A DNA stretch of 64,000 nucleotides from Poseidonia sp. (GTDB taxonomy: Archaea > Thermoplasmatota > Poseidoniia > Poseidoniales > Poseidoniaceae): NCBI GenBank assembly GCA_030741355.1, contig JASLVM010000001.1:10874-74873 (forward strand), written 5' to 3'. Numbering within the stretch: the stretch's first letter is position 1; every line of letters begins with the position of its first letter. Below the pieces are notes generated by a model. The model had not been told where the DNA came from and did not search any database. It worked only from the letters and a program-made list of their open reading frames with translations. Of this stretch, positions 1-64,000 are shown piece by piece. A program made the translations under genes and the position numbers.

Positions 1-144
1 CGTATGGAACCACCAACGATGACGATGAGCAACGCCAAGACGGCGAGCATCAACGGAAGGGTGGATGGACGGCGCCACCACGGAGGTTCCATGGTTTGGG
101 GTGAGAGCAGACCCCTTTTGAACAAATGCCTCCTCCCCTGTTGC

Positions 145-1044
145 ATGGCTTCCTCACCTTGGCCAGCGTTGGTCCTGGTGCTTTTGGTGTTGAATGCAGG
201 GGTTGTATCGGCCAATCAAACCGAAACCGACGGGAATGAAGGGGCACTGCACGATGTTCGCGTGTTCTCGCAAGAATGCATGCAAAACGACACCTGCGAA
301 GCGACCAAACCAACTCACCTCGTTGAATACTTCAGCGCTGATTGGTGTGAGCCCTGTGTGCAAGTCGGTGAACACTTGAACAACCTCAGCAACGACACCC
401 TCGTGCTTCAACACCACTCTTCACCGCAGGATGCCACCTTTTTGTCCGCCTCCAAACTCAAATACGACCGCGAGTTCAGGCTTCTCTTCTATCCGTCCAT
501 TGTCGTGAACGGTAACCATCTCCTCACGGGCAGCCGTCAGGCATTGGATGTGTCTTCCGTGATGGAGAACAACACGCCAGAGTGGTCCGGGCTTGAGTCC
601 CTCCAAGTTGAAAACAACACCCTGTCATGGGACGCATCGCTCAACGGCAGGGTGTCCGTCTGGATGCTGGCACCAACACCTCATCAAGAATCAGGAAAAA
701 TGCACCCCGCTGTTGCCTACGACCGGGTGAGTGTTGAAGCGGGCGAGGGATCGTTACTTCTGGATGAAGGTCAACTTCGGGACAACACCACCTTTGCGGT
801 GCTCTTGGAACAGGCTGGACGCAGGACCATGTCCATCGCCTCCTTGGCCCCAACGGGGCCCGTTGATGTCAGCGATACTCAAGAGGTCAACACCGCCCCA
901 TTGGCCTCCATCTCTTGGGCAAACGTGGCCTTGGTGGTTGGATTTGTGCTGGTGCTCTCGTTGGCACCCGCCTTCGTGATTCACCACGAACTCACCACCG
1001 GTAGCAAGGAGAGCAAGGCCCAGTACAAAGACGAAGAAGAGTGA
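145..1044 (+). CDS. Exported thioredoxin-fold (CxxC) protein with C-terminal membrane anchor
   Basis: ORF 4..1044. Internal ATG at 145 gives a signal-like MASSPWPALVLVLLVLNAGVVSA. Thioredoxin-type FSADWCEPC motif. C-terminal hydrophobic helix VALVVGFVLVLSLAPAFVI followed by a charged tail. Start uncertain (4 vs 145). Confidence 0.5.
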   Translation: MASSPWPALVLVLLVLNAGVVSANQTETDGNEGALHDVRVFSQECMQNDTCEATKPTHLVEYFSADWCEPCVQVGEHLNNLSNDTLVLQHHSSPQDATFLSASKLKYDREFRLLFYPSIVVNGNHLLTGSRQALDVSSVMENNTPEWSGLESLQVENNTLSWDASLNGRVSVWMLAPTPHQESGKMHPAVAYDRVSVEAGEGSLLLDEGQLRDNTTFAVLLEQAGRRTMSIASLAPTGPVDVSDTQEVNTAPLASISWANVALVVGFVLVLSLAPAFVIHHELTTGSKESKAQYKDEEE

Positions 1045-1104
1045 GGTAGGTTCAAAAAGAGTTGCCATGTCGGCTGTATGCGAATATCTCGCAGTTGATT
1101 GCTC

Positions 1105-1356
1105 ATGGTCAAGCCCGCACGCCAACACACCCGCTTTGAACGCGCTCGAATCATTGGTGCTCGTGCACTCCAAATCGGCATGGGCGCCCCACTTTACGCC
1201 GAAGAGAAAGTCTTGCGAGATGAGTTCAAAGAGGAACTCGTTTCTTTGTATGGACTTGAAGAAGCAAGCATTCGCTTCGTTCTCGACCCGTTGAAGATCG
1301 CACTCTACGAGTACGAGAACCACTTGATTCCTATCGACGTTGACCCTCACGAGTGA
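1105..1356 (+). CDS. rpoK: DNA-directed RNA polymerase subunit K (Rpo6)
   Basis: ORF 1099..1356 opens on TTG; first ATG at 1105. [22 protein letters not shown] matches the conserved Rpo6/RpoK core. Confidence 0.8.
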
Positions 1357-2450
1357 GACGAGTCAGAGTTGAAGCCGTAGAATTCGGCGTCGTCCAACAG
1401 TGGCAGTGCATCCCGTTTAACCAACAACGTGCGTACCGCCCACAAATCGACAAACACCCGGTATTTCGTGGTGGCGTCCAAGTAGTCAACGCCGCTTGAA
1501 CCGCCGGTGCCCATCCTGCGACCGATCATACGCTCGACCATTCGAGCATGGTGGGTTCTGAAAAGCAGCATGGCCTGTTCCAATTCAACGAAACTGTCGA
1601 TCAATCGACGAGGCCAAGACAGCAGCGGGAGTTCCCGATAGGATTCTATAAACAAGAGCCCTGCTCGACTGCGAACAGGTTCACCGTTGTCGAGCAGAAA
1701 CCGTTCAGCTCCAGCGACACCTGCCTCAATGCGGGGGCGTACGGTGCTTTCCTCGCCGTGCCCTATCGCCACCATGTGCTTGATCACGTGTTCACCGTGT
1801 TCTCGCATGGCGTTGAGGTGGCTATCAACATAGGAGCGAACCACAGCCGGGTCCTCGTCTCCCCCGGGGGAGGAGCCGTGAATGGGCGTTCTTGCCAGCC
1901 ATGCATTGAGAACGTCGTTCAAGGATGGCTCTGAAGCGGTGGATTCGAAATCGGCCAGAGCCTGCGCAGGCACCTTCCCCTGTTCTGCGAGATGCTTCAT
2001 GTGGTGGAGAGGGTCCATTCCACCAATTCGCTGTTCGTTCTCTAATCCGAGCAGCACCTCAAGTTCACGCATCTGCCACGATTCAAAACCAGAGGAGGTG
2101 CCAAGTCGGTCCCTGAACGCAAGGAAATCCTGCGGCGAGAGCGTCTCCATCACCTTCCATTGGTCTGCGAGCAGGCGGAAGATTTCACTTACACGCTCCA
2201 AGTGGTGAACGACTTGAGGGATGGTCGCTTCTTCAATTCGCTCTTGATTCATCAGTTGGCGAGCCTCTTTGAGTTCACGAAGAATCAATTTGAACCACAA
2301 TTCAAAGGTCTGGTGCACGATGATGAAATGCAACTCATCGTTTGACGGCGGCGGCGAATACCCCTCCGGCCCATCCTGTAAAGTCAACAATTCCTCAAGT
2401 TGAAGATAACCTCCGTAGGTGATTCGCGAGGCAGGGGCATCGGTTGCCAT
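1347..2450 (-). CDS. kynA: Tryptophan 2,3-dioxygenase
   Basis: [16 protein letters not shown] and [22 protein letters not shown] are typical TDO N-terminal helices. 367 aa, ATG at 2448-2450. 3' end overlaps the rpoK 3' end by 10 nt (convergent). Confidence 0.85.
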
Positions 2451-2572
2451 ACCCTGACCAAGCGCAACAACTCCATGAAACCTTCACTTCAAAGTTGAAG
2501 ACCACCTCCGTTTCAAAACCATTCGGTATCGAAACAAGGTCGGCTGGAGAGGGTTTCTACATTCTACTCTGA

Positions 2573-2585
2573 CATAATACTCATA
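2573..2585 (+). promoter_or_regulatory. TATA-like element upstream of purP
   Basis: cataatactcata lies about 25-35 nt upstream of the purP ATG (2609). The spacing fits an archaeal TATA box with a leaderless or short-leader mRNA. No experimental support. Confidence 0.25.
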
Positions 2586-2608
2586 GAGCGATTACGAAAC
2601 CCCTCCAT

Positions 2609-3721
2609 ATGGGCGTACCACTCTCCACGGTCCAGGAATGGCTTCAAGGCTACGACAAAGAGGCCATTACCGTAGGGGTTGTGGCCTCACACTCCTCGCT
2701 TCAAATCCTTCACGGTGCCCGCCAGGAAGGTTTCCGAACGCTGGGGATTGCCGTTGGGGAAAACCGCCGACGGTTCTACAAGGCCTTCCCCGGCGCCGAT
2801 CCTGACGAGTGGTTGATGTTGGAAGACTACCGTGAGATGCTGGATTATGCCGAATGGTTCCGTGAAAAGAACGTCATCATCGTGCCTCACGGCTCATTGG
2901 TTGAGTATCTGGGGGCCAACAATTTCAGGAACCTCCAGGTCCCGACGTTTGGAAACAGAAACATCCTCCACTGGGAAAGCAGTCGTGCCTTGCAACGCCA
3001 ATGGCTTGAAGACGGCGGCTGCACCATGCCCAAAGTGGTTGAAGACCCGCACAACATCGACGGCCCCGTGATTGTAAAATACGCTGGAGCCAAGGGCGGC
3101 CGTGGCTACTTCATCGCAAGAGACTACCGTGATTTCCGACGCAACGTGGACATTGAGGAAGAGTTCACCATCCAAGAATACGTTCTTGGGTGCCGCTACT
3201 ACCTCCACTTTTTCTTCGACCCCACCGCCGAAGACGGCTTCCAAGTCCAAGGACGAGGCCCTCATGCAGGGAAGAATCTGGGCCGTTTGGAACTCCTCTC
3301 CATGGACCGCCGAGACGAGAGCAACGTGGACGAGTTCTACAAACTCGGCTCGCTCCGGGACCTTCGTGAAATGTCGCTTGAGCCCTCCTTTGTCGTAACC
3401 GGCAATCAACCTGTGGTGATTCGAGAATCTCTGCTGCCTCGTGCGTTTGAGATGGCCGAAGGAACCGTGGCCGCCTCCTACAGCCTCGAGGAAGGTTCTC
3501 GTGGGATGCTTGGACCGTTTTGTTTGGAAACCATCGTCACGGACAAGTTGGAATTCAAGGTGTTTGAAATCAGCGCCCGAATCGTGGCGGGCTCAAACCC
3601 GTTTATCGGAGGTTCACCCTACTCGGACATCAACGAACCGTTCATGTCAACCGGTCGAAGAATCGCTCGTTCCATCCGTAAGGCGTTGGAATCGGGTCGC
3701 CTTGATGAGATCATTTCGTGA
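2609..3721 (+). CDS. purP: 5-formaminoimidazole-4-carboxamide ribonucleotide (FAICAR) synthetase, archaeal PurP
   Basis: ITVGVVASHSSLQILHGARQEGFRTLGIAV is the PurP N-terminal signature. ATP-grasp-like body, 370 aa. Confidence 0.85.
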   Translation: MGVPLSTVQEWLQGYDKEAITVGVVASHSSLQILHGARQEGFRTLGIAVGENRRRFYKAFPGADPDEWLMLEDYREMLDYAEWFREKNVIIVPHGSLVEYLGANNFRNLQVPTFGNRNILHWESSRALQRQWLEDGGCTMPKVVEDPHNIDGPVIVKYAGAKGGRGYFIARDYRDFRRNVDIEEEFTIQEYVLGCRYYLHFFFDPTAEDGFQVQGRGPHAGKNLGRLELLSMDRRDESNVDEFYKLGSLRDLREMSLEPSFVVTGNQPVVIRESLLPRAFEMAEGTVAASYSLEEGSRGMLGPFCLETIVTDKLEFKVFEISARIVAGSNPFIGGSPYSDINEPFMSTGRRIARSIRKALESGRLDEIIS

Positions 3722-3723
3722 AC

Positions 3724-5535
3724 TCAATCCTCGCTGAGGGCATCAAGGTCAGGTGCGCTTGGTAGCACATCAGCGTCCTCTTGGCCTTGACGGTGGTCAT
3801 CCATGTCCATTTCTGGAACCGTCTCTTGAGGAGCCTCAACCTTTTCCTCTGCAGCAGGGTCCTCCAGAGCCATGGAGGCGGCTTGAATCTCTGCCTCAAG
3901 TTCACGCTTGCGGGTCTCTCGCTCTTCAGGAGAAGGGAGTTTGAATTCGGCAACCAGCATGATTGGATCACCGCTGGAGAGTTCACCGTTGTATTCCAAG
4001 GGTTCACCTCCGGGAGTGACGATGACCTGGAATTTCGTTGGGTCCTTGCTCTTTCGCTTCTGGTGCTTTTTGTAGTGATGAACGTACACTTGGTAGTTGC
4101 CAGCAGGGGCTTTGCCTTCTTCCCAAAACACGTTTTCAACCGGCTTCCGGGTCTCAGCACGAACGTTAGCGTCAACATCGAGTTCACCTCCACAAGCGGA
4201 TTTCTTGTTTCCGCCGTGGATACGCTCTCCTGATGGGCAAACAACGTGCAAGTCCAAATCGTTGTAATTGTTCCACATCAAGGAGATCTGAACATCGGAT
4301 GATTGTGCACCTTCACGCTCCAAACGAGCTTGAAGTTCAGACATGGCTCGCTGGGCGGCTTCTTTGGATTCAAGGACCTCTTCTTCTCGTGCGGCCTCAA
4401 TCTCAGCAAGACGTTCTGCTTCAGCGGCTTCCATTTCCGCTTGGCGGTTTTCCTCCACTTCAGAGATGGCTGCGGCGGCTTCGGGAACATCCATGCCGGC
4501 GGCACGGAGTTCTTCTTCCAGTGCTCTTCGGCGAGCGGCTCGCTCCTCAGGTGAGGGCAGGTTGAATTCAGCGACCAGCATGATGGGGTCTCCCATCGAA
4601 AGTTCGCCGTTGTATTCTCTCGGGTCGCCACCTTCGTTGATGATGACTTGGAATTTCGTAGGGTCCTTGCTACGTCGCTTCTTGTGCTTCTTGTAGTAGT
4701 GAACATACACTTGGTAGCGTCCAGCCGGTGCCTTTCCTTCTTCCCAGAACACGTTTTCAACGGGCTTCCTGGTCTCTGCTCGGACGTTGGCGTCGACGTC
4801 AAGTTCGCCACCGCACCCGGAGATTTTGTTTCCACCGTGGATGCGTTCCCCTGAAGGACAGACGACGTGCAAGTCCAAATCGTTGTAATTGTTCCACATC
4901 AAGGAAATCTGAACATCGGATGATTGTGCACCTTCACGCTCCAAACGAGCTTGAAGTTCAGACATGGCTCGCTGGGCTGCTTCCCTGGACGCCAACATCT
5001 CTTGTTGTCGGGCGGTTTCAATTTCGGCGAGACGCTGTTCTTCTGCTCCGGCAAGGTCGGATTGGCGAGCTGCTTCCTCTTCTGCGGCAAGGCGGGCTTC
5101 TTCCTGGTCTCGCTCTGCCGCTCTTCGAGCCGCTTCTTCTTCCTCCCGACGACGGGCTTCTTCGATTTCGGATTGGCGCTGGGCCTCCATCTCTTGACGT
5201 TGACGACGGGCTTCTTCCTCGGCGCTTGCTTGCTCTTGCCGACGGCGATTGAAGCGTTCCTCTGCCAGTTGGCGGTCGCCTTGGTTTTGCTGTCGAAGGA
5301 GGTCTTGAATCGTGGCCAATTTCCGGTCAAGGTTCTTTTTGGCTTTTCCAAATCCCATGCCGGATTGTTGCTGCAGCAGGCCTTCTGCACTCATTCCGCT
5401 CTGAAGGTTGACCTGAGCTTCCCTACGCATGACGATGAACATCAAGCCAAGGAGGAAAGCACCGCTTAACGCAACGGTGAGGACGTAGTCGGCCAATTCC
5501 ATGTTAACCCCATGACAAACTACCTCTTGAAACAT
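3724..5535 (-). CDS. Membrane-tethered protein: N-terminal TM helix, long E/R/A-rich helical region, two tandem ~165-aa beta-sandwich-like repeats (DUF2135/YfaP-like by recollection), acidic tail
   Basis: 603-aa ORF. TM LADYVLTVALSGAFLLGLMFIVM followed by RRE. EEARRQRQEMEAQRQSEIEEARRREEEEAARRAAE charged helix. DVQISLMWNNYNDLDLHVVCPSGERIHGGNK..CGGELDVD...YQVYVH.YKKH occurs twice. Alternative start ATG at 5502. Confidence 0.6.
   Translation of the reverse strand: MFQEVVCHGVNMELADYVLTVALSGAFLLGLMFIVMRREAQVNLQSGMSAEGLLQQQSGMGFGKAKKNLDRKLATIQDLLRQQNQGDRQLAEERFNRRRQEQASAEEEARRQRQEMEAQRQSEIEEARRREEEEAARRAAERDQEEARLAAEEEAARQSDLAGAEEQRLAEIETARQQEMLASREAAQRAMSELQARLEREGAQSSDVQISLMWNNYNDLDLHVVCPSGERIHGGNKISGCGGELDVDANVRAETRKPVENVFWEEGKAPAGRYQVYVHYYKKHKKRRSKDPTKFQVIINEGGDPREYNGELSMGDPIMLVAEFNLPSPEERAARRRALEEELRAAGMDVPEAAAAISEVEENRQAEMEAAEAERLAEIEAAREEEVLESKEAAQRAMSELQARLEREGAQSSDVQISLMWNNYNDLDLHVVCPSGERIHGGNKKSACGGELDVDANVRAETRKPVENVFWEEGKAPAGNYQVYVHHYKKHQKRKSKDPTKFQVIVTPGGEPLEYNGELSSGDPIMLVAEFKLPSPEERETRKRELEAEIQAASMALEDPAAEEKVEAPQETVPEMDMDDHRQGQEDADVLPSAPDLDALSED
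3919..4413 (-). repeat. Intragenic duplication, copy B (C-terminal unit, 165 codons)
   Basis: Encodes RLAEIEAAREEEVLESKEAAQRAMSELQARLEREGAQSSDVQISLMW...LVAEFKLPSPEER. Offset exactly 621 nt from copy A. Confidence 0.9.
4540..5034 (-). repeat. Intragenic duplication, copy A (N-terminal unit, 165 codons)
   Basis: Encodes RLAEIETARQQEMLASREAAQRAMSELQARLEREGAQSSDVQISLMW...LVAEFNLPSPEER. Contains a 113-nt block (4865..4977) identical to 4244..4356 except one synonymous base. Confidence 0.9.
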
Positions 5536-5602
5536 ACGCTGAGACTTGTTGACCCGTTCATCATCACCAAAGACATAACAAGGTAGAGGTCAAGGACCAA
5601 TC

Positions 5603-6229
5603 ATGAGAGAAGTCACGGTGTCTTGGGACAGGGATGCCCTGGCGAACACCGACCTTGGCCTTCTTGACGATGTTGTCCAGCGCCTGTCGTTCATTGGCAA
5701 CCTTCTCATCACACCCGAGGGGATCCGACAAATCATCCTCCCCGTCTACAGAGAAGGGAAATCACTGGAGGATCTTGAAGCGATTCCCTACCTTACGGTC
5801 GAACAGGAGGTCAACGAACGTGAAGGAGGAGCCCTCGTCGTTTGGAACAGCCATGCGTTGGTGTGCTTAGCCTCAACCACCGAGAACATCTACATCATGC
5901 TGGAGTACGAAGACGGCACGCTCACCCTCACGTTCAGAGGCCTAGCAAAGGCCATTTCTTCTTTTGTCAAATTGAGCAAAGTCGTCTTGCCTCCGGCTGA
6001 AATCAGAGTGAGGGATATCCTGGAAGAAGGGAACTCCCTGGCCGATGTGTTGACTCAACGGCAACATGAATGCTACGGGTTGGCCATCGAGCACGGGTAC
6101 TACAACGAACCAAAATCCATCACCATTCAGGCTCTGGCTGATGTCTTGGGCATCGCACGGTCAACCTATCAAGAACACCTTCAAACCGCTGAAATCGAGG
6201 TTTTGAAGTGGGCTGGACAACAAATCTAG
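5603..6229 (+). CDS. Archaeal HTH_10 (bacterio-opsin-activator-type) transcriptional regulator
   Basis: C-terminal LTQRQHECYGLAIEHGYYNEPKSITIQALADVLGIARSTYQEHLQTAEIEVLKW matches the Bat-type HTH_10 domain. N-terminal domain unassigned. Confidence 0.65.
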   Translation: MREVTVSWDRDALANTDLGLLDDVVQRLSFIGNLLITPEGIRQIILPVYREGKSLEDLEAIPYLTVEQEVNEREGGALVVWNSHALVCLASTTENIYIMLEYEDGTLTLTFRGLAKAISSFVKLSKVVLPPAEIRVRDILEEGNSLADVLTQRQHECYGLAIEHGYYNEPKSITIQALADVLGIARSTYQEHLQTAEIEVLKWAGQQI

Positions 6230-6281
6230 TCGTGTCCCGAGCCATACAAACCTTTGATGAAGGCGGCAACCTCGGAGGAGC

Positions 6282-7079
6282 ATGAACAAAGACCAACGTT
6301 TGGCAACGTTGCTGCCAAACGGGCGTGGTGTCTGGATTCCCATTGACCATGGGGCATCAGACTACCCCAACCCCGGCTTGGAAGATTTAGAGGGGTTGAT
6401 TCAATCCCTCATCAACGCTGGCGTCAACGCCATCGTTGCACAAAAAGGAGTCGTGAGCAAGTACGCACACCTGTGCCATGGCACCTCAACCGGAATGGTG
6501 GTGCATTATTCCGTCTCGACACGCCACGCAGGTCCTCAATCCAACAACAAGGTACTGGTTGGCCATGCCGACGAAACGTTGCCAAGAGGAGGCATTGGGG
6601 TTTCCAGCCAAGTCAACATGGGAAGCGAGTATGAACCCGAAATGATACAACGCATGGGCGAATTGAACCGCCAAGCCATGCACTCGGACCTCCCTGCCTT
6701 CGGGATGGTCTACGCACGAGGCCCCCATCTCAACCACATGGCTGATGATGACACCACCTCACAAGCTCATGCGGTTCGATTGGCTTTTGAGTTGGGTTGC
6801 GATGCCGCAAAGTGTGTGTGGACGGGCGATTCTGCGTCTTTTGGAAAGGTGGCGAAGAGTGCACCGATTCCGTTGCTGATGGCAGGCGGCCCCTCCACCG
6901 GAGATTCTCTCGCCATACTGACGATGGTTGAAAGCGCCCTCAGGGCCGGTGCAAGCGGAGTTTGCATGGGTCGTCAGGTTTTTGCTCACCCAAATCCGGA
7001 AGCGATGGCCAAAGCCCTCGTCATGATGGTCCATGACGGGGCCTCGGTGGAAGCGGCCATGGAAACATGCGGCTTGTGA
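6282..7079 (+). CDS. aroA': 2-amino-3,7-dideoxy-D-threo-hept-6-ulosonate (ADH) synthase, DhnA-type class I aldolase family
   Basis: DhnA-family N-terminus (GRGVWIPIDHGASDYPNPGLED), 265 aa. Lies immediately upstream of a DHQ synthase II gene. Confidence 0.7.
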   Translation: MNKDQRLATLLPNGRGVWIPIDHGASDYPNPGLEDLEGLIQSLINAGVNAIVAQKGVVSKYAHLCHGTSTGMVVHYSVSTRHAGPQSNNKVLVGHADETLPRGGIGVSSQVNMGSEYEPEMIQRMGELNRQAMHSDLPAFGMVYARGPHLNHMADDDTTSQAHAVRLAFELGCDAAKCVWTGDSASFGKVAKSAPIPLLMAGGPSTGDSLAILTMVESALRAGASGVCMGRQVFAHPNPEAMAKALVMMVHDGASVEAAMETCGL

Positions 7080-7088
7080 GTTGATGAC

Positions 7089-8141
7089 ATGGAAATATGG
7101 CTCCAAGTGGATGGCTCCGAATCCATCTCAATGACCGATGGCGTTGATCGGTTTATTGGCAGAGAGAACCGCCCTGACCGCCTTCATGTCGATGGCGCCC
7201 GATTGATGATGGGAGACGAGGTCGTCGGCGCTTATGTTCACATCGAGGACGGCACCACGCAACAAGCCGGCATGGCTCACATCGGGACCGTTGACTGGAT
7301 TTTGGTCCAATGTGAAACTTGGTCGATGATTCCGTTGGAGAACCTCGTCGCTCATCAAACTGGAAGCCATACAAAGATTGCAGCCATGATTTCATCCCCC
7401 ATGCAAGCGCAAGGCGCAGGATTTGCCCTTCAGAAGGGCGTTGATGCCCTCGTCATTCCTCCTGACCGAGAGGTGCTTGAAGCAGCCCTCAGCGTCAAGG
7501 CACAACGCCTCGAAAAGGCGTCGACGACCAACGAGATTCAGGAAATCAATACCGACCGCCTCACGCTCGTGCCCTTTGTCATCGAATCGGTTGAAGAAGC
7601 GGGCCTAGGTGACCGTTTCTGTCTTGATTTCCTCTCTCAATTCAATGAGCAAGAAGGCCTGCTGGTGGGCTCCAGTGCTCAAGCCCTGTTTTTGGTGCAT
7701 AGCGAAACCATTCCCTCAACCTTCGTCCCCACTCGACCGTTTCGTGTCAACGCTGGAGCACCTCACTCCTACGTGATGATGGCGGACGGTTCAACCAAGT
7801 ACATGTCCGAACTTGGAGCAGGCGATGAGCTTCTGGCCGTGAATGCAGCAGGAGATACCCGCCCCGTTGTTCTTGGTCGCCTCAAGATAGAACAGCGCCC
7901 GATGCTCAAGATTTCGGGTGAAAGCACCGAAAAAACCCCGCAAAAACCCAGAAAAACCCTGCAAAACGCTAATACATCTCATGTGTTCATGCAACAAGCA
8001 GAAACCGTTCGCCTTGTTTCCGATGAGCCAAACGCCGTATCCGTGACCGAACTGACCCCCAAAAATACCGTTCTGGGATGGATTGGTCATGCTGCACGGC
8101 ATGTTGGTTTGCCGGTGGAGGGGGAGATCGTAGAAAGGTGA
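7089..8141 (+). CDS. aroB': 3-dehydroquinate synthase II (archaeal type)
   Basis: 350 aa. Size and position (between ADH synthase and shikimate kinase) fit archaeal DHQS-II. The family call rests mostly on context and general resemblance. Confidence 0.65.
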   Translation: MEIWLQVDGSESISMTDGVDRFIGRENRPDRLHVDGARLMMGDEVVGAYVHIEDGTTQQAGMAHIGTVDWILVQCETWSMIPLENLVAHQTGSHTKIAAMISSPMQAQGAGFALQKGVDALVIPPDREVLEAALSVKAQRLEKASTTNEIQEINTDRLTLVPFVIESVEEAGLGDRFCLDFLSQFNEQEGLLVGSSAQALFLVHSETIPSTFVPTRPFRVNAGAPHSYVMMADGSTKYMSELGAGDELLAVNAAGDTRPVVLGRLKIEQRPMLKISGESTEKTPQKPRKTLQNANTSHVFMQQAETVRLVSDEPNAVSVTELTPKNTVLGWIGHAARHVGLPVEGEIVER

Positions 8142-8145
8142 ACCC

Positions 8146-9039
8146 ATGGCAGTCCTCGGAAAAGGCAACGCGCACGGCGCATGCAGCCTTCTCCATGCCG
8201 CCCCGCTGGGCTATGGAGCAAACATTGCGCTTGACTTGCCAATCACGGTTCGCCTTCTTGACAGGCCCAGCAAACGAGAGGTCAAGGACGAAGACGGTGT
8301 TCTCAACGCCCTGCTCAACGCATGGATAGAAGCCAAACACCCCCTTCCCGAAGGTTTCGAACGCGAAGAACTCCACTGGGGTGTCAACTCAAAAATCCCC
8401 AAAAAACAAGGCCTGAAATCATCGGCCGCCACCTGTATTGCTGCTCTTCGAGCGCTCTGCAAAGCCACCGATACTCACCTTGAGCCCCACGAGATGGTGA
8501 CGCTTGCCGCTCAGGCACAAACCTCGTCAAAGGTATCGCTCACCGGCTCCATCGATGATGCGTGGGCCTGCATGTCTCCAGGATGGAAACTCATCGATAT
8601 CCAAGCGCCGATCGCCGAAGGCGTATTGATGGACGAACCCGGTCTCTCAGCGGATGATTGGGCGGTCCTGTTGGTTCTCCGTGGTCCACGAACCTACCAG
8701 CCCACCATGGAGGACTTTGCATCGCAAACCACAGCCTTCCAACAGGCTTTGACCGCCCTCCAGGATGGAAACCCTCTGGTGGCCATGACCTGGAATGGCA
8801 GGGGCGCTGTCGCTGCACTACGTGATGTGGAGGGGAGAAAAATGGCCAATGACTCGTTCATGAACAGCGCTCGAGCCGCCGGCATTTCAGGTTCTGGAAC
8901 GGCGCTCGTCATTGTCGTGCCTGCGCAACAGACTCCCACCATAAAACGAATCAAATCGTGGTACAGCACCCGATATCCCAAGGCTGAAATCATTGAAACA
9001 TCGTTCCTCTCCGATGAAATCGAAGATGAACTCGAGTGA
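8146..9039 (+). CDS. aroK: Shikimate kinase, archaeal GHMP-kinase type
   Basis: GHMP motif IPKKQGLKSSAATCIAAL. N-terminal GKGNAHGACSLLHAAPLGYGANIALDLP. 297 aa. Starts 4 nt after the aroB' stop. Confidence 0.75.
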   Translation: MAVLGKGNAHGACSLLHAAPLGYGANIALDLPITVRLLDRPSKREVKDEDGVLNALLNAWIEAKHPLPEGFEREELHWGVNSKIPKKQGLKSSAATCIAALRALCKATDTHLEPHEMVTLAAQAQTSSKVSLTGSIDDAWACMSPGWKLIDIQAPIAEGVLMDEPGLSADDWAVLLVLRGPRTYQPTMEDFASQTTAFQQALTALQDGNPLVAMTWNGRGAVAALRDVEGRKMANDSFMNSARAAGISGSGTALVIVVPAQQTPTIKRIKSWYSTRYPKAEIIETSFLSDEIEDELE

Positions 9040-9081
9040 ACACCTTCTAAAAGGGCCAGCAATTCGTTCTTGTGTAGAACC

Positions 9082-10164
9082 ATGCAGATGCGTCTTGGTG
9101 AGGCTTTGCGGGTAACACTCCGTGGCTCGAGCCATGGCCCCTTTGTCGGTGCATTGGTGGAAGGGATGCCCGCTGGACTCACCATCGACGAGAACCAAGT
9201 CCAAGCCGCCATGGCGCTGCGTAAGACCGGTGGCACCTACAGCAGCAAACGGAGAGAGGAAGACCGAGTTGAATGGAGAACCGGCGTTGTGAATGGCATC
9301 ACGACCGGTGAAACCATCGAAGTCCACATCGCTAACAACGACGCCCGTTCATCAGATTACAGCTTTCTCCCCGACCATCCCAGGCCCGGGCATCAAGATA
9401 TGGTCATGATGAAGCGAACGAAAGGAGAAGCCGACCTCCGTGGTGGTGGAACCTCAAGTGCTCGCATGACGGCCCCCTTGGTGGCTGTTGCTGCGGCTCT
9501 GCGCCCCTGGCTTTCGTCCCATGACGTGGTCGTGGAAGCGCATCTTGGCGCCATTGGAAGCGTGGAATCCGCCCCTCTAAATGCATGTCCAGAACGTTGG
9601 GCCAACGAAACATGCAAGGCCCTGCGTTGCAGAGACCCGGCGGCCGCCACCAAGATGGCAGCGTTGGTTGAAGCCACCCGCAAGAGTCGAGACTCCATTG
9701 GCTCAAGGGTTGACCTCCAAGTTGAGGGCTTGCCCCTTGGGCTTGGTGAACCATGGTTTGACGGGCTTGAACCAGCGCTTGCCCGTGCCATGATGGCCAT
9801 CCCTGCAGCGAGAGGCGTAGAAATCGGACATGGATTCGGTGTACAAACCATGCTTGGAAGTCAACATAACAGCCCATGGGGCGGCACCTCTGAGGACCCG
9901 GTCTTGTTGGGTGACCGTCCCGATGGCGCCCTCGCAGGCTTGTCAACCGGAGCACCTGTTCACCTTCGGGTCGCCTTCAAACCACCATCGAGTATTCCCC
10001 AAGTCCAACACACCCTCAACGTGAAAACCAATCAACAGGAACCGCTGGTCGTCAAAGGACGGCACGACCCTGTGCTTGGCCCACGAGCGGTTGCGGTTGT
10101 CGAAGCGATGGCCGTACTGGTGATTGCCGACTTGATGATTCGCGGAGGTTTTTCGAATGAATGA
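9082..10164 (+). CDS. aroC: Chorismate synthase
   Basis: LRVTLRGSSHGPFVGALVEGMPAGL, RPGHQD and GGGTSSARMTA motifs. ORF opens on TTG at 9070; first ATG at 9082. Confidence 0.85.
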   Translation: MQMRLGEALRVTLRGSSHGPFVGALVEGMPAGLTIDENQVQAAMALRKTGGTYSSKRREEDRVEWRTGVVNGITTGETIEVHIANNDARSSDYSFLPDHPRPGHQDMVMMKRTKGEADLRGGGTSSARMTAPLVAVAAALRPWLSSHDVVVEAHLGAIGSVESAPLNACPERWANETCKALRCRDPAAATKMAALVEATRKSRDSIGSRVDLQVEGLPLGLGEPWFDGLEPALARAMMAIPAARGVEIGHGFGVQTMLGSQHNSPWGGTSEDPVLLGDRPDGALAGLSTGAPVHLRVAFKPPSSIPQVQHTLNVKTNQQEPLVVKGRHDPVLGPRAVAVVEAMAVLVIADLMIRGGFSNE

Positions 10165-11470
10165 ACTTCCAGTGGTCCACAAGTTTGGAGGCTCCTGCTT
10201 ACGAGATGCTTCGGATTTGGAACACATCGCAGAGATCATCACCAACGCTGACCAACCGGTCATTCTCGTCGTTTCAGCTCTTTGGGGTACCACTGACCGC
10301 TTGATGCGTGCGGCTCAGGAGCCACGCTACGCTGGACGCCTTGTGAACGACCTTGCAAGCCATCATCTCCGTTTCTCACCAGCCCTCATCGACTCGCCTC
10401 TTTACGAAATCTTTCAGCGCGTCCTCGATGGCATAGAGGAATCCTTGACCGCTTTGGCCACCGACCGCTCCGACCGGCGGGCCTACAACCAGCTCTTGGC
10501 GTCCGGCGAGCGCCTCTCGGCCTTGGTCATCGCCCATGCCTTGTCCATTCGAGGCTTTGACGCTCACCCACTGGGCTCCGAGGACATTGGGTTGCAACTC
10601 AACGGTAAGGGCACGGCCACTCAGGTCAACATCGAGCGATCACGAAGAAAACTCGATCGAGATGCCTTCCACGGCGTACCGGTTGTTACCGGTTGGTTTG
10701 GAGAAGGAACGGACGGCAACATCGCTTTGCTTGGTCGTGGTGGAAGTGACCACACGGCCACCGCTTTGGCCGCTCTTTTGCAAGCGCAACGGGTCGTCTT
10801 GTGGAAAGACGTTTTGGGCATCTATCCCGTCAATCCACGATGGGGAGTCCAATCCGCACCGATTCCCTACCTCGGTTATGCCGAAGCGATTGAATTCTCA
10901 AATGCTGACGCCACGATCCTCCATCCCGCGACGGTGGAACCGGTGTATGCAATGGGCATCCCCATTGAGATTCGGCACCTGGCACGCTACAAAGAAAACG
11001 GTTTGAAAACCGTCATTGGCCCTGATATTGAAGTGGAACCCAACATCAAGGGCATCGCCTGTATTCCCCGAGTGGCGTGCGTAAATGTTGAGGTGCGTTA
11101 TGCACAAGACGCAGCGTTGGAACTGAGCGACCTGCTTCAGGAATTGAACGAAGCAGACATTCGCATTTGTTCCTTTGAAACCACGAACGCTCAATGGCGA
11201 TTTGTTTTCCCACAGCACGAGGTTTCTCGAGGCGTTCACATCATCAAAAAACGATGTTCAGTGGTGGATTACGAATACTTTGCAGCCATGTTGTCGTTTA
11301 TTGGCTGCAGAGACATTGATTATCTCCAAGAAAAACTTGCCCAATATCACGACGTGAACGAAAGTCAACTCTACCAGTCTGCAACCTCAATTCACATGTT
11401 ATCCAAGCGAGCAGATATCTCTCGTATGCTCGACGAAATGATGGCTTTGGTTTCAGAAAGCAGCGAGTGA
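10157..11470 (+). CDS. Aspartate kinase
   Basis: VVHKFGGSCLRDASDLEHIAEII (kinase N-terminus), GRGGSDHTATALAA, C-terminal ACT-like region. Start overlaps the aroC stop by 8 nt. Confidence 0.8.
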   Translation: MNELPVVHKFGGSCLRDASDLEHIAEIITNADQPVILVVSALWGTTDRLMRAAQEPRYAGRLVNDLASHHLRFSPALIDSPLYEIFQRVLDGIEESLTALATDRSDRRAYNQLLASGERLSALVIAHALSIRGFDAHPLGSEDIGLQLNGKGTATQVNIERSRRKLDRDAFHGVPVVTGWFGEGTDGNIALLGRGGSDHTATALAALLQAQRVVLWKDVLGIYPVNPRWGVQSAPIPYLGYAEAIEFSNADATILHPATVEPVYAMGIPIEIRHLARYKENGLKTVIGPDIEVEPNIKGIACIPRVACVNVEVRYAQDAALELSDLLQELNEADIRICSFETTNAQWRFVFPQHEVSRGVHIIKKRCSVVDYEYFAAMLSFIGCRDIDYLQEKLAQYHDVNESQLYQSATSIHMLSKRADISRMLDEMMALVSESSE

Positions 11471-11471
11471 A

Positions 11472-12395
11472 TCACTCGGCTTGTCGCTCTCGGAAGCGCT
11501 GGAGGTGCGTTGGGAGGTTGAGTCCAAACAACACACCGACCGTGATGAACACAAACATCGTACCCAAGGCAACACCGTATACGGACGTCAATTCAACAGA
11601 TTCTCGCATTCGGTTGGCTGTATCGCCGGAAAAGATGCCGACGATCCAAGGAAGAATGGTGTTCGCAGACAACACAAACCAGGCCAACAAGGTCGCCAGA
11701 ATGGGGTTGATGACCAAGGAGCGGTGGTACTTCGAGACGATTTTCTTTGGGTTCATCACGTAAACTTCGTTCGTTCGGATGCTCGTGTCGAGCATTGAAT
11801 AACGGATGACACCGTTGCTGAGTTCAAAGTACATGATGAGCAGAACGGCGTAAACGACGACCAAAACAGACAACATCGTTGGATTGTTTTGGAGATTGAA
11901 CAAATCGTTGGAAAGCGAGGTGGTTGACGATGCAAATCGCAAGATGGCCGTGATGAACAGAAGATTACTGCCCAAGGACAATCGTGCATCGCGCTTGAAC
12001 GTCCCCATGAAACCGAGAACGGTCGCTGCTGCAATGATGGTCAACTGCATGATGTTGGCGATGCCGAGGCTGCCGGTCAGAATGTACCAAAGCGTCCCCT
12101 GAGGGGGTGAGATGATGTAGGTCAGGAAGGCCAAAGCGACCAAAATACCGTACACTGCAATTTGCAGGTTTTGGACCATTTTATCCGGAGGGAGGAACTT
12201 CATCTTCGGAACCAACGGGCCACCGAGAAGGCTTTCGATGAAGCTTGGAATCTCGACGGTCGGGATGGCGTCCTTGGGGATGTCACTTCCAGCACCAACT
12301 TGGCCAGCGGCTTTCTTTCGAGACGGCGCTGAAGAACGAACGGTCTTCCCGTCGTACAGGTGAGAGGTGTCGGCTGAAGGTCGATTGATCGTCAT
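11472..12395 (-). CDS. Polytopic membrane protein, last gene of the MoxR module (possibly SpoIIM/DUF95-like; unverified)
   Basis: 307 aa. About 50-aa polar N-terminus, then about 6-7 hydrophobic helices. GAGGTGA 4 nt upstream of the ATG (12400..12406). Starts 10 nt after the DUF58 stop. Confidence 0.5.
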   Translation of the reverse strand: MTINRPSADTSHLYDGKTVRSSAPSRKKAAGQVGAGSDIPKDAIPTVEIPSFIESLLGGPLVPKMKFLPPDKMVQNLQIAVYGILVALAFLTYIISPPQGTLWYILTGSLGIANIMQLTIIAAATVLGFMGTFKRDARLSLGSNLLFITAILRFASSTTSLSNDLFNLQNNPTMLSVLVVVYAVLLIMYFELSNGVIRYSMLDTSIRTNEVYVMNPKKIVSKYHRSLVINPILATLLAWFVLSANTILPWIVGIFSGDTANRMRESVELTSVYGVALGTMFVFITVGVLFGLNLPTHLQRFRERQAE

Positions 12396-12404
12396 AACTT
12401 CACC

Positions 12405-13718
12405 TCAGAAACCTCGTGCTCCTGCAAGAGCGGTTGAGAGCAGCATGTCCGGTTCCCAATCCATGATGTTCACGCCAAGACCACGGAGTTCGCCGATGAG
12501 GACGTCTCGTTCAGTCTTCATGACCTCGTAGCCGGTTCGGTCAATACGCTTGGCATCGAACTCGAACTCGAGTGAAGAGGGTGAGAGGACCGTGACATCG
12601 AAATCACGCGCACGGAAGTCTCTCAGGGCATTGACGATGGTGGGGTCGTCTTCCAAGTTGGAAAGGAAGATGATGGGGCTTCCCTTGTTGATGTGAGGCA
12701 AGATGCGGTTGACAACGACCTGGAGCGGAATGTTTCCACGAGCCACGGCTCCGGCCAACTTGGTCAAAATAACGTAGAGTTGCTTCTTGCCGGTGTCGCG
12801 GTCAACGCTCACCACTTCATCTCCGTAGACGATGACACCTACGGAGTCTCGTCGTCCAAGGAAGTACTTGGCCAGCGAAGCAGCAGCCCGAGTGGAATAC
12901 ACCAGAGCGTTGCGGGACACCGGACCCGTTTCAGCAACAGCACGCGAATCAACGATGATGATCACGTCGGAAACAGCGTCTCGCTCACGCTCGTTCACCA
13001 TGAGTTTGCCCGAGCGAGCGTAAGCCGACCAGTTGATGGCGCGGAATGAATCGCCCTCGAAGTATTCACGCAGAGAGTAAAACTCCGAACCAGGACCCGG
13101 TTGTCGAATATTGACAGCACCGGTGAAAATCTTTGGCACACGGGATTTCACGAAGGTCTCCTTGAGGTCTTCCATCTTGGGGAAGACGAGGAAATCGTTG
13201 TAAACGTGCAGTTCCTTTTCTTTGTGGAACAATCCAAAGGCGTCTTGGATTCGAACCGTGACCGGCCCGAGGCTGTAGAAACCACGAAGGGGGCACTCGA
13301 CGGTGTACTCAATGAAGGTCTCACGTCGAGGACCAAGTTCCATCAGGATGTAATTGGCACCTTCCTTGATTCGCATGACTTCAGGAACACGATCTCGAAC
13401 TTCCAAAATCTTGGGTAACGAAGAGGTGTTCTGCATACGTAAAGTGACGTTCAATTCTCCATCCTCAAACATGCGTGCGCTGGACAGTTTCCGCATGGCG
13501 ACAACGTTGCCCAAGGCAACGCCTTCCTCTCCACTCCATTCTTCAGCACGACGACCGCTCGATGCAACATCCGCATGGTTCCCAATGAGTGCAGCCCATG
13601 TAAGGAACACGAAGATAACCACGGCAATCGTGACGAGTTGAGTGTTTCGGAGCGTCAAGCCAAGCAGATACATGGCAACAGCTAGGCTGCCAAGCATGGC
13701 TGACTTGCGACTCCACAT
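12405..13718 (-). CDS. DUF58 family protein (vWA-like, two N-terminal TM helices)
   Basis: GPGSEFYSLREYFEGDSFRAINWSAYARSGKLMVNERERDAVSDVIIIVDS is the DUF58 signature. GAGGTGA at 13726..13732. Confidence 0.75.
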   Translation of the reverse strand: MWSRKSAMLGSLAVAMYLLGLTLRNTQLVTIAVVIFVFLTWAALIGNHADVASSGRRAEEWSGEEGVALGNVVAMRKLSSARMFEDGELNVTLRMQNTSSLPKILEVRDRVPEVMRIKEGANYILMELGPRRETFIEYTVECPLRGFYSLGPVTVRIQDAFGLFHKEKELHVYNDFLVFPKMEDLKETFVKSRVPKIFTGAVNIRQPGPGSEFYSLREYFEGDSFRAINWSAYARSGKLMVNERERDAVSDVIIIVDSRAVAETGPVSRNALVYSTRAAASLAKYFLGRRDSVGVIVYGDEVVSVDRDTGKKQLYVILTKLAGAVARGNIPLQVVVNRILPHINKGSPIIFLSNLEDDPTIVNALRDFRARDFDVTVLSPSSLEFEFDAKRIDRTGYEVMKTERDVLIGELRGLGVNIMDWEPDMLLSTALAGARGF

Positions 13719-13752
13719 GTTTGATTCACCTCAGTGTGTTTACGTTTCAGTT

Positions 13753-14880
13753 TCAAACCGTTGGCACAGGGACTTCGCGGAGGATGGCCTGGATGACCTC
13801 TCCTGCTTCGAGACCCTTGATTTGGTGCTCTGGCTTCAAAATGATACGGTGAGCGATGGCGAGTTCAGAGATGGCCTTGACATCGTCAGGGGTGACGAAG
13901 TCTCGACCTCGGAGAGCAGCGGCTGCTCGGGAGGTCTTCAGCAAGGCCTGTGAACCACGAGGCGAAGCACCGACGAGAACACGTGGGTCCTCACGGGTGC
14001 GGGACACGATTTCCACCATGTACATGCGCAGAGCTGGGTCAACGTAGACGTCTTCACAGGCTTGCTGCATGGCGATCACACGGGCAGGGTCGGTGATGAC
14101 GTCGACATCGACGGCGTCCTTTCCACGGCTGATACGGCGGGCGAGGATTTCGTCCTCGTCAGCACGGTCAGGGTAGCCGACGGACATCTTGAACATGAAA
14201 CGGTCAAGTTGTGCTTCGGGCAGTGGGTAGGTACCTTCCTGTTCCACAGGGTTTTGCGTGGCCATAACAATGAACGGGGCTGGCAACTTGTGCGTAACCG
14301 TTCCGATGGTCACCTGCTTCTCTTGCATGGCCTCAAGCAGTGCAGCTTGGGTCTTGGGAGGAGCACGGTTAATCTCGTCAGCGAGGAGGAGATTGCAGAA
14401 CAATGGACCGGGTTTGAACGTAAATTCACCTTTCTTGGCGTCGTAAATGTTGGTACCGGTGATGTCAGCGGGGAGCAAGTCAGGCGTGAATTGAACACGC
14501 TTGAAGTCACAACCCAAGGCGTCGGCGAACGTGTTGGTCATCAACGTCTTGGCCAGACCGGGATAATCTTCGAAGAGAAGGTTCCCGTTGGACAGGATGT
14601 TGATCAGCACGTTGTCGATCACGTGTGACTTACCGATAATGACCTTCTGGACTTCGGCAGAGATTGCTTGCGCAATCGCACCGACGGCCTTGAGGCGCTC
14701 TCGGACTTCGGGGGTACTCTGGTGCTTCGGCTGGGCCGGAGCGGCCGGTGCTGCAGGCGCAACGGGTGCGGCTGGTGCTGCGGGTGCCACGGGTGCGGCG
14801 GGGGCAGCAGGAGCCACAGGTGCTGCGGGCGCTGCAGGAACAGGCGCGGGCGGGGCTGCTGGGGGGGCTGGGGGTTGCAT
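13753..14880 (-). CDS. MoxR-family AAA+ ATPase with about 50-aa N-terminal Pro/Ala-repeat extension
   Basis: NLLFEDYPGLAKTLMTNTFADALGCDFKRVQFTPDLLPADITG (AAA_3/MoxR). AGGAGGAT upstream of the ATG. N-terminus MQPPAPPAAPPAPVPAAPAAPVAP... Confidence 0.9.
   Translation of the reverse strand: MQPPAPPAAPPAPVPAAPAAPVAPAAPAAPVAPAAPAAPVAPAAPAAPAQPKHQSTPEVRERLKAVGAIAQAISAEVQKVIIGKSHVIDNVLINILSNGNLLFEDYPGLAKTLMTNTFADALGCDFKRVQFTPDLLPADITGTNIYDAKKGEFTFKPGPLFCNLLLADEINRAPPKTQAALLEAMQEKQVTIGTVTHKLPAPFIVMATQNPVEQEGTYPLPEAQLDRFMFKMSVGYPDRADEDEILARRISRGKDAVDVDVITDPARVIAMQQACEDVYVDPALRMYMVEIVSRTREDPRVLVGASPRGSQALLKTSRAAAALRGRDFVTPDDVKAISELAIAHRIILKPEHQIKGLEAGEVIQAILREVPVPTV
14755..14835 (-). repeat. Three perfect 9-aa AAPAAPVAP units (27-nt period) within the MoxR N-terminus
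   Basis: The units decode identically but use different codons: GCAGCGCCCGCAGCACCTGTGGCTCCT, GCTGCCCCCGCCGCACCCGTGGCACCC and GCAGCACCAGCCGCACCCGTTGCGCCT. Confidence 0.9.
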
Positions 14881-14897
14881 TTCTTATCCTCCTTGTT

Positions 14898-16475
14898 TCA
14901 ATTTCCCCAACGGCGTATCTGCGGGATCAATTCCCTCAATTCATCGTTGGAGTAGGCACGGTTCGAACTGACCAGTTCGACCAATCGGGGTTCGCGGATC
15001 ATCTGCATGACTTCCGCGGGGGACTTGCGCGCAAATTCTTCACGCGTCAGGTCGTTGAAGTTGCGAACCTTGGCCAAGAAGGCCTCACGGGTTCGCCGTT
15101 GGTATTGGGATGGGTCCAATTTGGTTGGACGCTCCCTGAAGCGAGTCAAGTCGAAGACATGCCGCCAGTTTTCTTTCTCTGGAACCACCATGATGGCGAT
15201 GGCCAAGAGCGCAAAGAGGTTGAGGATGATGAGCCACTTGAGCACACCGTCGCTGGTCAAGAGGACAATGGCCCCCATGGCTTCCGTAAACGGCATCGAG
15301 AGGGTGCTGGAAACGTGGCGGCTCTCATCAAAGACGATGTTGAAGGAAGCCGTGTTTCGGGCGATGGTAGCGGAGAGTTCGTCGTTATCGAACTCCATCA
15401 TGTCATTGACCAATGCGGTGAAGAAAGCTTCGTTGCCTCGCCAGGTGGTATCGCCGAGTCCCTTGTTCAAGCCTTCAGAGTCGGTATCCCAGCACATGTG
15501 GCCAAATTGGATGTACAACTCTGAATCACATTGCTGCTTACCGGTGGCTTCGGCGTAATCTTGGTCCCAAAGGTGGTTGGCCAAGACCGAGTGGTCTGAA
15601 ACAAACACGATGCTGCCGGTTGCGCTGATTTCACCAATGTCGCCGCCAAGAGCGAGCGAGCGCTGGTCGAGAACGGTTTGCCCAGGGTAATTAATTCGAA
15701 TGATCAATCCGGTTTCGCCTTCACCCAGTGTTGGGTTGGATTCACCTTTTCCGGCGTCGATTTCAGCGGAGGTGGAAGCGGAGGCGAGGACATGGACGTC
15801 TCGGCCTTCGTCGGCTTGTTCGTCAAGCACCTGGATGGCCGTTGGTCGGTGGAAGAGGACCGGGAGTCGGCAGTTCTGCACGTTTTCTTGACGAACATCG
15901 TCTTCCGAGCACGGCACGGCCTTTTCATCACCCATGGTGCTGACATCACGGGTGACGCTGGCGACGGACCAGAGTTTCTTGGTGTCCGGCGAAATTCGAT
16001 CACCGTTATCGTTGGTGACCTCGTAATAACGACCGGTGTTGATGTCGTCTCGGACCGGGTCATCAAAGTATTTCACGCCGAATTCTTCAGCGACCAGTTG
16101 GGCGTTGGTTGAGTTGGAGGCGAGGATGACTTTGCCAGCTCGTTCGGTGACGAAGTCGTGAATGGCCGCCGCTTCTGCAGCGTCAAAGGGTTTCTCTGGA
16201 GCAGCGATGACAAGCAGCGTGCGATGGGGGTTCTGCCAGTCGTTCACCAGCATGGGCGTGGACATGGTGTTGGCGACCGTGAAATCCTCCAAACTGTCCC
16301 GCATGAACGTCAACTGCTGCTCTTCGTATTCCGAACCGTTCTCGTAAGGCGAGAAAACCGTGGTTTTTCCCGCTGAAACAATCGCAATCACAGCCGTGGA
16401 AAGGACGACTGAAACCAGCAGACCAATCATGAGCCATGCTTCAAGGCTCAGACTGCTTTTTTCTGCTTCGGCCAT
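14898..16475 (-). CDS. Membrane protein, DUF4350/GldG-like (N- and C-proximal TM helices, large extracytoplasmic domain)
   Basis: LLVIAAPEKPFDAAEAAAIHDFVTERAGKVILAS resembles DUF4350. ORF runs to 16493, but the ATG at 16475 is preceded by GGTGAT. Positioned upstream of MoxR, as in other MoxR/DUF58 clusters. Confidence 0.5.
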   Translation of the reverse strand: MAEAEKSSLSLEAWLMIGLLVSVVLSTAVIAIVSAGKTTVFSPYENGSEYEEQQLTFMRDSLEDFTVANTMSTPMLVNDWQNPHRTLLVIAAPEKPFDAAEAAAIHDFVTERAGKVILASNSTNAQLVAEEFGVKYFDDPVRDDINTGRYYEVTNDNGDRISPDTKKLWSVASVTRDVSTMGDEKAVPCSEDDVRQENVQNCRLPVLFHRPTAIQVLDEQADEGRDVHVLASASTSAEIDAGKGESNPTLGEGETGLIIRINYPGQTVLDQRSLALGGDIGEISATGSIVFVSDHSVLANHLWDQDYAEATGKQQCDSELYIQFGHMCWDTDSEGLNKGLGDTTWRGNEAFFTALVNDMMEFDNDELSATIARNTASFNIVFDESRHVSSTLSMPFTEAMGAIVLLTSDGVLKWLIILNLFALLAIAIMVVPEKENWRHVFDLTRFRERPTKLDPSQYQRRTREAFLAKVRNFNDLTREEFARKSPAEVMQMIREPRLVELVSSNRAYSNDELRELIPQIRRWGN

Positions 16476-16609
16476 ATTATCACCATGAATCATGTAACGA
16501 AATGCACAGATTTACATCCTTCGGAGACACATTCCACACATAATAGTTGCTCAATGATGGGCATGACCATCCGTTTGTTTCTGAGTCGCAGTCAAACAAA
16601 CCGCCTTTG

Positions 16610-16618
16610 AAAAAAAAA
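16610..16618 (-). terminator. Oligo-T (T9) tract, candidate archaeal terminator
   Basis: An A9 run on the + strand reads as T9 on the minus strand. It lies 33-41 nt downstream of the 16651 stop, is embedded in GCCTTT/AAAGGC complementarity, and is followed by an 8-bp hairpin (16573..16601). Confidence 0.35.
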
Positions 16619-16650
16619 GGCCCAAACACCGGAAAATTACACCTTTTGGG

Positions 16651-17595
16651 TCAGGTGCGGCGCCAGCGAGCAAGCCAAAGAGCGAGGAACATGACGGCCA
16701 AGAGGTCGAACATCGACACCCACGGCAGGGACGAGGAGTCCGGCAACAAAGGTTCGTCTTCCTCTTCACCTTCATCAGGGGTGGTGTCCTTGACCTCCGG
16801 CGCGACAACGTCCACGTTGAACGTGCTGGAACGTTCGGACTTGTCGCCCTCCGATTCTACTGAAATTGAAACCTCACAGGTCCGTTCTTGATGGCTGGTG
16901 CTCGCCTCCAACCGCAGGGTAAAACGCACAACGTTGTCGCCGTTTGCATTGGTGACCTGAACCACGGTGTTTTCCAGTTGATCCAAACCGGCCACCGAAA
17001 GATGAGGGCAACTTCGCACGGTCGCCTCGCCCTTGGTGATGGCGTCTTGCGTATTTCCAAGGTTGCTCACCTCCATGGTGAAATCAACCCATGAGCCAGA
17101 AAACAACGTGTCCGTTGGTTCGATGAGATTCGGAATCAGACGGTACATTCTGGGCACCGTGATGTCCGCCGAGACCTCCTGTGAGCGGAGGGTGGAGTCG
17201 CCCAGTTTTTCTTCACCCAAAACGGTCAATTCAAGACTGGATGACGGGGAAAACGAACGCACGGTTTGGGCGTCTTCGCCTGAAATACTGATGGTGAAAG
17301 TATCGTTTGTGTTGCCGGCGACCTCAATGCTGTCTGGGCCATCAAAAGAAAACGGTCCGTCCTCATCGTAATCATACGAGAGCGCCAAATTCAGTTCCGC
17401 TGGACCTTCATTTGAGACATAAATCACCAATTCGCCCGTCAAGTCCCAGTCCTCTTCAAGGTCAACGATGTATTTCGGGTCGACGTCGGTGACCCATCCC
17501 ATCTCCCACGCCGGGCCTTGAACATCTTGACTTTGAGCCGCAGGAAGACCCATGAGAAGCAAAAGACCCACCATGAGTGCTGCCTTTGACTTCAT
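16651..17595 (-). CDS. Exported beta-rich protein with C-terminal anchor
   Basis: Signal peptide MKSKAALMVGLLLLMGLPAAQSQD. Two beta-sandwich-like halves. Acidic linker, then LPWVSMFDLLAVMFLALWLARWRRT. GAGGTGA at 17600..17606. Confidence 0.5.
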   Translation of the reverse strand: MKSKAALMVGLLLLMGLPAAQSQDVQGPAWEMGWVTDVDPKYIVDLEEDWDLTGELVIYVSNEGPAELNLALSYDYDEDGPFSFDGPDSIEVAGNTNDTFTISISGEDAQTVRSFSPSSSLELTVLGEEKLGDSTLRSQEVSADITVPRMYRLIPNLIEPTDTLFSGSWVDFTMEVSNLGNTQDAITKGEATVRSCPHLSVAGLDQLENTVVQVTNANGDNVVRFTLRLEASTSHQERTCEVSISVESEGDKSERSSTFNVDVVAPEVKDTTPDEGEEEDEPLLPDSSSLPWVSMFDLLAVMFLALWLARWRRT

Positions 17596-17604
17596 ACCTT
17601 CACC

Positions 17605-18570
17605 TCACTCAAGAATACCCTGGAGGGCTCGCTTGGTCAACGTCTTCACCATGGACCGGCGGTACCGAGGCGGAAGCGCTGTGTTGTTGACGGGTTTGAC
17701 CGATTTCTGAACCGTTTTTGCCAACCCAACGGGGTCAAGCTCGCCCGCTTCGAGATGGTTCTCAACTTGTTCGGCGTGAAGGCGCGGGATGGATTCAAGC
17801 GCCGTACTGGCCACCAGAAGGGTCGATGCGTCCCCGGGAATCCACGAAGCGGCCACGCCGGCCTCAGGGAAGTCCCATGAATCGCGAACTCTGAGTTTCT
17901 GATAGCACCCTTTGCGTTGGAGGGCTTCCTTCGGGAGCGTGACTTTGAGAAGAAACTCGCCTGTTTTGAGGACGTTCTTCTTCATGCCGTCCAACTCGTA
18001 GAATTCAGCGAGGGGCATCGTTCGTTCTCCTTCCGGACCAATGAGGACCACGGAGGCCCCCAGGACCATGAAGTTGGGCGCCATATCGCCTTGATAGGTC
18101 GCCACGCAGAGCGTGTTCTGATTGGGAATGACCCGACAATCTGCACCTGTGCCGCAGTCTGCTTTGTGGCACCAATCGATGGAACGTCGCCAATCTTCGC
18201 TTTGGTTGTACCAGAAACAACGGGTGTCCAAACACAGATTGCCACCCACGGTGGCGCTCTTACGGATCAAGGACGAAGCCACCTTAGACGCTGCCTGAAC
18301 AAGGAGCGGGTGGACGTTGTTTTCGGTGGTCAACGATGAGAGCGGCACCATGCACCCAAGTTCCGAAGGGGACAAGGCGTGGGCTTCCTCAATGCCTGCA
18401 AGTGAAATGACGTGCGGCTTTGGGTTGATGCGCCATTTGTAATTTGGAAGAACGTCGGTCCCTCCTGCAACCCAATCGAAGGCCTCACCCTTGGCCATGA
18501 TGGAGGCGGCGAGTTCAACCGCCTCATCGACCGTGGAAGGGTGATGAAGTTCAAACGGAGGCATCAACAT
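17605..18570 (-). CDS. Molybdenum hydroxylase FAD-binding (medium) subunit
   Basis: FELHHPSTVDEAVELAA...WVAGGTDVLP (FAD_binding_5/CoxM-like). GGAGGTGAT at 18576..18584. The ATG overlaps the large-subunit TGA (TGATG). Confidence 0.8.
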   Translation of the reverse strand: MLMPPFELHHPSTVDEAVELAASIMAKGEAFDWVAGGTDVLPNYKWRINPKPHVISLAGIEEAHALSPSELGCMVPLSSLTTENNVHPLLVQAASKVASSLIRKSATVGGNLCLDTRCFWYNQSEDWRRSIDWCHKADCGTGADCRVIPNQNTLCVATYQGDMAPNFMVLGASVVLIGPEGERTMPLAEFYELDGMKKNVLKTGEFLLKVTLPKEALQRKGCYQKLRVRDSWDFPEAGVAASWIPGDASTLLVASTALESIPRLHAEQVENHLEAGELDPVGLAKTVQKSVKPVNNTALPPRYRRSMVKTLTKRALQGILE

Positions 18571-21377
18571 CAATCATCACCTCCCATGTGTCGCTGTTCT
18601 TTTTTCAACCATGCACGACCTGCAAATCCAAGTTCAGCCAATTGTTCGGGGAGCGGTTCATCCGCCTCTCTCCATCCCTCAACTTGTTCAGCGAGCGGGC
18701 GGTCCGGGTCAAAGCCAAACAGAACGCCGTTCACGTAGGCCGAGGTGTCCTCGCTCCGCTGTCGCAAACGATCGCGTTCACGGTGCTCATCACTGCGTGC
18801 AACGAGCACCTTCTGAAGCGGTCCGTGTTTCAATCGAGGGGACGCCATCGCTTCAGCATCGTCCAGACCATGCTTTTTGAGATGCTTCTCAATACCGGCA
18901 TACACCACGTCAGGCGTGAGGGGCAGGTTCCTCAGTCGGATACCAATGGCATCGTAAACGGCGTTGACGACCGCTGGCAGAATCGGAAGAAGGGGGCCTT
19001 CCCCAGCCTCTTTAGCGCCAAAAGGACCCTCGGGGTCGCTTGATTCAACAATGATGGCCTCAACATGTGGCATTTCATGGACGCTCGGGATTTTGTATTC
19101 CAGCAGATTGGCGTTCTGCAAGTGGCCCGTACGGCCGTAAACCATTTTCTCGGTCAAGACTTGTCCGAGACCCATGTGGCAGGAACCAATGATTTGTCCT
19201 TTGACTGCGAGGGGGTTCAGGGCTTTGCCACAATCGTGGGCGGCCCAAACATTCGTGCAGGAAACCAAACCCGTCTCAACATCCACATCAACCTCAGCAA
19301 CATACGCCGAAAACGAGTATGCGGGAGCAAGGCCGGCTGCTGCACCTTTGTGTACACCGCCCATCGGAGGTGAGCGGTAAGCACCTCTGGCAATGAGGGC
19401 TCCCGTGTCCGCTTGAGCTTTGTGAAGCGCTTGAAGGTAGGAGACGCCGATGGCGGGGTCGTGTTTGTAGTAGATCCGTCGGTCGTTCAACACCAGGACG
19501 TTGGGGTGATAGCCAAGCATCTCCCATGCGGCTTTGAGCAATTGATCTCGAATACCAATAGCGGCGCGAATAGCAGCGTTGGCGTTCATGAAAGTAACTC
19601 GACTTGAGTACGAGCCAAGGTCCACGGGGCTTGTGTCGCTTTCATGGCTGCGAACGTGAATCATTTCAATGGGCAGAGCCAACACCTCTGCCACCACCTG
19701 AGCCACGGCCGTGGTCGAACCCTGGCCGATGTCGGCCGCACCGGTGTGTACGGTTACGCCGCCGTCCATGTCGACTTGAATGTGAACCGTAGCGTGTGGG
19801 AAATTCTTCGGGTCCCAATGAATTGGAAGGCCGGAACCTGAAATGAAGAAACCGCATCCAATGCCGATGCCTTGGCCGAGCGGAAGTTGGCGGAACTTGC
19901 TGTCCCATTCCGAGCCTTCACGGACTCTTTCAAGCGCCTCACGCATCCCGTTGGAGGTGATGCGGAAGCCACTGATGGTGCGACTATGCGGAGGAAGAAG
20001 ATTAGCGAGGCGGAGGTCAATCGGGTCGACGTCCATTGATTCTGCCATCTCGTCCAAACCAACCTCAACAGCACAGCGCGTGTTGACGGCCCCGTGGCCA
20101 CGCATGGCGCCCGATGCGGGTTTGTTCGTCCAGACTCTGGCGCCCGTGTAATGGAACGAACCCAATTCATAGGGGGCAGTAGCGAGCACCCCGTTGTAGT
20201 ACGAAGTGACGTGTCCAAAAGATGCAAAACCCCCACCATCGATGAGGGCATCAATATCGAAACCGGAGATTCGCCCCGAATCATCGGCCGTCATTTTCAC
20301 GTCGATATGACTCGGGTGGCGGCCACGATTGATCCAATAGACTTCTTCACGGTCAAAGGTAATTCGAACGGGCCGGCCGGCTTTGCGGGCCAACAAAGCG
20401 GCGCACATCTCGTGAGGGAAGGGGTCGGATTTTCCTCCGAATCCTCCACCAACAAAGGTTCGAATGACGTTGATTTGGTGCATGGGAACATCCAGCACCG
20501 TCGAAAGTGCACGGTGGGTGTAGTGCGGTACTTGTTGAGGCGTGTAGAGTTGGAGCCGCCCGTTGGGGTCCCAATGAGCCACCACGGCGTGGGGTTCAGT
20601 GAATCCGTGATGAACACCGGACATCGTCCAGGAGCCGTGAGAGGAGGCATGCGGTGCATTCACCAAAGAACGGTCTCCGAATTCCTGGAACACGCGCTTC
20701 TGAACATTGGTTCGGGCAAGGTGGTATTTTCCCCGCCAGTGAATGGGTTCGTCGTGGTCTTCCAACCCTTTCTTGGGGTCAAAAACTGGCTCCAGTTCTT
20801 CCCATTCAACATCGAATAACGAAAGCGCTTCAATGGCGGTTGCTTCGTCCACAGCGGCAACACAGGCGACCAAATCCCCCACGTGTCGAACCTTCTCAAT
20901 AGCCATGGCGTGCTCGTCTTTGGTCACCGGCAATACACCAAATCGGTTGGGTGCGTCTTGACCGGTCGAGACTGCGATAACACCGGGAAGGGCTTCAACA
21001 CGGCTCGTATCAATGGATTTGATGCGAGCGTAGTGGTGAGGTGAGCGGAGAATCTTCCCAATCAATTCGCCTGGCAGGCGCACGTCGTCGCCGTACCATG
21101 CCTGTCCGGTCACCTTTGCATTGGAGTCGACCAGTGGGATGGGTTTCCCAACCACGGTGCCGGTTCGGTCGCGGTCATGGATATGGTCGCCTGCTGGTTT
21201 GGGCTCTTTACCACCCACGGTTTCTGGGATGAAATCCAAATCCCTTGGCCGCATTTGAGGGTCGCTTCCACCTGAGCCTGGGGGCGGGAAGACCTGTTTA
21301 CCTGCGACGCGCTTGCCGTCCTTACGAACCTCCGAAGAGGATGCACCGGGTTGTTGACGATAACTGCCCATGGTCAT
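18570..21377 (-). CDS. Molybdenum hydroxylase large (molybdopterin-binding) subunit, xanthine dehydrogenase/aldehyde oxidoreductase family, with N- and C-terminal extensions
   Basis: VVGKPIPLVDSNAKVTGQAWYGDD, GGGFGGK, SGAMRGHG and FGAKEAGEGPL motifs. About 935 aa. The ATG at 21377 overlaps the small-subunit TGA. Confidence 0.85.
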   Translation of the reverse strand: MTMGSYRQQPGASSSEVRKDGKRVAGKQVFPPPGSGGSDPQMRPRDLDFIPETVGGKEPKPAGDHIHDRDRTGTVVGKPIPLVDSNAKVTGQAWYGDDVRLPGELIGKILRSPHHYARIKSIDTSRVEALPGVIAVSTGQDAPNRFGVLPVTKDEHAMAIEKVRHVGDLVACVAAVDEATAIEALSLFDVEWEELEPVFDPKKGLEDHDEPIHWRGKYHLARTNVQKRVFQEFGDRSLVNAPHASSHGSWTMSGVHHGFTEPHAVVAHWDPNGRLQLYTPQQVPHYTHRALSTVLDVPMHQINVIRTFVGGGFGGKSDPFPHEMCAALLARKAGRPVRITFDREEVYWINRGRHPSHIDVKMTADDSGRISGFDIDALIDGGGFASFGHVTSYYNGVLATAPYELGSFHYTGARVWTNKPASGAMRGHGAVNTRCAVEVGLDEMAESMDVDPIDLRLANLLPPHSRTISGFRITSNGMREALERVREGSEWDSKFRQLPLGQGIGIGCGFFISGSGLPIHWDPKNFPHATVHIQVDMDGGVTVHTGAADIGQGSTTAVAQVVAEVLALPIEMIHVRSHESDTSPVDLGSYSSRVTFMNANAAIRAAIGIRDQLLKAAWEMLGYHPNVLVLNDRRIYYKHDPAIGVSYLQALHKAQADTGALIARGAYRSPPMGGVHKGAAAGLAPAYSFSAYVAEVDVDVETGLVSCTNVWAAHDCGKALNPLAVKGQIIGSCHMGLGQVLTEKMVYGRTGHLQNANLLEYKIPSVHEMPHVEAIIVESSDPEGPFGAKEAGEGPLLPILPAVVNAVYDAIGIRLRNLPLTPDVVYAGIEKHLKKHGLDDAEAMASPRLKHGPLQKVLVARSDEHRERDRLRQRSEDTSAYVNGVLFGFDPDRPLAEQVEGWREADEPLPEQLAELGFAGRAWLKKEQRHMGGDD

Positions 21378-21979
21378 CACTTCGCATGGCCGGGCGGCAT
21401 GGTGGGTTCTTCAGGACCGGAGGGGTGCGGGTCTGGGTGAGGGTTGCTTGCTGGCGCAGGGGCTGCAACATCGCCACGGTGAATGGCTGCGGCGGCCTCA
21501 ATCGAGTCAATGATTTGCTGATACCCCGTGCAGCGACACAGATTCCCCTCGATGGCACAGGCGATTTCATCCCGTGTTGGGTTGGCGTTCTCGTTGAGCA
21601 AGGCTTGGGACGCCACCAAGAATCCGGGGGTGCAAAAGCCGCATTGGGAGCCCCCATGCGTAGCAAAACAGGTCTGAATAGGTGCGAGATGAGCACCGTC
21701 TGAAAGGCCCTCGACGGTGATGATGTCTGCGCCTTGAACTTGTCCGGCGAGGGTCAGGCATGACAATTTTGGAACACCGTCGATCATGACGGTGCAACAG
21801 CCGCACGTGCCCAAATCACACCCTCGTTTGACACCGAGTGTGCCGACCTTATCCCGAAGCACGTCAAGGAGAACAGCGTTGCTGGGTGCGAGGACCTCAT
21901 GCGACTGACCGTTGACGGTAGCTGACCACCGTTTGCCCTCCGGCACAGGAATCATCGAAACATGCTCATCACCCACCAT
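21377..21979 (-). CDS. Molybdenum hydroxylase small [2Fe-2S] subunit
   Basis: GCDLGTCGCCTVMIDG and CGFCTPG...CRCTGYQQI are the two 2Fe-2S cluster motifs. Pro/His-rich C-terminal tail. Confidence 0.9.
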   Translation of the reverse strand: MVGDEHVSMIPVPEGKRWSATVNGQSHEVLAPSNAVLLDVLRDKVGTLGVKRGCDLGTCGCCTVMIDGVPKLSCLTLAGQVQGADIITVEGLSDGAHLAPIQTCFATHGGSQCGFCTPGFLVASQALLNENANPTRDEIACAIEGNLCRCTGYQQIIDSIEAAAAIHRGDVAAPAPASNPHPDPHPSGPEEPTMPPGHAK

Positions 21980-22038
21980 GGTCGTCCCTGTTGTGCCGTA
22001 GGGTATTGACTCTTTGATGATTGGGGGGCTGTGGCCTC

Positions 22039-23106
22039 TTATTCCTCTTCAAACCGCTCTCTCGACAATTCCCCTTCTGCGAGTTCAATGGCGTTTCGAA
22101 GAACCAATCCGTGGTAGACTCGAATGTTGCGTTGTTTTACCGCCAAGTTCACCTCTGTCTCGATCGTTCTCAACACATCGCAGTCCATACAACCTCCGAT
22201 CTCGGCAAGCAAGCGATTGAATTCACGGCGACGAGAGAAGAAAATGGCAAAATAAACGGGAACCAAAAGCAGAGGAATGACCAATTCTTCAAACACAATT
22301 TCGCTCACGAAGGAAACCGAAAATTCAGAGTAATCGGAATCGTACTCGTAGCTGAACGACCCGGGGCCAAGCCCTCCGGTGTAGAAGATACCGGTGTTGG
22401 TGCCAAAGTACATCGTAAACGGTGTTTCATCACCGTCGTAAATATCGGAGCCACGGTCGATCTCAATGTAATCGGGCCATCCGTCGTTGTCGTTGTCGGG
22501 ATCTAATACATCGGGAATGGTGTCTTGGTCTGCATCGGGCGGCGTTGAATCAGCGTTGTACGGGTCGTAGAGAATGGTCCCCGAGGAGGCTGAACGCTCC
22601 ATTTCATTTCGAATGCCGTCGCCGTCTGCGTCATCATCGTATTCATCCGGCAGAAAATCACCATCGATGTCGGAACACCCCAGGAGACGAATCTTGCTTT
22701 TGCCGTAGATGTTGGGACAGTTGTCGCTCATTGGATGCAATCCTTGGTCTGCATAACCATCTCCGTCGAGGTCAGACCAAATCAGAGGGTCCTCCGGCCA
22801 CACGTCCACCTCATCAAGCGAACCATCACCGTCCATATCGGGGTCGGCGACGTCCCCGATGCCGTCCCCATCAAGATCGCGGTGTTCTGAAGCGTTGTCC
22901 GGAAACGCATCCGCCCCCATGCTTTGATTCCATCCTTCATCGGGGTCCGACCAGCCGTCACCATCGGAATCAAGACATCCTTGACGGTCTTCTGTAGAGG
23001 ACCCGGAAAGACACGAGGGTTCATCCCCGCCATCGCCCTGTGCCGAAACAGAAGTGATGAGGCAAAGAGCGAGAAAGAGCGTGATTACGAATCGGCCCTC
23101 ACCCAT
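22039..23106 (-). CDS. Thrombospondin type-3 repeat (Ca-binding) surface protein with TM anchor
   Basis: Signal-like FVITLFLALCLITSVSAQG. Repeated DxDxDGxxDxxD units (DSDGDGWSDPDE, DLDGDGIGDVADPDMDGDG, DDDADGDGIRN, DPDNDNDGWPD). TM VIPLLLVPVYFAIFF followed by SRRRE. Confidence 0.7.
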   Translation of the reverse strand: MGEGRFVITLFLALCLITSVSAQGDGGDEPSCLSGSSTEDRQGCLDSDGDGWSDPDEGWNQSMGADAFPDNASEHRDLDGDGIGDVADPDMDGDGSLDEVDVWPEDPLIWSDLDGDGYADQGLHPMSDNCPNIYGKSKIRLLGCSDIDGDFLPDEYDDDADGDGIRNEMERSASSGTILYDPYNADSTPPDADQDTIPDVLDPDNDNDGWPDYIEIDRGSDIYDGDETPFTMYFGTNTGIFYTGGLGPGSFSYEYDSDYSEFSVSFVSEIVFEELVIPLLLVPVYFAIFFSRRREFNRLLAEIGGCMDCDVLRTIETEVNLAVKQRNIRVYHGLVLRNAIELAEGELSRERFEEE

Positions 23107-23228
23107 GGGTGTTCCATCATGCCTGACCTAATGGCTTTTTTTCCCGGTTTCGTAGGGTTTCAAAAGTTGGTAGCTGGTATGACATCCAGACCAAGGTTTG
23201 AAAAGGAAACCGGTCCGAGTTATACACC

Positions 23229-23762
23229 ATGAACAAAACTCTCCCGTTGTTGGTGCTTCTTCTCTTTCTCACTCCACTCACGGGTTGTACCGCAGAGGAT
23301 GAAGTGAAGGCTGAGGTCTTTCCTTCCTTCTCAACGGTAGCGGATGACAATCAAACCTACGATAACGCTCGCATGGCTGGCAGCGCCTACATTGTTGTCT
23401 TCTCAGCCGAATGGTGCAACAGCCCTTGCTACACCACCATGCACGCTATCTGGAACGCCAAAGCCGAACTTCCCGTTTTGGTCATGTCAACAGACCCGGC
23501 CGAAAATGCTGGAGGGTTGACCCTGAGCGAATGGCATGAATCTGCCAATGCGCATGATGATGAGGACGACGATTTGGGCGTTGAATTGACAACGTACGCC
23601 TTCATGAAAGGGACCGAAGCCGCCTCCGCTCTCGACATCACGCGACCGGGGTCGCTTGCCTTCGTCAACGCCGAAGGAGAAATCACCTACCTCCACGAGG
23701 GGCGAATGGATGACACGGCTGCTATTCTCGAGAAGTGGAACGAGGCAAGCGCCGCTGCGTGA
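23229..23762 (+). CDS. Thioredoxin-fold (TlpA/redoxin-like) putative lipoprotein with CxxxC motif
   Basis: Lipobox-like LTPLTGC. VVFSAEWCNSPC has three residues between the Cys. PGSLAFVNAEGEI resembles the cis-Pro loop plus strand of redoxins. Confidence 0.5.
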   Translation: MNKTLPLLVLLLFLTPLTGCTAEDEVKAEVFPSFSTVADDNQTYDNARMAGSAYIVVFSAEWCNSPCYTTMHAIWNAKAELPVLVMSTDPAENAGGLTLSEWHESANAHDDEDDDLGVELTTYAFMKGTEAASALDITRPGSLAFVNAEGEITYLHEGRMDDTAAILEKWNEASAAA

Positions 23763-23767
23763 ACCCA

Positions 23768-25747
23768 TCACTCCAGAAGCTTGGCTTCCTCAACAACCGC
23801 ATCAATGTCCTCATCGGGACGCGTCCAGTCGATGATTTCCACTTGAGCAGAATCTTCAGCTTTGTTGAGAACAATGATTCCTGCAATGACCAAGAGCATC
23901 AACAGCAAGATGATGGTGGGTGCAACCCAAGCGGGCAAGTCTCCGAACAAACCGTCTTGGTTGGATTGACTGAAGGATTTGGCATTGGCCGTATCCATCA
24001 GCATCACGTTCACGGAAACGAGGGAGGTAGCAGAGTGGCCGCCACTTTCGTTGGCCACCAAACCTCGTAGAGAGAGCGTGTGGTTTCCTTCAACCTCAAT
24101 GCCGGGAAGGTGTTCAAGTTGGTGAACGATGGTGGAGATGTCAAGTTCTGCTCGCTGGTCGCCCTCGCTAAAGGAGTGGAGGCTGGCCCAATCGTCGCGA
24201 AGATGATTGCTGCGCCATTGAACGGTGTCAAGGGATCCACTGAGGTCAATATCAATAGCATCGCCTGGCATCAAGTGGATACGGTCGTCAATACCCACTT
24301 CGGTGGTGATGGAAATGGTGATGGAAGTGTCGAGCTGGTAATCACGCTGGGCCGCTTCCATGACCGCAGCCAGGGCCTCTACATGCCCGTGGCCGTAGAC
24401 GTTGTTCTGTCGGTTCTTCGGAATTCCATCTTCAAGACACGGTTCGTTGGCTAACATGTAGTGACATTGACGGTATGTTGCTGTCTCTTGTAGGATGTTT
24501 CGAACATCAAAGGGTGACAAGTCTGGGTTGGCCTGAAGCATGAGGGCAACGGTTCCGGCAACACCGGGAGTGGCCATGCTGGTACCGCTGAAGGCAACAT
24601 ATCCGTCGCCCGAGTTGTGTTGAGTGGACATGACATCCGAGCCCACGAAGGCCACGTTGGGTTTGACGCGCCCTTCTTCGGTTGGTCCCTGGCTGCTGTA
24701 TTCCGCGATGGCCGTGTTCTTGTTGAGGGCCCCGACCGTAATCACATCTTCAGCACCTCCGGGTGTTCCGATGGTGGCTGGAGCCGCTGAATTTCCGGCA
24801 GCGATGAGCATGCTGATTCCCGCCCGAACCATCTCGTTGGCGTAGCGGTTCACGCTGTCTTCCTCGGCCGAGGTCCACTCGATGGGACCGGGTCCTCCGA
24901 GGCTCATCGAGGCGGCACGGATGTTGAATTCATAGCGGTGGTCAACCGTCCATTGCATGCCGGCCATAACGACGGAGAAACTTCCTGAACCACCTGAGTC
25001 GAGGACCTTCACACCGACGAGGTTGGCTTGTGGAGCCATCCCGGGGTGTTCGTAGGTTGGTGCGCCGGTTCCTGCAACGGTTCCAGCACAGTGCGTCCCA
25101 TGGCCCTGGTCGTCGTAGGCTTGCACTTCTGTGCCGTTGGTTTTGTCCGGGTTGTTCACAGGGTCGTAAAACGCAATCACCTTCGGGTCGTGTGTGCTGT
25201 CGTCGTCGTCATGGTCGTCGAGACCAACGTGCAGGCTGTCGATGCCCGTATCGATGACCGCCACGGTGACACCGGCGCCGTCGTATCCGGTTTGTTGCTG
25301 AGCAAGGTCCACCTCGTGAACAACGGCCGCATCACCGTTCTGGACTTGGAGAATTCCGTCAAGTTCCAACATGACGACACCGGGCAAGGTGGTGGTTTCG
25401 AGGATCAAGTCGTGAGGGATGCGTCCTGCGACGGCGTCGATCAGGGGGAGATGCCACTGGTGAAGGTAGCCCACCTCACGCGTGAGCATGGCGATGTCTT
25501 GCTCGGTTGGCGTATGGTCAAAGTCAACGATGAGGGGAAGCGTGTTGGCCTCGTCCAAGAACAGAGGATGGTCGTGGTATTTTTCGACCATGTCAGCGAT
25601 TTTATTGTCGTTTTTGTCCATCAAAGTGGTGTTCCACCAAGCATCCTCGCTCGGATTTGGCTCGGATGAATGGACCGGCATGGCCATGGCCAAGGCTGGC
25701 GTGAGCATCAAACAAAAGCAAAACACACTGAGCAGTGGACGTTTCAT
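23768..25747 (-). CDS. Subtilisin-family (S8) serine protease, secreted, C-terminal TM anchor
   Basis: Catalytic triad motifs VAVIDTGID, HGTHCAGTVAG and GTSMATPGVAG. Signal peptide MKRPLLSVFCFCLMLTPALAMA from the ATG at 25747 (the ORF extends to 26044). C-terminal WVAPTIILLLMLLVIAGIIVL. Confidence 0.85.
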   Translation of the reverse strand: MKRPLLSVFCFCLMLTPALAMAMPVHSSEPNPSEDAWWNTTLMDKNDNKIADMVEKYHDHPLFLDEANTLPLIVDFDHTPTEQDIAMLTREVGYLHQWHLPLIDAVAGRIPHDLILETTTLPGVVMLELDGILQVQNGDAAVVHEVDLAQQQTGYDGAGVTVAVIDTGIDSLHVGLDDHDDDDSTHDPKVIAFYDPVNNPDKTNGTEVQAYDDQGHGTHCAGTVAGTGAPTYEHPGMAPQANLVGVKVLDSGGSGSFSVVMAGMQWTVDHRYEFNIRAASMSLGGPGPIEWTSAEEDSVNRYANEMVRAGISMLIAAGNSAAPATIGTPGGAEDVITVGALNKNTAIAEYSSQGPTEEGRVKPNVAFVGSDVMSTQHNSGDGYVAFSGTSMATPGVAGTVALMLQANPDLSPFDVRNILQETATYRQCHYMLANEPCLEDGIPKNRQNNVYGHGHVEALAAVMEAAQRDYQLDTSITISITTEVGIDDRIHLMPGDAIDIDLSGSLDTVQWRSNHLRDDWASLHSFSEGDQRAELDISTIVHQLEHLPGIEVEGNHTLSLRGLVANESGGHSATSLVSVNVMLMDTANAKSFSQSNQDGLFGDLPAWVAPTIILLLMLLVIAGIIVLNKAEDSAQVEIIDWTRPDEDIDAVVEEAKLLE

Positions 25748-25904
25748 GGATTTCTCCCCGGTCCAACCGACCCCCCGGCAGGCTTTCAACTCATTGGAGC
25801 CATGTGAACCTCCGGAAAGTGTCGTCGAGTGAAAAAGAACAGTGAAATTCGGAGTTGGCGGGTGAAGTATTAAGAGGAGTTTGAGCGAAGTATTACTGAT
25901 TGAC

Positions 25905-28900
25905 ATGGCTGCACCAAGGAGAAGAACCGCACCCGTACGACCCAAAGCAACCCCCACAGGAACCCCTGTACTCGCAGGAGGCGTCGTGGAAGGCATCGAG
26001 ACCCCGCAAGAAAGCATCACAATGATTCGCCCGAACCAAAACATGAACAGGGACGACCTGATGTTGATGAAACTCTCTCAAATTGTCATGATGGGCATTG
26101 GGTTCCTCTCCATCTGGGGTGGCGTGTTCAGCGTTGCTTTTGATGAAGATGCGACCAATCAGAATTTCCTGGTTCTCTTTGTGGGAGGTTTGGCCTCGTT
26201 TTTGGTTTCAATCGGCTTGATTGAACTTCAATCAAAAAAGAACGGCTATCGACTCAAGGACATCCAGAACTATTTCCTCGGCATCGCCTTCTTCTTCTCG
26301 ACGGTCGGTGTCCTGTGGGGAACCCGTTTCATGATGGGATACGCAACAGGAACGCTCGAACTGGACTGGTTTGGTTCACCCGCCGATTATACCGAAGTGG
26401 ACTGGTCCCCCAACGCCAACGGCATCTATGCCCAAACGGCCACATGTTTGCTCCTCACCTTCGGTCATTTCCTTCTTCTCAAGCGCTACAGCGGCGATAC
26501 GAGTTTTGGTTGGGGTGTCGCAACCTATGCACCCATGGCCGTCCTTATCGCGGGCGTGGGCCCTTGGATTCGATGGTCTGAAAACCTCGTGAGTTGGGAG
26601 CTTGGATTTGCTATCGTCATGATTTCCTTCGTCTCGATGGAAATGGCCCTTCGCTCAAACCGAGCACTCAATTTCGTTGTCGTGGCCGTCGCCGCTTGTA
26701 TCGTCCCTATCATCTACGAGATGTTGAACACCGAGGCACCTCAAGACGGCATGGGTGGCGCCCTTTCCTTGATGGTCTTCATCATCGCCATGCAGGGCTA
26801 TTACGCCTCACGACAAGATCTGCGCAAAGAAGTCATGGAACGTGCATCTGCAGTCCTGATTGGTACCGTGGTCGTGGCCATTGCCCTTGCCCGAACCGAA
26901 CCTGATTTCAACCTCATTCTGGGCCCGTTCCGTGCAAGTGACTACGCCGAACTCGCTCCGTACATCAACATCCCAGTGGCGCTTTGGGTCATGGTTCTGT
27001 TGGCCTATTTCCCTGCCGTTCTCCAACAGCGTGTTCCTTGGATGCCCGTCGGACTTGCTGTGGCCTTGGCAGCCTTACCCCCAGAGACGTCCACCGTTCC
27101 TTGGATACTCAGCATGATCATGATTCCGTACATGGTCTTCATCTCAAAGGTTGCTCGACCATGGGTCATCAACATCACCATCCTCGCATTCAGTGGTTCC
27201 TACTTGCTTTCTGATTGGATTGGACTTTCCGGAGACCTGACCGCCAAGGAGACCTTTGGAGGCACATGGCTTCACGTCGTCCTCCCGATCTTTTTGGTGG
27301 CCGTTTCTGAGGCCGGTCGACGAACTGGCAAATTACAGACCAGCACGAGTTTGGCCATGCTCGGTTCGGTCGTACTCTCCAGGGCCGTGTTGGACCCGGA
27401 ATGGTTCCTGCCTTGGCTCTTAGTAGCCTACATGGCCTTCATGAGTTACAGCGTCATGCTGCAATACCCTTCACCGAACATGAAGCAGCGAAAGGACATC
27501 ACGCTCGCTTTGGCCTTCACCTCGATAACCATTCTGTTGTTGGCTTTGATGGACAACCTCAAATTACCACCCAGTTCGGCCTTTGACAGCATTGTTGAGA
27601 TGGGGTTGCGACCCCAGTTCTTTGTCGTCAGTATCGTGTTGTACCTCTTGGCAGCAAAAGCTGCTGGCAAGGAACTTGACGCTGGTTCAATCTTTGCTTG
27701 GTTCGGCCAAGGCAACGAAGATGAATTGACGTACAACGCCCAAACCAACACATGGGAACTGATGAATCAAGATTTGAGGGATGAAGATGCCCGTATCAAA
27801 GAAGCTGAACTCACTCCGCTGGCTCGACTGAGTCTCCTCTCTTCGCTGGTGATGTTCACGTTTTCCGTCAGTGATGTCAACGTCACCACATGGGCTGAAC
27901 AGCCAGCGCTCGTATTGTTGATGGTCATCCCTGTTGGCATGTTGATTCGAGAAGTCACGGCGATGAACAGCATCAGTTCAGCAACCCGAGCCACAGCCGT
28001 CACGCTGTTGGTCCTGATCGCCGCTCCACTTTCGTTTGCCTTGGGGCCGGAAGTGTGGGGGACCAATGCAAAAATCCAAACCTCAAATATTCTGTTTGAT
28101 TTGATTCTGGTCAGTGCACCGCTCATTGTGAACGGCGTCATTTCTCGCCGGGGATTGGACAAAGGCGAATTGGACCGAATGGGCGATGGCGTGGCTTATG
28201 TCATGCTTCTCCTGTTGGGCATGCTCGACACCTCGGGCGGTCTGCTCCTGCTGCCAATCCTCCTTTTGGTGACCGTACGAGTCATTCAGTACCGATACTA
28301 CCTGCTGCTTTCCTTCATCCCCTTCGTGCTCATCTTCTTGTCAGATGGATGGTATTCCCATGGTTTGTTCAACGCTTTCATCGACACGCTCCCGGAGAGT
28401 TTCCAAACCTACCTCCTTGACCAACATGCAGGGCCGTTCCCCGCCTTCATCGGGTTGATCATCGGCACGCAAATGCTCTTTGGCTTGTCCAGGCTCTACA
28501 CCTCTGAAGATGACGAGTTGGAATCCAGTTTCACCATGCTCATCATGGCCATCTGGCTCATCGTGGCTCTGTTCAGTTGTGTTCCCGACGGCTACTGGCT
28601 ACCGACCTTGGCATGTGTTGTTTTGTTGCCCTATTTCTGGTACACCGACAACAGCCAGACGTTCCCCTACATGCTCGGAGCACTGTTTGTATCTCTCTAC
28701 ATCGGATTCTCGCTCAGTGAAACCTTCCAACCCATCACAGAAGCCGATGCCATCGGCTGGAGCGGGATGATCACCGGATTAACGGGTAGCGGCATGGGAG
28801 TCATGCACCAAAGAGGGGTTTTGTTCCGCACGCCACCAGCCACGGAAGATGAAACAAATCTCGCTGATTCAACGGCAACGCTCGCCCTTCAGCTTGGTGC

Positions 28901-29987
28901 TCTGGGATACGTTGGAGGCTATTCAGTATTCTTTGGCATTGGGCCGGTCATCGGACTCGTCCTCTTGGCCCGCTCCGCTCTCAAAGACGGACGCCCCAAC
29001 AGCATCATAGCCCTGCCCATTCTCCTCACCTTCAGCGTCGTCAACATGCTCGTTCAGGGTGAAATCGGCACCGAGGAACAGCGACAGACCATCACGGGCC
29101 TGACCCTCGCCGTCCAAGGTATCCTTCTCACATTGCTCTCTGCAAATGACGACATCGTCTACGACTATGAGGCCTTGAAATGGAGTTCGGATGAAGCCTT
29201 CTTTGCCTTCATGGACCGCTTGGGGGTGAGCGGGGCCCTCTACACCATCATTGGGTTCTTCATCACCTTTGACAGCGTCAACCTCGAGTCGGTCGCCTAT
29301 CTGCTCACCACGGTGTACCTGGTGGTCATCGGCATTCAGGGCTTCAGCGAAGAAGCCGATGCTCGTTGGCGACGCGGTGTTGGTGGCTACGGTTCAATTC
29401 TAACGGCCTTCCTGTTCGCAGAATCGCTGAACAGCGATTTGTACAACGCCATCGGTATTGTCATGACCGGCATGGTCGCCCTCGGTTTCGGATTCTTGTT
29501 CATGCAGAGAATGAATGAGGAAGATGGCATTTACGAAGCGGTCGAACACCACGTGGCCGGCCCGACGAACGAAGGACAGAGAGAACCCCCTGCCATGGTG
29601 GACTTGGATGAGGAAGAGGCGGAAGAGGAAGACGACTTGGAGTTTGAAGAATTCGAAGAACTTGAGGAAGAAGAGGAGGACCTTGAAATCGAACTCGTTG
29701 ATGAAACGGAAGCGGTCGAAGACGTTGAGGAAGCCCTCCCCGAACCCGTGGTCGCTGAAAAGGCACAAGAAAAGCCACGAGTTCAAGAAAAGCCAAAGCC
29801 TCAGAAAAAGCACAGTGGATTGTTGGATACCGGCGAAGGATTCGCTTTGCGCTTGCCCAGAGATGCGGTCGACAACATCCTTGCCTCGCTTCATTCAACC
29901 CCGCACGAGGGTTACGTTCCTGTCGTTGCGTTTGGACCAAACGGGCAGATCATGTTGACTTTTGAGAGCGATTCGTCGACCTCGTGA
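25905..29987 (+). CDS. Very large polytopic membrane protein (about 1360 aa, dozens of hydrophobic helices) with acidic C-terminal region and small terminal globular domain; family unknown
   Basis: ORF 25881..29987 opens on TTG. ATG at 25905 (alternative 26022). Hydrophobic segments run continuously to about residue 1210, then EEEAEEEDDLEFEEFEELEEEEEDLE, then a K/P/E-rich segment and about 60 terminal residues. Confidence 0.6.
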   Translation: MAAPRRRTAPVRPKATPTGTPVLAGGVVEGIETPQESITMIRPNQNMNRDDLMLMKLSQIVMMGIGFLSIWGGVFSVAFDEDATNQNFLVLFVGGLASFLVSIGLIELQSKKNGYRLKDIQNYFLGIAFFFSTVGVLWGTRFMMGYATGTLELDWFGSPADYTEVDWSPNANGIYAQTATCLLLTFGHFLLLKRYSGDTSFGWGVATYAPMAVLIAGVGPWIRWSENLVSWELGFAIVMISFVSMEMALRSNRALNFVVVAVAACIVPIIYEMLNTEAPQDGMGGALSLMVFIIAMQGYYASRQDLRKEVMERASAVLIGTVVVAIALARTEPDFNLILGPFRASDYAELAPYINIPVALWVMVLLAYFPAVLQQRVPWMPVGLAVALAALPPETSTVPWILSMIMIPYMVFISKVARPWVINITILAFSGSYLLSDWIGLSGDLTAKETFGGTWLHVVLPIFLVAVSEAGRRTGKLQTSTSLAMLGSVVLSRAVLDPEWFLPWLLVAYMAFMSYSVMLQYPSPNMKQRKDITLALAFTSITILLLALMDNLKLPPSSAFDSIVEMGLRPQFFVVSIVLYLLAAKAAGKELDAGSIFAWFGQGNEDELTYNAQTNTWELMNQDLRDEDARIKEAELTPLARLSLLSSLVMFTFSVSDVNVTTWAEQPALVLLMVIPVGMLIREVTAMNSISSATRATAVTLLVLIAAPLSFALGPEVWGTNAKIQTSNILFDLILVSAPLIVNGVISRRGLDKGELDRMGDGVAYVMLLLLGMLDTSGGLLLLPILLLVTVRVIQYRYYLLLSFIPFVLIFLSDGWYSHGLFNAFIDTLPESFQTYLLDQHAGPFPAFIGLIIGTQMLFGLSRLYTSEDDELESSFTMLIMAIWLIVALFSCVPDGYWLPTLACVVLLPYFWYTDNSQTFPYMLGALFVSLYIGFSLSETFQPITEADAIGWSGMITGLTGSGMGVMHQRGVLFRTPPATEDETNLADSTATLALQLGALGYVGGYSVFFGIGPVIGLVLLARSALKDGRPNSIIALPILLTFSVVNMLVQGEIGTEEQRQTITGLTLAVQGILLTLLSANDDIVYDYEALKWSSDEAFFAFMDRLGVSGALYTIIGFFITFDSVNLESVAYLLTTVYLVVIGIQGFSEEADARWRRGVGGYGSILTAFLFAESLNSDLYNAIGIVMTGMVALGFGFLFMQRMNEEDGIYEAVEHHVAGPTNEGQREPPAMVDLDEEEAEEEDDLEFEEFEELEEEEEDLEIELVDETEAVEDVEEALPEPVVAEKAQEKPRVQEKPKPQKKHSGLLDTGEGFALRLPRDAVDNILASLHSTPHEGYVPVVAFGPNGQIMLTFESDSSTS

Positions 29988-30039
29988 GGCCTTCATCAGT
30001 CGGCGAAGAATCAAGACCTTTCTTCGCTGCCATTGAACC

Positions 30040-30582
30040 ATGGACAAGCGAGAGCAACGGATGGTCTGGATTGACCTTGAAATGACGGGGCTGGATCTTT
30101 CAAGAGAGTCCATCATCGAGATTGCAACCGTGGTAACGGACAGTGAATTGAACATCCTCGCCACGGGCCCAAATCTGGCCATCACGGTGCCTGAATCCCT
30201 GATTGAAAGCATGGATGATTGGAACACGAGGCACCACCACGGCAGCGGCCTCGTCGAACGTATTCGCAAAGAAGGCGTCAGCGTACGTGAAGCTGAGCAG
30301 GCCACCCTTGCCTTCCTTCGTGAATGGGTGGACGAAAACAAAGCGCCTCTGTGCGGCAACAGCGTCTGGAACGACCGCCAATTCCTTGCCAAGGAAATGC
30401 CAGCATTGTTGGATTTCCTCCATTACAGAATGATCGATGTTTCAACGGTCAAGGAACTGAGCAGGCGTTGGTACACCGATGTCCCACGGTTTCCGAAACA
30501 AGGCGCTCATCTCGCCCTCGATGACATCTTGGAATCCATTGAGGAATTGAAGTATTTCCGAGAACAAGTCTTCGTTTCCTAA
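30040..30582 (+). CDS. orn: Oligoribonuclease (DEDDh 3'-5' exonuclease)
   Basis: MVWIDLEMTGLDLSRESIIEIATVVTD, CGNSVWNDRQFL and HLALDDILESIEELKYF are typical Orn motifs. 180 aa. Confidence 0.85.
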   Translation: MDKREQRMVWIDLEMTGLDLSRESIIEIATVVTDSELNILATGPNLAITVPESLIESMDDWNTRHHHGSGLVERIRKEGVSVREAEQATLAFLREWVDENKAPLCGNSVWNDRQFLAKEMPALLDFLHYRMIDVSTVKELSRRWYTDVPRFPKQGAHLALDDILESIEELKYFREQVFVS

Positions 30583-31451
30583 TCCTTCCGCCACGTCGGT
30601 TCATCGGGGTCAACCCCCTTGTGGAGGGACATGATTTGTGCCACCACTGCCACCGCGATTTCCTCGGGAGATTGGGCCCCAATGTTGAGGCCAATGGGGC
30701 AAATGACTTGGTCGAGTAACTGCTGAGGCAAGCCCTCTTCAAGGCAGGATTTCTCAAACGCTTGCCATTTGGAGCGGCTACCGATGACACCGAGCCGTGG
30801 AGCGTTCACGCCGTCCAGCACCGCATCGGGAGTGTTGAGGAGATGGAGGAGACCGAGCAAGCGTTCTTGGTCCTCTGACCAGTCATGACCCAACAGCAGA
30901 ACGTCGGAGTATCGTCCAAGCGAAGGCCCCGATTCATCCTTCAGCAAATCGGCAACCGATGCTGAAGAACGCTCAACTGCATGAGGGTATTTTTCTATAG
31001 AAACATAGGCTTCGCGGGTATCGTGGACGGAATAACGCCATCCGAGTCCGTGAAGCGTCCGGGCCAAAGCCTCGCCACAATGCCCACCGCCCATGATGTA
31101 CACGTGTGGCATGGGGATCATCACCTCAACGGCGATCGAAACCCGACCGCCGCACAACGAATCAAGCGGCGTCACCTCATAGCCCTTCGCACCCTTGTTC
31201 AATCCAAAGGTCAACACCTCTGCAAACGGTTGCTTGGCTTCAGAAAGGAGGCTACGGCATCGCTCAAGCACCTTGTGCTCCAACCCAGCACCGCCCACCG
31301 TTCCCGTCCAGGTTTCATTGAAAGAAGACATCGCTAAACGAGCGCCGGTCTTTCCCGGAACGCTTCCTGAAGTGTTCAACACCGTCGCCATGACAACCTT
31401 CCGCTGGAGGGAGAGTTCGCTCAAAACCCAATGGAGGACATGAGCGGTCAT
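30579..31451 (-). CDS. xdhC: XdhC/CoxI-family molybdenum-hydroxylase maturation factor
   Basis: N-terminal VVMATVLNTSGSVPGKTGARLAM (XdhC_CoxI) plus a Rossmann-like HVYIMGGGHCGEALA (XdhC_C). 3' end overlaps the orn 3' end by 4 nt. Confidence 0.75.
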   Translation of the reverse strand: MTAHVLHWVLSELSLQRKVVMATVLNTSGSVPGKTGARLAMSSFNETWTGTVGGAGLEHKVLERCRSLLSEAKQPFAEVLTFGLNKGAKGYEVTPLDSLCGGRVSIAVEVMIPMPHVYIMGGGHCGEALARTLHGLGWRYSVHDTREAYVSIEKYPHAVERSSASVADLLKDESGPSLGRYSDVLLLGHDWSEDQERLLGLLHLLNTPDAVLDGVNAPRLGVIGSRSKWQAFEKSCLEEGLPQQLLDQVICPIGLNIGAQSPEEIAVAVVAQIMSLHKGVDPDEPTWRKD

Positions 31452-31474
31452 GAAGGGTCCTCAACGGGACGCCC

Positions 31475-32086
31475 TCATATCCCTTCGCTTTGAGAAAAAC
31501 AAGCCGCAAGATGGGTTCCTTGTGCCATCAACCGGTCAACGTCGTCCGGAGTATCGATGTTCATGTGGAGCCAAGGAGCGTGGACGGGAACCCCCACAAA
31601 ATCCACAATGTCCCGAAGCGGTGTGTCTTGTTTTGCAGCGTTCACCGACGCCAAAGCGTCCGCCATCATCACCACGGGATGACCGTTTCGACCTTCGTTG
31701 GAGGCGGCAGCGTTGCCTCCATGGCCGAGCAGCGTTTTGACGACCTCAACGTTCCAGCAAGGCCGGTCAACCGGTACCATCACCAAGCGAAGCAGGGGGC
31801 GTTCCACGGTTTGAGAGAGGGCATGAATGCCGAGTTGAAGCGAACCCGTTCGGCCCGAATCAGGGTCGGCGTTCACGACGAGGTGGGCCGTCGGTAACCG
31901 CGCCCTCACCTCAGATTCAATGGAAGCGTTCACCACCACGACGGGGCGGCATCCTGCCTCAAGCAACCGCTCATGGGCCCATTCAATCAATGTGCGACCG
32001 TTGACAGAAACCAACGCCTTTGGACGACCGAGTCGCCGACTGAACCCCGCTGCAAGCACCACCGCAGGCACAGGGTCGCTGTCCAT
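31475..32086 (-). CDS. mocA: MobA-like NTP transferase, probable molybdenum cofactor cytidylyltransferase
   Basis: PAVVLAAGFSRRLGRPKALVSVNGRTLIEWA (NTP_transf_3). Start placed at ATG 32086 (the ORF extends to 32227). Adjacent to xdhC. Confidence 0.7.
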   Translation of the reverse strand: MDSDPVPAVVLAAGFSRRLGRPKALVSVNGRTLIEWAHERLLEAGCRPVVVVNASIESEVRARLPTAHLVVNADPDSGRTGSLQLGIHALSQTVERPLLRLVMVPVDRPCWNVEVVKTLLGHGGNAAASNEGRNGHPVVMMADALASVNAAKQDTPLRDIVDFVGVPVHAPWLHMNIDTPDDVDRLMAQGTHLAACFSQSEGI

Positions 32087-32162
32087 GACCCAAGGAGGCC
32101 CTTCCTCCCTTTGGGTTTGCGTTGGTTTGAACTTGATATACTCTTGAACGCTCAACGCCCAT

Positions 32163-32933
32163 ATGGTCAGATGGAAACCCCCCGGACACTGGTTACAGTC
32201 CAATCGAGAGGCGTACACGAAATCCATCGAATTTCTTCAAGCCATTGTGGCTGGCTCTCCCCACATGGAGTTGAAAGAAAACGTCCAATCTCTGCCCAAA
32301 ATCACCGTCCAAGGTGCCTCAAGACGTTGGTACACGATCAATGCTCGAGCGTATTACAACGAAGATTACATCGAGATAGAAGGCGATTACAGAGAGGTGA
32401 AGGAAGTGCATTGGAACATCAACATTCACGCTGCGGCATGGAAAAGCGATATCCTCCAGATGACGCCGTTCGCCGTCTCACTGTGCATCAATCCTCGGTC
32501 GGAATCGAGAGGCTTGCCGATTGGCGACCAGGTGGCTGCCCTCGCACTGGCTCTTCGGAACGACAAAACCACAGCCATGCGAATTCCTCTTCTGGCCCAA
32601 TTCATCGTTTCACCTCGAAAGGCGCTTCGGGAGGTCTACCAGTTCAGCGAAGAGGGCGTGGTCATGGAGGACGAAGTCTTCATGGAAGATTACGATGAGC
32701 ACGAAATTGAAGATTATGATGTCTTTGACGGCGTCCCAAACGATTGGCCTGGTATCGGCGTGATCCAGCCCCATGAATACGAACACCTCGCTTCGGAGAT
32801 AGAGGATCGACAGCTCGACTCGTGGATGGAGCAACAAGAAGAGCGTGCCCACCATGACAACAAAGAGCCATGGCATCACGATGATGACCGGATATGGCAG
32901 TTGGAGGATAACCTCCGGAACGGTCGTCGATGA
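32163..32933 (+). CDS. Hypothetical protein with strongly acidic, His/Trp-containing C-terminal half
   Basis: 256-aa ORF (alternative ATG at 32265). I recognise no family. C-terminus VMEDEVFMEDYDEHEIEDYDVFDG...HHDNKEPWHHDDDRIW. Confidence 0.4.
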   Translation: MVRWKPPGHWLQSNREAYTKSIEFLQAIVAGSPHMELKENVQSLPKITVQGASRRWYTINARAYYNEDYIEIEGDYREVKEVHWNINIHAAAWKSDILQMTPFAVSLCINPRSESRGLPIGDQVAALALALRNDKTTAMRIPLLAQFIVSPRKALREVYQFSEEGVVMEDEVFMEDYDEHEIEDYDVFDGVPNDWPGIGVIQPHEYEHLASEIEDRQLDSWMEQQEERAHHDNKEPWHHDDDRIWQLEDNLRNGRR

Positions 32934-34082
32934 TCAGAGTCCCTTTGTGATTTCTCGGCCGATGATCATGCGCTGGACTTGCGAGGACCCCTCGTAAATC
33001 TGCATGACCTTGGCCCCTCGCATCAACCGAGCAACGGGATATTCCTCTGAATACCCGTAGCCACCGTAGACTTGGACAGCGTCCGTGGCCACCTGCATGG
33101 CCATGTCGGCCGAGAATCGCTTGGCGTGGGCTGCAGATTCCGTGTTGCGAACACCGGCATCAAAATCTGCAGCGGATTTCCACGTCAGCATGCGAGCCGC
33201 CTCGATGTTGGTTTTCATATCGGCCAGCATGAACTGGATGGCCTGGTGTTGATGCAATGGTTTGCCAAAGGTTTGGCGTTCATTGGCGTATTGAAGCGCA
33301 TGTTCGTAAGCTGCACGAGCGAGACCTGTTGCGTGGGCTGCAATGTTGGGGCGGCTCATGTCAAACGCCTTCATGGCGTTCATCCATCCGCCGGATTCCG
33401 AGCCGCCAATCAAGTGGTCAGCAGGTACACGGACATCGTCAAAGGAAATCGAGCGGGTATCCGAACATCGTTGACCCATGTTCGTTTCCTTCTTTCCAAG
33501 GGAAAAGCCTGCGGTATCCTTCTCGACAACAAAGCCCGACATGCCACGATAACCCGCCTCAGGGTCGGTCTTGGCAAGGACGAAGAAAAAGTCGGCATGG
33601 CCGGCGCCCGTGATCCACATTTTTGAGCCGTTGATGACGTATTCATCGCCGTCTTTGATGGCGGTGGTTTTGCAAGCAGCGACGTCCGAACCAGCGCCGG
33701 GTTCGGTGACGGCATAGGAAGCGAGGGCGCCCTCTTCAGCAATTTTTCTCAACCAGTGTTCTTTCTGTTCATCGGTGGCACCGGTGATGATGGGGGCACT
33801 GGCAAGGGCAGTAGCGTAAGCTGCCGTGGCAAATCCGGGGTCGCCCCAAGCCAGTTCTTCATTGACGAGCACTTCTTCAAACGAGCCGAGTCCCGCACCT
33901 CCGTAGGCTTCTGGAATGTGAAGATTCAGTAGTCCCATCTCGTGGGCTGCTTGAATGGTTTCTTTGGGGTAGTGAGCCGTTTCATCCCAGTGTTCTGCAT
34001 TGGGTCGGATTTCGTCTTGAGCGAACTCGTGGGCGAGTTCTTTCAGCATGGCTTGCATCTCGTCAAGTTGGAAGTCCACCAT
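32934..34082 (-). CDS. Acyl-CoA dehydrogenase
   Basis: LTEPGAGSDVAA-like VTEPGAGSDVAACKTTA, GSKMWITGAG and YEGSSQVQRMIIGREI. Start at ATG 34082 (MVDFQLDEMQ...). Confidence 0.9.
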   Translation of the reverse strand: MVDFQLDEMQAMLKELAHEFAQDEIRPNAEHWDETAHYPKETIQAAHEMGLLNLHIPEAYGGAGLGSFEEVLVNEELAWGDPGFATAAYATALASAPIITGATDEQKEHWLRKIAEEGALASYAVTEPGAGSDVAACKTTAIKDGDEYVINGSKMWITGAGHADFFFVLAKTDPEAGYRGMSGFVVEKDTAGFSLGKKETNMGQRCSDTRSISFDDVRVPADHLIGGSESGGWMNAMKAFDMSRPNIAAHATGLARAAYEHALQYANERQTFGKPLHQHQAIQFMLADMKTNIEAARMLTWKSAADFDAGVRNTESAAHAKRFSADMAMQVATDAVQVYGGYGYSEEYPVARLMRGAKVMQIYEGSSQVQRMIIGREITKGL

Positions 34083-34143
34083 GCTACGGCGAAGCGCTGC
34101 TCCCTTAAGAGCGATTAGTTGGGGCCAATCGCAAGACGAACGG

Positions 34144-35280
34144 TCAAAGGACAAGATACCCTTGATGTTCGGCTGCAAGAACGCAGAGGAAAATCAAGTA
34201 AATCAGAATCAAGATGACGCCTTCCCAGCGCTTGAATTCATATTGGGAGCGCATCATCAACAACGCCACACCCGTCCCGACAAAGGTTGCTGGGATGATG
34301 ATGTAGGCGGTCAAGGCATAACTTGCATCAGTCAACGCAAGTGGGTTGACGACAGCAGCAAAACCAATCGAGAGGAGTGGGTCGGTGATGTTTGAACCAA
34401 TAAGGGTGCCAATCGCCACACCCTGACTGCGCTTAGCGGCCAAGAAGGCAATGGTCAGTTCAGGCAGTGAAGTCCCCAAGCCCGAGACCGTCGTTCCAAT
34501 CACGGCATGTGGGACGTTGAAGGCGTAAGCCATGTCACTGGCCACGTTGACGAGATGATGGGCTGCAAACAAAGCCAACAACAAGCCCGTGGTGACCATG
34601 AACGCATAGGAAGTAGTCGTGCGGTTCACTTTCCGTTCAACCTGTTCGCCTCCACTGAGTTCCTCTTCGAGAATCTCATCCCTGTGAGACAACAACCAGT
34701 AGATGTAGGCGATGTACAACGACATCAAAAAGCCGCCCTCAATGCGACTCAAGCCCTCTCCAGTAAACAAGAACAGCGTCAACAAACCGATGGAAGCGAA
34801 CATGATGAAACCGTCTCGCTTCAACCAGGACGGGCGCACCTTGACGCCACGGAAAGCCACGACAACGCCCAGAATGAGCGTGATTTGAACCAGAATCGAG
34901 CCGTAAATACCGCCGATGGCCAAATCTCCAATCGCTGGATTGGAGGGGATGTCAGCCGCCGCAGTGGAAGTCACCAAAATTTCAGGGAGGGAGGTGCCGA
35001 TGGAGACGATGGTGAGTCCGATCACCACTTCTGGCAACCCCGCCCGATAAGCCAATCCTTTGGCGCCTTCGATGAAAACATCAGCTGACTTGATGAGCAA
35101 AGCAAGGGCCATGGCAAGAAGCGCAAAGGACAGCCAGTTGTTGTTGATGGTGGAATCGGAATCCTTGAGCACGGTGTGCAAGGCTAAGATTCCCAAAAAG
35201 AGAGCCCCGTTAAGGACCAAGGTGTTGCTAAACACCAACTGAGGAATGCCGGTTTCTTTGGAAGCCGCCTCCTCACCCAT
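34144..35280 (-). CDS. Ca2+/cation antiporter (CaCA, YrbG-like Na+/Ca2+ exchanger)
   Basis: Two alpha-repeats: GLTIVSIGTSLPEILVT and GTTVSGLGTSLPELTIAFLAA. ATG at 35280 (GTG alternative at 35301). Confidence 0.8.
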   Translation of the reverse strand: MGEEAASKETGIPQLVFSNTLVLNGALFLGILALHTVLKDSDSTINNNWLSFALLAMALALLIKSADVFIEGAKGLAYRAGLPEVVIGLTIVSIGTSLPEILVTSTAAADIPSNPAIGDLAIGGIYGSILVQITLILGVVVAFRGVKVRPSWLKRDGFIMFASIGLLTLFLFTGEGLSRIEGGFLMSLYIAYIYWLLSHRDEILEEELSGGEQVERKVNRTTTSYAFMVTTGLLLALFAAHHLVNVASDMAYAFNVPHAVIGTTVSGLGTSLPELTIAFLAAKRSQGVAIGTLIGSNITDPLLSIGFAAVVNPLALTDASYALTAYIIIPATFVGTGVALLMMRSQYEFKRWEGVILILIYLIFLCVLAAEHQGYLVL

Positions 35281-35380
35281 GGACGGTGGACTGGCATCCA
35301 CTTCTTGACGGTTACCACGTTAAATTACCACTGGTGCGTTCTTGATGAAGGCTTTGAACCTCCGATGAGGAGCCATCACC

Positions 35381-35989
35381 ATGCGCCGGGAAATCACGGG
35401 AGAGTTCCTCGGCACGGCCCTCATGGTCAGTGTGGGATGTGGAAGTGTTGCCCTCGGTGCGAGCCATTTGGCCGTTTCCCTGACATTTGGCGCCGCTGTC
35501 ACCCTCGCCATCGTCTTCTTTGGGCCGCTGAGCGGAGCCCACATCAATCCCGCTGTTAGCATCGCCTTTTGGAGAGACGGGCAATTGGAAGGGCGATTGC
35601 TCCCCGCCTATCTTTTCGCCCAATGTTTGGGAGCCCTTGCTGGAGCCCTCGTTGTCAGTGGTGCAGCGCCGACAACGGTTGCGCCCAGCCTCACTCTCGT
35701 GGAAGGATTCGGAATTGAAATCGCCATCACAGCAGCCTTGATGGTCAGCATCTTGCTCGTCGTTCAACGCTCTTCTTCCAGAGTGGTCGTTGCGGTTTGG
35801 GTCGGTGCGACCGTCGCCATCCTCGCCTTCATCGCCGGCACGATGACCGGAGCAAGCATGAACCCCGCCCGAACCTTTGGACCCAATGTTCTCAACGGAA
35901 TGTGGGCGACGCTGCCGTTTTACGTGGCATCGACAACGCTCGGCGCATGGTTTGCATGCGACATCAAACACCGGTTCTTTCCGGACTGA
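35381..35989 (+). CDS. MIP-family channel (aquaporin/glycerol facilitator)
   Basis: Two NPA boxes: GAHINPAVSIAFW and GASMNPARTFGPN. 202 aa. Confidence 0.85.
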   Translation: MRREITGEFLGTALMVSVGCGSVALGASHLAVSLTFGAAVTLAIVFFGPLSGAHINPAVSIAFWRDGQLEGRLLPAYLFAQCLGALAGALVVSGAAPTTVAPSLTLVEGFGIEIAITAALMVSILLVVQRSSSRVVVAVWVGATVAILAFIAGTMTGASMNPARTFGPNVLNGMWATLPFYVASTTLGAWFACDIKHRFFPD

Positions 35990-38644
35990 TCAGGCACCAA
36001 CCGAGGCTCGCAGCATCGCAGCGACGTGGTCGAGGGAAGGGATGGTGTGGTTCTCAAGAGGCGGTGCAAACGGCACGGGAGTATCCAGCGCCCCGATGAC
36101 CGAGGGTGCGGATTCCAGTTCGTAGAAGCAATCTTCCATGATACGAGATTGTATGGTGTGCCCAAGTCCACCGGCCCACTGGCCCTCTTGAAGGACGACC
36201 AAGCGTCCTGTTCGCTGAACGGAAGCAATGCATGTTTCAGCGTCAAAGGGCAGCAGGGTTCGCAGGTCAACGACCTCAACCTCGATGTCTTCTTTCGCAA
36301 GCAGGTCCGCTGCTTGAAGGGCGATGTGGACCATGGCCCCCCAAGTGACGAGGGTGATGTCCCGCCCGCCACGAATCACCTCGGCTCGGCCGAGTTTGTA
36401 GTGCTCGCCCTTGCTGATGTGAGCGTTTACGGTCTCGGTGTCAACGGCTTGATTGATGTTCATGCCCCAGCCGGTTAATCCGCCCCGAAGCCCGTACAAC
36501 CCAATGTGTTCGAGCATGAGAACAGGGTCGGGCAATTGAGCCGCTTCCATCAAAAGGTCGTAGGCGTCTTGCGGTGTTCCGGGTGCCATCACCACCAGGC
36601 CCGGGTCGTTAGCGAACCAGGATTCAATCATGTTTGCATGAAACGGACCTGAACGGGTTCGAGCACCGAGCGGAATCCGAACCGTCATTGGACAGTCTGC
36701 ACCCCAACGCCAACGGAGCATCGCGGCGTTGTTCACCAGAGCATTGAAGCCAAGGGCAGCAAAGCCTCCGAATTGAATTTCCACCATGGGTTTCATCCCA
36801 GAAAGAGCCGCTCCCACGCCGGTGTGAACAATGATGGCTTCGCACAACGGCATGTCGATGAGTTTGTCCGTGTGGCCAGCGTTTTTCAGCGCCATGTTCA
36901 TGCCAAACGCACCGGCGACTTCCATGTCTTCACCGATGAACACGCAATCATCACCGTGCATCGTTGCCACGTCAGCCATGGCCTGCTGGATGGCCCGTGC
37001 ATAGGTCCATCCGCCCTTTTCGGCGTAAGCCCAAGCGCGTTCACCCACGGCCAGTGGAGCATCAACGCCACCGGGCGCCTCTTGACCAGAATACCGTTTG
37101 AGGTGGTCGGCGTGCGTATCGGCATCGTGGAGGGTCGTGATGCCTTTCGTGACCGTCTCTGGTTCAGGCCAGGCCATCTCGATGAGTTCGTTTTTCGCAG
37201 CCTCAACGGCTTCGCTTTCTTCCGTTTCCATCGCTTCGAGAATGGCCTCATCGACACCCATGTCAACCAACAGCGCTCGGTGCGTTGGAATCGGGTCTTT
37301 TGCTTCCCAATACGACAACAAATCTCGGTCAACATACCCTGCCGGCGTTCCGCTTGGGTTGCCCAAATAGAGGTCGTCATGATGATGAGCGTGGCCGCAA
37401 CCTCGCATGGTTTCAACATGGATGAGCGTTGGCCCACCGCCCGCCATTGAATATTCTCGAGCGACGGCGGTGGAGGCATGCCAAGCAGCGGGGTCTGAGC
37501 CGTCAATGGTCCATGCAGGGAATCCCATCGCGTTGGCTTTGTCAGCCCAAACCTCAACACCTGACTGTTTGGCAGGCGGCGTATCGAGAGCGATTTGATT
37601 GTTCTGAAGAATGTAAGTGATGGGCAAACCTCTGGCACCAGCGAGGTTCATGGCTTCCCAAAATTCTCCTGATGAAGACGCCCCCTCACCGATGCATGCG
37701 ACATGAAATCGGTCAAGCGATTGTCGCCAAGCTGCAAAGGCCAGCCCCGTCATGGTGGCGCTGGCGATGGGAAGAGGGGCCGTAGGAGGCAGGACGCCGA
37801 CATGCCATGCGCCGACGTGAAGGTCTCGCCCGCCAGCATCGTCCCAACCCCCGTTTTGGTTGGAGCCCGCCTTGCCAAGGTTCGCCGCCATCACGTCAAG
37901 CGGGGTATCGCCCATCGCGAGGCCGAGCCCCACGTCTCGAATCATCGGCGCAACAAGATCGCCGTCGTAGCCCTTTCCAGGCCGAGCATCTCGTGGAGCA
38001 TCGGGTTGTCGATTCAACGCTGTGGCCACGGCCACGACGCCTTCCTGCCACGTGGACCGAAAGCCCTTGCCGCCGAAACGACCGCCATCAGGCGTTTCCA
38101 CACCTTCGGTGAAGATATCCTTGAGGGCAGCATCCAAACATCGTGTCCGGGTCATCAAGCGTTGCCATTCAAGCCGTTGTTGAACGGACACCGCCATGTA
38201 GTAGGCCAGACGACGAAGCATCAAACGCATGTCCACCAAAAAGTGGGCCCTGCGCCGCTCAAGCATGACCTCCATGCTGCGACGAGGAATGACTTCTCGC
38301 TCGAGTTCGTCCCCAAGCGTGCTCTCCATTTGTTTCTTGAGGCCACGCTCAAGAGCGTCAACAAACCGTCGTGCAAACGTGTTCCAGGAGGGCCCTTCGA
38401 AGGTTTCGGGCTCTCCATCGACCATGTGGTCCCATACATTGGCCACGAGGAAGAGGTGAGCGTCGTGTCGTTGAGCAACGAAGGAGAGAACTTCAGAGCG
38501 GGCGGCGTCTTTGGGGAGGGGTTGGACAAATTCCAGCGGTTGGTCGGCTCGCCAATCATGGCCAAAGATTTCCGGAAGGTCTCCCTGCGACATGGCCTGT
38601 CCCCGACCCTCGCACGAGATGGGTGGTTTCAATCCTCTTCTCAT
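35990..38644 (-). CDS. 2-oxoacid dehydrogenase E1 component, fused alpha+beta subunits, with about 130-aa N-terminal extension
   Basis: TPP motif IGEGASSSGEFWEAMNLAGARGLPITYILQNNQIAL, followed by a beta-subunit-like half (FIGEDMEVAGAFG..., transketolase C-terminal-like end). 884 aa. Confidence 0.8.
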   Translation of the reverse strand: MRRGLKPPISCEGRGQAMSQGDLPEIFGHDWRADQPLEFVQPLPKDAARSEVLSFVAQRHDAHLFLVANVWDHMVDGEPETFEGPSWNTFARRFVDALERGLKKQMESTLGDELEREVIPRRSMEVMLERRRAHFLVDMRLMLRRLAYYMAVSVQQRLEWQRLMTRTRCLDAALKDIFTEGVETPDGGRFGGKGFRSTWQEGVVAVATALNRQPDAPRDARPGKGYDGDLVAPMIRDVGLGLAMGDTPLDVMAANLGKAGSNQNGGWDDAGGRDLHVGAWHVGVLPPTAPLPIASATMTGLAFAAWRQSLDRFHVACIGEGASSSGEFWEAMNLAGARGLPITYILQNNQIALDTPPAKQSGVEVWADKANAMGFPAWTIDGSDPAAWHASTAVAREYSMAGGGPTLIHVETMRGCGHAHHHDDLYLGNPSGTPAGYVDRDLLSYWEAKDPIPTHRALLVDMGVDEAILEAMETEESEAVEAAKNELIEMAWPEPETVTKGITTLHDADTHADHLKRYSGQEAPGGVDAPLAVGERAWAYAEKGGWTYARAIQQAMADVATMHGDDCVFIGEDMEVAGAFGMNMALKNAGHTDKLIDMPLCEAIIVHTGVGAALSGMKPMVEIQFGGFAALGFNALVNNAAMLRWRWGADCPMTVRIPLGARTRSGPFHANMIESWFANDPGLVVMAPGTPQDAYDLLMEAAQLPDPVLMLEHIGLYGLRGGLTGWGMNINQAVDTETVNAHISKGEHYKLGRAEVIRGGRDITLVTWGAMVHIALQAADLLAKEDIEVEVVDLRTLLPFDAETCIASVQRTGRLVVLQEGQWAGGLGHTIQSRIMEDCFYELESAPSVIGALDTPVPFAPPLENHTIPSLDHVAAMLRASVGA

Positions 38645-39933
38645 TCAGGTTGAAGTCCTTGGTTGACGACCTCGGCGGTTGATTTCCGTTTTTGGATTTC
38701 TTCCTCGTAGCATTCGTGGAGCATGTCTCGGTTGGTCAAGGTCAACAGGAGGGCGGCGAAAGCGGGGAGGGCCAGCCCTCCAAGGGCAATGGCCCACGAC
38801 CCAAAGACATCAAACGCCGGACCAACCAACATCGGCCCCACGATGGTTCCCGCCGCCCAAGCAGCGCCAAACACACCGAACGCTAACCCGGGATTCCCTT
38901 CACCGAGGGCACGATTGGTCGCGGTGTCAATCATTGGTAGCATCGGTATTTGAGCGGCCGCGATGAAGAATTGGAAAGAACCTAAGAGCAATATCATCGC
39001 TAAAATGGCGGCATCTCCAGACAGCACATATCCAACCAAACCCACGCCCAAGAGAGAAAACACGACAAAGGACCAACCGATGAGCATGTAGCGTGTTGGT
39101 CCGTTGCGGTCAACCCAGCGGCCCCAAATGACAGAGCCAAGGCCCTGCATCAACACCATGACCAGCAACACCCCACCGATGGCAGCAGAAGAGAGGCCCA
39201 AGGAATCATCGAGGAACAACGGGACGCCTGCTTCCAGAGCACCCGTGGCAACGGTGGTGATGGCCAACAACACGGCGACACGGAAAAGAATCCGGTCCGA
39301 AAAAAACACACGAAGAGAAACCGTGGATGAGATCTGTTTCCGAGGCCCACCAATCACGTCGATGGACGACCAGAACAACGGACAAACCAACGCCGTCAAG
39401 AGCGCCAAAACGGCGAACGCGGAGGCCTCTCCCCACGTGAACAAGATCCCGCCCAGAACAGGTCCGAACAAACCACCTATGGCGGCCATACCAAGCAACT
39501 TCCCTGCTTGTTCGCCAAATCGAACGGGCCATAATTGAGAGGCGGCGGCTAAACCGGCCGTCATGATGGTCGCTCCCGAAGCGCCATGGACCATGCGTGC
39601 GAAGGCGAGCAAGAGAAACGGCCGGCCCACCCACTCGTTGGTCGCCACCACATACAGTCCGCCAGAGGCCGTTAACATGACCAAACTCACAAACACCGTT
39701 GGACCTGCTCCAAAGCGGTCGGTAATGCGTCCGGTCACCGGTCCAAAGAGAAGCAAAGGCACCGCCCATAACGACACGAGAAGGGTGGCCTGTGTAGCGT
39801 TCAAGTCAAACTGTGTCTGCCATGAAGGCAGAATGGGGACGATGAAGGCGTACCCGAGAAAGTTGACAAAAAAGGCCAGAAGAAGGGCGAGAAAAGCTCG
39901 CTGAAGTCGCCGTTCTTCCGAGGCGGAGTTCAC
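38641..39933 (-). CDS. MFS transporter
   Basis: About 12 hydrophobic helices. GRITDRFG loop motif (MFS motif A-like). GTG start overlapping the upstream stop (GTGA); stop overlaps the E1 ATG (ATGA). Confidence 0.75.
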   Translation of the reverse strand: MNSASEERRLQRAFLALLLAFFVNFLGYAFIVPILPSWQTQFDLNATQATLLVSLWAVPLLLFGPVTGRITDRFGAGPTVFVSLVMLTASGGLYVVATNEWVGRPFLLLAFARMVHGASGATIMTAGLAAASQLWPVRFGEQAGKLLGMAAIGGLFGPVLGGILFTWGEASAFAVLALLTALVCPLFWSSIDVIGGPRKQISSTVSLRVFFSDRILFRVAVLLAITTVATGALEAGVPLFLDDSLGLSSAAIGGVLLVMVLMQGLGSVIWGRWVDRNGPTRYMLIGWSFVVFSLLGVGLVGYVLSGDAAILAMILLLGSFQFFIAAAQIPMLPMIDTATNRALGEGNPGLAFGVFGAAWAAGTIVGPMLVGPAFDVFGSWAIALGGLALPAFAALLLTLTNRDMLHECYEEEIQKRKSTAEVVNQGLQPE

Positions 39934-41033
39934 TCCTCCTCCTCCCTGGCGGGCAGCGCATCAAGCATGTCCGCTGCAAGGGTGCTTGCATCTTCTACTT
40001 GCGTGAGCAGTGTCAAATCCGACAAGGCTCCAGGGCGCTTGAGAGCGGTCATCAATTCTTGGAGGACTTCAGCCGTCAGCCGAGTCAACGCCAATGTTTC
40101 GGGGTCGATGGCCACTTGATCGGTTTCTTCCAACAAGGAAACATAGTCCGGTTCTTCGGAAAGAATACCCTCCATATCCGATTCCACCTGTCGGGCGATG
40201 TCTTCGGCTTGTCGTTCAAGAATGTCTTCCATGGAAGAGTTGCCTCCCGACGTTGGTAAGAGCGGTGCTGCGCCTTCTCCAAGGGTCGTCCCTTTGTTGA
40301 GGTCCTTGAAGGAAGGCACGCTCTGGCCACTTGATTTGGCCTTCTCCAGCGCCTCATTGGGGCCCTCGTCAGCCTGAGGCGCTGGTGGGCCTGCGGTGCC
40401 CACAAGACGGTTCAAGGCCAATCGAACCAGGGTGGTCATGGCGTGGGAGGAAAGCCCACCGTCTTCATCATCAAGTTCCTCGTCTGCCATTTCACTTCGA
40501 AGAGAAGCCACAAACTCTTCGTCGATATTTCCCGCTTCAACCAATCGGCGGAGCATAGGCAGCGCCCACTCACTGTCGTTCATGGTCATGCCAACATCGA
40601 ACCGTTGACCGCCCAATCCGCCACCGCCTTGACCGGCTGAAACATCGGCTGGGGGAGGTACAAATTGCTTGGCAGCGTGTCGTCCAATCTGACCGATGAG
40701 TTGGTTCATGTCAACCGGTTTACCGATGACCTCAGCCACGCCGGCCAAGGCAGCCGATGAGAGAAAATCCGGTGCGGTGGTTCTGGAGAGAATCACGGTG
40801 CGAGTTGCAGAGCGAAAGCGGGGTTGCCCTGCCAACGACAGGCATACGTCAATGGCGCTTCCTTGCCTCCAATCACCCTCCAACAAGAGTACATCTGGAA
40901 GCACTGCACTGGCGGTCGCTTCGGTTTGTGCGAGGGTACTCAATCGGGTCACCTCGTAACCTTCACGTTCGAAGGTGTTGGCCAGCAGGTTGCGCCGGCC
41001 TTCGTTTTCGTCGGCGATGATGATGCTGGCCAT
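39930..41033 (-). CDS. Receiver (REC) domain protein with about 240-aa acidic C-terminal region of unknown function
   Basis: IIIADENEG (acidic pocket), VLLLEGDW (acceptor region, atypical), VILSRT and VIGKPVD (conserved K-P). GGAGGGG upstream. Start at 41033 or 41039. Confidence 0.6.
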   Translation of the reverse strand: MASIIIADENEGRRNLLANTFEREGYEVTRLSTLAQTEATASAVLPDVLLLEGDWRQGSAIDVCLSLAGQPRFRSATRTVILSRTTAPDFLSSAALAGVAEVIGKPVDMNQLIGQIGRHAAKQFVPPPADVSAGQGGGGLGGQRFDVGMTMNDSEWALPMLRRLVEAGNIDEEFVASLRSEMADEELDDEDGGLSSHAMTTLVRLALNRLVGTAGPPAPQADEGPNEALEKAKSSGQSVPSFKDLNKGTTLGEGAAPLLPTSGGNSSMEDILERQAEDIARQVESDMEGILSEEPDYVSLLEETDQVAIDPETLALTRLTAEVLQELMTALKRPGALSDLTLLTQVEDASTLAADMLDALPAREEEE

Positions 41034-41146
41034 TCTCATCCCCTCCGTGATGAAAGCAAGAACTCAGCGGCTTTGAACCTCACCCAATATGGGAACTCAA
41101 GCAACGGTGTTTTTGCTCATCTCAACCGTCGGACAACATCCATGAT

Positions 41147-42313
41147 TTATTCGATGTCGTCCGGTGCGGCGGCATACCAACCCATGATACCACCATCGAG
41201 GTTGAAAAGACGGGCGGCCTCCCAGCCCGATTGAATCAATTCAATCGCCGCCAGTTGCGAGCGCATGCCGCTCTTGCAGTGGATCACGATATCGGTCTTT
41301 TTTGGAAGGCTGTCCAAGATTGACAGCACGTTGGTATGTGGCACCTGAAGGTCGCAACTTTTGGCATGGGCGTCCGCATATTCTGCATCCGAGCGAACAT
41401 CGAGAATGAAGGGTGCCCAGCCGTTTTCTCGGCGTTCAAGAAATTCAGGGACGGAAATGTGATTGAACATTGCATCGGCTGAGGGGGGTTCAGAATTTTG
41501 TTCTTGCGGCGAATCTGCCACAGGCGGCGCAACCATGCACCACGCTTCTTGGCTTTGCATGGCCGCCGCTTTGGAGAGGTCCATCACCGCATCTCGTTCG
41601 GTGTCTGCCTCAAACCTCAGCGTATCAAAGGCCATGGATTGAGCGTCGTAAAGGAGGAGTTTACCGCTCAACGACACGGGCAAATCCAGCAAGAATTTGA
41701 TGGCCTCGGTGGCTTGAAGCACACCAATCACGCCGGGAAGTACGCCAAAGACGCCGGCTTCGGAGCAGGTCGGGACGGCCTCTGGTGGTGGCGGTTCAGG
41801 GAACAGGTCTCGGTAGCAAGGGCCTCCGTTGTGATTGAACAAGGAGATTTGACCCTCGAAACGAAACACGGACCCGTACACCCAAGGAAGACCAAGCAAG
41901 GAACATGCATCATCGATGAGGTACCGGGTGGGAAGGTTATCGGTTCCGTCGAGGACGATGTCCCACCCTTTCATGATGGCCAGGGCGTTGTCTGGATTCA
42001 GACGCTCCTGAAACACCTCAACCTTCACGTTGGGGTCCAGCGCTTCGAGGGTGGCCTTCGCCGACACCACTTTTGCTTCACCTACATCGTTCGTAGCGTG
42101 CAAGATTTGCCGTTGGAGGTTGCTGAGGTCGACCGCATCGTTGTCCACCAGACCCAACCTGCCCACGCCGGCGGCCGCAAGATACAACGCCGCTGGTGAA
42201 CCAAGACCGCCAGCCCCGATGAGCAGAACACTGGCGTTGTTGAGTTTCTGCTGACCTTCCACCCCAACGTTTGGCAGGCTGATGTGCCGAGCATGACGAG
42301 CAACATCAACCAT
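41147..42313 (-). CDS. ThiF/MoeB-type E1-like adenylyltransferase fused to a C-terminal rhodanese domain (MoeZ/UbaA-like)
   Basis: LLIGAGGLGSPAALYLAAAGVGRLGLVDNDAVDLSNLQRQILH, and the rhodanese active-site loop HCKSGMRS. 388 aa. Confidence 0.85.
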   Translation of the reverse strand: MVDVARHARHISLPNVGVEGQQKLNNASVLLIGAGGLGSPAALYLAAAGVGRLGLVDNDAVDLSNLQRQILHATNDVGEAKVVSAKATLEALDPNVKVEVFQERLNPDNALAIMKGWDIVLDGTDNLPTRYLIDDACSLLGLPWVYGSVFRFEGQISLFNHNGGPCYRDLFPEPPPPEAVPTCSEAGVFGVLPGVIGVLQATEAIKFLLDLPVSLSGKLLLYDAQSMAFDTLRFEADTERDAVMDLSKAAAMQSQEAWCMVAPPVADSPQEQNSEPPSADAMFNHISVPEFLERRENGWAPFILDVRSDAEYADAHAKSCDLQVPHTNVLSILDSLPKKTDIVIHCKSGMRSQLAAIELIQSGWEAARLFNLDGGIMGWYAAAPDDIE

Positions 42314-42352
42314 GACAAGGCCAAGCGGCCGGTCTTCATCAAAGGAACGGCT

Positions 42353-43282
42353 TCAATGAACGTGCTCTTCTAGCCACTTTTCAACGTCCATGGCTGCAGA
42401 GCAACCCATTCCAGCCGCGGTGATGGCTTGCTTGTAGCGAGTGTCAACCACGTCCCCCGCAGCGAAGACGCCCGGGACGGAGGTCATGGTGTGCTCTTTG
42501 TGAACAATGTAGCCGTTTTCATCGGTTTCCACTTGACCGCCGAGGAAATCGGTGATGGGGGTGTGTCCGATGGCGATGAAAGCGCCGGTGGCGTCGATGG
42601 TTTCCGTGCTGCCGTCTTGGGTATTCTCGAGAACGGCTCCGCTGAGACCTTTGTCATCGGAAAGCCATTCCTTGATTTGACGGAAGGTACGAATCTCAAT
42701 CTTCGGGTTGTTGGCGGCTCGCTCGTACATGATGGTTGAAGCCTTGAACACATCGCGCCGGTGAATCAACGTAACTTTGCTCGCAAAGCGTGTGAGGAAC
42801 GTTGCTTCTTCGCAAGCGGAATCGCCGCCACCGATGACCAGAACGTGCTCGTCGCGGAAAAACGCGCCGTCGCATGTGGCACATGTCGAAATCCCTCGGC
42901 CCTTTTGTTCGGCTTCACCAGGGGCGTTCAGCCACATGGATTCTGCACCGGTGCAGACGATGATGGAATGGGCCAGGAAGGTCTCACCTTCGACCACGAC
43001 TTTGTAGGGGCGCTCGCTCAAGTCCACCTCATCCACGTTTTTGTCTTCAACTTCCAGACCGAAGCGCTCGGCTTGTTCCCGGAGTTGCATCATCATCTCC
43101 GGGCCGGCAATGCCTTCTGGATAGCCGGGGAAATTTTCGATATCGCTGGTGAGCATCAACTGTCCACCGGACATGTAACCAGCGAACATGAGGGGGTTGA
43201 GCATGGCCCTTCCGGCATAGAGGCCGGCCGTGTAACCTGCAGGTCCTGAACCGATGATGATGACATTGCGTACTTCGGACAT
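42353..43282 (-). CDS. trxB: Thioredoxin reductase (NADPH)
   Basis: VIIIGSGPAGYTAGLYAGRA, redox-active CATCDG and GVFAAGDV. Start placed at ATG 43282 (MSEVRNV...); the ORF extends to 43528. Confidence 0.9.
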   Translation of the reverse strand: MSEVRNVIIIGSGPAGYTAGLYAGRAMLNPLMFAGYMSGGQLMLTSDIENFPGYPEGIAGPEMMMQLREQAERFGLEVEDKNVDEVDLSERPYKVVVEGETFLAHSIIVCTGAESMWLNAPGEAEQKGRGISTCATCDGAFFRDEHVLVIGGGDSACEEATFLTRFASKVTLIHRRDVFKASTIMYERAANNPKIEIRTFRQIKEWLSDDKGLSGAVLENTQDGSTETIDATGAFIAIGHTPITDFLGGQVETDENGYIVHKEHTMTSVPGVFAAGDVVDTRYKQAITAAGMGCSAAMDVEKWLEEHVH

Positions 43283-43384
43283 GTGACTCTCCAAGTGCCC
43301 GTGAGGAGAGGTGGTGTTTGAAGATTCGCCCGGAGTCCCCTTGGGATGCAAAAACATAGAGATACCCCGGGATGATGCCCCCAC

Positions 43385-44062
43385 ATGGTCAACCAACTCG
43401 CTGCAGCCGCAGGCATGGGTGTTTACGTCGTACTGGTGTTGTGGGCGACGAAAATTCCCTACACGATGATGGTCGATCGGGGCATGGAACACATCCGAGC
43501 CGTCTATTACAACCGGAAAATCGTCCACATGTTCGCCGGCGGCGTGGGTTCACTGAGCGTCCCGTTCTTGTTCACCAGCCCCGTGTATCCACTGGTGTGC
43601 GGCGTTCTTCTGACGACGATGCTCTACGCTTCACATCGAGCGGGCATCGTGATGCATTGGTTTCAAACCGAACAAAATCAAAACGATGTCAAATTTGGAC
43701 TGATGTGGTGGATGTCAATCTCGCTCATTTGGTGGCTTGTTGACGACCCTTGGCTGGCGATCGTGCCCTCGTTATTCATGGCCTTCGGCGATGGCATCAC
43801 CGGTGTGGTACGCAACGCAGTGGTCCAAAAACGGTCAAAGAGCCCTATCGGGAACGTGTTCATGTTCTTGGTCAGCGCTCCTTTGGGATGGTACGCCGCC
43901 AAAGCGGGCGACCCGAGCCTCCCCGCTTGGGGCCTCATCGCAGCAACGGTGGCCACCTTTGTTGAACGCTACGAGTTCGGACCCATCGACGATAACATCC
44001 TGATCACCGTCTGTGCCACCGCCGTGCTGTTGCTTGGCGTTCAAATCGGGCCGCTCATGTAA
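43385..44062 (+). CDS. Polytopic membrane protein, polyprenol/dolichol/phytol-kinase-like (CTP-transferase family 1); tentative
   Basis: About 6 TM helices. AFGDGITGVVRN resembles the GDG(L/I)A..VG motif of phytol/dolichol kinases. 225 aa. Confidence 0.35.
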   Translation: MVNQLAAAAGMGVYVVLVLWATKIPYTMMVDRGMEHIRAVYYNRKIVHMFAGGVGSLSVPFLFTSPVYPLVCGVLLTTMLYASHRAGIVMHWFQTEQNQNDVKFGLMWWMSISLIWWLVDDPWLAIVPSLFMAFGDGITGVVRNAVVQKRSKSPIGNVFMFLVSAPLGWYAAKAGDPSLPAWGLIAATVATFVERYEFGPIDDNILITVCATAVLLLGVQIGPLM

Positions 44063-44079
44063 GGCAGGCCGTGGTGTAT

Positions 44080-44424
44080 TCACTGTCCGATGAGCTTGTA
44101 ATCATCACTGAGCGGTGTGGCACCGGTTTCAACGTGAATGATTTTTCCGTCTTTGTAGCGGTAAAAGGCAAGCACAGCCTCAGAGTTTGAACCGTTGGAA
44201 AAGTGTGCGATGGAATGCCCGATGCCGACTTCATCGTTCTCAAACAAGATGCGGTGAGACTCGGTACGAACCATTCCTGTACCAGCAAAGGCCATGATGT
44301 CGCCCTTGGTCATGACAGCACCACCCACATGGGGGTAGAACTTGCAATCATCGTGAATGATGGCGTCAAGTTGTTCTTTATTTCCGGATTCAAAGGCTTC
44401 TTCGTACTTGGCAAGAATGCTCAT
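44080..44424 (-). CDS. Small NTF2/SnoaL-like fold protein (tentative)
   Basis: About 114 aa from ATG 44424. LAKYEEAFESGNKEQLDAIIHDDCKF... and the alpha+beta pattern are typical of SnoaL-like proteins. Confidence 0.35.
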   Translation of the reverse strand: MSILAKYEEAFESGNKEQLDAIIHDDCKFYPHVGGAVMTKGDIMAFAGTGMVRTESHRILFENDEVGIGHSIAHFSNGSNSEAVLAFYRYKDGKIIHVETGATPLSDDYKLIGQ

Positions 44425-44527
44425 GGAGCGTGTGCAGCGACCAAACCTCATAATCACTCCCTCCAGTAATCATGAAAGGAAAACGAGCGACAGGAACCTT
44501 TGAGTTCCGTATCCTTGAGGTCAAACC

Positions 44528-45508
44528 ATGAGAATTCATTGCTTGGGTGGCGGCTTGGTGGGTTCTTTTGTCACCCGAAAACTCCACGAAGCAGGGTTTG
44601 AGGTCCATCTCTACGACATCGTTGAGCGGACAACACCGGCGTATTTCCACCTTGAAGACGCCACAAAGGCCGACCACAGTCTCGCCGATCTTCTCGTGAA
44701 CATGGTGCCCGGCTCGATCGGACACGCCGTGCTGAAGAACCTCCATCAAAAGGGACACCGCATCGTTGACCTCTCGTTCAGTGAGACCACGCCAGACCAA
44801 CTTCCCGATGGCCCCGGCGTGGTGTTGTGGGATGTAGGTATTGCTCCGGGGCTCTCGAACATGCTGGTGGCCTTGGCGCATCGTGAATTGGGTCATCTTG
44901 ACAAGGTGAGCATCAAGGTCGGAGGAAACCCCTCCCAACCCGATGAGGCGTGGTCCTACATGGCCCCGTTCTCCCCGCACGACGTCATCGCCGAGTACAC
45001 GCGCCCGGCGCGAATTGTACGAGACGGTTCCATCGCCGTCGTACCTGCCATGGAAAACCTCCACACCATCGATGCCAGCGGACGGGTCATGGAAGCCTTC
45101 TTGACCGATGGATTACGCTCCCTTATCGACATCCCAGCGACCTCGATGGGCGAGTACACGGTGCGTTGGCCGGGCCACATTCAACGGTATCAAACCTCAG
45201 AACTCAATCCCGATGAACTCGTTGACGCTTGGCGATTTGACCCGAAGCGACCTGAATTTACGTGGATGGAGGTTCGCGTAGAAGCTGGCACCGAGACTCG
45301 TATTTGGACGGTTGAAGATAAAGGGAGCGATGGCGATTCGAGCATGGCGAGAACCACCGGATTGGTCACCGTAGCCTGCGTGATGGCTTGGAGCCAAAAC
45401 GACCTTTTCTCCTCAGGGATTCATCCCCCAGAAGAGTTGCCCAGCGAAGTGATTCATGAGGTCATTCGAACGTTAAAGGAACACGGTGTTTCCATCCAAG
45501 CCAACTGA
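44528..45508 (+). CDS. Saccharopine dehydrogenase-family NAD(P) oxidoreductase
   Basis: MRIHCLGGGLVGSFV Rossmann start, DVGIAPGLSNMLV, APFSPHDVIAEY and EAFLTDGLRSL are typical Sacchrp_dh motifs. Confidence 0.7.
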   Translation: MRIHCLGGGLVGSFVTRKLHEAGFEVHLYDIVERTTPAYFHLEDATKADHSLADLLVNMVPGSIGHAVLKNLHQKGHRIVDLSFSETTPDQLPDGPGVVLWDVGIAPGLSNMLVALAHRELGHLDKVSIKVGGNPSQPDEAWSYMAPFSPHDVIAEYTRPARIVRDGSIAVVPAMENLHTIDASGRVMEAFLTDGLRSLIDIPATSMGEYTVRWPGHIQRYQTSELNPDELVDAWRFDPKRPEFTWMEVRVEAGTETRIWTVEDKGSDGDSSMARTTGLVTVACVMAWSQNDLFSSGIHPPEELPSEVIHEVIRTLKEHGVSIQAN

Positions 45509-45530
45509 AGCATTGGTCGAATTTCCTTTC

Positions 45531-45803
45531 TCAAGCGCTTGAACAACTGCGGTTCGCCCTTGTGGGGTGATCCGGGCATGATTTGCAAAATTTGTTTTTC
45601 CTTTCGTGCTTCCCGCAACAGGTTTCTTTCACTTTTTTCTTCGAACGCTCACAAGGTGTTGCGCACCCGGTTTGGCAGCGGTTTTCGGCAAGTTCAACCA
45701 CCGACTTTGAGGAGTTGAACACGTTGTCAATTTGCACACCACAGTAAGGACAGGCGACCCAGCCTGTTTGCATCATCATGTCGCAATTGTTGCACGTGTA
45801 CAT
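45531..45803 (-). CDS. Small Cys-rich protein (N-terminal zinc-ribbon CxxC...CxxC plus C-terminal Cys cluster)
   Basis: 90 aa with 13 Cys by hand count. YTCNNCDMMMQTGWVACPYCG, then CQTGCATPC and CCGKHERKNKFCKSCPDHP. Lies 32 nt downstream of the 891-aa membrane enzyme gene. Confidence 0.45.
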   Translation of the reverse strand: MYTCNNCDMMMQTGWVACPYCGVQIDNVFNSSKSVVELAENRCQTGCATPCERSKKKVKETCCGKHERKNKFCKSCPDHPTRANRSCSSA

Positions 45804-45835
45804 TCCGCCACCATACCCCTGTAGTTTCGTGCACC

Positions 45836-48511
45836 CTAAATAGTTTCGTAGGCCCTAAACTTCTCGTCTTCCAGTTGGACCCTCGTTCCAAACATGCGCC
45901 GGAGTCCTTCGGTTTCATGCGTGATTCGAAACCATCCCATTGCGAGAAGTGCAAAGCACATTTGCGCTGAGGCGAAGAGCATGTTGTAGGTGAGAGAAAA
46001 CACCAACCTTGGATAGATGGGGGTGTAAGCATAAAGGGCAAGGCAACCAAAGACAATCAATCCCTGCGACACGACATAAGGTCGCAAATCAAGGCCCTCG
46101 ACCATCAACCGATGCATCAAGGCAACCGACATCATCAGCAGCGGACTCACCACCATGATCGTCATCCAAATGGTCGAAGGCTGAGCCCCTCCCCCGAAGT
46201 ATCCTCCTTGCACCTTCACCAAACCGGGGTCGAGTTCTCGGGGATGGGGGCAGATGCCCTCGTAGCAGAATTGAACACCGTTGACCTGACCCATGAGTGT
46301 CCACCACAGGATCCAAACAACCCACGGCAACACCATCCAAGCCAGCATTGCTTGCGGTTGCTGGCGCCAATTCATGGATTGGCGTTTTGGAATGCGTAAT
46401 CCCTCCACCACCGCAGGCAGAGAGAGGAGCAGGGCCAAACCAGCGACGGTCGCCCACGGGCCCCAAGACACCATCATGTGGAGCGCCAATCCGGCGTGAA
46501 GCAGCAGCTTTCGAGAGGTTGGGTTGAGATTGGTCGCCAATCCCGCACCACCGTACAATACCAGAATGCCCAGGAGTACAATCTGCTGCAACCAGAGCCA
46601 TTCGATTCGAGAGAGGGCAAAGGCAGAACCAAGGAAAACAAAACACCAGATGGCATGGGTGCGCCCGTGTTGTCTTTGTGAAACAAGACCAAAAAACACT
46701 GAAAACAGAACCAGCATAACCGTAACAACAACAGCGCTCAGCACACTGGTGGGCGCCATGTTGACAAGTTTGAGCAGGTGATGGTCACCCAAAATCCTCC
46801 GATGGACATAGGAAAGAGACAGGACAAGCAGACACCAGATGGCCCAGACCGAAACACGTTCGTGGTGAGGGCGGCGTTGAGCCGTTTTCTCAAGGGCCAA
46901 ACCGGTCACCAGCAAAAACATCGGAAGCAGGGCATACCAGAGGCGTAGGGAGCCCAGTAGCAAAGAGACCAAAACAGCGAGCAAGTGAACGGTCTTCGAA
47001 GAGGGCGCATGCTGCTTTGCTTGCCCGGTCATGGCACCCACGGACCAAAAAACAACCCAAGCCAAAAGCAACACGAGCAGGCCTCTTGAGAGGTCAAAAA
47101 AGAACAGAGAGAGCATCAACAACCCCAACAGCCAAGGAAGCGGTTTGAAGAAGTTCGAAGTCCCTTTCAAAGCAAGCGGCGGAGCTCTTCCCAACGATGA
47201 AGCGACGAGCCAAACAACCCCGCCGGCTCCGATGGCCCTCGGAATCATTGCAGAGAACGAAAGATGTCCGTGGAACCAAACCGACGCCACCACGATGCCA
47301 CCGAGCAAGAGCAAGTGTTGTTGTTCCTTTTTGGTCGTCGAACGCCCTTGTTGAAGCCATTTGTAAGCCAGCAAGAAGGCTGCTGAGAGAACGGCGATGG
47401 AAATGAACACGTCCAACGGACGGATTGACACAGGGTCGCCCTCGATGCCTTGCCAGTTGATCTCCGCTACTCGATAGATTTCGGCATCTTCTGGATGGAA
47501 GAAAACATGTCGATGCAAGGCCGCTTCCCAATTCCAAGCCTCAACCTTGTCGCGGTCATCAAGGGAAATGCTGAGCAAGGACAAGGGAACTCGTCCGTGA
47601 ACTTGGCTTGGGAAATCAAGGCCCAAATCATACAACATCAAGGCTGCGAGGTCAAGTTGAGCCGCATCCGCACGGGCACTGGCGTCAATCCCCGGGCCGG
47701 AAACGAGTGCGAGGACATTTCGCGTGTCCGCTTCGGCCGAGCCGTGAGAACCCGAAGCCGTCATGCCGTGGTCAGCCGTGACGACGACCGTCCAGTTTGC
47801 GGGTACAAAGCGCAGTAAGCTCGAGAGATGTTGGTCCATATCCAGCATTTTGTTTCGATACTCCTCCGAAACCGTACCCCATTTGTGGCCAACTTTGTCG
47901 GGCCCCGAAAAGTGTGCGGCGATGACATTGTGTCGTCCATCGACCAACCATTCCTCAAGGATGGCTCCAGTGGCACGGTCGCCCTCATAGTAATCTGCAT
48001 GGCCCTCAAAGGTGTTGACGAACTCAATGCTGGGGGAGTCGCCGTACATGTTGCCCATGACGTAGCTGCCGATCATCCCTACCGAATGCTGTTCTGATGC
48101 TGCTGCCAGTAACCATGGGTCAAAACCACCCGGGTGGCCCATGTTGAAATTTTTCAATCCGTCAATCGGGGCATTTGGAACCCCCGTCATCATCTCCCGT
48201 ACGCACGTGGCCGAGAGGGTCAACGGCCCTGTTGTCACGGATAAGACGGCTTGTTCATCCAACCGGTCAACCAATTTCGGCATCATGGTTGAATCGCGCA
48301 TGATGTTTTCTCCAACGCCGTCCAGCACCACCAAAAGGTACCCTTCAGGTTGAGGCACGAGGTCTTCTGGAAACGGCACCACCTCCTCCGGTTGGTCCGG
48401 TTCAAGGAGAACGTAAGGGGCCGTGATGGTTATCGGGGCGAGTGACAACATCACCAGAATGAGGAGCCAACGCCTGAGCAGGCTGTTGGGGGAATCGGGG
48501 CTTTCCTGCAC
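45836..48511 (-). CDS. Alkaline-phosphatase-superfamily (phosphodiesterase/phosphotransferase-type) ectodomain followed by about 15 TM helices; GPI ethanolamine-phosphate-transferase-like architecture
   Basis: GTG start. N-terminal TM. LLVVLDGVG (metal Asp), TGPLTLSATCVREMMTG (nucleophile region), VVVTADHGMTASGSHGS (DHGM...HG). About 520 aa of hydrophobic helices follow. Confidence 0.65.
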   Translation of the reverse strand: MQESPDSPNSLLRRWLLILVMLSLAPITITAPYVLLEPDQPEEVVPFPEDLVPQPEGYLLVVLDGVGENIMRDSTMMPKLVDRLDEQAVLSVTTGPLTLSATCVREMMTGVPNAPIDGLKNFNMGHPGGFDPWLLAAASEQHSVGMIGSYVMGNMYGDSPSIEFVNTFEGHADYYEGDRATGAILEEWLVDGRHNVIAAHFSGPDKVGHKWGTVSEEYRNKMLDMDQHLSSLLRFVPANWTVVVTADHGMTASGSHGSAEADTRNVLALVSGPGIDASARADAAQLDLAALMLYDLGLDFPSQVHGRVPLSLLSISLDDRDKVEAWNWEAALHRHVFFHPEDAEIYRVAEINWQGIEGDPVSIRPLDVFISIAVLSAAFLLAYKWLQQGRSTTKKEQQHLLLLGGIVVASVWFHGHLSFSAMIPRAIGAGGVVWLVASSLGRAPPLALKGTSNFFKPLPWLLGLLMLSLFFFDLSRGLLVLLLAWVVFWSVGAMTGQAKQHAPSSKTVHLLAVLVSLLLGSLRLWYALLPMFLLVTGLALEKTAQRRPHHERVSVWAIWCLLVLSLSYVHRRILGDHHLLKLVNMAPTSVLSAVVVTVMLVLFSVFFGLVSQRQHGRTHAIWCFVFLGSAFALSRIEWLWLQQIVLLGILVLYGGAGLATNLNPTSRKLLLHAGLALHMMVSWGPWATVAGLALLLSLPAVVEGLRIPKRQSMNWRQQPQAMLAWMVLPWVVWILWWTLMGQVNGVQFCYEGICPHPRELDPGLVKVQGGYFGGGAQPSTIWMTIMVVSPLLMMSVALMHRLMVEGLDLRPYVVSQGLIVFGCLALYAYTPIYPRLVFSLTYNMLFASAQMCFALLAMGWFRITHETEGLRRMFGTRVQLEDEKFRAYETI

Positions 48512-48544
48512 GTCGTTGCCCCCCTTCTAATTTTAGGGGAGACG

Positions 48545-48558
48545 AAATATCATATATG
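48545..48558 (+). promoter_or_regulatory. TATA-like element in the divergent region upstream of phnD
   Basis: aaatatcatatatg lies about 35-45 nt upstream of ATG 48591. An aaggggat SD-like site sits at 48578..48585. Confidence 0.3.
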
Positions 48559-48590
48559 GGCTTCGGGTCCCGTGGTTAAGGGGATACGAA

Positions 48591-49844
48591 ATGAACCGTC
48601 GATTAATTGCCATCATGTTGATGACCACCTTGCTTGCAGCCACCGTTCCGGGATGCTTATTTTCCTCGGACACCAATTATACCACATGCTCGGACGACGA
48701 CAACTGTCTCAAGATCGCTTTTGAAGTGAAGGAAGAGTACCAAAACACGGATGAAAACCCCCAAAAACTCGGTGACCGACTTGGCGAACTCATGGGTCAA
48801 GAGGTGGAGATTTACCCGGTCAACAGCCAGGCTGCCACCATTGAAGCCCTTCGATTTGGCAACGCTGACATCGGCTTCCTCGATGGCGGCGCTGCATGGT
48901 TGAGTTGGAACGAGTACGGGCTCGAAGTCGCAGCTGCAGAGCAAAAGGCTGACGGCCGTGCCTACTACCATGCGGTTGCCTGGGTCCACAAGGACTCCGA
49001 CATGGCGCAAGCCAGCATGAACGGCGACGTGGACCAAGCCCTCACGCTGATGGAAGGCAAAATCTCCTGCCACACCTCTGCCCTTGGAAGTTCAGGCATG
49101 TTGTTGCCCATGGGCTACCTCATCAACAACAGTTACATGGAAGTCGTTGGCGACAAGGACGAGATTGATTCCCTCCACGACACGGTGACCAACCACTTCT
49201 CAGAGGATTCGAGCATCCCCGACAGCGGCTCGCCATACTACCGCTACATCGGTTCACTGCGCTGCTTGGCCGAACACGCCCTTGGCGACGCCACCGATTA
49301 CATCTCCTTCGCGAAGGACCCCACCGTCCCCGATTATTGCGGCGACGACCCTCAAGACTGGTGCTTCGAGGGCGACTTCGCCTCCACCGAAGATTTCTAC
49401 CCCATCGGAGGCTACGACGCGGAAACCGGTGAAATCAACACCCCCTTCGGCAAAGCCCCCAGCCATCCCGTCATGTACAACCCCGATTTCTTCACGGCTG
49501 CGGAAGTGCAATCGCTTCGAGACGCTTTCACCACGATGAGCAGCAACGATGCTGACCTGGAGATCCTCGATGACGTGCTCAGCACGCCAGGCATGACCAT
49601 CATCGACACGGAATCCCACCTCGGGAGCTACGGTGACGCCATCGGAGACGTCCCCGGCATCAACGCCTACTTTGGTGATAAAATCAACAAGGTGAAGGTC
49701 ACCTCAAGCGACGACGGCCTGCCGCTTTACGTACCAATCCTCGTGGTCGGTGCCATCGGTGTGGCGGTCTATGTCATTCGAAACCGCAGCGAGGAAACCC
49801 AAACCGTTCCTTCCGAAACCACCACACCCTCTTCCGAGGAGTAA
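48591..49844 (+). CDS. phnD: Phosphonate/phosphite/phosphate-type ABC substrate-binding protein (PhnD family), lipobox-like N-terminus and C-terminal TM anchor
   Basis: LKIAFEV..., QAATIEALRFGNADIGFLDGGAAWL and YYHAVAWVHKDS (PhnD-like). VPGC near the N-terminus. C-terminal LPLYVPILVVGAIGVAVYVIRNR. Confidence 0.7.
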   Translation: MNRRLIAIMLMTTLLAATVPGCLFSSDTNYTTCSDDDNCLKIAFEVKEEYQNTDENPQKLGDRLGELMGQEVEIYPVNSQAATIEALRFGNADIGFLDGGAAWLSWNEYGLEVAAAEQKADGRAYYHAVAWVHKDSDMAQASMNGDVDQALTLMEGKISCHTSALGSSGMLLPMGYLINNSYMEVVGDKDEIDSLHDTVTNHFSEDSSIPDSGSPYYRYIGSLRCLAEHALGDATDYISFAKDPTVPDYCGDDPQDWCFEGDFASTEDFYPIGGYDAETGEINTPFGKAPSHPVMYNPDFFTAAEVQSLRDAFTTMSSNDADLEILDDVLSTPGMTIIDTESHLGSYGDAIGDVPGINAYFGDKINKVKVTSSDDGLPLYVPILVVGAIGVAVYVIRNRSEETQTVPSETTTPSSEE

Positions 49845-49850
49845 TCGTTG

Positions 49851-51065
49851 ATGGCGCGTTCGAACAGCCTCTGTTTGTTCTTGGTTGTCCTCTTGACCGC
49901 CGCTCCCCTTTCGGGTTGCCTCGGCGGAGATGAGGTGGAGCAGGACAGCGGTTTTGAGTGGGGCAATCGAAGCCAACCCGCCTGCGACCCGGTGGATTTG
50001 AACATCACCTGTAAAGAATATCTGAGCGGATTCACGACGCCCACCAATTCACTTCATCATCCCACCGAAGACGAAGTATGGTTCTCTGACCTTGACGGAC
50101 GTATCCTGGCGTACAACGGCCAAAGCACTCGCCTTGTTGGCAACATCAGCAACCTTGTTTCCAACTGCCACACGGAAGCAGGGCTGCTTGGTTTTGCGTT
50201 CGTATCCAACTTTGAAGAGAACCCACAGATTTTGTTCACCTACATCGGAACGGCCAACTGTGAAACCAAAGAAGTTACCAATTTGTTCTTGGCGGCCGGA
50301 GATGTGGTCAACGGTTCCCTGGATGAATCTTCAATTCACACGCTTCGGGAAATCGAACAAACTTACCGTAACCACAACGGCGGCCATCTCCTTGCCCTGG
50401 GGAATCACACCTATCTGTGGGGCGTGGGCGATGGTGGCGGCTCTAACGACCCGTTGGGCCACGGCCAAAACAACACCTCCTCCTTGGGTACCATCCAACA
50501 TTTCCACTACCTCAACGGCACCTTGATGCCACTGCACAACACCACGGGAACCGTCCAGGATTACACCCTTCATCGCGGGCTACGAAACCCATGGAAGTTT
50601 GATGTTGATGCCCAAGACAGATTGTGGATCGCTGACGTTGGTCAGAATTGTTTCGAAGAGATCAACCTCGTGCCCGTTCTCCAATCCAGCAATTTTGGTT
50701 GGGCCGACCGTGAAGCCAACCGCGAATTCAACGACCCGAGCGATTGCACGGCGCCACCGTCCACACCTCCGGAGGGAATGACGGATCCGGTGGTCGTCTA
50801 CACCCACGAGGAAGGCCGATGCTCAATCACCGGTGGCCTGTACATGGACTGGGGCCCAGAACCTTGGCAGGGCGGCTACATGTACGGGGATTTTTGCAGC
50901 GGAGATGTATGGATCACCAAAGATGCAGGCAACGGTGTCTGGGAAGGTGAACACCTCCTCGATACCGACAATCTGCTGGTTGGTTTCGGCCGTGGTTTGA
51001 ATGATGAATTGCTCTTGTTCACCTGGGGCGGCACGGTGTTTGAACTCGACATCTACACCCAGTGA
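49851..51065 (+). CDS. PQQ-dependent sugar (glucose/sorbosone) dehydrogenase-family beta-propeller, lipobox N-terminus
   Basis: HNGGHLLALG, GDGGGSNDPLGHGQN, GLRNPWKFDVD and DVGQNCFEEIN. LSGC lipobox. ORF opens on TTG 49848; ATG at 49851. Confidence 0.75.
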   Translation: MARSNSLCLFLVVLLTAAPLSGCLGGDEVEQDSGFEWGNRSQPACDPVDLNITCKEYLSGFTTPTNSLHHPTEDEVWFSDLDGRILAYNGQSTRLVGNISNLVSNCHTEAGLLGFAFVSNFEENPQILFTYIGTANCETKEVTNLFLAAGDVVNGSLDESSIHTLREIEQTYRNHNGGHLLALGNHTYLWGVGDGGGSNDPLGHGQNNTSSLGTIQHFHYLNGTLMPLHNTTGTVQDYTLHRGLRNPWKFDVDAQDRLWIADVGQNCFEEINLVPVLQSSNFGWADREANREFNDPSDCTAPPSTPPEGMTDPVVVYTHEEGRCSITGGLYMDWGPEPWQGGYMYGDFCSGDVWITKDAGNGVWEGEHLLDTDNLLVGFGRGLNDELLLFTWGGTVFELDIYTQ

Positions 51066-51077
51066 ACGACAACGAGT

Positions 51078-51467
51078 TTACTTGCCGATGCAAGCGAATA
51101 TCGCTGCACGAGCGTGAGGTTCCAACCGGGGCTCGATGTGTTTGGGTTTGGCACCGGGTCCGATGATGCCGAGACCGATCTTCTTGTTGTGCTTGAGTTG
51201 AAGTTCAAGGATGGTTTTGATGACCGCTTGACCCATGGCCAGGCCGTGTTGGGTTTCGCCCTTCTCAATGATGCCGAGACAAGCCGCAGCGTCGTGGTCG
51301 GCGAGCAATCGGTCAAGGGCCAACGGGACTTCCATTGAACCGGGGACCCACACCACTTCACCGATGGTCAAACCGTGTTGCTCCGCCTCATCCTTGGCGA
51401 AGTCGAGCATGCGAGAAACCTCTTCTCTGTGAAAGGAACCGCAGACCAAGCCAATTTGTTTGCTCAT
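51078..51467 (-). CDS. ribH: 6,7-dimethyl-8-ribityllumazine synthase
   Basis: VVWVPGSMEVPLAL and GIIEKGETQHGLAMGQAV resemble lumazine synthase motifs. 129 aa. The ATG overlaps the ribE stop (ATGA). Confidence 0.65.
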   Translation of the reverse strand: MSKQIGLVCGSFHREEVSRMLDFAKDEAEQHGLTIGEVVWVPGSMEVPLALDRLLADHDAAACLGIIEKGETQHGLAMGQAVIKTILELQLKHNKKIGLGIIGPGAKPKHIEPRLEPHARAAIFACIGK

Positions 51468-52081
51468 GGCCTCCCCTCCGGGTTCTCCTCTTTCATCATT
51501 CGTTCCACGGTCGCCACGATGGTTTGCGTCATGGAATCAATTTCAATGTTGATGGAATCCCCTGCCTCCACTTGTCCAAACGTGGTCAGGCGAAGTGTTT
51601 CGGGAATCAAATGGACATCAAAGCTGTCTTCATGCACCTGCCCGATGGTGAGTGAAGCACCGTTCAAACCGATGTAACCTTTCTCATGGATGAATTTCAT
51701 CATCGCTTTTGGCACCTCAATGGTCATGTTAACCCCTTCTCCAACTTCGGTTCGAACGGTGATCTCGCCCAAACCCATGATGTGGCCAGAAAGCAAGTGT
51801 CCGCCCAACTCATCACCCATTTTCAGCGAGCGCTCCACGTTGACTTCATCGCCCTCAGAGAGACGAGAAAGATTCGTTCGCTCGAGACTTTCTTGAATCA
51901 CATCAAAGGCCACCAGGTCACCGTCGATGTCCGTTGCCGTCAAACATACACCGTTGATGGCAACGCTGGCCCCTCGCTGAAGGCCTGCGGCCTCTGGGAG
52001 CGATATTTTGAAGGTCCATACGGGGCCATTTTTTTCTATAGAAAGAATGCTTCCTTTGCCTTGAACGATACCAGTAAACAT
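51464..52081 (-). CDS. ribE: Riboflavin synthase, bacterial/eukaryotic alpha-chain type
   Basis: MFTGIVQGKGSI start and an internal duplicated barrel (GASVAINGVCLT / GYIGLNGASLT). ATG at 52081 preceded by GGAGG. Confidence 0.85.
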   Translation of the reverse strand: MFTGIVQGKGSILSIEKNGPVWTFKISLPEAAGLQRGASVAINGVCLTATDIDGDLVAFDVIQESLERTNLSRLSEGDEVNVERSLKMGDELGGHLLSGHIMGLGEITVRTEVGEGVNMTIEVPKAMMKFIHEKGYIGLNGASLTIGQVHEDSFDVHLIPETLRLTTFGQVEAGDSINIEIDSMTQTIVATVERMMKEENPEGRP

Positions 52082-52083
52082 GT

Positions 52084-52524
52084 TCAAGCCTCCTTCTTTT
52101 CGGCGCGCTCAAGGATACGAGCGATGATTTTTCGGGTGCCGTCAAGGTCGTCGCTCAACCCTTCCACACGCACCACGTCGATACCTCCGTGGCCCCGCTC
52201 ATGAAGCGCCTTGCGGATGTTTTCCTCCGCATGCTCTTGGTCGTAGCCAAGGGCGATGACGTGGGGCTCAATGTCGGGGAGAATATCAAAAATTGGGACC
52301 TCCGGAGGATTTCCCACCACCACCGCGTCCACCGGCTTGAGACCTGCGACCATGCGTCGACGAAGGTCTTGATTGGTGACAGGCTCGTGCTTTCGCTTGC
52401 GAACGGTGTCGTCATGAGCCACGACGACCGTCAAATGATCGCCCAAAGCTTTGGCCTGCTCCAGATAGTGGAGATGACCTGCGTGGAGAAGGTCAAACAC
52501 GCCGACGGCAAGAATGCGCTTCAT
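52084..52524 (-). CDS. ribL: Archaeal FAD synthetase (FMN adenylyltransferase, cytidylyltransferase fold)
   Basis: ILAVGVFDLLHAGHLHYLEQAKALGDHLTVVVAHDDTVRKRK and LKPVDAVVVG match RibL. Start at ATG 52524 (the ORF extends to 52737). Confidence 0.75.
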   Translation of the reverse strand: MKRILAVGVFDLLHAGHLHYLEQAKALGDHLTVVVAHDDTVRKRKHEPVTNQDLRRRMVAGLKPVDAVVVGNPPEVPIFDILPDIEPHVIALGYDQEHAEENIRKALHERGHGGIDVVRVEGLSDDLDGTRKIIARILERAEKKEA

Positions 52525-52555
52525 AGGACCACCAATCACGGGTTGGGCTGTTGCT

Positions 52556-53284
52556 TCATGAGGATGACGGTGATGTTTCAACGCCGAGGGCGGCGACGAC
52601 GTCGGCGCCTTCAAGGAAAGGAATGTTCTTTGATTCGGCCCAAGAACGGGCATCCGCCACGGACAACGCATGGTCGCCATCGGGTTGGAGCATCTCTGCA
52701 CCGATGACAACAGGCGCCGCACCGGCAAGACGAGCAAGGCCCACCGCCAGTTCGGTGTGGCCTTGCCTGACGCTCAAGCCGCCTTTGGCCTCCCTGCAAA
52801 CAGGGATGTGGCCTGGCGTTCGGAATTCATCACCCAATCGTTTCATAGCCGGCTCACCTGCGACGCCATCAGCCAAACAAGTGGTCGCTAACTCAGCAAA
52901 ACGTCGTGTGGTCAGTGCACGGTCGTGGTCGGTGATACCGGTGTAGGTCTCGCGGTGATTGAGGGAGAGCGTAAAGGCCGAGCGAGCATCGTAGCGGAGG
53001 TCGTTCGTGATGAGGTGGTTCAGCACCGGACTTCGTTCAACAGCATCCGGCGTGGTGTGGAGGTCTTGAAGGAAAGGGAGCCCAAAACACTCTCCCACTT
53101 CGTCCCCAATGGCGAGGAACAACAAGCCACCGCAGTCTTGACGAAGTTGGCGCATGGTGGCTGGCTCAGCCATCGCCGCTGGGAAAAGGAGATCGGTTTC
53201 ACCTTCCCGCTTTTCCGAATCGAACAAACAAACGGGTTGCCCCTTTTGAAACGCATCGATGGCGCGTTGCACACGGGGCTCCAT
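52556..53284 (-). CDS. ribB: 3,4-dihydroxy-2-butanone 4-phosphate synthase
   Basis: FQKGQPVCLFDSEKREGETDLLFPA, FRTPGHIP and GHTELAVGLARLAG. Confidence 0.85.
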   Translation of the reverse strand: MEPRVQRAIDAFQKGQPVCLFDSEKREGETDLLFPAAMAEPATMRQLRQDCGGLLFLAIGDEVGECFGLPFLQDLHTTPDAVERSPVLNHLITNDLRYDARSAFTLSLNHRETYTGITDHDRALTTRRFAELATTCLADGVAGEPAMKRLGDEFRTPGHIPVCREAKGGLSVRQGHTELAVGLARLAGAAPVVIGAEMLQPDGDHALSVADARSWAESKNIPFLEGADVVAALGVETSPSSS

Positions 53285-53425
53285 GTGTGCCGCTTTGGTC
53301 TCACCTTCATGAAGAGTCGTATCCCTTCACTCTTGAAATCACCCGTGGGGTCCAAATTAGCGGACAGCCAACAGAAAGGGATTATCATGTGATGTCCCTT
53401 GGGTCGGTTTCGGGGGAGGGAGCGA

Positions 53426-54610
53426 ATGTCAATTAAACTCGGACCAGCAGGCGTTCCACTCTCTTGTAAGGGTCGAACCATCGTCGAAGGAATGGATGAC
53501 ATCATCTCCTTGGGCCTTGAGACCATGGAAGTGCAAACCGTACGAATGGTGGCGCCTCAGCACTTTGAACAGTACTGGCAAGCCGGCGTCTTGGCCAACA
53601 AGACCGACTTTGAAATGAACATCCACGGACCTTACTATTCGGAATTGCTTGGTGGCAAAGTTGAGCGTGGACGCTCCTTGGCCAAGATTGAGGCGACCTT
53701 GCAAGCGGCCCGAACCGTCAACGCTCGCCACATCACCCTCCACACCGGCCACTACGGCGACTTCGGCCGAGGCCATGCAGCCAACCAACAAGTGGCCAAC
53801 GTGTTCTCAGGTATCGTTGACCGTGTTCACGAAATTTGGCACGATGACGAAGATGAATTCCCTGTGTTCCCGTGGATCAAGAACGGAACCCCCTCAAAAA
53901 TCGGTGTTGAAACCTCAGGACGACAAGAACTCTGGGGCAGCCTCGAAGAGGTGCTCGAAGTCGTGAACCACGTCGAGGGGACCGTTCCCGTGCTCAACAT
54001 CGCCCACATTCACGCCAGAGGCCACGGCCAAATGCGCACATCTGAAGACTACGGAGAACTCTTTGATGTCGTTCGTGAAAGCATCGGAACCAAGGAGTTC
54101 TACTGCCATTTCTCGGGTGTAGAACACCGAACTGGAAACGCCATGCACTACACGCAAATCAAGAAGTCGGACCTGAACTTCGAACCCCTTGCAGAATTCA
54201 TCGTTGAGGACGGCGGTTGGCTTGACATCACCCTCATTTCCGATTCGCCACTGCTTGAGCACGATGCGATGTACATGATGCAAAACATCGAGAAATCTCG
54301 ACACAAGCAACTTGAGCGCAAAGCCCGAGAAGACCGACGTCGTGCCCTCGCTTTACAAACCGGGAAGAGTGAGGAAGAACTTCGTTCAAAAGAAACGCAG
54401 ATCGCTCAAGCCCGCAAAACAGCAGCCAAGCCCGCTCCTCCGGCCGAAAAGGCACCGGCAGAACCGGCAAAGGAAGAAAGCGCACCTGCCGAACCTGAAA
54501 AAGCCTCCAAGGCCAAAGCGAGCAAGGCCAAAAAAGAAACAAAGAAGGCTGAGGAAAAGGACGAAGACGATGTCTTTGACTTTGACGAAGAAGACGATGA
54601 TTTGTTTTGA
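53426..54610 (+). CDS. Xylose-isomerase-like TIM-barrel protein, endonuclease IV-related, with K/A/E/P-rich C-terminal tail ending in an acidic-aromatic tip
   Basis: ATG 53426 preceded by GGAGGG (the ORF track starts at TTG 53399). IKLGPAGVPLS, ARHITLHTGHYG and NIAHIHARGHG. Tail AKPAPPAEKAPAEPAKEE...KASKAKASKAKKETKKAEEKDEDDVFDFDEEDDDLF. Confidence 0.6.
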   Translation: MSIKLGPAGVPLSCKGRTIVEGMDDIISLGLETMEVQTVRMVAPQHFEQYWQAGVLANKTDFEMNIHGPYYSELLGGKVERGRSLAKIEATLQAARTVNARHITLHTGHYGDFGRGHAANQQVANVFSGIVDRVHEIWHDDEDEFPVFPWIKNGTPSKIGVETSGRQELWGSLEEVLEVVNHVEGTVPVLNIAHIHARGHGQMRTSEDYGELFDVVRESIGTKEFYCHFSGVEHRTGNAMHYTQIKKSDLNFEPLAEFIVEDGGWLDITLISDSPLLEHDAMYMMQNIEKSRHKQLERKAREDRRRALALQTGKSEEELRSKETQIAQARKTAAKPAPPAEKAPAEPAKEESAPAEPEKASKAKASKAKKETKKAEEKDEDDVFDFDEEDDDLF

Positions 54611-54670
54611 GTGGCCCGTTGAATGACCGGCTCAAATCCGCTGTTTTACAGCCGATGTTGCCCGAAATGG

Positions 54671-54676
54671 TATAAA
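54671..54676 (+). promoter_or_regulatory. TATAAA box upstream of gpsA
   Basis: The tataaa ends 30 nt before ATG 54706. This spacing is consistent with an archaeal TATA box and a short or absent leader. Confidence 0.3.
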
Positions 54677-54705
54677 CCAACGAAGGGGCGAAGTTGACGA
54701 TTGAT

Positions 54706-55704
54706 ATGGCGCACATCGCAGTGTTGGGATTGGGAAATTGGGGGACAGCCATCGCCCGTTTGTGGCTCTTGGAAGGCCACAAGGTCAAGGGCTGGACCAT
54801 TGAGCAGGAAGTCTACGAATCCATCACCATGAACGAAGTGAACGAGAAATACCTCCCGGACCACCCCGTCCCTGGATTGGATGTCACCATGCACCTCAGT
54901 GAGGCCATAGAGGGCAGTGAAATCATCGTCCTGGCCGTCCCTTCATCGGTCATTCTCGATGTCATGGAAGACGTGCTCCCTCACCTTCAGGCCGGCCATG
55001 TTCTGCTCGATTTGGCCAAAGGGTTGGCCCCCGGTAAACGGCTGATCTCCGAGGCCATCCACACACGACTCAAGGAAGAGGGAAAGACCAACCCCTTGGC
55101 GGTGTTGACTGGACCCACCATCGCCCCCGAAGCAGCAGGTGGGGTCATGACCACGGCCTTGGTGGCAAGCGAAGACCAAGCCATCGCCCAGCGCCTTGCT
55201 CAGACCTTGAGCACACCAAGTTTCATCCTCCATCCTGCCAGCGACCCGGTAGGGGCTGAACTTTGGGGGGCTTACAAGAACGTGGTCGCCCTTGCTTGCG
55301 GCCTTGTTGACGGCCTGAAGCAGGTTGGGGACTTGGGAGGAGACAACCTCAAAGCGGCGATTTTCATGTCTGGATTCAAAGAAGGATGCCTGTTGCTGGC
55401 GGAACTTGGAGCACGAGCAGAAGTGGCATTTGGACCGGCGGGCTTGGGCGACATGTACGTGACCGCCACATCACCTCACGGACGAAACAGGTCCATGGGG
55501 GAAAAACTCGGAACGGGTTTGACGTTGGACGACGCGTTGGATGAAATGCACATGGTTGCAGAAGGTGTTCGCGCCTGTCGCATGTTCGTCGAACGAGCAG
55601 AGGATGCGAACCTCAACATCCCCTTCACCAAAGCCCTGAACACGCTGTTGAACGGCGATATCGATGCAGAGGAATGCTGCAGAAGAATGGTTGCGCTCGG
55701 TTGA
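54706..55704 (+). CDS. gpsA: NAD(P)H-dependent sn-glycerol-3-phosphate dehydrogenase
   Basis: IAVLGLGNWGTAIARLW (Rossmann), GPTIAPEAA, KNVVALACGLVDG and MVAEGV are typical GpsA motifs. ORF opens on TTG 54694; ATG at 54706. Confidence 0.85.
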   Translation: MAHIAVLGLGNWGTAIARLWLLEGHKVKGWTIEQEVYESITMNEVNEKYLPDHPVPGLDVTMHLSEAIEGSEIIVLAVPSSVILDVMEDVLPHLQAGHVLLDLAKGLAPGKRLISEAIHTRLKEEGKTNPLAVLTGPTIAPEAAGGVMTTALVASEDQAIAQRLAQTLSTPSFILHPASDPVGAELWGAYKNVVALACGLVDGLKQVGDLGGDNLKAAIFMSGFKEGCLLLAELGARAEVAFGPAGLGDMYVTATSPHGRNRSMGEKLGTGLTLDDALDEMHMVAEGVRACRMFVERAEDANLNIPFTKALNTLLNGDIDAEECCRRMVALG

Positions 55705-55746
55705 GCCTATCGGTGACATTTTGAGTCGGGGCCCCTTGTCCAAAGC

Positions 55747-55962
55747 ATGGCCGACGAATTGACAGAGTTTGAGACGAAGCTGTTGAAGTGGCTTGTCAAG
55801 AGCGATTTCCACATTCAACCGTGGTCCAGCAAGGATGCTGCCAAGGCTTTCAAGGTCAAGGAAGATGAAATTTACGAAGCCGTGGCTGCCCTCTCAAAGA
55901 AGGCTGCTGACCAAATTCAAATCTTTTACAAAGACGGCCACGTCCACATCGCCGCCGATTGA
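55747..55962 (+). CDS. Small hypothetical protein (71 aa), possibly winged-helix-like
   Basis: ORF with ATG. Helical N-terminus (ELTEFETKLLKWLVKS). No family recognised. Confidence 0.35.
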   Translation: MADELTEFETKLLKWLVKSDFHIQPWSSKDAAKAFKVKEDEIYEAVAALSKKAADQIQIFYKDGHVHIAAD

Positions 55963-55963
55963 A

Positions 55964-56851
55964 TCACTTCAGTGAATCAGCCTGAGACTTCTCTTCGGTT
56001 TTCTTGAGGAGCAAGTTCATCCAAGTCGGCCTTCTCACGTCGCCCTGCTCGTTCACGAACGAACGGGCGAAGAGCGAAATCAAATCGATAATGATCACGA
56101 CCACGAAAATCAAGATCAACAAAGCGAAGACCTTCTCGTACTGAAAGAACTTGAGATAGTTGGTGATGTAGTAACCGATGCCACCCGCCCCAACGATGCC
56201 GATAACGGTCCCATGGCGGACATTATACTCGAACATGAAAATCAACTGGCTGAGAAGATGATTGCTGTTCTCTGGAATCACGATGTTGGTTGCGATGGCC
56301 CTGCTGGAGAGGCCCATGGCGCGACCGGCCTCGATAGGCCCGCTGTTCATCCCCTCGAAGGTTTCATACTGCAATTTACCGAGGTAACCAATGGTGTAGA
56401 AGCTCATGGCCAACACCCCGGAAAGAGGGCCAAGTCCGATGACGACGACAAAGAGAAGCGCCCAAATCAGACTTGGTAAACTCCTCACGGCTGCAAGGAG
56501 AATCCGAACGGGAATTGAAATCCAAACCGATTGGAGGTTGCGAGCGGCCAGCGGCGACAAGAGAATGGCCCCAAGGAAACCAAGGATGGTCGATACAAAG
56601 GCGATTTTCAAGGTCTCGACCATCCCAATGTACCCAATGGAGCAGGTGAATTCGAGGCGAGACTCGCACTCAGGATAGGTTCGTGGCTCAAGGACGCTCC
56701 AGTCGGGTGGCCACATGCTCTCGGTAAAGAAGACCACAAAATCACTCAATCCATCGCCGAATCGACCCCAATCCCCGCCAGCGAGGTCGCTCAGAAGCGC
56801 CAACGCCAGCAGACTCAAGGCCCCGATGATGACGAAGAGCCGGATTTTCAT
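55964..56851 (-). CDS. phnE: Phosphonate-type ABC transporter permease
   Basis: MVETLKIAFVSTILGFLGAILLSPLAARN plus BPD_transp_1-like helices. The ATG overlaps the phnC stop (ATGA). Confidence 0.75.
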   Translation of the reverse strand: MKIRLFVIIGALSLLALALLSDLAGGDWGRFGDGLSDFVVFFTESMWPPDWSVLEPRTYPECESRLEFTCSIGYIGMVETLKIAFVSTILGFLGAILLSPLAARNLQSVWISIPVRILLAAVRSLPSLIWALLFVVVIGLGPLSGVLAMSFYTIGYLGKLQYETFEGMNSGPIEAGRAMGLSSRAIATNIVIPENSNHLLSQLIFMFEYNVRHGTVIGIVGAGGIGYYITNYLKFFQYEKVFALLILIFVVVIIIDLISLFARSFVNEQGDVRRPTWMNLLLKKTEEKSQADSLK

Positions 56852-57564
56852 TCCGTTTCACCTTCCATCCGGCGTTTTTTCCACGCCTCAACAGTTAGAT
56901 CAGAAAAACGTCCATCGTTGAGTTCCCAAACACGCGTGGCGTACTTGAGTGCGTGTTCCTCATGGTGCTCAACCATGATGAGGCTGCAGCCTTTTGCGAG
57001 GAGAGGAAACACGGCCTCCATCACGCCCGTGGCGTTGATGTCGTCCAGTTCGCTGAGGAATTCATCGGCAAGGATGAGTTGGGGGCGCTGCGCCAGGGTC
57101 CGAGCTGTCGCCACACGCCGTTTTTGTCCACCGGAGAGCCGACGCACCGGTTCGGATGCTTTGTGGTCCATGCCAACCGCAGAAAGGGCTTTCATCACTC
57201 GCTCGCGACGCTCAGCATACATTCCAAACGACCATTTCATTCGCACACCGGCTCCAAGAGCGACGTTGTGAGCCACCGTTGCATGGCGAACAAGACCGAG
57301 GTTTTGCGGGATGTATCCCAGACCACCGGCCGGTTCCACGTGAAGTTCCGAACGCCCTCCCAACGGCATAACCAAATTTGCAACGGTGCGCAGCAGGGTG
57401 GTTTTCCCAATCCCAGAGGGGCCGAGGATGACCACGATTTCCCCCGGACCAACCGTGAGACTGATCGGGTCAGAAAGCGGCTCATCATACCCGATAACGA
57501 GGTCGGAAAGGGAGAGGAGTTCAGTTTTCAAGGGACCCTCTCCACCCCGAACGAAAGGGAACAC
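56848..57564 (-). CDS. phnC: Phosphonate-type ABC transporter ATP-binding protein
   Basis: Walker A GPSGIGKTTLL, signature LSGGQKRRVATA, Walker B LILADEFLSELD. GTG start. The phn assignment rests on coupling to phnE. Confidence 0.7.
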   Translation of the reverse strand: MFPFVRGGEGPLKTELLSLSDLVIGYDEPLSDPISLTVGPGEIVVILGPSGIGKTTLLRTVANLVMPLGGRSELHVEPAGGLGYIPQNLGLVRHATVAHNVALGAGVRMKWSFGMYAERRERVMKALSAVGMDHKASEPVRRLSGGQKRRVATARTLAQRPQLILADEFLSELDDINATGVMEAVFPLLAKGCSLIMVEHHEEHALKYATRVWELNDGRFSDLTVEAWKKRRMEGETE

Positions 57565-57570
57565 CTTTTC

Positions 57571-57592
57571 AAGTTTAGTCTTCCCTAAACTT
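57571..57592. other. Perfect 8-bp-stem/6-nt-loop hairpin in the 39-nt spacer between two minus-strand operons
   Basis: The sequence is aagtttag-tcttcc-ctaaactt. It lies between the HugZ-like gene stop (57604) and the phnC start (57564). Confidence 0.4.
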
Positions 57593-57603
57593 TCTCGTTT
57601 TAC

Positions 57604-58434
57604 TCAGGATGCGAGTTTCTTTCTGGCTTCTTTGACCATGCGAACAAGTTCAATCCGGGCTTCATCTGGCGTTTCTACTTCATGGGAAAAGGCGATTCTG
57701 ATTGGGTGTACGCCATCGGTTTGCGTTGCATCCATCTCAAAACCATAGCGATCAATACCGGTCATTACGGCAGATTGCACGTTTTGGGCATCGCTCATGG
57801 TTTCGCAGTACAGCACCATGGCATCCTCATGATCTTCGTTCATGTGCGTGATGATTTCGTGTGCGTGCTCAGACAAGGGGTCGGGCTCTGCCGTTATCCA
57901 GTCATCGTGTTCAAACCAAGACATTTTGCCGAAGCCACCGATGTAACGGACAGCAGAGACTTCCAACCCGAAGAAGAAAAAATCGCGGAAGTCGACATAG
58001 GCTACCGCTGATGGATGGTGGCGAAGGTAGGTCTCTCTCGCTGCCCCAACCTCTTCCTCATCCAGTTTCCGGCAGGCTCCAACAAGCGTCACACGAGCCG
58101 ATGCGAGTGGGTTTTCCGCTGAATTTTCCGAAATCAGAAGCGAAGCTTTTGGATTCTTCATCAGATTCTTGGTGTGCTCTGCCAATCCGCTGATCAGAAA
58201 AATAGGCTGGCCTTCGTGCATCGCATAGGTCACAAAGGAGCCATAGGGGTGGCCGTCGTGTTGTTTTGAGATGCTGCACAACGTCGCTGTGACATGTTGC
58301 TGGGCGAGCGTTCTTGCCTCTTCGGCATGCGATGAACGCCGAGTTTCGGGGTCGTAAAGTCGCTTTTGTGGCTTCATTTTGCTTCCATCGGCCATGGTGT
58401 GGCCGCTGTTTTTTGGTTGTTCTTTTATGCTCAT
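57604..58434 (-). CDS. HugZ/ChuZ-like haem-utilisation protein (PNPOx-like split barrel + DUF2470)
   Basis: ATLCSISKQHDGHPYGSFVTYAMHEGQPIFLISGLAEHTKNL (split-barrel) and C-terminal ITHMNEDHEDAMVLYC (DUF2470 HMNxDHxDA motif). AGGAGAT upstream. Confidence 0.7.
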   Translation of the reverse strand: MSIKEQPKNSGHTMADGSKMKPQKRLYDPETRRSSHAEEARTLAQQHVTATLCSISKQHDGHPYGSFVTYAMHEGQPIFLISGLAEHTKNLMKNPKASLLISENSAENPLASARVTLVGACRKLDEEEVGAARETYLRHHPSAVAYVDFRDFFFFGLEVSAVRYIGGFGKMSWFEHDDWITAEPDPLSEHAHEIITHMNEDHEDAMVLYCETMSDAQNVQSAVMTGIDRYGFEMDATQTDGVHPIRIAFSHEVETPDEARIELVRMVKEARKKLAS

Positions 58435-58451
58435 TTTTTCATCTCCTGAAT

Positions 58452-58901
58452 TTATTCAATCGTTTTCATTTCCTTGATTGAAGATTCCGTCCAATAGGCA
58501 GCGTCGTCTTCGTAATCGGTATCACAATCCATTCGTTCAATCAAGCGATTTGCACCTTTCTCGTTCAGAACCGCATCCCATTCCCTGCCTGATTCACAGA
58601 AGAGGTCGAAGGCAGTATCCCCAAGGGCGAGAACACCGTAATTGAGGCCTGACAAGACGCCTTCTGCACAATCTGAAACCGCATCAAACAATTCCTGAGC
58701 ATTGTCTGGTTGTTCGCCATCACCCCACGTACTGCAAAAAATGAGCAACCTCCGAACGTTGCAAAGTTCATCAACATCGATTTGATCCATGCCTCGAACA
58801 TCCGCCTCGAACCCCTGCTCATTGGCATGTTTGCCAGCATCCATGGCCAATAATTCTGCGTTCCCGGTCTCCGTTCCATATAATATCGTCAATTTTTTCA
58901 T
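58452..58901 (-). CDS. Flavodoxin
   Basis: MKKLTILYGTETGNAE FMN-phosphate loop, STWGDGEQPDN, LALGDTAFDLFC. 149 aa. AGGTGAT upstream. Confidence 0.8.
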   Translation of the reverse strand: MKKLTILYGTETGNAELLAMDAGKHANEQGFEADVRGMDQIDVDELCNVRRLLIFCSTWGDGEQPDNAQELFDAVSDCAEGVLSGLNYGVLALGDTAFDLFCESGREWDAVLNEKGANRLIERMDCDTDYEDDAAYWTESSIKEMKTIE

Positions 58902-58912
58902 TCTTCATCACC

Positions 58913-59701
58913 TTAGTCGTTTTTCAGTGCAGCCTGAATGGTAATTCGAAGCGACCCCGAGTCTTCTCGAACCTCGGCTTCAACGCCGAACACTTCGGCA
59001 ATCAGTTCAACGGTCAGGACCTCCTTTGGTGGCCCATAAGCTCTAATTTTTCCATCGTGAAGCAACATAATTTTGTCAGAGAACCGTGCTGCAACATCGA
59101 TATCATGAATGGCGATAATCGCAGAGGAGGGCGCCGTCCGGTCGCCAACCACACTGCGAATTTTTTCCATGGTGGTGATTTGATGCTTGAGGTCGAGATC
59201 GCTCGTCGGTTCATCCAGCAGATACAACTTCGGTTCCTGAGCGAGCGCTTTTGCGAGAACCACACGCTGTCGTTCTCCACCAGAGAGTTGGTCGTACCTG
59301 CGAAAGGCGAAATCATGGATGCCAAGGAAATGTAAACACTCACTCACTTTGTCTCTGTCGCCGTCTCCAACAAACCACTGGAGATGAGGGCGACGACCAA
59401 GCAGAACAACGTCAAAGACATTCATCGGAAAGTTGGTGCCCACGCTTTGAGGAACATAGGCGACTTGCCTCGCCACATCCATGATGGTCATGCCCAATAC
59501 ATCGCTTGAGAGCAAATGAATGGAGCCTGAAGAGGGCGATAAAATCCGGTTAATGCACTTCAACAGGGTTGTTTTCCCCGCCCCATTCACACCGAGCACC
59601 GAGACGAGTTGATTTGGCCCAACATCAAAGTTGAGATCTTCCAATACGGTTCGCCCAGGCCAAGAAAAGGACAAATCGTGAACGGCCAGAAAGTCACTCA
59701 T
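58913..59701 (-). CDS. Iron-chelate/haem-type ABC transporter ATP-binding protein (FepC/HmuV class)
   Basis: GVNGAGKTTLL, LSGGERQRVVLAKAL and LYLLDEPTSDLD. ATG 59701 overlaps the permease stop (ATGA). The ORF extension to 59845 is not used. Confidence 0.85.
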   Translation of the reverse strand: MSDFLAVHDLSFSWPGRTVLEDLNFDVGPNQLVSVLGVNGAGKTTLLKCINRILSPSSGSIHLLSSDVLGMTIMDVARQVAYVPQSVGTNFPMNVFDVVLLGRRPHLQWFVGDGDRDKVSECLHFLGIHDFAFRRYDQLSGGERQRVVLAKALAQEPKLYLLDEPTSDLDLKHQITTMEKIRSVVGDRTAPSSAIIAIHDIDVAARFSDKIMLLHDGKIRAYGPPKEVLTVELIAEVFGVEAEVREDSGSLRITIQAALKND

Positions 59702-60741
59702 CGTTGAACCCCCTTTGATTGAAGCAGGAGATACATGAAGACCGGACCTCCGATCACCGCCAACATGATGCCAACAGGAATCACGATGGGGGCGAAAAGG
59801 GTGCGGCCAATGGTATCTGCGAACACCATCAAAAAAGCTCCACAAACCGCAGAAGCAGGGAGAAGTTTTCGATAGTCGTTCCCGATGATGAGGCGACTCA
59901 TGTGAGGGGCGGCAAGACCCACGAAACCAATCATGCCGGTGAAGGCGATGATCAAGGACGTCATCAGGGCTGAAAGGACGAGGATGTTTCGCCGGATGCG
60001 CATAGGATTCACACCTGTGGAAATGGCAAAATCATCGCCCCCCATGGCCAGAGCGTTGAGATCCCAAGACCACATCATGGCTTGGGGCAGTAAGGCCACA
60101 ATGCAGATGCCTACGGCGAGAACCACCGCCATGTCGGGACGTGAAAGACTCCCAAATGACCAGTGGGCAAGTTGAGACAATTGGGCATCTGTGGCAAAGA
60201 ACTGGAGCGTTGAAACGACTGCTCCTGCGATGAACGTGATGGCGATACCAACCAAAATGTATGATTCTGCACTGATGGAACGGTATCGCCCCAATTGGAT
60301 GATGATAAAGACCACGAGAAGAGAGAAGATAAACGCATTTCCTGCAATGGCAAAAGCCCCAATGCTGGTGATACTAAAACCCACAACAATGGCCAAAGCT
60401 GCACCAAGAGCAGCGCCTGAAGCAACGCCCAAGGTGAGTGGGGAAACCAATGGATTTCCAAGGCAGCCTTGCATGAGCGCCCCTGCGGTGGCTAAGCCAA
60501 CACCACCGACAATGGCCATCAACACACGAGGGAGTCGTAACTCCCAAATGATGGCGGACTGGACGCTGGTGGCGTCGTCGAGGCCCAACACGATTCGTGC
60601 CGTGGTGATGACATCAAGTTGGCTTGATGAGCCTTGACCAAGAGCCACTAAGCTGACAAAGGCGGTCAGCATGCACATGAGGCCAATCTTCACCAGTTGA
60701 GAATGGCCACGTTCTTGATGTTGAAGAGAGAGAGAGTTCAC
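59698..60741 (-). CDS. FecCD-family ABC permease
   Basis: RLPRVLMAIVGGVGLATAGALMQ and GMIGFVGLAAPHMSRL are FecCD motifs. Probable GTG start at 60741 behind GGTGAGG (alternative ATG at 60789 or 60837). Confidence 0.85.
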   Translation of the reverse strand: MNSLSLQHQERGHSQLVKIGLMCMLTAFVSLVALGQGSSSQLDVITTARIVLGLDDATSVQSAIIWELRLPRVLMAIVGGVGLATAGALMQGCLGNPLVSPLTLGVASGAALGAALAIVVGFSITSIGAFAIAGNAFIFSLLVVFIIIQLGRYRSISAESYILVGIAITFIAGAVVSTLQFFATDAQLSQLAHWSFGSLSRPDMAVVLAVGICIVALLPQAMMWSWDLNALAMGGDDFAISTGVNPMRIRRNILVLSALMTSLIIAFTGMIGFVGLAAPHMSRLIIGNDYRKLLPASAVCGAFLMVFADTIGRTLFAPIVIPVGIMLAVIGGPVFMYLLLQSKGVQR

Positions 60742-60745
60742 CGCC

Positions 60746-61837
60746 TCACCCCTGTGATGAACAAGAGAATGTCCCTGTTCGTTCGACATCGAAAAATTCT
60801 GAATAAAAGGTGTCCAAGTAGGATGTCGCATCGACATCTTCGAAGGTCGATGGGTGAAGGTGTTTGGCGAGTGTAGGCAAACCGTAAACCATCATTGGAC
60901 CTGCAAACTCACCTGAAAGAATCAACATTCGGTCTTCATCAACTGCCTGCATCCCATCAAATCCGGGACGATCACGAATGGATTGCATGTGCGTTCCACA
61001 TTTGTTTTCAGAATCGTACCGATCAAAGCCCAGGTCGAAAGTGATGCCATCGAACATCAACACCTCTGGGTCGGCATCGATGATGGCCTCCATGTCCACG
61101 TGGGTGGTGTGTCCGGGCAAATCGGCAAACACATTGACTCCACCTGCCATTTGGATAAGGTCTGTCCATTGAGAGGTGCCTGTCAAGACGACCGGGTCTC
61201 GGGTCAATGAAGCATGATGTTCCATGACCACTTCAGGTCGTTCGTCGCTGGAAACGGTGCTTATGCGGGCCTCAACCATGGCCTCAATGGTGTCAAAGTT
61301 CTCATAGAGAGCATCAGCGGCATCCCTCCGGTCAAACACATCGGCTAACACACCAATCTCATACCGAAGGGAATCGTATTTGTAGAAATCAAGCGCAAGA
61401 ACGTGGATGCCGACGGGCGTGAGTTTGTGGCGAATCGCTTCGGTATCCACCATTCCATTGGTGGCAAAAACGATGTAAACATCGGGGCGGGTGTCCAAGA
61501 GTGCTTCAAAATCGATTTCAGAGTGTGCTGAATTTTGAATCATCGTCGTCGAGGTAAATTCCGGCCAAAGGTCGCTGTTGTCAAAATCGCCAGAAACACC
61601 CACGACAACAGCAGGATCGACACCGAGCATTTTCATCACGGTCGCAGCATAAGTATTCGTTAATGCGACCCGTTGAGGTGCTTCATCAAAGGTAAAAGTG
61701 ACACCGTTAGAATCGACCACGCTCTTCTCGCCCTCTGCCTCGATGAGCAGGTCGGATTGAGCAAAATCGTAGAGTTTCCAACTTGCCAAGAGAATAAACG
61801 ACACCTGCAAGAGAGCGACAAAGTTTTGTCTGTTCAT
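60746..61837 (-). CDS. Peripla_BP_2-type substrate-binding protein (haem/siderophore/cobalamin class), N-terminal TM anchor
   Basis: N-terminal VALLQVSFILLASW. RVALTNTYAATVMKMLGVD and PDVYIVFAT are typical of class III binding proteins. The ATG overlaps the upstream stop (ATGA). Confidence 0.7.
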   Translation of the reverse strand: MNRQNFVALLQVSFILLASWKLYDFAQSDLLIEAEGEKSVVDSNGVTFTFDEAPQRVALTNTYAATVMKMLGVDPAVVVGVSGDFDNSDLWPEFTSTTMIQNSAHSEIDFEALLDTRPDVYIVFATNGMVDTEAIRHKLTPVGIHVLALDFYKYDSLRYEIGVLADVFDRRDAADALYENFDTIEAMVEARISTVSSDERPEVVMEHHASLTRDPVVLTGTSQWTDLIQMAGGVNVFADLPGHTTHVDMEAIIDADPEVLMFDGITFDLGFDRYDSENKCGTHMQSIRDRPGFDGMQAVDEDRMLILSGEFAGPMMVYGLPTLAKHLHPSTFEDVDATSYLDTFYSEFFDVERTGTFSCSSQG

Positions 61838-64000
61838 CGCCCATTCCTCCTGATCTCCATGAACAAAGTTGCAGAAAACACGATGAAAATCATGGACAGA
61901 AATGACAGACTTGGCATCGCACCTTCAGAACCGGACGAGGATGATTCCTCGACCGTGACAAAGATGGAGGCAGACGGCTCAGAGGAAACCTCGTCCATGG
62001 TAGCAACCAGTCTGAAACGATGAAGACCCGATTCAAGATTTCCAACTTCCACAAAAGTAGAGGCCCCGTTGTAAACCTCGACAACATCGCCATCCGGCGT
62101 CTGCATCGTGACCAAATACGATTCGGCCTCGAACGGGTAGTCCCATGAAAGGAGAGCTGTCTCGCCTGAAGCAATGAACGATGCAGAAGCGGTCAAAACC
62201 GGCGTGGGTGGAAGGAATGCAACCTCAACGTCGAGCGTCGAACCAAGGAGCAAATAGTCAAGCGGCATGATGGCGTTGACCTGGTAGCGATAGATTCCAT
62301 CATCTCGGTTGCGAAGTTCGACCTCGGTCTCAACGCCTCGATAGACCTCGACGCCGTTTTCCAGCAGTTGATAGGCCTCAGCGCCAACGAATTCCGACCA
62401 TTGAATCTCGAAGGACTTCTCGGTTTGGACGGTGGTTTCGGTCAAGAATTCCGGGGTCTGAGGTGTGTTGAAAGCGGTCAACTCATGAATCACCATATCG
62501 GAATGTGACCCAGGGAGCCTGTCGATGATTTTGACATAGTTTTGGACTGTATCGTTGTACCAGAGCTCCCATGAAAGCACACCGTCCTCGTCGTCCTGAA
62601 TCGCAATGTACGTGCAATTGAACACACCTGCTGCCGTGGTGATGGCGACGTTGTGCTCTATCGATACCGAATTCAAGGTATCATCGTAGCCGTTGGGATG
62701 CCCCGGGACGCCGATGATGTTGGTTCGGTTGAAATGAAGGTGCGAGGGCGGTACATCACCGTACAGGCCCACCTCATTTTCCCCATCCGTCAACATCCAT
62801 CCCAGAGAACCTTCTTGGAAATAGCTGGAAGATGACGGGGCGTCAACCCAGTAGGTTTTCACCGGAAGATAGGTTTGAGTGTCAACCCAGCGGAACGCCT
62901 GCTCGCCCTCTTCGTACTGATCGTCCATGATTCGCAGCAAATAGGTTGAGCGAACCCTGCCAAAGGCGTCGGTGATGTCTTCCGTTCCGATGGCGGTGAG
63001 GGTTCGGTTTGAACGGTATTCAGGTGTATGGACCAAACTGTAATCCCAGGACATCCCAGAGGTCCAAGAGCCGTCAACGGATTCGGTGGGTAAGAACAAC
63101 ACCAACAGAGATGGAGCCGAAGGGTTACTTCCATTGGTGTTGTAAGACACCAAATAGAATTCAGAGGTGCCAGCGGAAGTTGCAATGTATTCAAAAGAGG
63201 TTGATGAGCCTCGATAGATTAAACCATTCTGGCTGATTTCTCCAACAAAGAGTTCCACGAAATCGGTGTGGGCACCGATGGTCCAAGCGATCTCAATTGG
63301 ACCCAGCGGCACGGACATCGCAGATTCGAGGAAGGTAGCGTTGCGCGGCAATTCCAAGGTCACGGAGGTCGTGTGGTTCAGCCAGTTTGCTCCGTGGTCG
63401 ACAAGCGTCGAAAGGTTCGAGGCGATCTCTTGTCCTGATTGCCTGAAGGTCAAATCGACTTCATCGCCTAGTTGCAGACCGTTGAGAAGGTAGAAGCCAT
63501 CGGCATTGGTCGTCGCTTGGGCACTTCCACTGGAGACCTCAACGTCCCGTGCTGGCGAACCGGCCGCATCCGAAAGGAACCCGAACACACTGTTTGTTCC
63601 CTCCTTGAATTGAAGGTGGTTCACGCGAGGGGTCGTGGCGGAACCCGGTTCCAAGCGCAAGCACATGACGAGTTGCTCGGAGGCAGACCCGCTCAGAGAG
63701 GTGGAGACGGTGTGATAATCTCCGGTGAGATAGGGTCCAAACTCCGCTCGCCCGTCGTTGAACACTTGGCTTTCGTTGCGTTCAAGCAACGAGACCGAAA
63801 CCGATTCACTTTGGTCAAGGAGGTCACCGTTTGCGTCCAGGGCATCGATTGTGATCCAATTATGACCTTCGTACCAGTCCAGGGTCGTATCGCCGTCGAT
63901 GAAAATGGTCCGGTAAGCCACCGTGTGCCCGTCGTTCATGAAGTAGGCCCTTACGGTGTGCTCGCCGGGCGTGATTCCCGGGAAGCTGTAAGTTCCATCG
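61834..64000 (-). CDS. Large beta-rich surface protein, C-terminally anchored; 5' end lies beyond the window
   Basis: The frame stays open upstream of the listed Met to nt 64000 (...GTYSFPGITPGEHTVRAYFMNDG). It has carboxypeptidase-regulatory-like GxYxF..L.PG.Y segments and FN3-like modules (EIQWSEFVGAEAYQL, LLSWDYPFEAESYLV). C-terminus SSSSGSEGAMPSLSFLSMIFIVFSATLFMEIRRNGR. Confidence 0.6.
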   Translation of the reverse strand, partial: DGTYSFPGITPGEHTVRAYFMNDGHTVAYRTIFIDGDTTLDWYEGHNWITIDALDANGDLLDQSESVSVSLLERNESQVFNDGRAEFGPYLTGDYHTVSTSLSGSASEQLVMCLRLEPGSATTPRVNHLQFKEGTNSVFGFLSDAAGSPARDVEVSSGSAQATTNADGFYLLNGLQLGDEVDLTFRQSGQEIASNLSTLVDHGANWLNHTTSVTLELPRNATFLESAMSVPLGPIEIAWTIGAHTDFVELFVGEISQNGLIYRGSSTSFEYIATSAGTSEFYLVSYNTNGSNPSAPSLLVLFLPTESVDGSWTSGMSWDYSLVHTPEYRSNRTLTAIGTEDITDAFGRVRSTYLLRIMDDQYEEGEQAFRWVDTQTYLPVKTYWVDAPSSSSYFQEGSLGWMLTDGENEVGLYGDVPPSHLHFNRTNIIGVPGHPNGYDDTLNSVSIEHNVAITTAAGVFNCTYIAIQDDEDGVLSWELWYNDTVQNYVKIIDRLPGSHSDMVIHELTAFNTPQTPEFLTETTVQTEKSFEIQWSEFVGAEAYQLLENGVEVYRGVETEVELRNRDDGIYRYQVNAIMPLDYLLLGSTLDVEVAFLPPTPVLTASASFIASGETALLSWDYPFEAESYLVTMQTPDGDVVEVYNGASTFVEVGNLESGLHRFRLVATMDEVSSEPSASIFVTVEESSSSGSEGAMPSLSFLSMIFIVFSATLFMEIRRNGR

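What the first reader, a model, noticed from the sequence alone, without database searches (positions are those of the whole stretch)
45836..48511. Eukaryote-style GPI ethanolamine-phosphate-transferase architecture in an archaeal genome
Seen: the protein has an N-terminal TM. It then has an extracytoplasmic alkaline-phosphatase-superfamily domain of about 330 aa with LLVVLDGVG (metal-binding Asp), TGPLTLSATCVREMMTG (Thr nucleophile region) and VVVTADHGMTASGSHGS (DHGM...HG). About 15 hydrophobic helices follow.

Established knowledge: catalytic domain first and multi-TM domain second is the layout of the eukaryotic PIG-N, PIG-O and PIG-G enzymes (yeast Mcd4, Gpi13, Gpi7). The motifs DPPT.T..R.K.LTTG and GDHGM...G.HGG, as I recall them, line up with those seen here. 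Bacterial EptA/MCR-1-type phosphoethanolamine transferases have the opposite order and a sulfatase-type domain.

Inference: the enzyme transfers a phospho-headgroup (phosphoethanolamine or similar) onto a glycolipid, glycan or lipid-anchored protein on the outer face of the archaeal membrane. That is relevant to old proposals of GPI-like anchoring in archaea.
Basis: partly seen in the sequence, partly recalled or inferred. Interest (0 to 1): 0.6.

Follow-up and report, generated by a model that had tools for sequence, protein, structure and literature searches.

The report
Archaeal GPI-transferase-like membrane enzyme
A Marine Group II archaeon encodes an uncharacterised membrane enzyme whose catalytic domain, predicted to face outward, is a real relative of the eukaryotic enzymes that add phosphoethanolamine to GPI anchors, but many bacteria share the layout, its membrane half matches nothing known, and the genome shows no GPI pathway.

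Summary
ORF 45836-48511 (-) encodes an 891-aa protein with one N-terminal TM helix, a ~310-aa alkaline-phosphatase-superfamily domain carrying every motif quoted, and 15-17 further helices.

- **Catalytic domain:** in profile-profile tests against real yeast Mcd4 (PIG-N class) and Gpi7 (PIG-G/O class) it scores 138 and 102. Classical NPPs score 78, and Mcd4 against Gpi7 scores 105.
- **Tree:** NPPs separate at 100/100 from a group holding Mcd4, Gpi7, an animal PIG-O and this family.
- **Closest relatives:** these are uncharacterised prokaryotic proteins with the same layout (score ~280), many from Polyangia bacteria. The layout is therefore not eukaryote-specific, and the deep branching is unresolved.
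- **Membrane half:** it matches no Pfam family, no PDB fold and neither GPI-transferase membrane domain. Mcd4 and Gpi7 also fail to match each other there.
- **GPI pathway:** PigN, PIG-L, PIG-A, PIG-F and C13 transamidase were not found in the 88.7%-complete genome.

The full-length family is confined to Poseidoniales, is patchily distributed, and here lies in a ~7.5-kb presence/absence block.

It is most likely a phospho-headgroup transferase that decorates a surface glycan or glycolipid. The scan had already noted homologues on other DNA.

The parts
45836..48511 (-). Whole gene: 891-aa membrane-embedded alkaline-phosphatase-superfamily enzyme (P0001).
   Evidence: ORF list and translation. 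There are 174 same-length homologues. All full-length genome matches are in Candidatus Poseidoniales.
48407..48490 (-). N-terminal transmembrane helix (residues 8-35), preceded by RR.
   Evidence: AF2 helix 8-35, hydropathy peak, coordinates checked.
47477..48406 (-). Catalytic alkaline-phosphatase-fold domain (residues ~36-345), predicted to lie outside the cytoplasm.
   Evidence: PF01663 and PF01676. Foldseek matches ENPP7 and Xac NPP at probability 1.00. hhalign gives Mcd4 E 4e-19, Gpi7 E 8e-14 and NPP E 7e-10.
48311..48337 (-). LLVVLDGVG: metal-ligand Asp64.
   Evidence: D64 is invariant in 30 sequences and aligns with the D of Gpi7 VIIDALR.
48182..48232 (-). TGPLTLSATCVREMMTG: nucleophile motif. 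Ser100 is the predicted nucleophile, and Thr98 is also invariant.
   Evidence: S100 aligns with the second T of Gpi7 PPTVT and with the Thr of the PPITIP motif in an archaeal NPP. I take that Thr to be the NPP nucleophile by analogy with Xac NPP T90. T94, G95, P96, T98 and S100 are invariant.
47876..47914 (-). HFSGPDKVGHKWG: metal ligands Asp205 and His209.
   Evidence: Both are invariant. The motif aligns with Gpi7 HYLGLDHIGH and with Xac NPP HVDEAGH.
47738..47779 (-). TADHGMTASGSHGS: Asp247 and His248, plus His256 only 8 residues later. NPPs have a ~100-residue insert here.
   Evidence: The residues are invariant. The short DHG-x5-G-x-HG spacing is shared with Mcd4, Gpi7, an animal PIG-O and almost all of the ~80 prokaryotic relatives. 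In Xac NPP the matching GSHG lies ~100 residues downstream.
45902..47434 (-). Polytopic membrane domain (residues ~360-870, 15-17 helices). It is family-specific.
   Evidence: AF2 helices. No Pfam match in any of 30 members. No credible PDB fold match. No hhalign signal to Mcd4, Gpi7 or prokaryotic groups A and B above reversed controls.
46223..46327 (-). Most conserved stretch of the membrane half, PWVVWILWWTLMGQVNGVQFCYEGICPHPRELDPG. It is a loop with a beta-hairpin and two invariant Cys (C749, C754), probably on the outer face.
   Evidence: Run of invariant columns W730-G763. AF2 strands at 747-749 and 752-754 lie between helices 719-739 and 780-804. The loop's side of the membrane is inferred from charge distribution only.
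45531..45803 (-). Small Cys-rich zinc-ribbon ORF (90 aa), 32 nt downstream on the same strand. It is a lineage-specific neighbour, not a family-wide partner.
   Evidence: Zn_ribbon_3 match at E 2.5e-5, just below the Pfam cut-off. It is present next to the target only in close relatives and absent in distant loci L002-L004.
48591..51065 (+). Transferrin-like binding protein (48591-49844) and GSDH-like beta-propeller (49848-51065). These are the most persistent neighbours and part of the same ~7.5-kb presence/absence block.
   Evidence: Pfam. Best PDB matches are lactoferrin at 3e-15 and PQQ glucose dehydrogenase at 3e-8. Both lie near the target in 23 of 30 long loci. The block is missing from same-genus genomes G006, G008 and G014; PyrRedox/ThiF were seen beyond the gap only in G008.

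Best explanation
The gene encodes a membrane-embedded two-metal phosphotransferase of the alkaline-phosphatase superfamily. It belongs to the same catalytic-domain lineage as the eukaryotic GPI ethanolamine-phosphate transferases, and it is a member of a Poseidoniales-specific family with its own membrane domain.

**Proposed mechanism (inferred)**
- The catalytic domain sits on the outer face, tethered between TM1 and the 15-17-helix domain.
- The membrane domain presents a membrane phospholipid.
- Ser100 is activated by the metal held by D64, D247 and H248. It attacks the phosphodiester and forms a covalent phospho-headgroup enzyme.
- The second metal (D205, H209, H256) stabilises the leaving lipid alkoxide.
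- The headgroup then passes to a hydroxyl of a surface acceptor: an N-glycan, a glycolipid or lipoglycan, or a polysaccharide. The headgroup could be phosphoethanolamine or another phospho-alcohol.

The enzyme works as a stand-alone, dispensable surface-decoration enzyme, not as a step of a GPI pathway.

**Shown:** the architecture, the intact active site, the catalytic-domain kinship and the accessory distribution.

**Inferred:** the topology, transferase rather than hydrolase chemistry, and the identity of donor and acceptor.
For: **Active site.** It is complete and invariant. It aligns residue for residue with Gpi7, Mcd4 and NPP metal and nucleophile positions.

**Catalytic-domain kinship (hhalign scores):**
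- Prokaryotic same-layout groups A and B: 280 and 279.
- Mcd4: 138. Gpi7: 102. NPP: 78.
- Mcd4 against Gpi7: 105.

**Careful tree:** NPPs are separated from all others at 100/100. MGII plus its paralogues form a clade at 98/99.

**Positive control.** The archaeal profile pulled a true animal PIG-O-class protein (PF19316) out of 1.84 billion representatives at E 9e-22.

**Membrane domain.** About 510 residues of it are strongly conserved, with invariant polar, aromatic and Cys residues. That argues it does more than anchor the protein.

**Analogy (established knowledge).** The characterised enzymes I know that join an alkaline-phosphatase-fold domain to a polytopic domain move a phospholipid headgroup onto an envelope acceptor. 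Examples are PIG-N/O/G, EptA/MCR-1, LtaS and OpgB; PbgA/YejM, which lacks the full metal site, is the exception.

**Possible donors and acceptors.** The genome encodes a phosphatidylserine decarboxylase and an archaetidylinositol-phosphate-synthase-like enzyme, so candidate donor lipids exist. It also encodes AglB/STT3, so N-glycan acceptors exist.

**Distribution.** It is patchy: 43 of 151 genomes in the order and 6 of 20 in the genus. The gene lies in an indel block. Both fit a variable surface-modification trait.
Against: - There is no biochemical evidence for any member of this family or of the prokaryotic groups A and B.
- Donor and acceptor are unknown.
- The membrane domain has no detectable relative, so the lipid-presenting role is argued by analogy only.
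- Gene context gives no glycan or lipid-synthesis partner. The persistent neighbours are a transferrin-like binding protein and a GSDH-like propeller, which point towards uptake or redox functions rather than glycan decoration.
- Sequence alone cannot tell a transferase from a hydrolase.
- Topology is predicted, not shown.
Confidence: 0.55

Rival explanations
1. It is a membrane-tethered hydrolase (a phosphodiesterase, phosphomonoesterase or lipid phosphodiesterase). It would release phosphate or a phospho-compound from dissolved or particulate organic matter, or from the cell's own lipids. This would be part of an accessory nutrient-acquisition block, together with the neighbouring binding protein and ABC transporter.
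For: - The Pfam and PDB matches are to phosphodiesterases and alkaline phosphatases such as ENPP7, NPP, PhoK and PafA.
- The neighbouring binding protein matches phosphate/phosphonate binding-protein families, though below their cut-offs. ABC transporter parts are nearby.
- The gene is an accessory trait with patchy distribution, as is common for nutrient-scavenging genes in marine microbes.
- In family f1 it co-occurs with GSDH: 11 of 11 genomes that have the orthologue, against 2 of 64 that lack it.
Against: - The catalytic domain is closer to the GPI transferases than to NPP hydrolases.
- A scavenging hydrolase does not need a conserved 510-residue, 15-helix domain.
- The binding protein's best structural relatives are transferrins (3e-15), and Fea1-like genes lie nearby in relatives. 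That suggests iron rather than phosphorus.
- Neighbours are far better conserved than the target, and the association is lost around divergent orthologues and paralogues. That is the pattern expected of synteny.
- In family f3, GSDH is common without the target.
Confidence: 0.25
2. It is a true functional counterpart of PIG-N/O/G. It would add phosphoethanolamine to a GPI-like glycolipid that anchors proteins to the archaeal membrane.
For: - Same order of parts and same catalytic lineage as Mcd4 and Gpi7.
- The genome has an archaetidylinositol-phosphate-synthase-like gene (below the family cut-off) and a phosphatidylserine decarboxylase. Inositol and ethanolamine lipids may therefore exist.
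Against: - PigN, PIG-L, PIG-A, PIG-F and C13 transamidase were not found in the 88.7%-complete genome. GT22 was also silent, but it was silent in the control genomes too, so that result says nothing.
- The membrane half lacks PF04987 and PF19316.
- The family is not the closest prokaryotic group to the eukaryotic enzymes. Group B scores 228 against Gpi7 and 180 against Mcd4, compared with 102 and 138 for this family.
- The gene is dispensable within its own genus.
Confidence: 0.05
3. It is a catalytically silent sensor or scaffold, like PbgA/YejM, which keeps the alkaline-phosphatase fold joined to a membrane domain but acts as a lipid-binding regulator.
For: Foldseek lists the YejM periplasmic domain among the matches (6vat, E 5e-3).
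Against: All seven metal and nucleophile positions are invariant across 30 diverse members. As I recall it, YejM lacks the full metal site. The order of parts is also the reverse of YejM's.
Confidence: 0.03

Closest known systems
Eukaryotic GPI ethanolamine-phosphate transferases 2 and 3 (PIG-G/Gpi7 and PIG-O/Gpi13; PF01663 + PF19316)
   Same: - One N-terminal TM, then a lumenal or external alkaline-phosphatase-fold domain, then a large polytopic domain.
- The catalytic domains align over 262 columns (probability 98.1, E 8e-14).
- The P-x-T-x-[ST]...TG, H-x-x-G-x-D-x-x-GH and DHGM-x3-G-x-HG motifs match.
- Both fall in the same tree partition, apart from NPPs, at 100/100.
   Different: - There is no PF19316 match and no profile signal in the membrane half.
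- No PIG-F-like partner was found.
- The predicted nucleophile is Ser rather than Thr.
- There is no GPI pathway in the genome.
- Identity is only ~21% in the catalytic domain.
Eukaryotic GPI ethanolamine-phosphate transferase 1 (PIG-N/Mcd4; PF01663 + PF00884 + PF04987)
   Same: - Same order of parts.
- This is the strongest eukaryotic match, but only over the second half of the catalytic domain: 131 columns, 31% identity, probability 99.1, E 4e-19.
- The match includes ADHGM-x3-GSHG.
   Different: - Mcd4's nucleophile region (PTESRPGH) did not align; from memory it looks sulfatase/EptA-like.
- There is no PF04987 match in the membrane half.
Uncharacterised prokaryotic groups A and B (for example HVU04594.1, 'alkaline phosphatase family protein', Polyangiaceae bacterium)
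   Same: - These are the closest relatives of the catalytic domain: hhalign E ~1e-40 over 275-289 columns.
- They share the layout of N-terminal TM, DHG-x5-G-x-HG and 7-16 C-terminal hydrophobic segments.
   Different: - Their membrane halves are related to each other (probability 97.7) but not detectably to this family's (probability 0.2).
- Group B, and the one named group A member, are bacterial: Polyangia, Acidobacteriota, Dehalococcoidia and others.
- They are equally uncharacterised.
Bacterial phosphoethanolamine transferases EptA/LptA/MCR-1
   Same: By established knowledge, these also join an alkaline-phosphatase-superfamily domain to a membrane domain. They use a Thr-phospho-enzyme intermediate with phosphatidylethanolamine as donor. 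This is what the archaeal enzyme probably works like.
   Different: - The order of parts is reversed: five TM helices come first and the catalytic domain last.
- The domain is sulfatase-type. PF00884 matches the query only at E 0.11, below its cut-off.
- EptA was not among the top structural matches.
Nucleotide pyrophosphatases/phosphodiesterases (ENPP1-7, Xac NPP)
   Same: - These are the best solved-structure matches: ENPP7 at Foldseek E 3e-4 and profile E 4.6e-9.
- They share the two-metal site.
   Different: - NPPs carry a ~100-residue insert between DHG and the last His ligand and have no polytopic domain.
- They are separated at 100/100 in the tree.
- True Gpi7 and Mcd4 also hit only ENPPs in the PDB, so this resemblance reflects what has been crystallised.

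Membership tests
Alkaline phosphatase superfamily, PF01663 (Phosphodiest) branch | Pfam PF01663 match above the gathering cut-off | tested here: met
   E 1.8e-11, 44.7 bits against a cut-off of 23. All 30 family members match.
Alkaline phosphatase superfamily, PF01663 (Phosphodiest) branch | Complete two-metal site plus Ser/Thr nucleophile (Asp, Ser/Thr, Asp-x3-His, Asp-His, His) | tested here: met
   D64, S100 (and T98), D205, H209, D247, H248 and H256 are invariant. They align to NPP and Gpi7 positions.
Alkaline phosphatase superfamily, PF01663 (Phosphodiest) branch | Alkaline-phosphatase alpha/beta fold | tested here: met
   AF2 model with pLDDT 83. Foldseek probability 1.00 to ENPP7 and Xac NPP, TM-score ~0.5 normalised to the target.
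GPI ethanolamine-phosphate transferases (PIG-N/Mcd4, PIG-O/Gpi13, PIG-G/Gpi7) | Order of parts: N-terminal TM, lumenal or external catalytic domain, C-terminal polytopic domain | tested here: met
   The feature is not exclusive: about 80 prokaryotic proteins share it.
GPI ethanolamine-phosphate transferases (PIG-N/Mcd4, PIG-O/Gpi13, PIG-G/Gpi7) | Catalytic domain closer to GPI-EtP transferases than to other PF01663 members | tested here: met
   hhalign scores are 138 (Mcd4) and 102 (Gpi7) against 78 (NPP); Mcd4 against Gpi7 scores 105. NPPs split off at 100/100. The eukaryotic sample was yeasts plus one animal only.
GPI ethanolamine-phosphate transferases (PIG-N/Mcd4, PIG-O/Gpi13, PIG-G/Gpi7) | Short DHGM-x3-G-x-HG spacing of the last three metal ligands | tested here: met
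   P0001 has TADHGMTASGSHG, Gpi7 GDHGMNELGNHG, Mcd4 ADHGMSAFGSHG and animal PIG-O GDHGMTASGDHG.
GPI ethanolamine-phosphate transferases (PIG-N/Mcd4, PIG-O/Gpi13, PIG-G/Gpi7) | Membrane domain of family PF04987 (PigN) or PF19316 (PIGO_PIGG) | tested here: not met
   There is no hit in the query or in any of 30 members at E up to 1. hhalign probability is at most 0.6%, equal to reversed controls. Caveat: Mcd4 against Gpi7 also shows no signal, so sequence methods have little power here. A fold comparison was not possible.
GPI ethanolamine-phosphate transferases (PIG-N/Mcd4, PIG-O/Gpi13, PIG-G/Gpi7) | Genomic co-occurrence with the rest of the GPI pathway (PIG-A, PIG-L, mannosyltransferases, PIG-F, transamidase) | tested here: not met
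   PF08288, PF02585, PF06699, PF01650 and PF04987 gave no match in the 88.7%-complete genome. PF03901 was also silent, but its control genomes were silent too, so it is uninformative.
GPI ethanolamine-phosphate transferases (PIG-N/Mcd4, PIG-O/Gpi13, PIG-G/Gpi7) | Transfers phosphoethanolamine from phosphatidylethanolamine to a GPI mannose | not testable with these tools
   This needs biochemistry.
EptA/LptA/MCR-1 phosphoethanolamine transferases | N-terminal five-helix domain followed by a C-terminal sulfatase-type (PF00884) catalytic domain | tested here: not met
   The order is reversed. PF00884 matches only at E 0.11 and 12.3 bits, below its cut-off of 25.
Nucleotide pyrophosphatase/phosphodiesterase (NPP/ENPP) | Soluble or single-pass enzyme with a long insert between DHG and the last His ligand, grouping with NPPs in phylogeny | tested here: not met
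   The spacing is 8 residues rather than ~100. A polytopic domain is present. The family is separated from NPPs at 100/100.

The most novel reading that the evidence does not exclude
The uncharacterised prokaryotic radiation to which this gene belongs (Poseidoniales, Polyangia and others) may be the stock from which the eukaryotic GPI ethanolamine-phosphate transferases arose. In that case the Poseidoniales enzyme would add a phospho-headgroup to a lipid-linked glycan that tethers surface proteins. That would be an archaeal functional analogue of GPI anchoring, built with a different membrane module and without the canonical pathway.
Probability: 0.07. Interest if true: 0.85.

Novelty: new variant of a known kind. 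Interest (0 to 1): 0.45.

Why it matters
GPI ethanolamine-phosphate transferases are treated as a eukaryotic invention. I found no paper on prokaryotic relatives in three full-text searches.

The data here show a large, unstudied prokaryotic set of enzymes with the same layout and the same catalytic lineage. One branch is confined to Marine Group II archaea, which are among the most abundant uncultured archaea of the surface ocean.

If the enzyme decorates the cell surface with a phospho-headgroup, it would be a first handle on the envelope chemistry of these organisms. It would also mark a strain-variable surface trait.

The set as a whole gives a concrete way to test where the eukaryotic GPI-modifying enzymes came from. 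The catalytic domain looks like a module that has been joined to at least five unrelated membrane domains.

The finding does not support GPI anchoring in archaea.

Tried and rejected
1. **Membrane-half homology by sequence.** I tried a local HMM of residues 360-870 against about 80 same-layout proteins (no hit). I also ran hhalign on membrane halves with reversed controls (no signal). Power is low, because Mcd4 against Gpi7 fails too.
2. **A false BLAST link.** A hit seemed to tie the animal PIG-O-class protein P0233 to the MGII membrane cluster. It was an artefact: P0233 has a duplicated catalytic segment that my cut left in the C-terminal piece.
3. **Solved structures.** Neither the PDB sequence searches nor Foldseek found a GPI-EtP transferase or any membrane-domain relative. 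BetP-type hits had probability of at most 0.41 and TM-score ~0.1, so I rejected them.
4. **The small Cys-rich ORF as a partner.** It is conserved only in close relatives.
5. **Operon with the binding protein, GSDH and ABC genes.** Most of the shared context is regional synteny. Co-occurrence with GSDH holds in family f1 but not in f3.
6. **Prokaryotic relatives of Gpi7/PIG-O.** A pattern scan of species genomes gave one hit, probably eukaryotic contamination. The Asgard comparison therefore remains undone.
7. **Origin of the nearest non-MGII relatives, P0218 and P0265.** It could not be established.
9. **Paralogue gene context.** It gave no functional hint.

Full report
**1. Observation**

The minus-strand ORF 45836-48511 encodes an 891-aa protein, P0001, with a GTG start.

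An AlphaFold2 model built on a 30-sequence family alignment is confident (pLDDT 83.4, pTM 0.81). It shows a helix at 8-35, an alpha/beta domain at about 59-340, and 15-17 helices from 365 to about 870. A hydropathy scan agrees.

Pfam gives PF01663 (Phosphodiest, E 1.8e-11) and PF01676, both above their cut-offs. Nothing matches the C-terminal 530 residues. NCBIfam gives only sub-threshold alkaline-phosphatase-type hits.

The gene has 174 same-length homologues. In the alignment D64, T98, S100, D205, H209, D247, H248 and H256 are invariant. So is a striking block in the membrane half, WWTLLGQVNGxQTCFEGICPHPRELDPG.

**2. Organism and distribution**

All full-length matches in species-representative genomes are in Candidatus Poseidoniales, that is Marine Group II, in both Poseidoniaceae and Thalassarchaeaceae. 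The one exception is two contigs labelled 'Verrucomicrobiales bacterium ARS100'. They are 96-97% identical and share the same neighbours, so they probably belong to a mislabelled bin.

Within the order the family is patchy: 43 of 151 genomes, and 6 of 20 in the same genus. There are at least two more divergent paralogous subfamilies of ~820-860 aa, and some genomes carry two or three copies. The window's genome (1.97 Mb, 88.7% complete) has only this one PF01663 gene.

**3. Is the catalytic domain specifically GPI-transferase-like?**

The PDB could not answer this. The family profile hits ENPP7 (4.6e-9), bacterial NPP, PhoK and iPGM over one ~70-residue segment. Foldseek hits ENPP7, NPP, 3lxq and YejM for the catalytic half only. 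However, genuine Gpi7/PIG-O and Mcd4 also hit only ENPPs, PafA or an arylsulfatase.

To get real eukaryotic sequences I used my recollection of yeast Mcd4 and Gpi7 as database bait only. The database returned entries 100% and 99% identical to the baits:
- P0275 carries PF04987, and its orthologues are named 'GPI ethanolamine phosphate transferase 1 / MCD4'.
- P0395 carries PF19316, and its orthologues are named 'transferase 2 / LAS21'.

Classical NPPs were taken from Thermoplasmatota genomes as an outgroup.

Matched hhalign comparisons of the catalytic domains:

| Comparison | Score | E-value |
|---|---|---|
| MGII vs Mcd4 | 138 | 4e-19 |
| MGII vs Gpi7 | 102 | 8e-14 |
| MGII vs NPP | 78 | 7e-10 |
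| Mcd4 vs Gpi7 | 105 | 5.5e-14 |
| Mcd4 vs NPP | 51 | |
| Gpi7 vs NPP | 69 | |

The archaeal domain is therefore as close to each GPI transferase class as those classes are to each other, and closer than to NPPs.

They place S100 on the second Thr of Gpi7 PPTVT and on the Thr of the PPITIP motif in an archaeal NPP, which I take to be the NPP nucleophile.

A careful IQ-TREE analysis (72 rows, 309 columns) gave these supports:
- NPPs split from all others at 100/100.
- Mcd4 is monophyletic at 100/100.
- Gpi7 plus P0233 group at 100/99.
- MGII plus its paralogues form a clade at 98/99.
- Deeper nodes are unresolved (55 or less).

P0233 was retrieved by the archaeal profile itself at E 9e-22. It is an animal (Cyprideis torosa) protein carrying PF19316, which makes it a useful internal positive control.

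**4. The layout is not eukaryote-specific**

The exhaustive profile search of 1.84 billion representatives gave 4203 hits. After the family and its paralogues comes a shell of about 80 proteins of 720-1000 aa.
- They match the whole catalytic domain at 75-123 bits.
- Most have an N-terminal TM, almost all have the short DHG-x5-G-x-HG motif, and they have 7-16 C-terminal hydrophobic segments.
- None of the ten I scanned has PF04987 or PF19316.
- By membrane-half similarity they fall into group A (49 proteins), group B (12) and singletons.

One group A member is annotated 'alkaline phosphatase family protein [Polyangiaceae bacterium]'. Group B relatives are mostly Polyangia/Myxococcota, with some in Acidobacteriota, Dehalococcoidia, Actinomycetota and Armatimonadota.

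These groups are the closest relatives of the MGII catalytic domain (scores 280 and 279, E ~1e-40). Group B is also the closest prokaryotic group to Gpi7 (228) and Mcd4 (180). The Poseidoniales family is thus one archaeal branch of a mainly bacterial radiation that shares a catalytic lineage with the eukaryotic enzymes. It is not their special sister.

**5. Membrane half**

There is no Pfam hit in any of the 30 members and no credible PDB fold. The family's membrane HMM gave no hit on the shell proteins. hhalign showed no signal to Mcd4, Gpi7, group A or group B above reversed-sequence controls. Only group A against group B is related, at probability 97.7%.

Mcd4 against Gpi7 also shows nothing, so the test has little power. 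Fold comparison with AlphaFold models of PIG-N/O/G is the missing decisive step, and it was not possible with the tools on hand.

**6. GPI pathway and possible substrates**

The genome gave no match to the following families:
- PigN
- PIG-L
- PIG-A
- PIG-F
- C13 transamidase

GT22 was silent as well, but its control genomes were silent too.

The genome does encode:
- a phosphatidylserine decarboxylase;
- a single CDP-alcohol transferase, most like archaetidylinositol-phosphate synthase but below that family's cut-off;
- AglB/STT3.

Ethanolamine or inositol lipids as donors and N-glycans as acceptors are therefore possible. Nothing points to GPI-like anchoring.

**7. Gene context**

The target is convergent with a saccharopine-dehydrogenase-like gene and divergent from a transferrin-like binding protein followed by a GSDH-like propeller.

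Across Poseidoniales loci of 12 kb or more where the target is at least 35% identical, the binding protein and GSDH are within 6 kb in 23 of 30. They are absent around the most divergent orthologues and all paralogues. The neighbours are much better conserved than the target.

Same-genus genomes G006, G008 and G014 lack the target and GSDH within 20 kb of the conserved flank. In G008, DHBP synthase is followed after about 1.5 kb by PyrRedox and ThiF. So a ~7.5-kb block is a presence/absence polymorphism. It holds the SacDH-like gene, the Cys-rich ORF, the target, the binding protein and GSDH.

In family f1, all 11 genomes with an orthologue also have this GSDH, against 2 of 64 without. In several of the 11 the two genes lie on different contigs. 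In family f3, GSDH is common without the target. This is suggestive but not independent of kinship.

The 90-aa Cys-rich zinc-ribbon ORF downstream is conserved only in close relatives.

**8. Verdict**

The protein is an intact two-metal phosphotransferase-type enzyme of the GPI-EtP-transferase-like lineage. It has a novel, strongly conserved membrane domain, is specific to Poseidoniales, and is dispensable.

The characterised enzymes I know that join this fold to a polytopic domain (PIG-N/O/G, EptA, LtaS, OpgB) move a phospholipid headgroup onto an envelope acceptor. By that analogy the most likely role is transfer of a phospho-headgroup onto a surface glycan or glycolipid (confidence 0.55). 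A membrane-bound hydrolase linked to nutrient acquisition is the main rival (0.25). A true GPI-like role is unlikely (0.05).

Earlier notes of this scan on homologues in other genomes reached similar conclusions. I tested their main claims independently here.

Noticed in passing
window 43500-51100: A ~7.5-kb block is missing from same-genus genomes G006, G008 and G014. It holds a SacDH-like gene, the Cys-rich ORF, the target, the transferrin-like binding protein and GSDH. In G008, DHBP synthase is followed after about 1.5 kb by PyrRedox and ThiF, so the block is an accessory presence/absence polymorphism.
   Followed up: partly
window 48591-49844 (+): A membrane-anchored binding protein matches Pfam Phosphonate-bd and Transferrin. 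Its best solved-structure relatives are lactoferrin and transferrin lobes (E 3e-15). In relatives a Fea1-like (algal iron-assimilation) gene lies next to it. It may be an archaeal transferrin-like iron-uptake component.
   Followed up: partly
window 49848-51065 (+): A GSDH-like (soluble PQQ glucose/sorbosone dehydrogenase) beta-propeller. In family f1 it is present in all 11 genomes that have the target orthologue and in 2 of 64 that lack it, sometimes on a different contig. In family f3 it is common without the target.
   Followed up: partly
window 45531-45803 (-): A 90-aa, 13-Cys zinc-ribbon ORF lies 32 nt downstream of the target on the same strand. It is conserved at 44-97% identity only in loci where the target is about 47% identical or more.
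   Followed up: partly
window 54694-55704 (+): A bacterial-type NAD-dependent glycerol-3-phosphate dehydrogenase (GpsA) in an archaeal genome. From memory, this trait has been reported before for Marine Group II.
   Followed up: no
L109 and L112 (NZEQ01000021.1, NZEQ01000030.1): Contigs deposited as 'Verrucomicrobiales bacterium isolate ARS100' carry this gene at 96-97% identity. Its Poseidoniales neighbours are there too, at 90-99% identity. The bin or its taxonomy label is probably wrong.
   Followed up: partly
G000:C42:5331-6149 (L191): The genome's only STT3/AglB match lies in an open frame of 3186 aa. That is far longer than usual for an archaeal oligosaccharyltransferase, so it may be a fusion with a giant surface protein.
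   Followed up: no
P0233 (CAG0886932.1, Cyprideis torosa): This animal PIG-O-class gene model contains a near-exact internal duplication of ~250 residues of the catalytic domain (about 165-420 repeated at 424-670). This is likely an assembly or annotation artefact.
   Followed up: partly
L193 (OZ220043.1, 'Stappiaceae bacterium ... chromosome: 92'): This was the only hit in prokaryotic species genomes to strict Gpi7/PIG-O peptide patterns (30% identity over residues 11-345). The record title suggests eukaryotic sequence inside a bacterial MAG.
   Followed up: no

Follow-up and report, generated by a model that had tools for sequence, protein, structure and literature searches.

A conserved, probably iron-regulated gene cluster of the Poseidoniales that is likely to serve haem acquisition

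Described systems resembling the cluster

In prokaryotes HOZ-like proteins, in which a split barrel is followed by a DRI domain, are encoded adjacent to FecCD, BPD-type and transferrin-like transport genes, neighbourhoods that have been proposed as haem-uptake and utilisation clusters (Grosjean et al. 2024, J Biol Chem, PMC11602992). The cluster described here lies in a 64-kb window, the whole stretch of Poseidonia sp. DNA analysed, and shares both the domain order and these kinds of neighbours; it differs in being archaeal and in having a lineage-specific surface protein (SURF), an accessory flavodoxin, Fea1-like genes and TroR-type boxes. Neither "archaea" nor "flavodoxin" occurs in the main text of PMC11602992, and of the surface protein, flavodoxin, Fea1-like genes and TroR-type boxes none is found beside the most similar HOZ proteins of bacteria (up to 53% identity).

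The Gram-positive Isd, Hta and Shr relays follow the same logic of anchored receptor, anchored class III binding protein, FecCD/ATPase importer and cytoplasmic haem degrader, again in a cell with no outer membrane and with an iron-dependent repressor. However, NEAT and HtaA domains and a sortase signal are missing from the window cluster, the anchor is a C-terminal transmembrane (TM) helix, the degrader would be a HOZ protein and not IsdG/I or HmuO, and the binding protein reaches 33 bits with the NCBIfam model for IsdE, whose cut-off is 299. The chuW-chuX, hutW-hutX-hutZ and Fusobacterium hmuW-hmuF operons are comparable through an anaerobic counterpart of the cluster in Methanomassiliicoccus luminyensis, which has ChuW/HutW and HutX at equivalog level, and through HmuF, the flavodoxin of the Fusobacterium haem operon, which offers a precedent (PMC10404700); the aerobic organism of the window has HOZ but neither ChuW nor HutX, and its uptake module of SURF and binding protein is archaeal and involves no TonB-dependent receptor. 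Finally, the ferric-catecholate importer YiuABC of Yersinia provides the solved structure closest to the binding protein (22% identity, E ~1e-20), with the same cluster A-II class III fold, whereas its chelate-binding Arg64/Arg165/Arg223 correspond to Y63/Y152/H208 in the window, where there is no TonB receptor and HOZ or, in relatives, ChuW genes are attached.

The six genes and their conservation

A preliminary description had placed six minus-strand genes of an archaeon at 57604 to 64000, and all six are confirmed by reading of the ORFs and by the Pfam searches that it suggested, in which Peripla_BP_2, FecCD, ABC_tran, Flavodoxin_1, DUF2470 and PNPOx_N were all matched; the archaeal host is a member of the Poseidoniales (Table 1). 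The ribosome-binding sites GGTGAGG, AGGTGAT and AGGAGAT can be read directly in the spacers, whilst the SURF promoter lies beyond the window edge.

Table 1. Features of the cluster and of the associated second importer.
Feature	Position	Strand	Remark
SURF, surface protein, 3' 721 codons	61834..64000	-	frame open to base 64000
SURF central 211-aa all-beta domain, proposed ligand-capture domain	62449..63081	-	
SURF C-terminal TM anchor	61843-61902	-	
Membrane-anchored class III substrate-binding protein (Peripla_BP_2)	60746..61837	-	start overlaps SURF stop (ATGA, read directly at 61834-61837)
FecCD-family permease, 347 aa	59698..60741	-	GTG start at 60741; Pfam FecCD 4.6e-79
ABC ATPase of type II importer	58913..59701	-	ABC_tran 2.5e-31; start overlaps permease stop (ATGA, read directly at 59698-59701)
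Short-chain flavodoxin, diflavin-reductase FMN-domain type; proposed electron donor	58452..58901	-	Flavodoxin_1 2.7e-27
Cytoplasmic HOZ-family protein, split barrel then DRI/DUF2470; proposed O2-dependent haem-degrading enzyme	57604..58434	-	
TroR-type operator-like palindrome TTTAGGGAAGACTAAA	57574..57589	.	between HOZ and PhnC-like genes; the supposed hairpin
PhnC-like ABC ATPase, second importer	56848..57564	-	ABC_tran 1.6e-26
PhnE-family permease, second importer	55964..56851	-	BPD_transp_1 3.7e-16
GSDH-family beta-propeller gene	49848..51065	+	Pfam GSDH 9.8e-19; co-transcribed with transferrin-like gene
Single-lobe transferrin homologue, lipobox-like N-terminus, C-terminal TM anchor	48591..49844	+	PDB matches
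TroR-type box variant TTTAGGGGAGACGAAA then TATCATATAT	48532..48547	.	44 nt upstream of transferrin-like gene

Conservation of gene order in relatives, a check also proposed beforehand, was found: SURF, binding protein, FecCD, ATPase, (flavodoxin) and HOZ follow one another in 15 of 18 sampled Poseidoniales (Marine Group II, MGII) lineages, and searches begun with HOZ and with the binding protein recover the same order. Such co-linearity, kept while HOZ identity falls to 52%, indicates that the six genes do not stand together by chance. In 15/18 lineages HOZ is the next gene after the importer ATPase or its flavodoxin, and the locus is found in MGIIa and in MGIIb. In the MGIIb lineage L007 the run is TfSBP-Fld-HOZ-PhnC-PhnE, with the transferrin-like gene (TfSBP) in first place, flavodoxin (Fld) and HOZ sitting inside the transferrin-like operon with the FecCD unit on the opposite strand. 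A SOUL haem-binding protein is encoded downstream of HOZ in one MGII clade (the L004 clade; 134 bits) and a Fea1-domain gene upstream of SURF in relatives.

SURF consists of a signal peptide, four beta-sandwich domains, the central lineage-specific beta domain, two FN3-like domains and the anchor. ATG 63939 is merely the first ATG of the ORF listing; as orthologues are 766-816 aa long, with a full length of about 786 aa, about 65 N-terminal codons are missing, beyond the window. The receptor had been described as unrelated to those of Isd/Hta systems, and this holds, as neither Pfam, PDB nor Foldseek relates SURF to NEAT or HtaA or gives a likeness to any known haem receptor: Pfam finds weak CarboxypepD_reg matches alone, a PDB sequence search no relative, and Foldseek with an AlphaFold model of an orthologue (P0121, 92% identical, pLDDT 79) generic Ig/FN3 strings alone (TM ~0.1). 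The central domain has no Pfam match even at E 10 and is matched by just 32 clusters among 1.84 billion representatives; homologues are encoded beside haem operons that include ChuW in M. luminyensis (28% identity over 420 aa, E 7e-42) and in L096.

The binding protein (Peripla_BP_2, 4.9e-23) was likewise modelled (pLDDT 82, N-terminal helix at residues 3-31), and the class III fold was confirmed, but the best Foldseek matches are siderophore-type YiuA structures (TM 0.73-0.80), which hold Fe and a catecholate fragment (DHB-Arg-Ser), and not haem binders; these rank below YiuA, PhuT being 29th (TM 0.59), so that close kinship with known haem binders was rejected. FhuD-like and EitA models are matched beside IsdE in NCBIfam, and the match to BtuF is weak (E 0.009). 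H105, E206, H207, H208 and M315 are kept even in orthologues linked to ChuW. Permease orthologues are 344-348 aa, in agreement with the length in the window; the best NCBIfam matches of the permease (BtuC at 191 bits, FhuB) and of the ATPase (corrinoid, F420-0 and haem models at 218-238 bits) are all under cut-off, and these models do not discriminate among haem, B12 and siderophores.

The last gene of the six had been said to have exactly the HugZ/ChuZ layout, which is not the case: the HOZ-type order, barrel then DRI, is the opposite (PMC11602992), HugZ and ChuZ give weak, permuted matches, and the HugZ equivalog model scores 76.5 bits against a cut-off of 240. By Pfam (CREG_beta-barrel 9.7e-28, DUF2470 2.8e-21, PNPOx_N 4e-13) and PDB (MSMEG_6519 7.3e-46, the best, AtHOZ1 7e-38, PA4388 3.4e-35 and PtHOZ1 1.7e-34) it belongs to the HOZ family, and H87 (LAEHTKNL) and H197/H202 (HMNEDH) show no variation across 42 sequences. 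A haem-degrading activity can be inferred, as binding or breakdown of haem is known for MSMEG_6519 and AtHOZ1, the most closely related HOZ proteins with solved structures (PMC11602992, PMC11014987); the family also includes non-enzymatic haem sensors (PMC11602992).

The flavodoxin is an accessory member of the cluster. It was previously called dedicated, and the gene is present in the window, but it adjoins HOZ in 12/18 lineages, has moved in one and is absent from the cluster in five, and in L015 it is of a different type. Among solved structures it is most closely related to the FMN domains of CysJ, NOS and cytochrome P450 reductase (E 3e-17 to 1e-14), and as the last of these feeds haem oxygenase-1 the likeness is counted for a role with haem, although the protein could simply be an iron-sparing substitute for ferredoxin.

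TroR-type boxes and a second importer

The unit had been thought to be closed by a perfect 8-bp hairpin. The inverted repeat AAGTTTAG/CTAAACTT is present at 57571-57592, but it is AT-rich, lacks a T tract and does not form in the minimum-free-energy fold (z -0.47), and behind it the unit continues on the same strand with the PhnC/PhnE-like genes; the repeat is not a terminator. Its core is a box with one mismatch to TTTAGG-N4-CCTAAA, found at the same position after HOZ in three relatives, and boxes also lie upstream of transferrin-like orthologues in five. Such boxes number 22 per 238 kb of archaeal loci versus 3 per 1143 kb of bacterial loci, and in three held-out loci all 10 of 10 are in island promoters. 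The motif equals that derived by ChIP for the iron repressor TroR of Haloferax volcanii (TTTAGGC-NNN-CCTAAA), a DtxR-family protein whose semi-palindromic motif stands, often paired, in iron-uptake promoters. Whilst M. luminyensis has four perfect boxes, the four putative ones in the window (0.84 expected) each have 1-2 mismatches, and there is no regulator gene in the 64 kb; a DtxR gene adjoins three of the related loci and a DtxR-family gene the M. luminyensis run. On these sequence grounds the cluster is probably regulated by iron.

The PhnC-like gene (best NCBIfam match ABC_phnC, 127.6 bits, under cut-off) follows HOZ on the same strand in 13/18 lineages, and the PhnE-family gene exceeds its cut-off (TIGR01097, 218.5 versus 216.7 bits). 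Their Fe(III)-binding partner is probably the transferrin homologue, which finds lactoferrin/transferrin lobes at 3e-15 versus 0.019 for PtxB and PhnD, fails the PhnD cut-offs and keeps the residues that bind iron (Asp, Tyr, Tyr and His) and carbonate (Thr). It is bilobal in some MGII lineages, and the GSDH gene stands beside it in six. The window protein has the four iron ligands in common with transferrin lobes, but unlike transferrins and phytotransferrins (ISIP2a, FEA1) it is a membrane-anchored single lobe that would serve an ABC importer instead of endocytosis. Its pairing with genes of the kind found in PhnCDE transporters fits the proposal that transferrins originated among phosphonate-binding proteins (PMC7676907, citing McQuaid 2018).

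A likely haem pathway and its alternatives

We place the six genes at the core of a Poseidoniales iron-starvation island and consider it likely that they form a pathway for haem acquisition. In M. luminyensis a SURF homologue, an orthologue of the binding protein (40% identity, E 1e-92), FecCD, ChuW/HutW (TIGR04107, 490 bits > 400), ATPase and HutX (TIGR04108, 154 bits > 110) are encoded in one run, and a second uncultured lineage has a SURF-like gene, a binding protein (42% identity), FecCD and a ChuW-like gene (43% identity). As the uptake module is shared with ChuW/HutW operons, aerobes would appear to add an O2-dependent enzyme and anaerobes the radical-SAM route, and this apparent non-orthologous displacement of HOZ and ChuW/HutW is the strongest support for haem as the substrate. 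The complete capture, import and degradation pathway proposed earlier thus gains strong comparative support, whilst its flavodoxin is not a fixed member and its binding protein is not close to known haem binders.

Iron shortage would release a DtxR/TroR-type repressor from the boxes, and the island would be transcribed. SURF, a predicted type I membrane protein, may use its beta-sandwich and FN3-like domains to keep the ~210-aa beta domain at a distance from the cell, and may catch haem or a haem-bearing ligand, which would be handed to the translationally coupled binding protein and, on docking, to the type II importer, to which permease and ATPase belong by family. In the cytoplasm the HOZ protein would bind haem, open the ring with O2 and free the iron, with electrons from the flavodoxin where one is encoded, and the genes beyond the box after HOZ, together with the transferrin homologue, would form a separate Fe(III) importer.

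It seems unlikely, but is worth weighing, that the FecCD-type importer instead carries a non-haem iron chelate, be it a siderophore, part of one or some other organic complex of Fe(III), with HOZ and flavodoxin as no more than co-regulated iron-stress genes, the one recycling the cell's own haem and the other replacing ferredoxin. The closeness of the binding protein to YiuA structures that hold Fe and DHB-Arg-Ser, the FhuD-like and EitA matches, the position of Fld-HOZ in L007, the inconstant flavodoxin and the endogenous haem on which plant HOZ proteins work (PMC11602992) would all be consistent with this. However, the siderophore-type Arg triad is lacking, HOZ keeps its place after the importer, a SOUL protein is found in the L004 clade, and SURF and binding protein recur in the operons of ChuW/HutW and, in M. 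luminyensis, HutX, enzymes that have no siderophore role. More doubtful is the import of haem mainly as a cofactor for lineages unable to make it, with HOZ as chaperone, buffer or detoxifier: haem-biosynthesis gaps are predicted in MG-IIb and MG-III subclades (bioRxiv 10.1101/2021.01.11.426183), the split-barrel relatives HutZ, HupZ and GluTRBP bind haem but turn over little or none of it, and DRI is itself a module that binds haem (PMC11014987), yet the cluster sits among transferrin-like and Fea1-like genes and TroR-type boxes, its anaerobic counterpart has the degrading enzyme ChuW, and the locus occurs in MGIIa and MGIIb alike, regardless of predicted auxotrophy.

Flavodoxin is known to reduce cobalamin in bacteria, and the top models for permease and ATPase are BtuC and an archaeal corrinoid ABC ATPase (238 bits), which would suit a BtuFCD importer of vitamin B12 whose split-barrel protein handles the corrinoid. 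We regard this as very improbable, as the scores are far under cut-offs of 334-537 bits, haem and siderophore ATPase models are nearly as good, BtuF hardly resembles the binding protein, the importer has iron genes with TroR-type boxes as its neighbours, and orthologous modules accompany ChuW and HutX.

Marine Group II are abundant, uncultured archaea of the ocean, in which the cluster is conserved and probably regulated by iron; if the haem reading is true, it would be the first system for haem capture, import and breakdown to be described in archaea.

Conservation of the six-gene unit

The six consecutive minus-strand genes of the preliminary description were recovered in the ORF listing, and all of them except SURF, the gene for the large anchored surface protein, fall into a Pfam family. 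The binding protein matches Peripla_BP_2 (4.9e-23, 82.2 bits against a cut-off of 27.5), the permease FecCD (4.6e-79, 266 bits), the importer ATPase ABC_tran (2.5e-31, 110 bits) and the flavodoxin gene Flavodoxin_1 (2.7e-27), and the last gene, here termed HOZ, matches CREG_beta-barrel (9.7e-28), PNPOx_N (4e-13) and DUF2470 (2.8e-21). The frame of SURF is unbroken up to base 64000, full-length orthologues being ~786 aa. Direct reading of the sequence agrees with the two ATGA overlaps, short spacers and Shine-Dalgarno-like sites that had been described, and the FecCD and ABC_tran domains, encoded by coupled genes whose ATGA overlap was read, are those of a type II ABC importer.

Loci for comparison were taken from contigs encoding HOZ homologues, from a survey that took a single genome for each GTDB species and, as a reverse check, from contigs encoding binding-protein homologues; the window proteins were mapped on all of these by BLASTP and lineages are counted out of 18 Poseidoniales (Marine Group II, MGII), the window included. 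The gene order is indeed kept in relatives, with SURF, binding protein, FecCD, ATPase, (flavodoxin) and HOZ on one strand in 15 of the 18 lineages. Two further loci are cut on the 5' side and the remainder agrees with the common order; the last, that of the MGIIb lineage L007, is split into a cluster of transferrin-like solute-binding protein, flavodoxin, HOZ, PhnC and PhnE and an opposite-strand cluster of GSDH, ATPase, FecCD, binding protein, SURF and Fea1. PhnC/PhnE-like genes lie 3' of HOZ in 13/18 lineages. None of the neighbour genes of this island was found by BLASTP on the loci of bacterial HOZ homologues (at most 53% identity). The archaeal host is likewise upheld, as homologues of the HOZ gene carry the names Candidatus Poseidoniales, Poseidoniaceae, Thalassarchaeaceae and "Euryarchaeota archaeon", and the flanks of the window (bacterial-type GpsA, AP endonuclease and riboflavin genes) are syntenic with long Tara contigs of MGII.

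Two loci with bacterial labels, L010 (NZEQ01000021.1, Verrucomicrobiales bacterium ARS100) and L017 (Anaerolineales UBA832), carry the Poseidoniales island at 80-99% and 57% protein identity respectively, both with archaeal synteny, and are probably archaeal contigs mis-binned into bacterial MAGs. The gpsA gene adjoins the island in most lineages; its product is an NAD(P)-dependent glycerol-3-phosphate dehydrogenase of bacterial type, here in an archaeon, which fits what has been described before for the lipid genes of MGII. Elsewhere in the window there is an ORF of 1368 aa with zero Pfam matches, a scan for tRNA and Rfam RNA genes found none, and there is a gene for tryptophan 2,3-dioxygenase (5.3e-62), a haem-dependent enzyme, from which it follows that the organism uses haem proteins.

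Positions of the island genes, boxes and associated features in the window and in loci of relatives
Locus	Position	Strand	Feature
Window	61834-64000	-	SURF
Window	60746-61837	-	Binding protein
Window	59698-60741	-	FecCD permease
Window	58913-59701	-	Importer ATPase
Window	58452-58901	-	Flavodoxin
Window	57604-58434	-	HOZ
Window	57574-57589		TroR-type box (the "hairpin"), between HOZ and PhnC-like gene
Window	56848-57564	-	PhnC-like gene
Window	55964-56851	-	PhnE-like gene
Window	54694-55704	+	gpsA
Window	51464-53284	-	DHBP synthase, CTP_transf_like RibL-type gene, riboflavin synthase
Window	49848-51065	+	GSDH-family (PQQ-type glucose/sorbosone dehydrogenase-like) beta-propeller gene
Window	48591-49844	+	Transferrin-like gene
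Window	48532-48547		TroR-type box, 5' of transferrin-like gene
Window	45825-45859	-	Two TroR-type boxes (TTTAGGG-N3-ACGAAA), tandem, directly 5' of Cys-rich ORF
Window	45531-45803	-	Cys-rich ORF, 90 aa
Window	25881-29987	+	1368-aa ORF
Window	1347-2450	-	Tryptophan 2,3-dioxygenase gene
L093 (CAJE01000014.1)	6937-14189		Methanomassiliicoccus luminyensis locus: DtxR-family gene, two perfect TroR-type boxes and the operon SURF homologue, binding protein, FecCD, ChuW/HutW, ATPase, HutX
L093	from 14530		Second boxed FecCD operon
L013	1484-3331		Bilobal transferrin-like gene
L018	14619-16778		Bilobal transferrin-like gene
L019	18388-20520		Bilobal transferrin-like gene
L021	5887-8247		M28-like peptidase/ZIP-family metal permease fusion
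L001	~4130-4215		Fea1-SURF spacer
L010	~1-129		Fea1-SURF spacer
L011	~760-850		Fea1-SURF spacer

The HOZ protein and the flavodoxin

HOZ proteins have been defined by a split barrel that is followed by a C-terminal DRI domain, and have been set apart from HugZ (Grosjean et al. 2024; PMC11602992). The window protein has this arrangement, Pfam placing CREG_beta-barrel/PNPOx_N in residues 33-180 and DUF2470 in residues 193-266, as do its best solved relatives MSMEG_6519 (7.3e-46, residues 32-271), AtHOZ1 (7e-38), PtHOZ1 (1.7e-34) and also PA4388, all of which have the barrel first and DRI/DUF2470 last. The layout had been described as exactly that of HugZ, which does not hold: the domain order is permuted, the score against TIGR04109 is 76.5 bits with a cut-off of 240, the C-terminal residues 194-273 aligning to profile positions 2-78, and matches to HugZ (3gas, residues 51-173 to chain 100-229) and ChuZ (3swj, residues 193-249 to chain 5-58) are weak. 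A propionate-contacting barrel His and a His pair at the DRI site have been described for HOZ proteins (PMC11602992). In the window protein H87 (LAEHTKNL) is aligned with the His of AVHTKDL in AtHOZ1 and H197/H202 (HMNEDH) with HMNKDH; the three are invariant in 42 of 42 homologous sequences and, on this alignment, would be the residues numbered in that study. Given the nearest relatives and the conserved His, the protein is thus still to be placed in a family with haem-degrading members. An exact-sequence look-up of the protein gave no identical entry.

The flavodoxin was described as a dedicated member of the unit and is better regarded as accessory, since it adjoins HOZ in 12/18 lineages, is relocated in one and is not part of the cluster in the other five. 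Among solved proteins it is nearest to the FMN domains of CysJ, NOS and cytochrome P450 reductase, the last of which is the physiological electron donor of haem oxygenase-1. A flavodoxin, HmuF, is also found inside a haem-uptake operon of Fusobacterium (PMC10404700), and by analogy with these systems it is plausible that the flavodoxin acts as electron donor. It may on the other hand have the classical iron-sparing role, as its accessory status and the presence of a different flavodoxin type near the cluster in L015, one of the loci compared, would allow. The riboflavin genes listed in the table lie between the halves of the island in the window and likewise in relatives, where the riboflavin/FAD block has DMRL synthase besides; their position within the island could be coincidence, or could be tied to the FMN need of the flavodoxin.

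Cargo of the importer and the surface protein

The model of the binding protein (pLDDT 82) has the two-lobe fold and linking helix (residues 171-192) of class III proteins (Peripla_BP_2, cluster A-II), and a Foldseek search of the PDB gave 180 matches at E<=1e-3, the best 50 of the 180 all being class III periplasmic or solute-binding proteins. The closest structure is YiuA of Yersinia (TM 0.73-0.80, 22% identity), also in the form bound to Fe and a catecholate fragment, with the haem binder PhuT at rank 29 (TM 0.59); against haem-binder sequence models the protein reaches 33.3 bits for IsdE (cut-off 298.65) and an E of 1e-3 for BhuT. Taken alone, this model-based ranking with YiuA first argues against haem as the cargo. 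Chelate binding in YiuA is defined by the triad Arg64/Arg165/Arg223 (PMC5683015), and when pocket residues are placed by sequence alignment this basic triad is replaced by Y63, Y152 and H208, the orthologue columns being Y32/F4, Y35/F1 and His in 36/36. The cleft loops have invariant His, Met and acidic residues, among which H105, H207, H208 and M315 are candidate axial-type residues. For the permease and the ATPase, the sequence models do not tell haem, B12 and siderophore substrates apart.

It had also been proposed that the genes are arranged like Isd/Hta systems, and whilst the logic of a relay does run parallel, the features that define Isd, namely a NEAT receptor, a sortase anchor and an IsdG-type oxygenase, are all absent: no NEAT or other receptor family was found in SURF, its modelled anchor is a C-terminal transmembrane helix and the putative degrading enzyme of the cluster is HOZ. 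A Foldseek search of the PDB with the complete SURF model returned generic Ig/FN3 chains alone (TM ~0.1), a profile search of PDB sequences found no relatives and a Pfam search at E 10 with the central 211-aa domain was empty. Among 1.84 billion representatives, 32 clusters match this domain. A divergent member comes from Methanomassiliicoccus luminyensis, a methanogen in culture. This protein of 438 aa is 28% identical to SURF over 420 aa (E 7e-42), and the two have in common the central domain, a pair of FN3-like domains and an anchor at the C-terminus.

In M. luminyensis the gene for this homologue heads an operon that also encodes a binding protein 40% identical to that of the window (E 1e-92), which keeps the motifs NTY, SAHxExD, EHH(A/S)S...PVV...TSQW and GEFAGPMM; a second binding protein in the locus has 22% identity. 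Its radical-SAM ChuW/HutW and its HutX exceed the cut-offs of TIGR04107 (490 bits, above 400) and TIGR04108 (154 bits, above 110), a DtxR-family gene lies beside the operon, and two perfect TroR-type boxes are found just upstream of the operon. In enteric bacteria ChuW and HutX serve to degrade haem anaerobically and to carry it, and the M. luminyensis operon is a candidate for a complete set of anaerobic haem-uptake genes in a methanogen that is in culture. An uncultured lineage, L096, has a SURF-like gene, the binding protein (42% identity), FecCD and a ChuW-like gene (43%). One and the same putative capture-import module, in orthologous form, is therefore linked to ChuW/HutX, the O2-independent haem route, in anaerobes and to HOZ, a predicted O2-dependent enzyme, in the aerobic Poseidoniales. 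This displacement is the pattern one expects for a haem cargo and is hard to reconcile with a siderophore or B12; corrinoid import is in addition unlikely from its genomic context. One MGII clade has an additional gene for a SOUL haem-binding protein (134 bits). Despite the ranking of YiuA, we consider it reasonably probable that the six genes constitute a haem acquisition pathway.

TroR-type boxes, the second importer and the proposed mode of iron acquisition in MGII

A 16-bp palindrome, TTTAGG-N4-CCTAAA, recurs in upstream regions, usually followed by a TATA-like run, and precedes Fea1, SURF, transferrin-like, PhnC-like and ZIP genes. At up to one mismatch it occurs 22 times per 238 kb of archaeal loci against 3 times per 1143 kb of bacterial loci; in three loci fetched later all ten of ten boxes are in island promoters, one of them between HOZ and PhnC (L091), and at up to two mismatches the window has 4 boxes where 0.84 are expected. 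The palindrome corresponds to the ChIP-seq motif of TroR, a DtxR-family iron repressor of Haloferax volcanii, TTTAGGC-NNN-CCTAAAANAN (bioRxiv 10.1101/2023.08.16.553580), and boxes of this H. volcanii-derived type (TTTAGGC-NNN-CCTAAA) are found in the iron-gene promoters. The window has no DtxR gene by tblastn; DtxR-family genes adjoin the cluster in L015, L093 and L097. From the motif match, the positions of the boxes and these adjoining genes we infer, on good grounds, that the island is under iron-dependent repression.

The perfect 8-bp hairpin at 57571-57592, said to close the unit, exists as a repeat and contains one of these boxes. A terminator role cannot be sustained: it is not called by a terminator scan, lies outside the minimum-free-energy fold (z -0.47), is AT-rich and has no T tract. 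Nor does it close the unit, which extends beyond the six genes. The exact palindrome GTTTAG-N(4-8)-CTAAAC was also discarded as a repeated element, being confined to the window and its nearest relative L010, the relaxed TroR-type pattern being the informative one. The tandem boxes of the window overlap the 3' end of a phosphodiesterase-like gene, and the Cys-rich ORF behind them, which begins with a zinc-ribbon domain (Pfam Zn_ribbon_3, 2.5e-5), may be a member of the same iron regulon. In L021 a perfect box lies just 5' of the start of the 782-aa peptidase/permease fusion. The spacer between Fea1 and SURF, just past the window end, has a conserved GC-rich hairpin pair, CTGCTT(A/C)GGCAG and GGTTGGCCAGC...GCTGGCCAATC, and could determine the ratio of Fea1 to SURF expression by acting as an attenuator or as a processing site.

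The PhnC-like gene begins ~40 nt past the HOZ stop and is followed by the PhnE-family permease (TIGR01097, 218.5 bits, above 216.7). The transferrin-like product has Pfam matches to both Phosphonate-bd and Transferrin, the latter at 44.7 bits against a cut-off of 20.3; among solved structures it matches lactoferrin/transferrin lobes at 3e-15 and PtxB and PhnD at just 0.02. It keeps the iron ligands Asp, Tyr, Tyr and His and the carbonate Thr (motifs FLDGG, YYHAVAW, SCHT, YYRYIGSLRCL and APSHPV), falls short of the PhnD cut-offs (TIGR03431, 44.3 against 261.1; TIGR01098, 61.9 against 112.05) and is likely to be the binding protein of the PhnC/PhnE-like pair. In the window it is single-lobed and membrane-anchored; three Poseidoniales lineages have a bilobal form (~700 aa, ligand motifs intact in both lobes) that resembles eukaryotic transferrins. 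At least six lineages have a GSDH-family gene alongside the transferrin-like one. The gene 5' of SURF in relatives encodes a Fea1 domain (96 bits), the family to which FEA1 and the diatom phytotransferrin ISIP2a belong. The six genes are thus the central part of a larger island for iron acquisition, which also has the PhnC/PhnE, transferrin-like and Fea1 genes and in all two ABC importers. Tully (2019; PMC6336850) counts "transport of phosphonates" among the core traits of MGII. This trait probably represents the PhnC/PhnE pair described here, in the service of a transferrin-like Fe(III)-binding protein that scores below the PhnD cut-offs and whose gene has TroR-type boxes in front of it.

In the mechanism proposed here, iron limitation would lift TroR-type repression, haem would be captured by SURF and delivered by the anchored binding protein to the FecCD/ATPase importer, and HOZ would free the iron using O2 and electrons from the flavodoxin, with the transferrin-like protein and PhnC/PhnE providing a parallel import of Fe(III). 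An ABC haem importer with a degrading enzyme under an iron repressor is already known in kind, and prokaryotic HOZ-like genes that adjoin FecCD, BPD and transferrin-like genes have been suggested to form haem-uptake clusters (Grosjean et al.; PMC11602992); their text mentions neither archaea nor flavodoxin, whereas the window cluster is archaeal and has one. What is new is the archaeal setting, the lineage-restricted family of the putative receptor, the aerobic/anaerobic pairing of one import module, TroR-type boxes in Thermoplasmatota and the coupling to a transferrin-based importer, and a search of one literature collection for archaeal or MGII haem uptake and MGII transferrin found zero reports. 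More tentatively, the SURF central domain could represent a novel class of surface receptors for haem or haemoproteins found in Thermoplasmatota only, which would define the first archaeal haem-acquisition system in an aerobic (HOZ with or without flavodoxin, Poseidoniales) and an anaerobic version (ChuW and HutX, Methanomassiliicoccales), both under TroR-type control.

MGII are uncultured and among the most abundant and transcriptionally active surface-ocean plankton, and to our knowledge their iron acquisition is essentially undescribed. If SURF is such a receptor, haem would be a major iron source for MGII, and a cofactor source in haem-auxotrophic subclades, with the haem system beside a transferrin-based Fe(III) ABC importer hitherto read as "phosphonate transport". 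Conserved haem uptake would make MGII a large new consumer in the marine haem/iron cycle and would be relevant to the haem auxotrophy predicted for some MGII/MGIII subclades, and hence to their cultivation. As M. luminyensis is cultured, its putative receptor and binding protein and their TroR-type control are open to direct testing. Finally, the pairing of a transferrin homologue with PhnC/PhnE would illustrate, in an extant organism, how transferrins may have arisen from phosphonate-binding proteins, as has been proposed, and suggests that the core trait of MGII is really iron transport.
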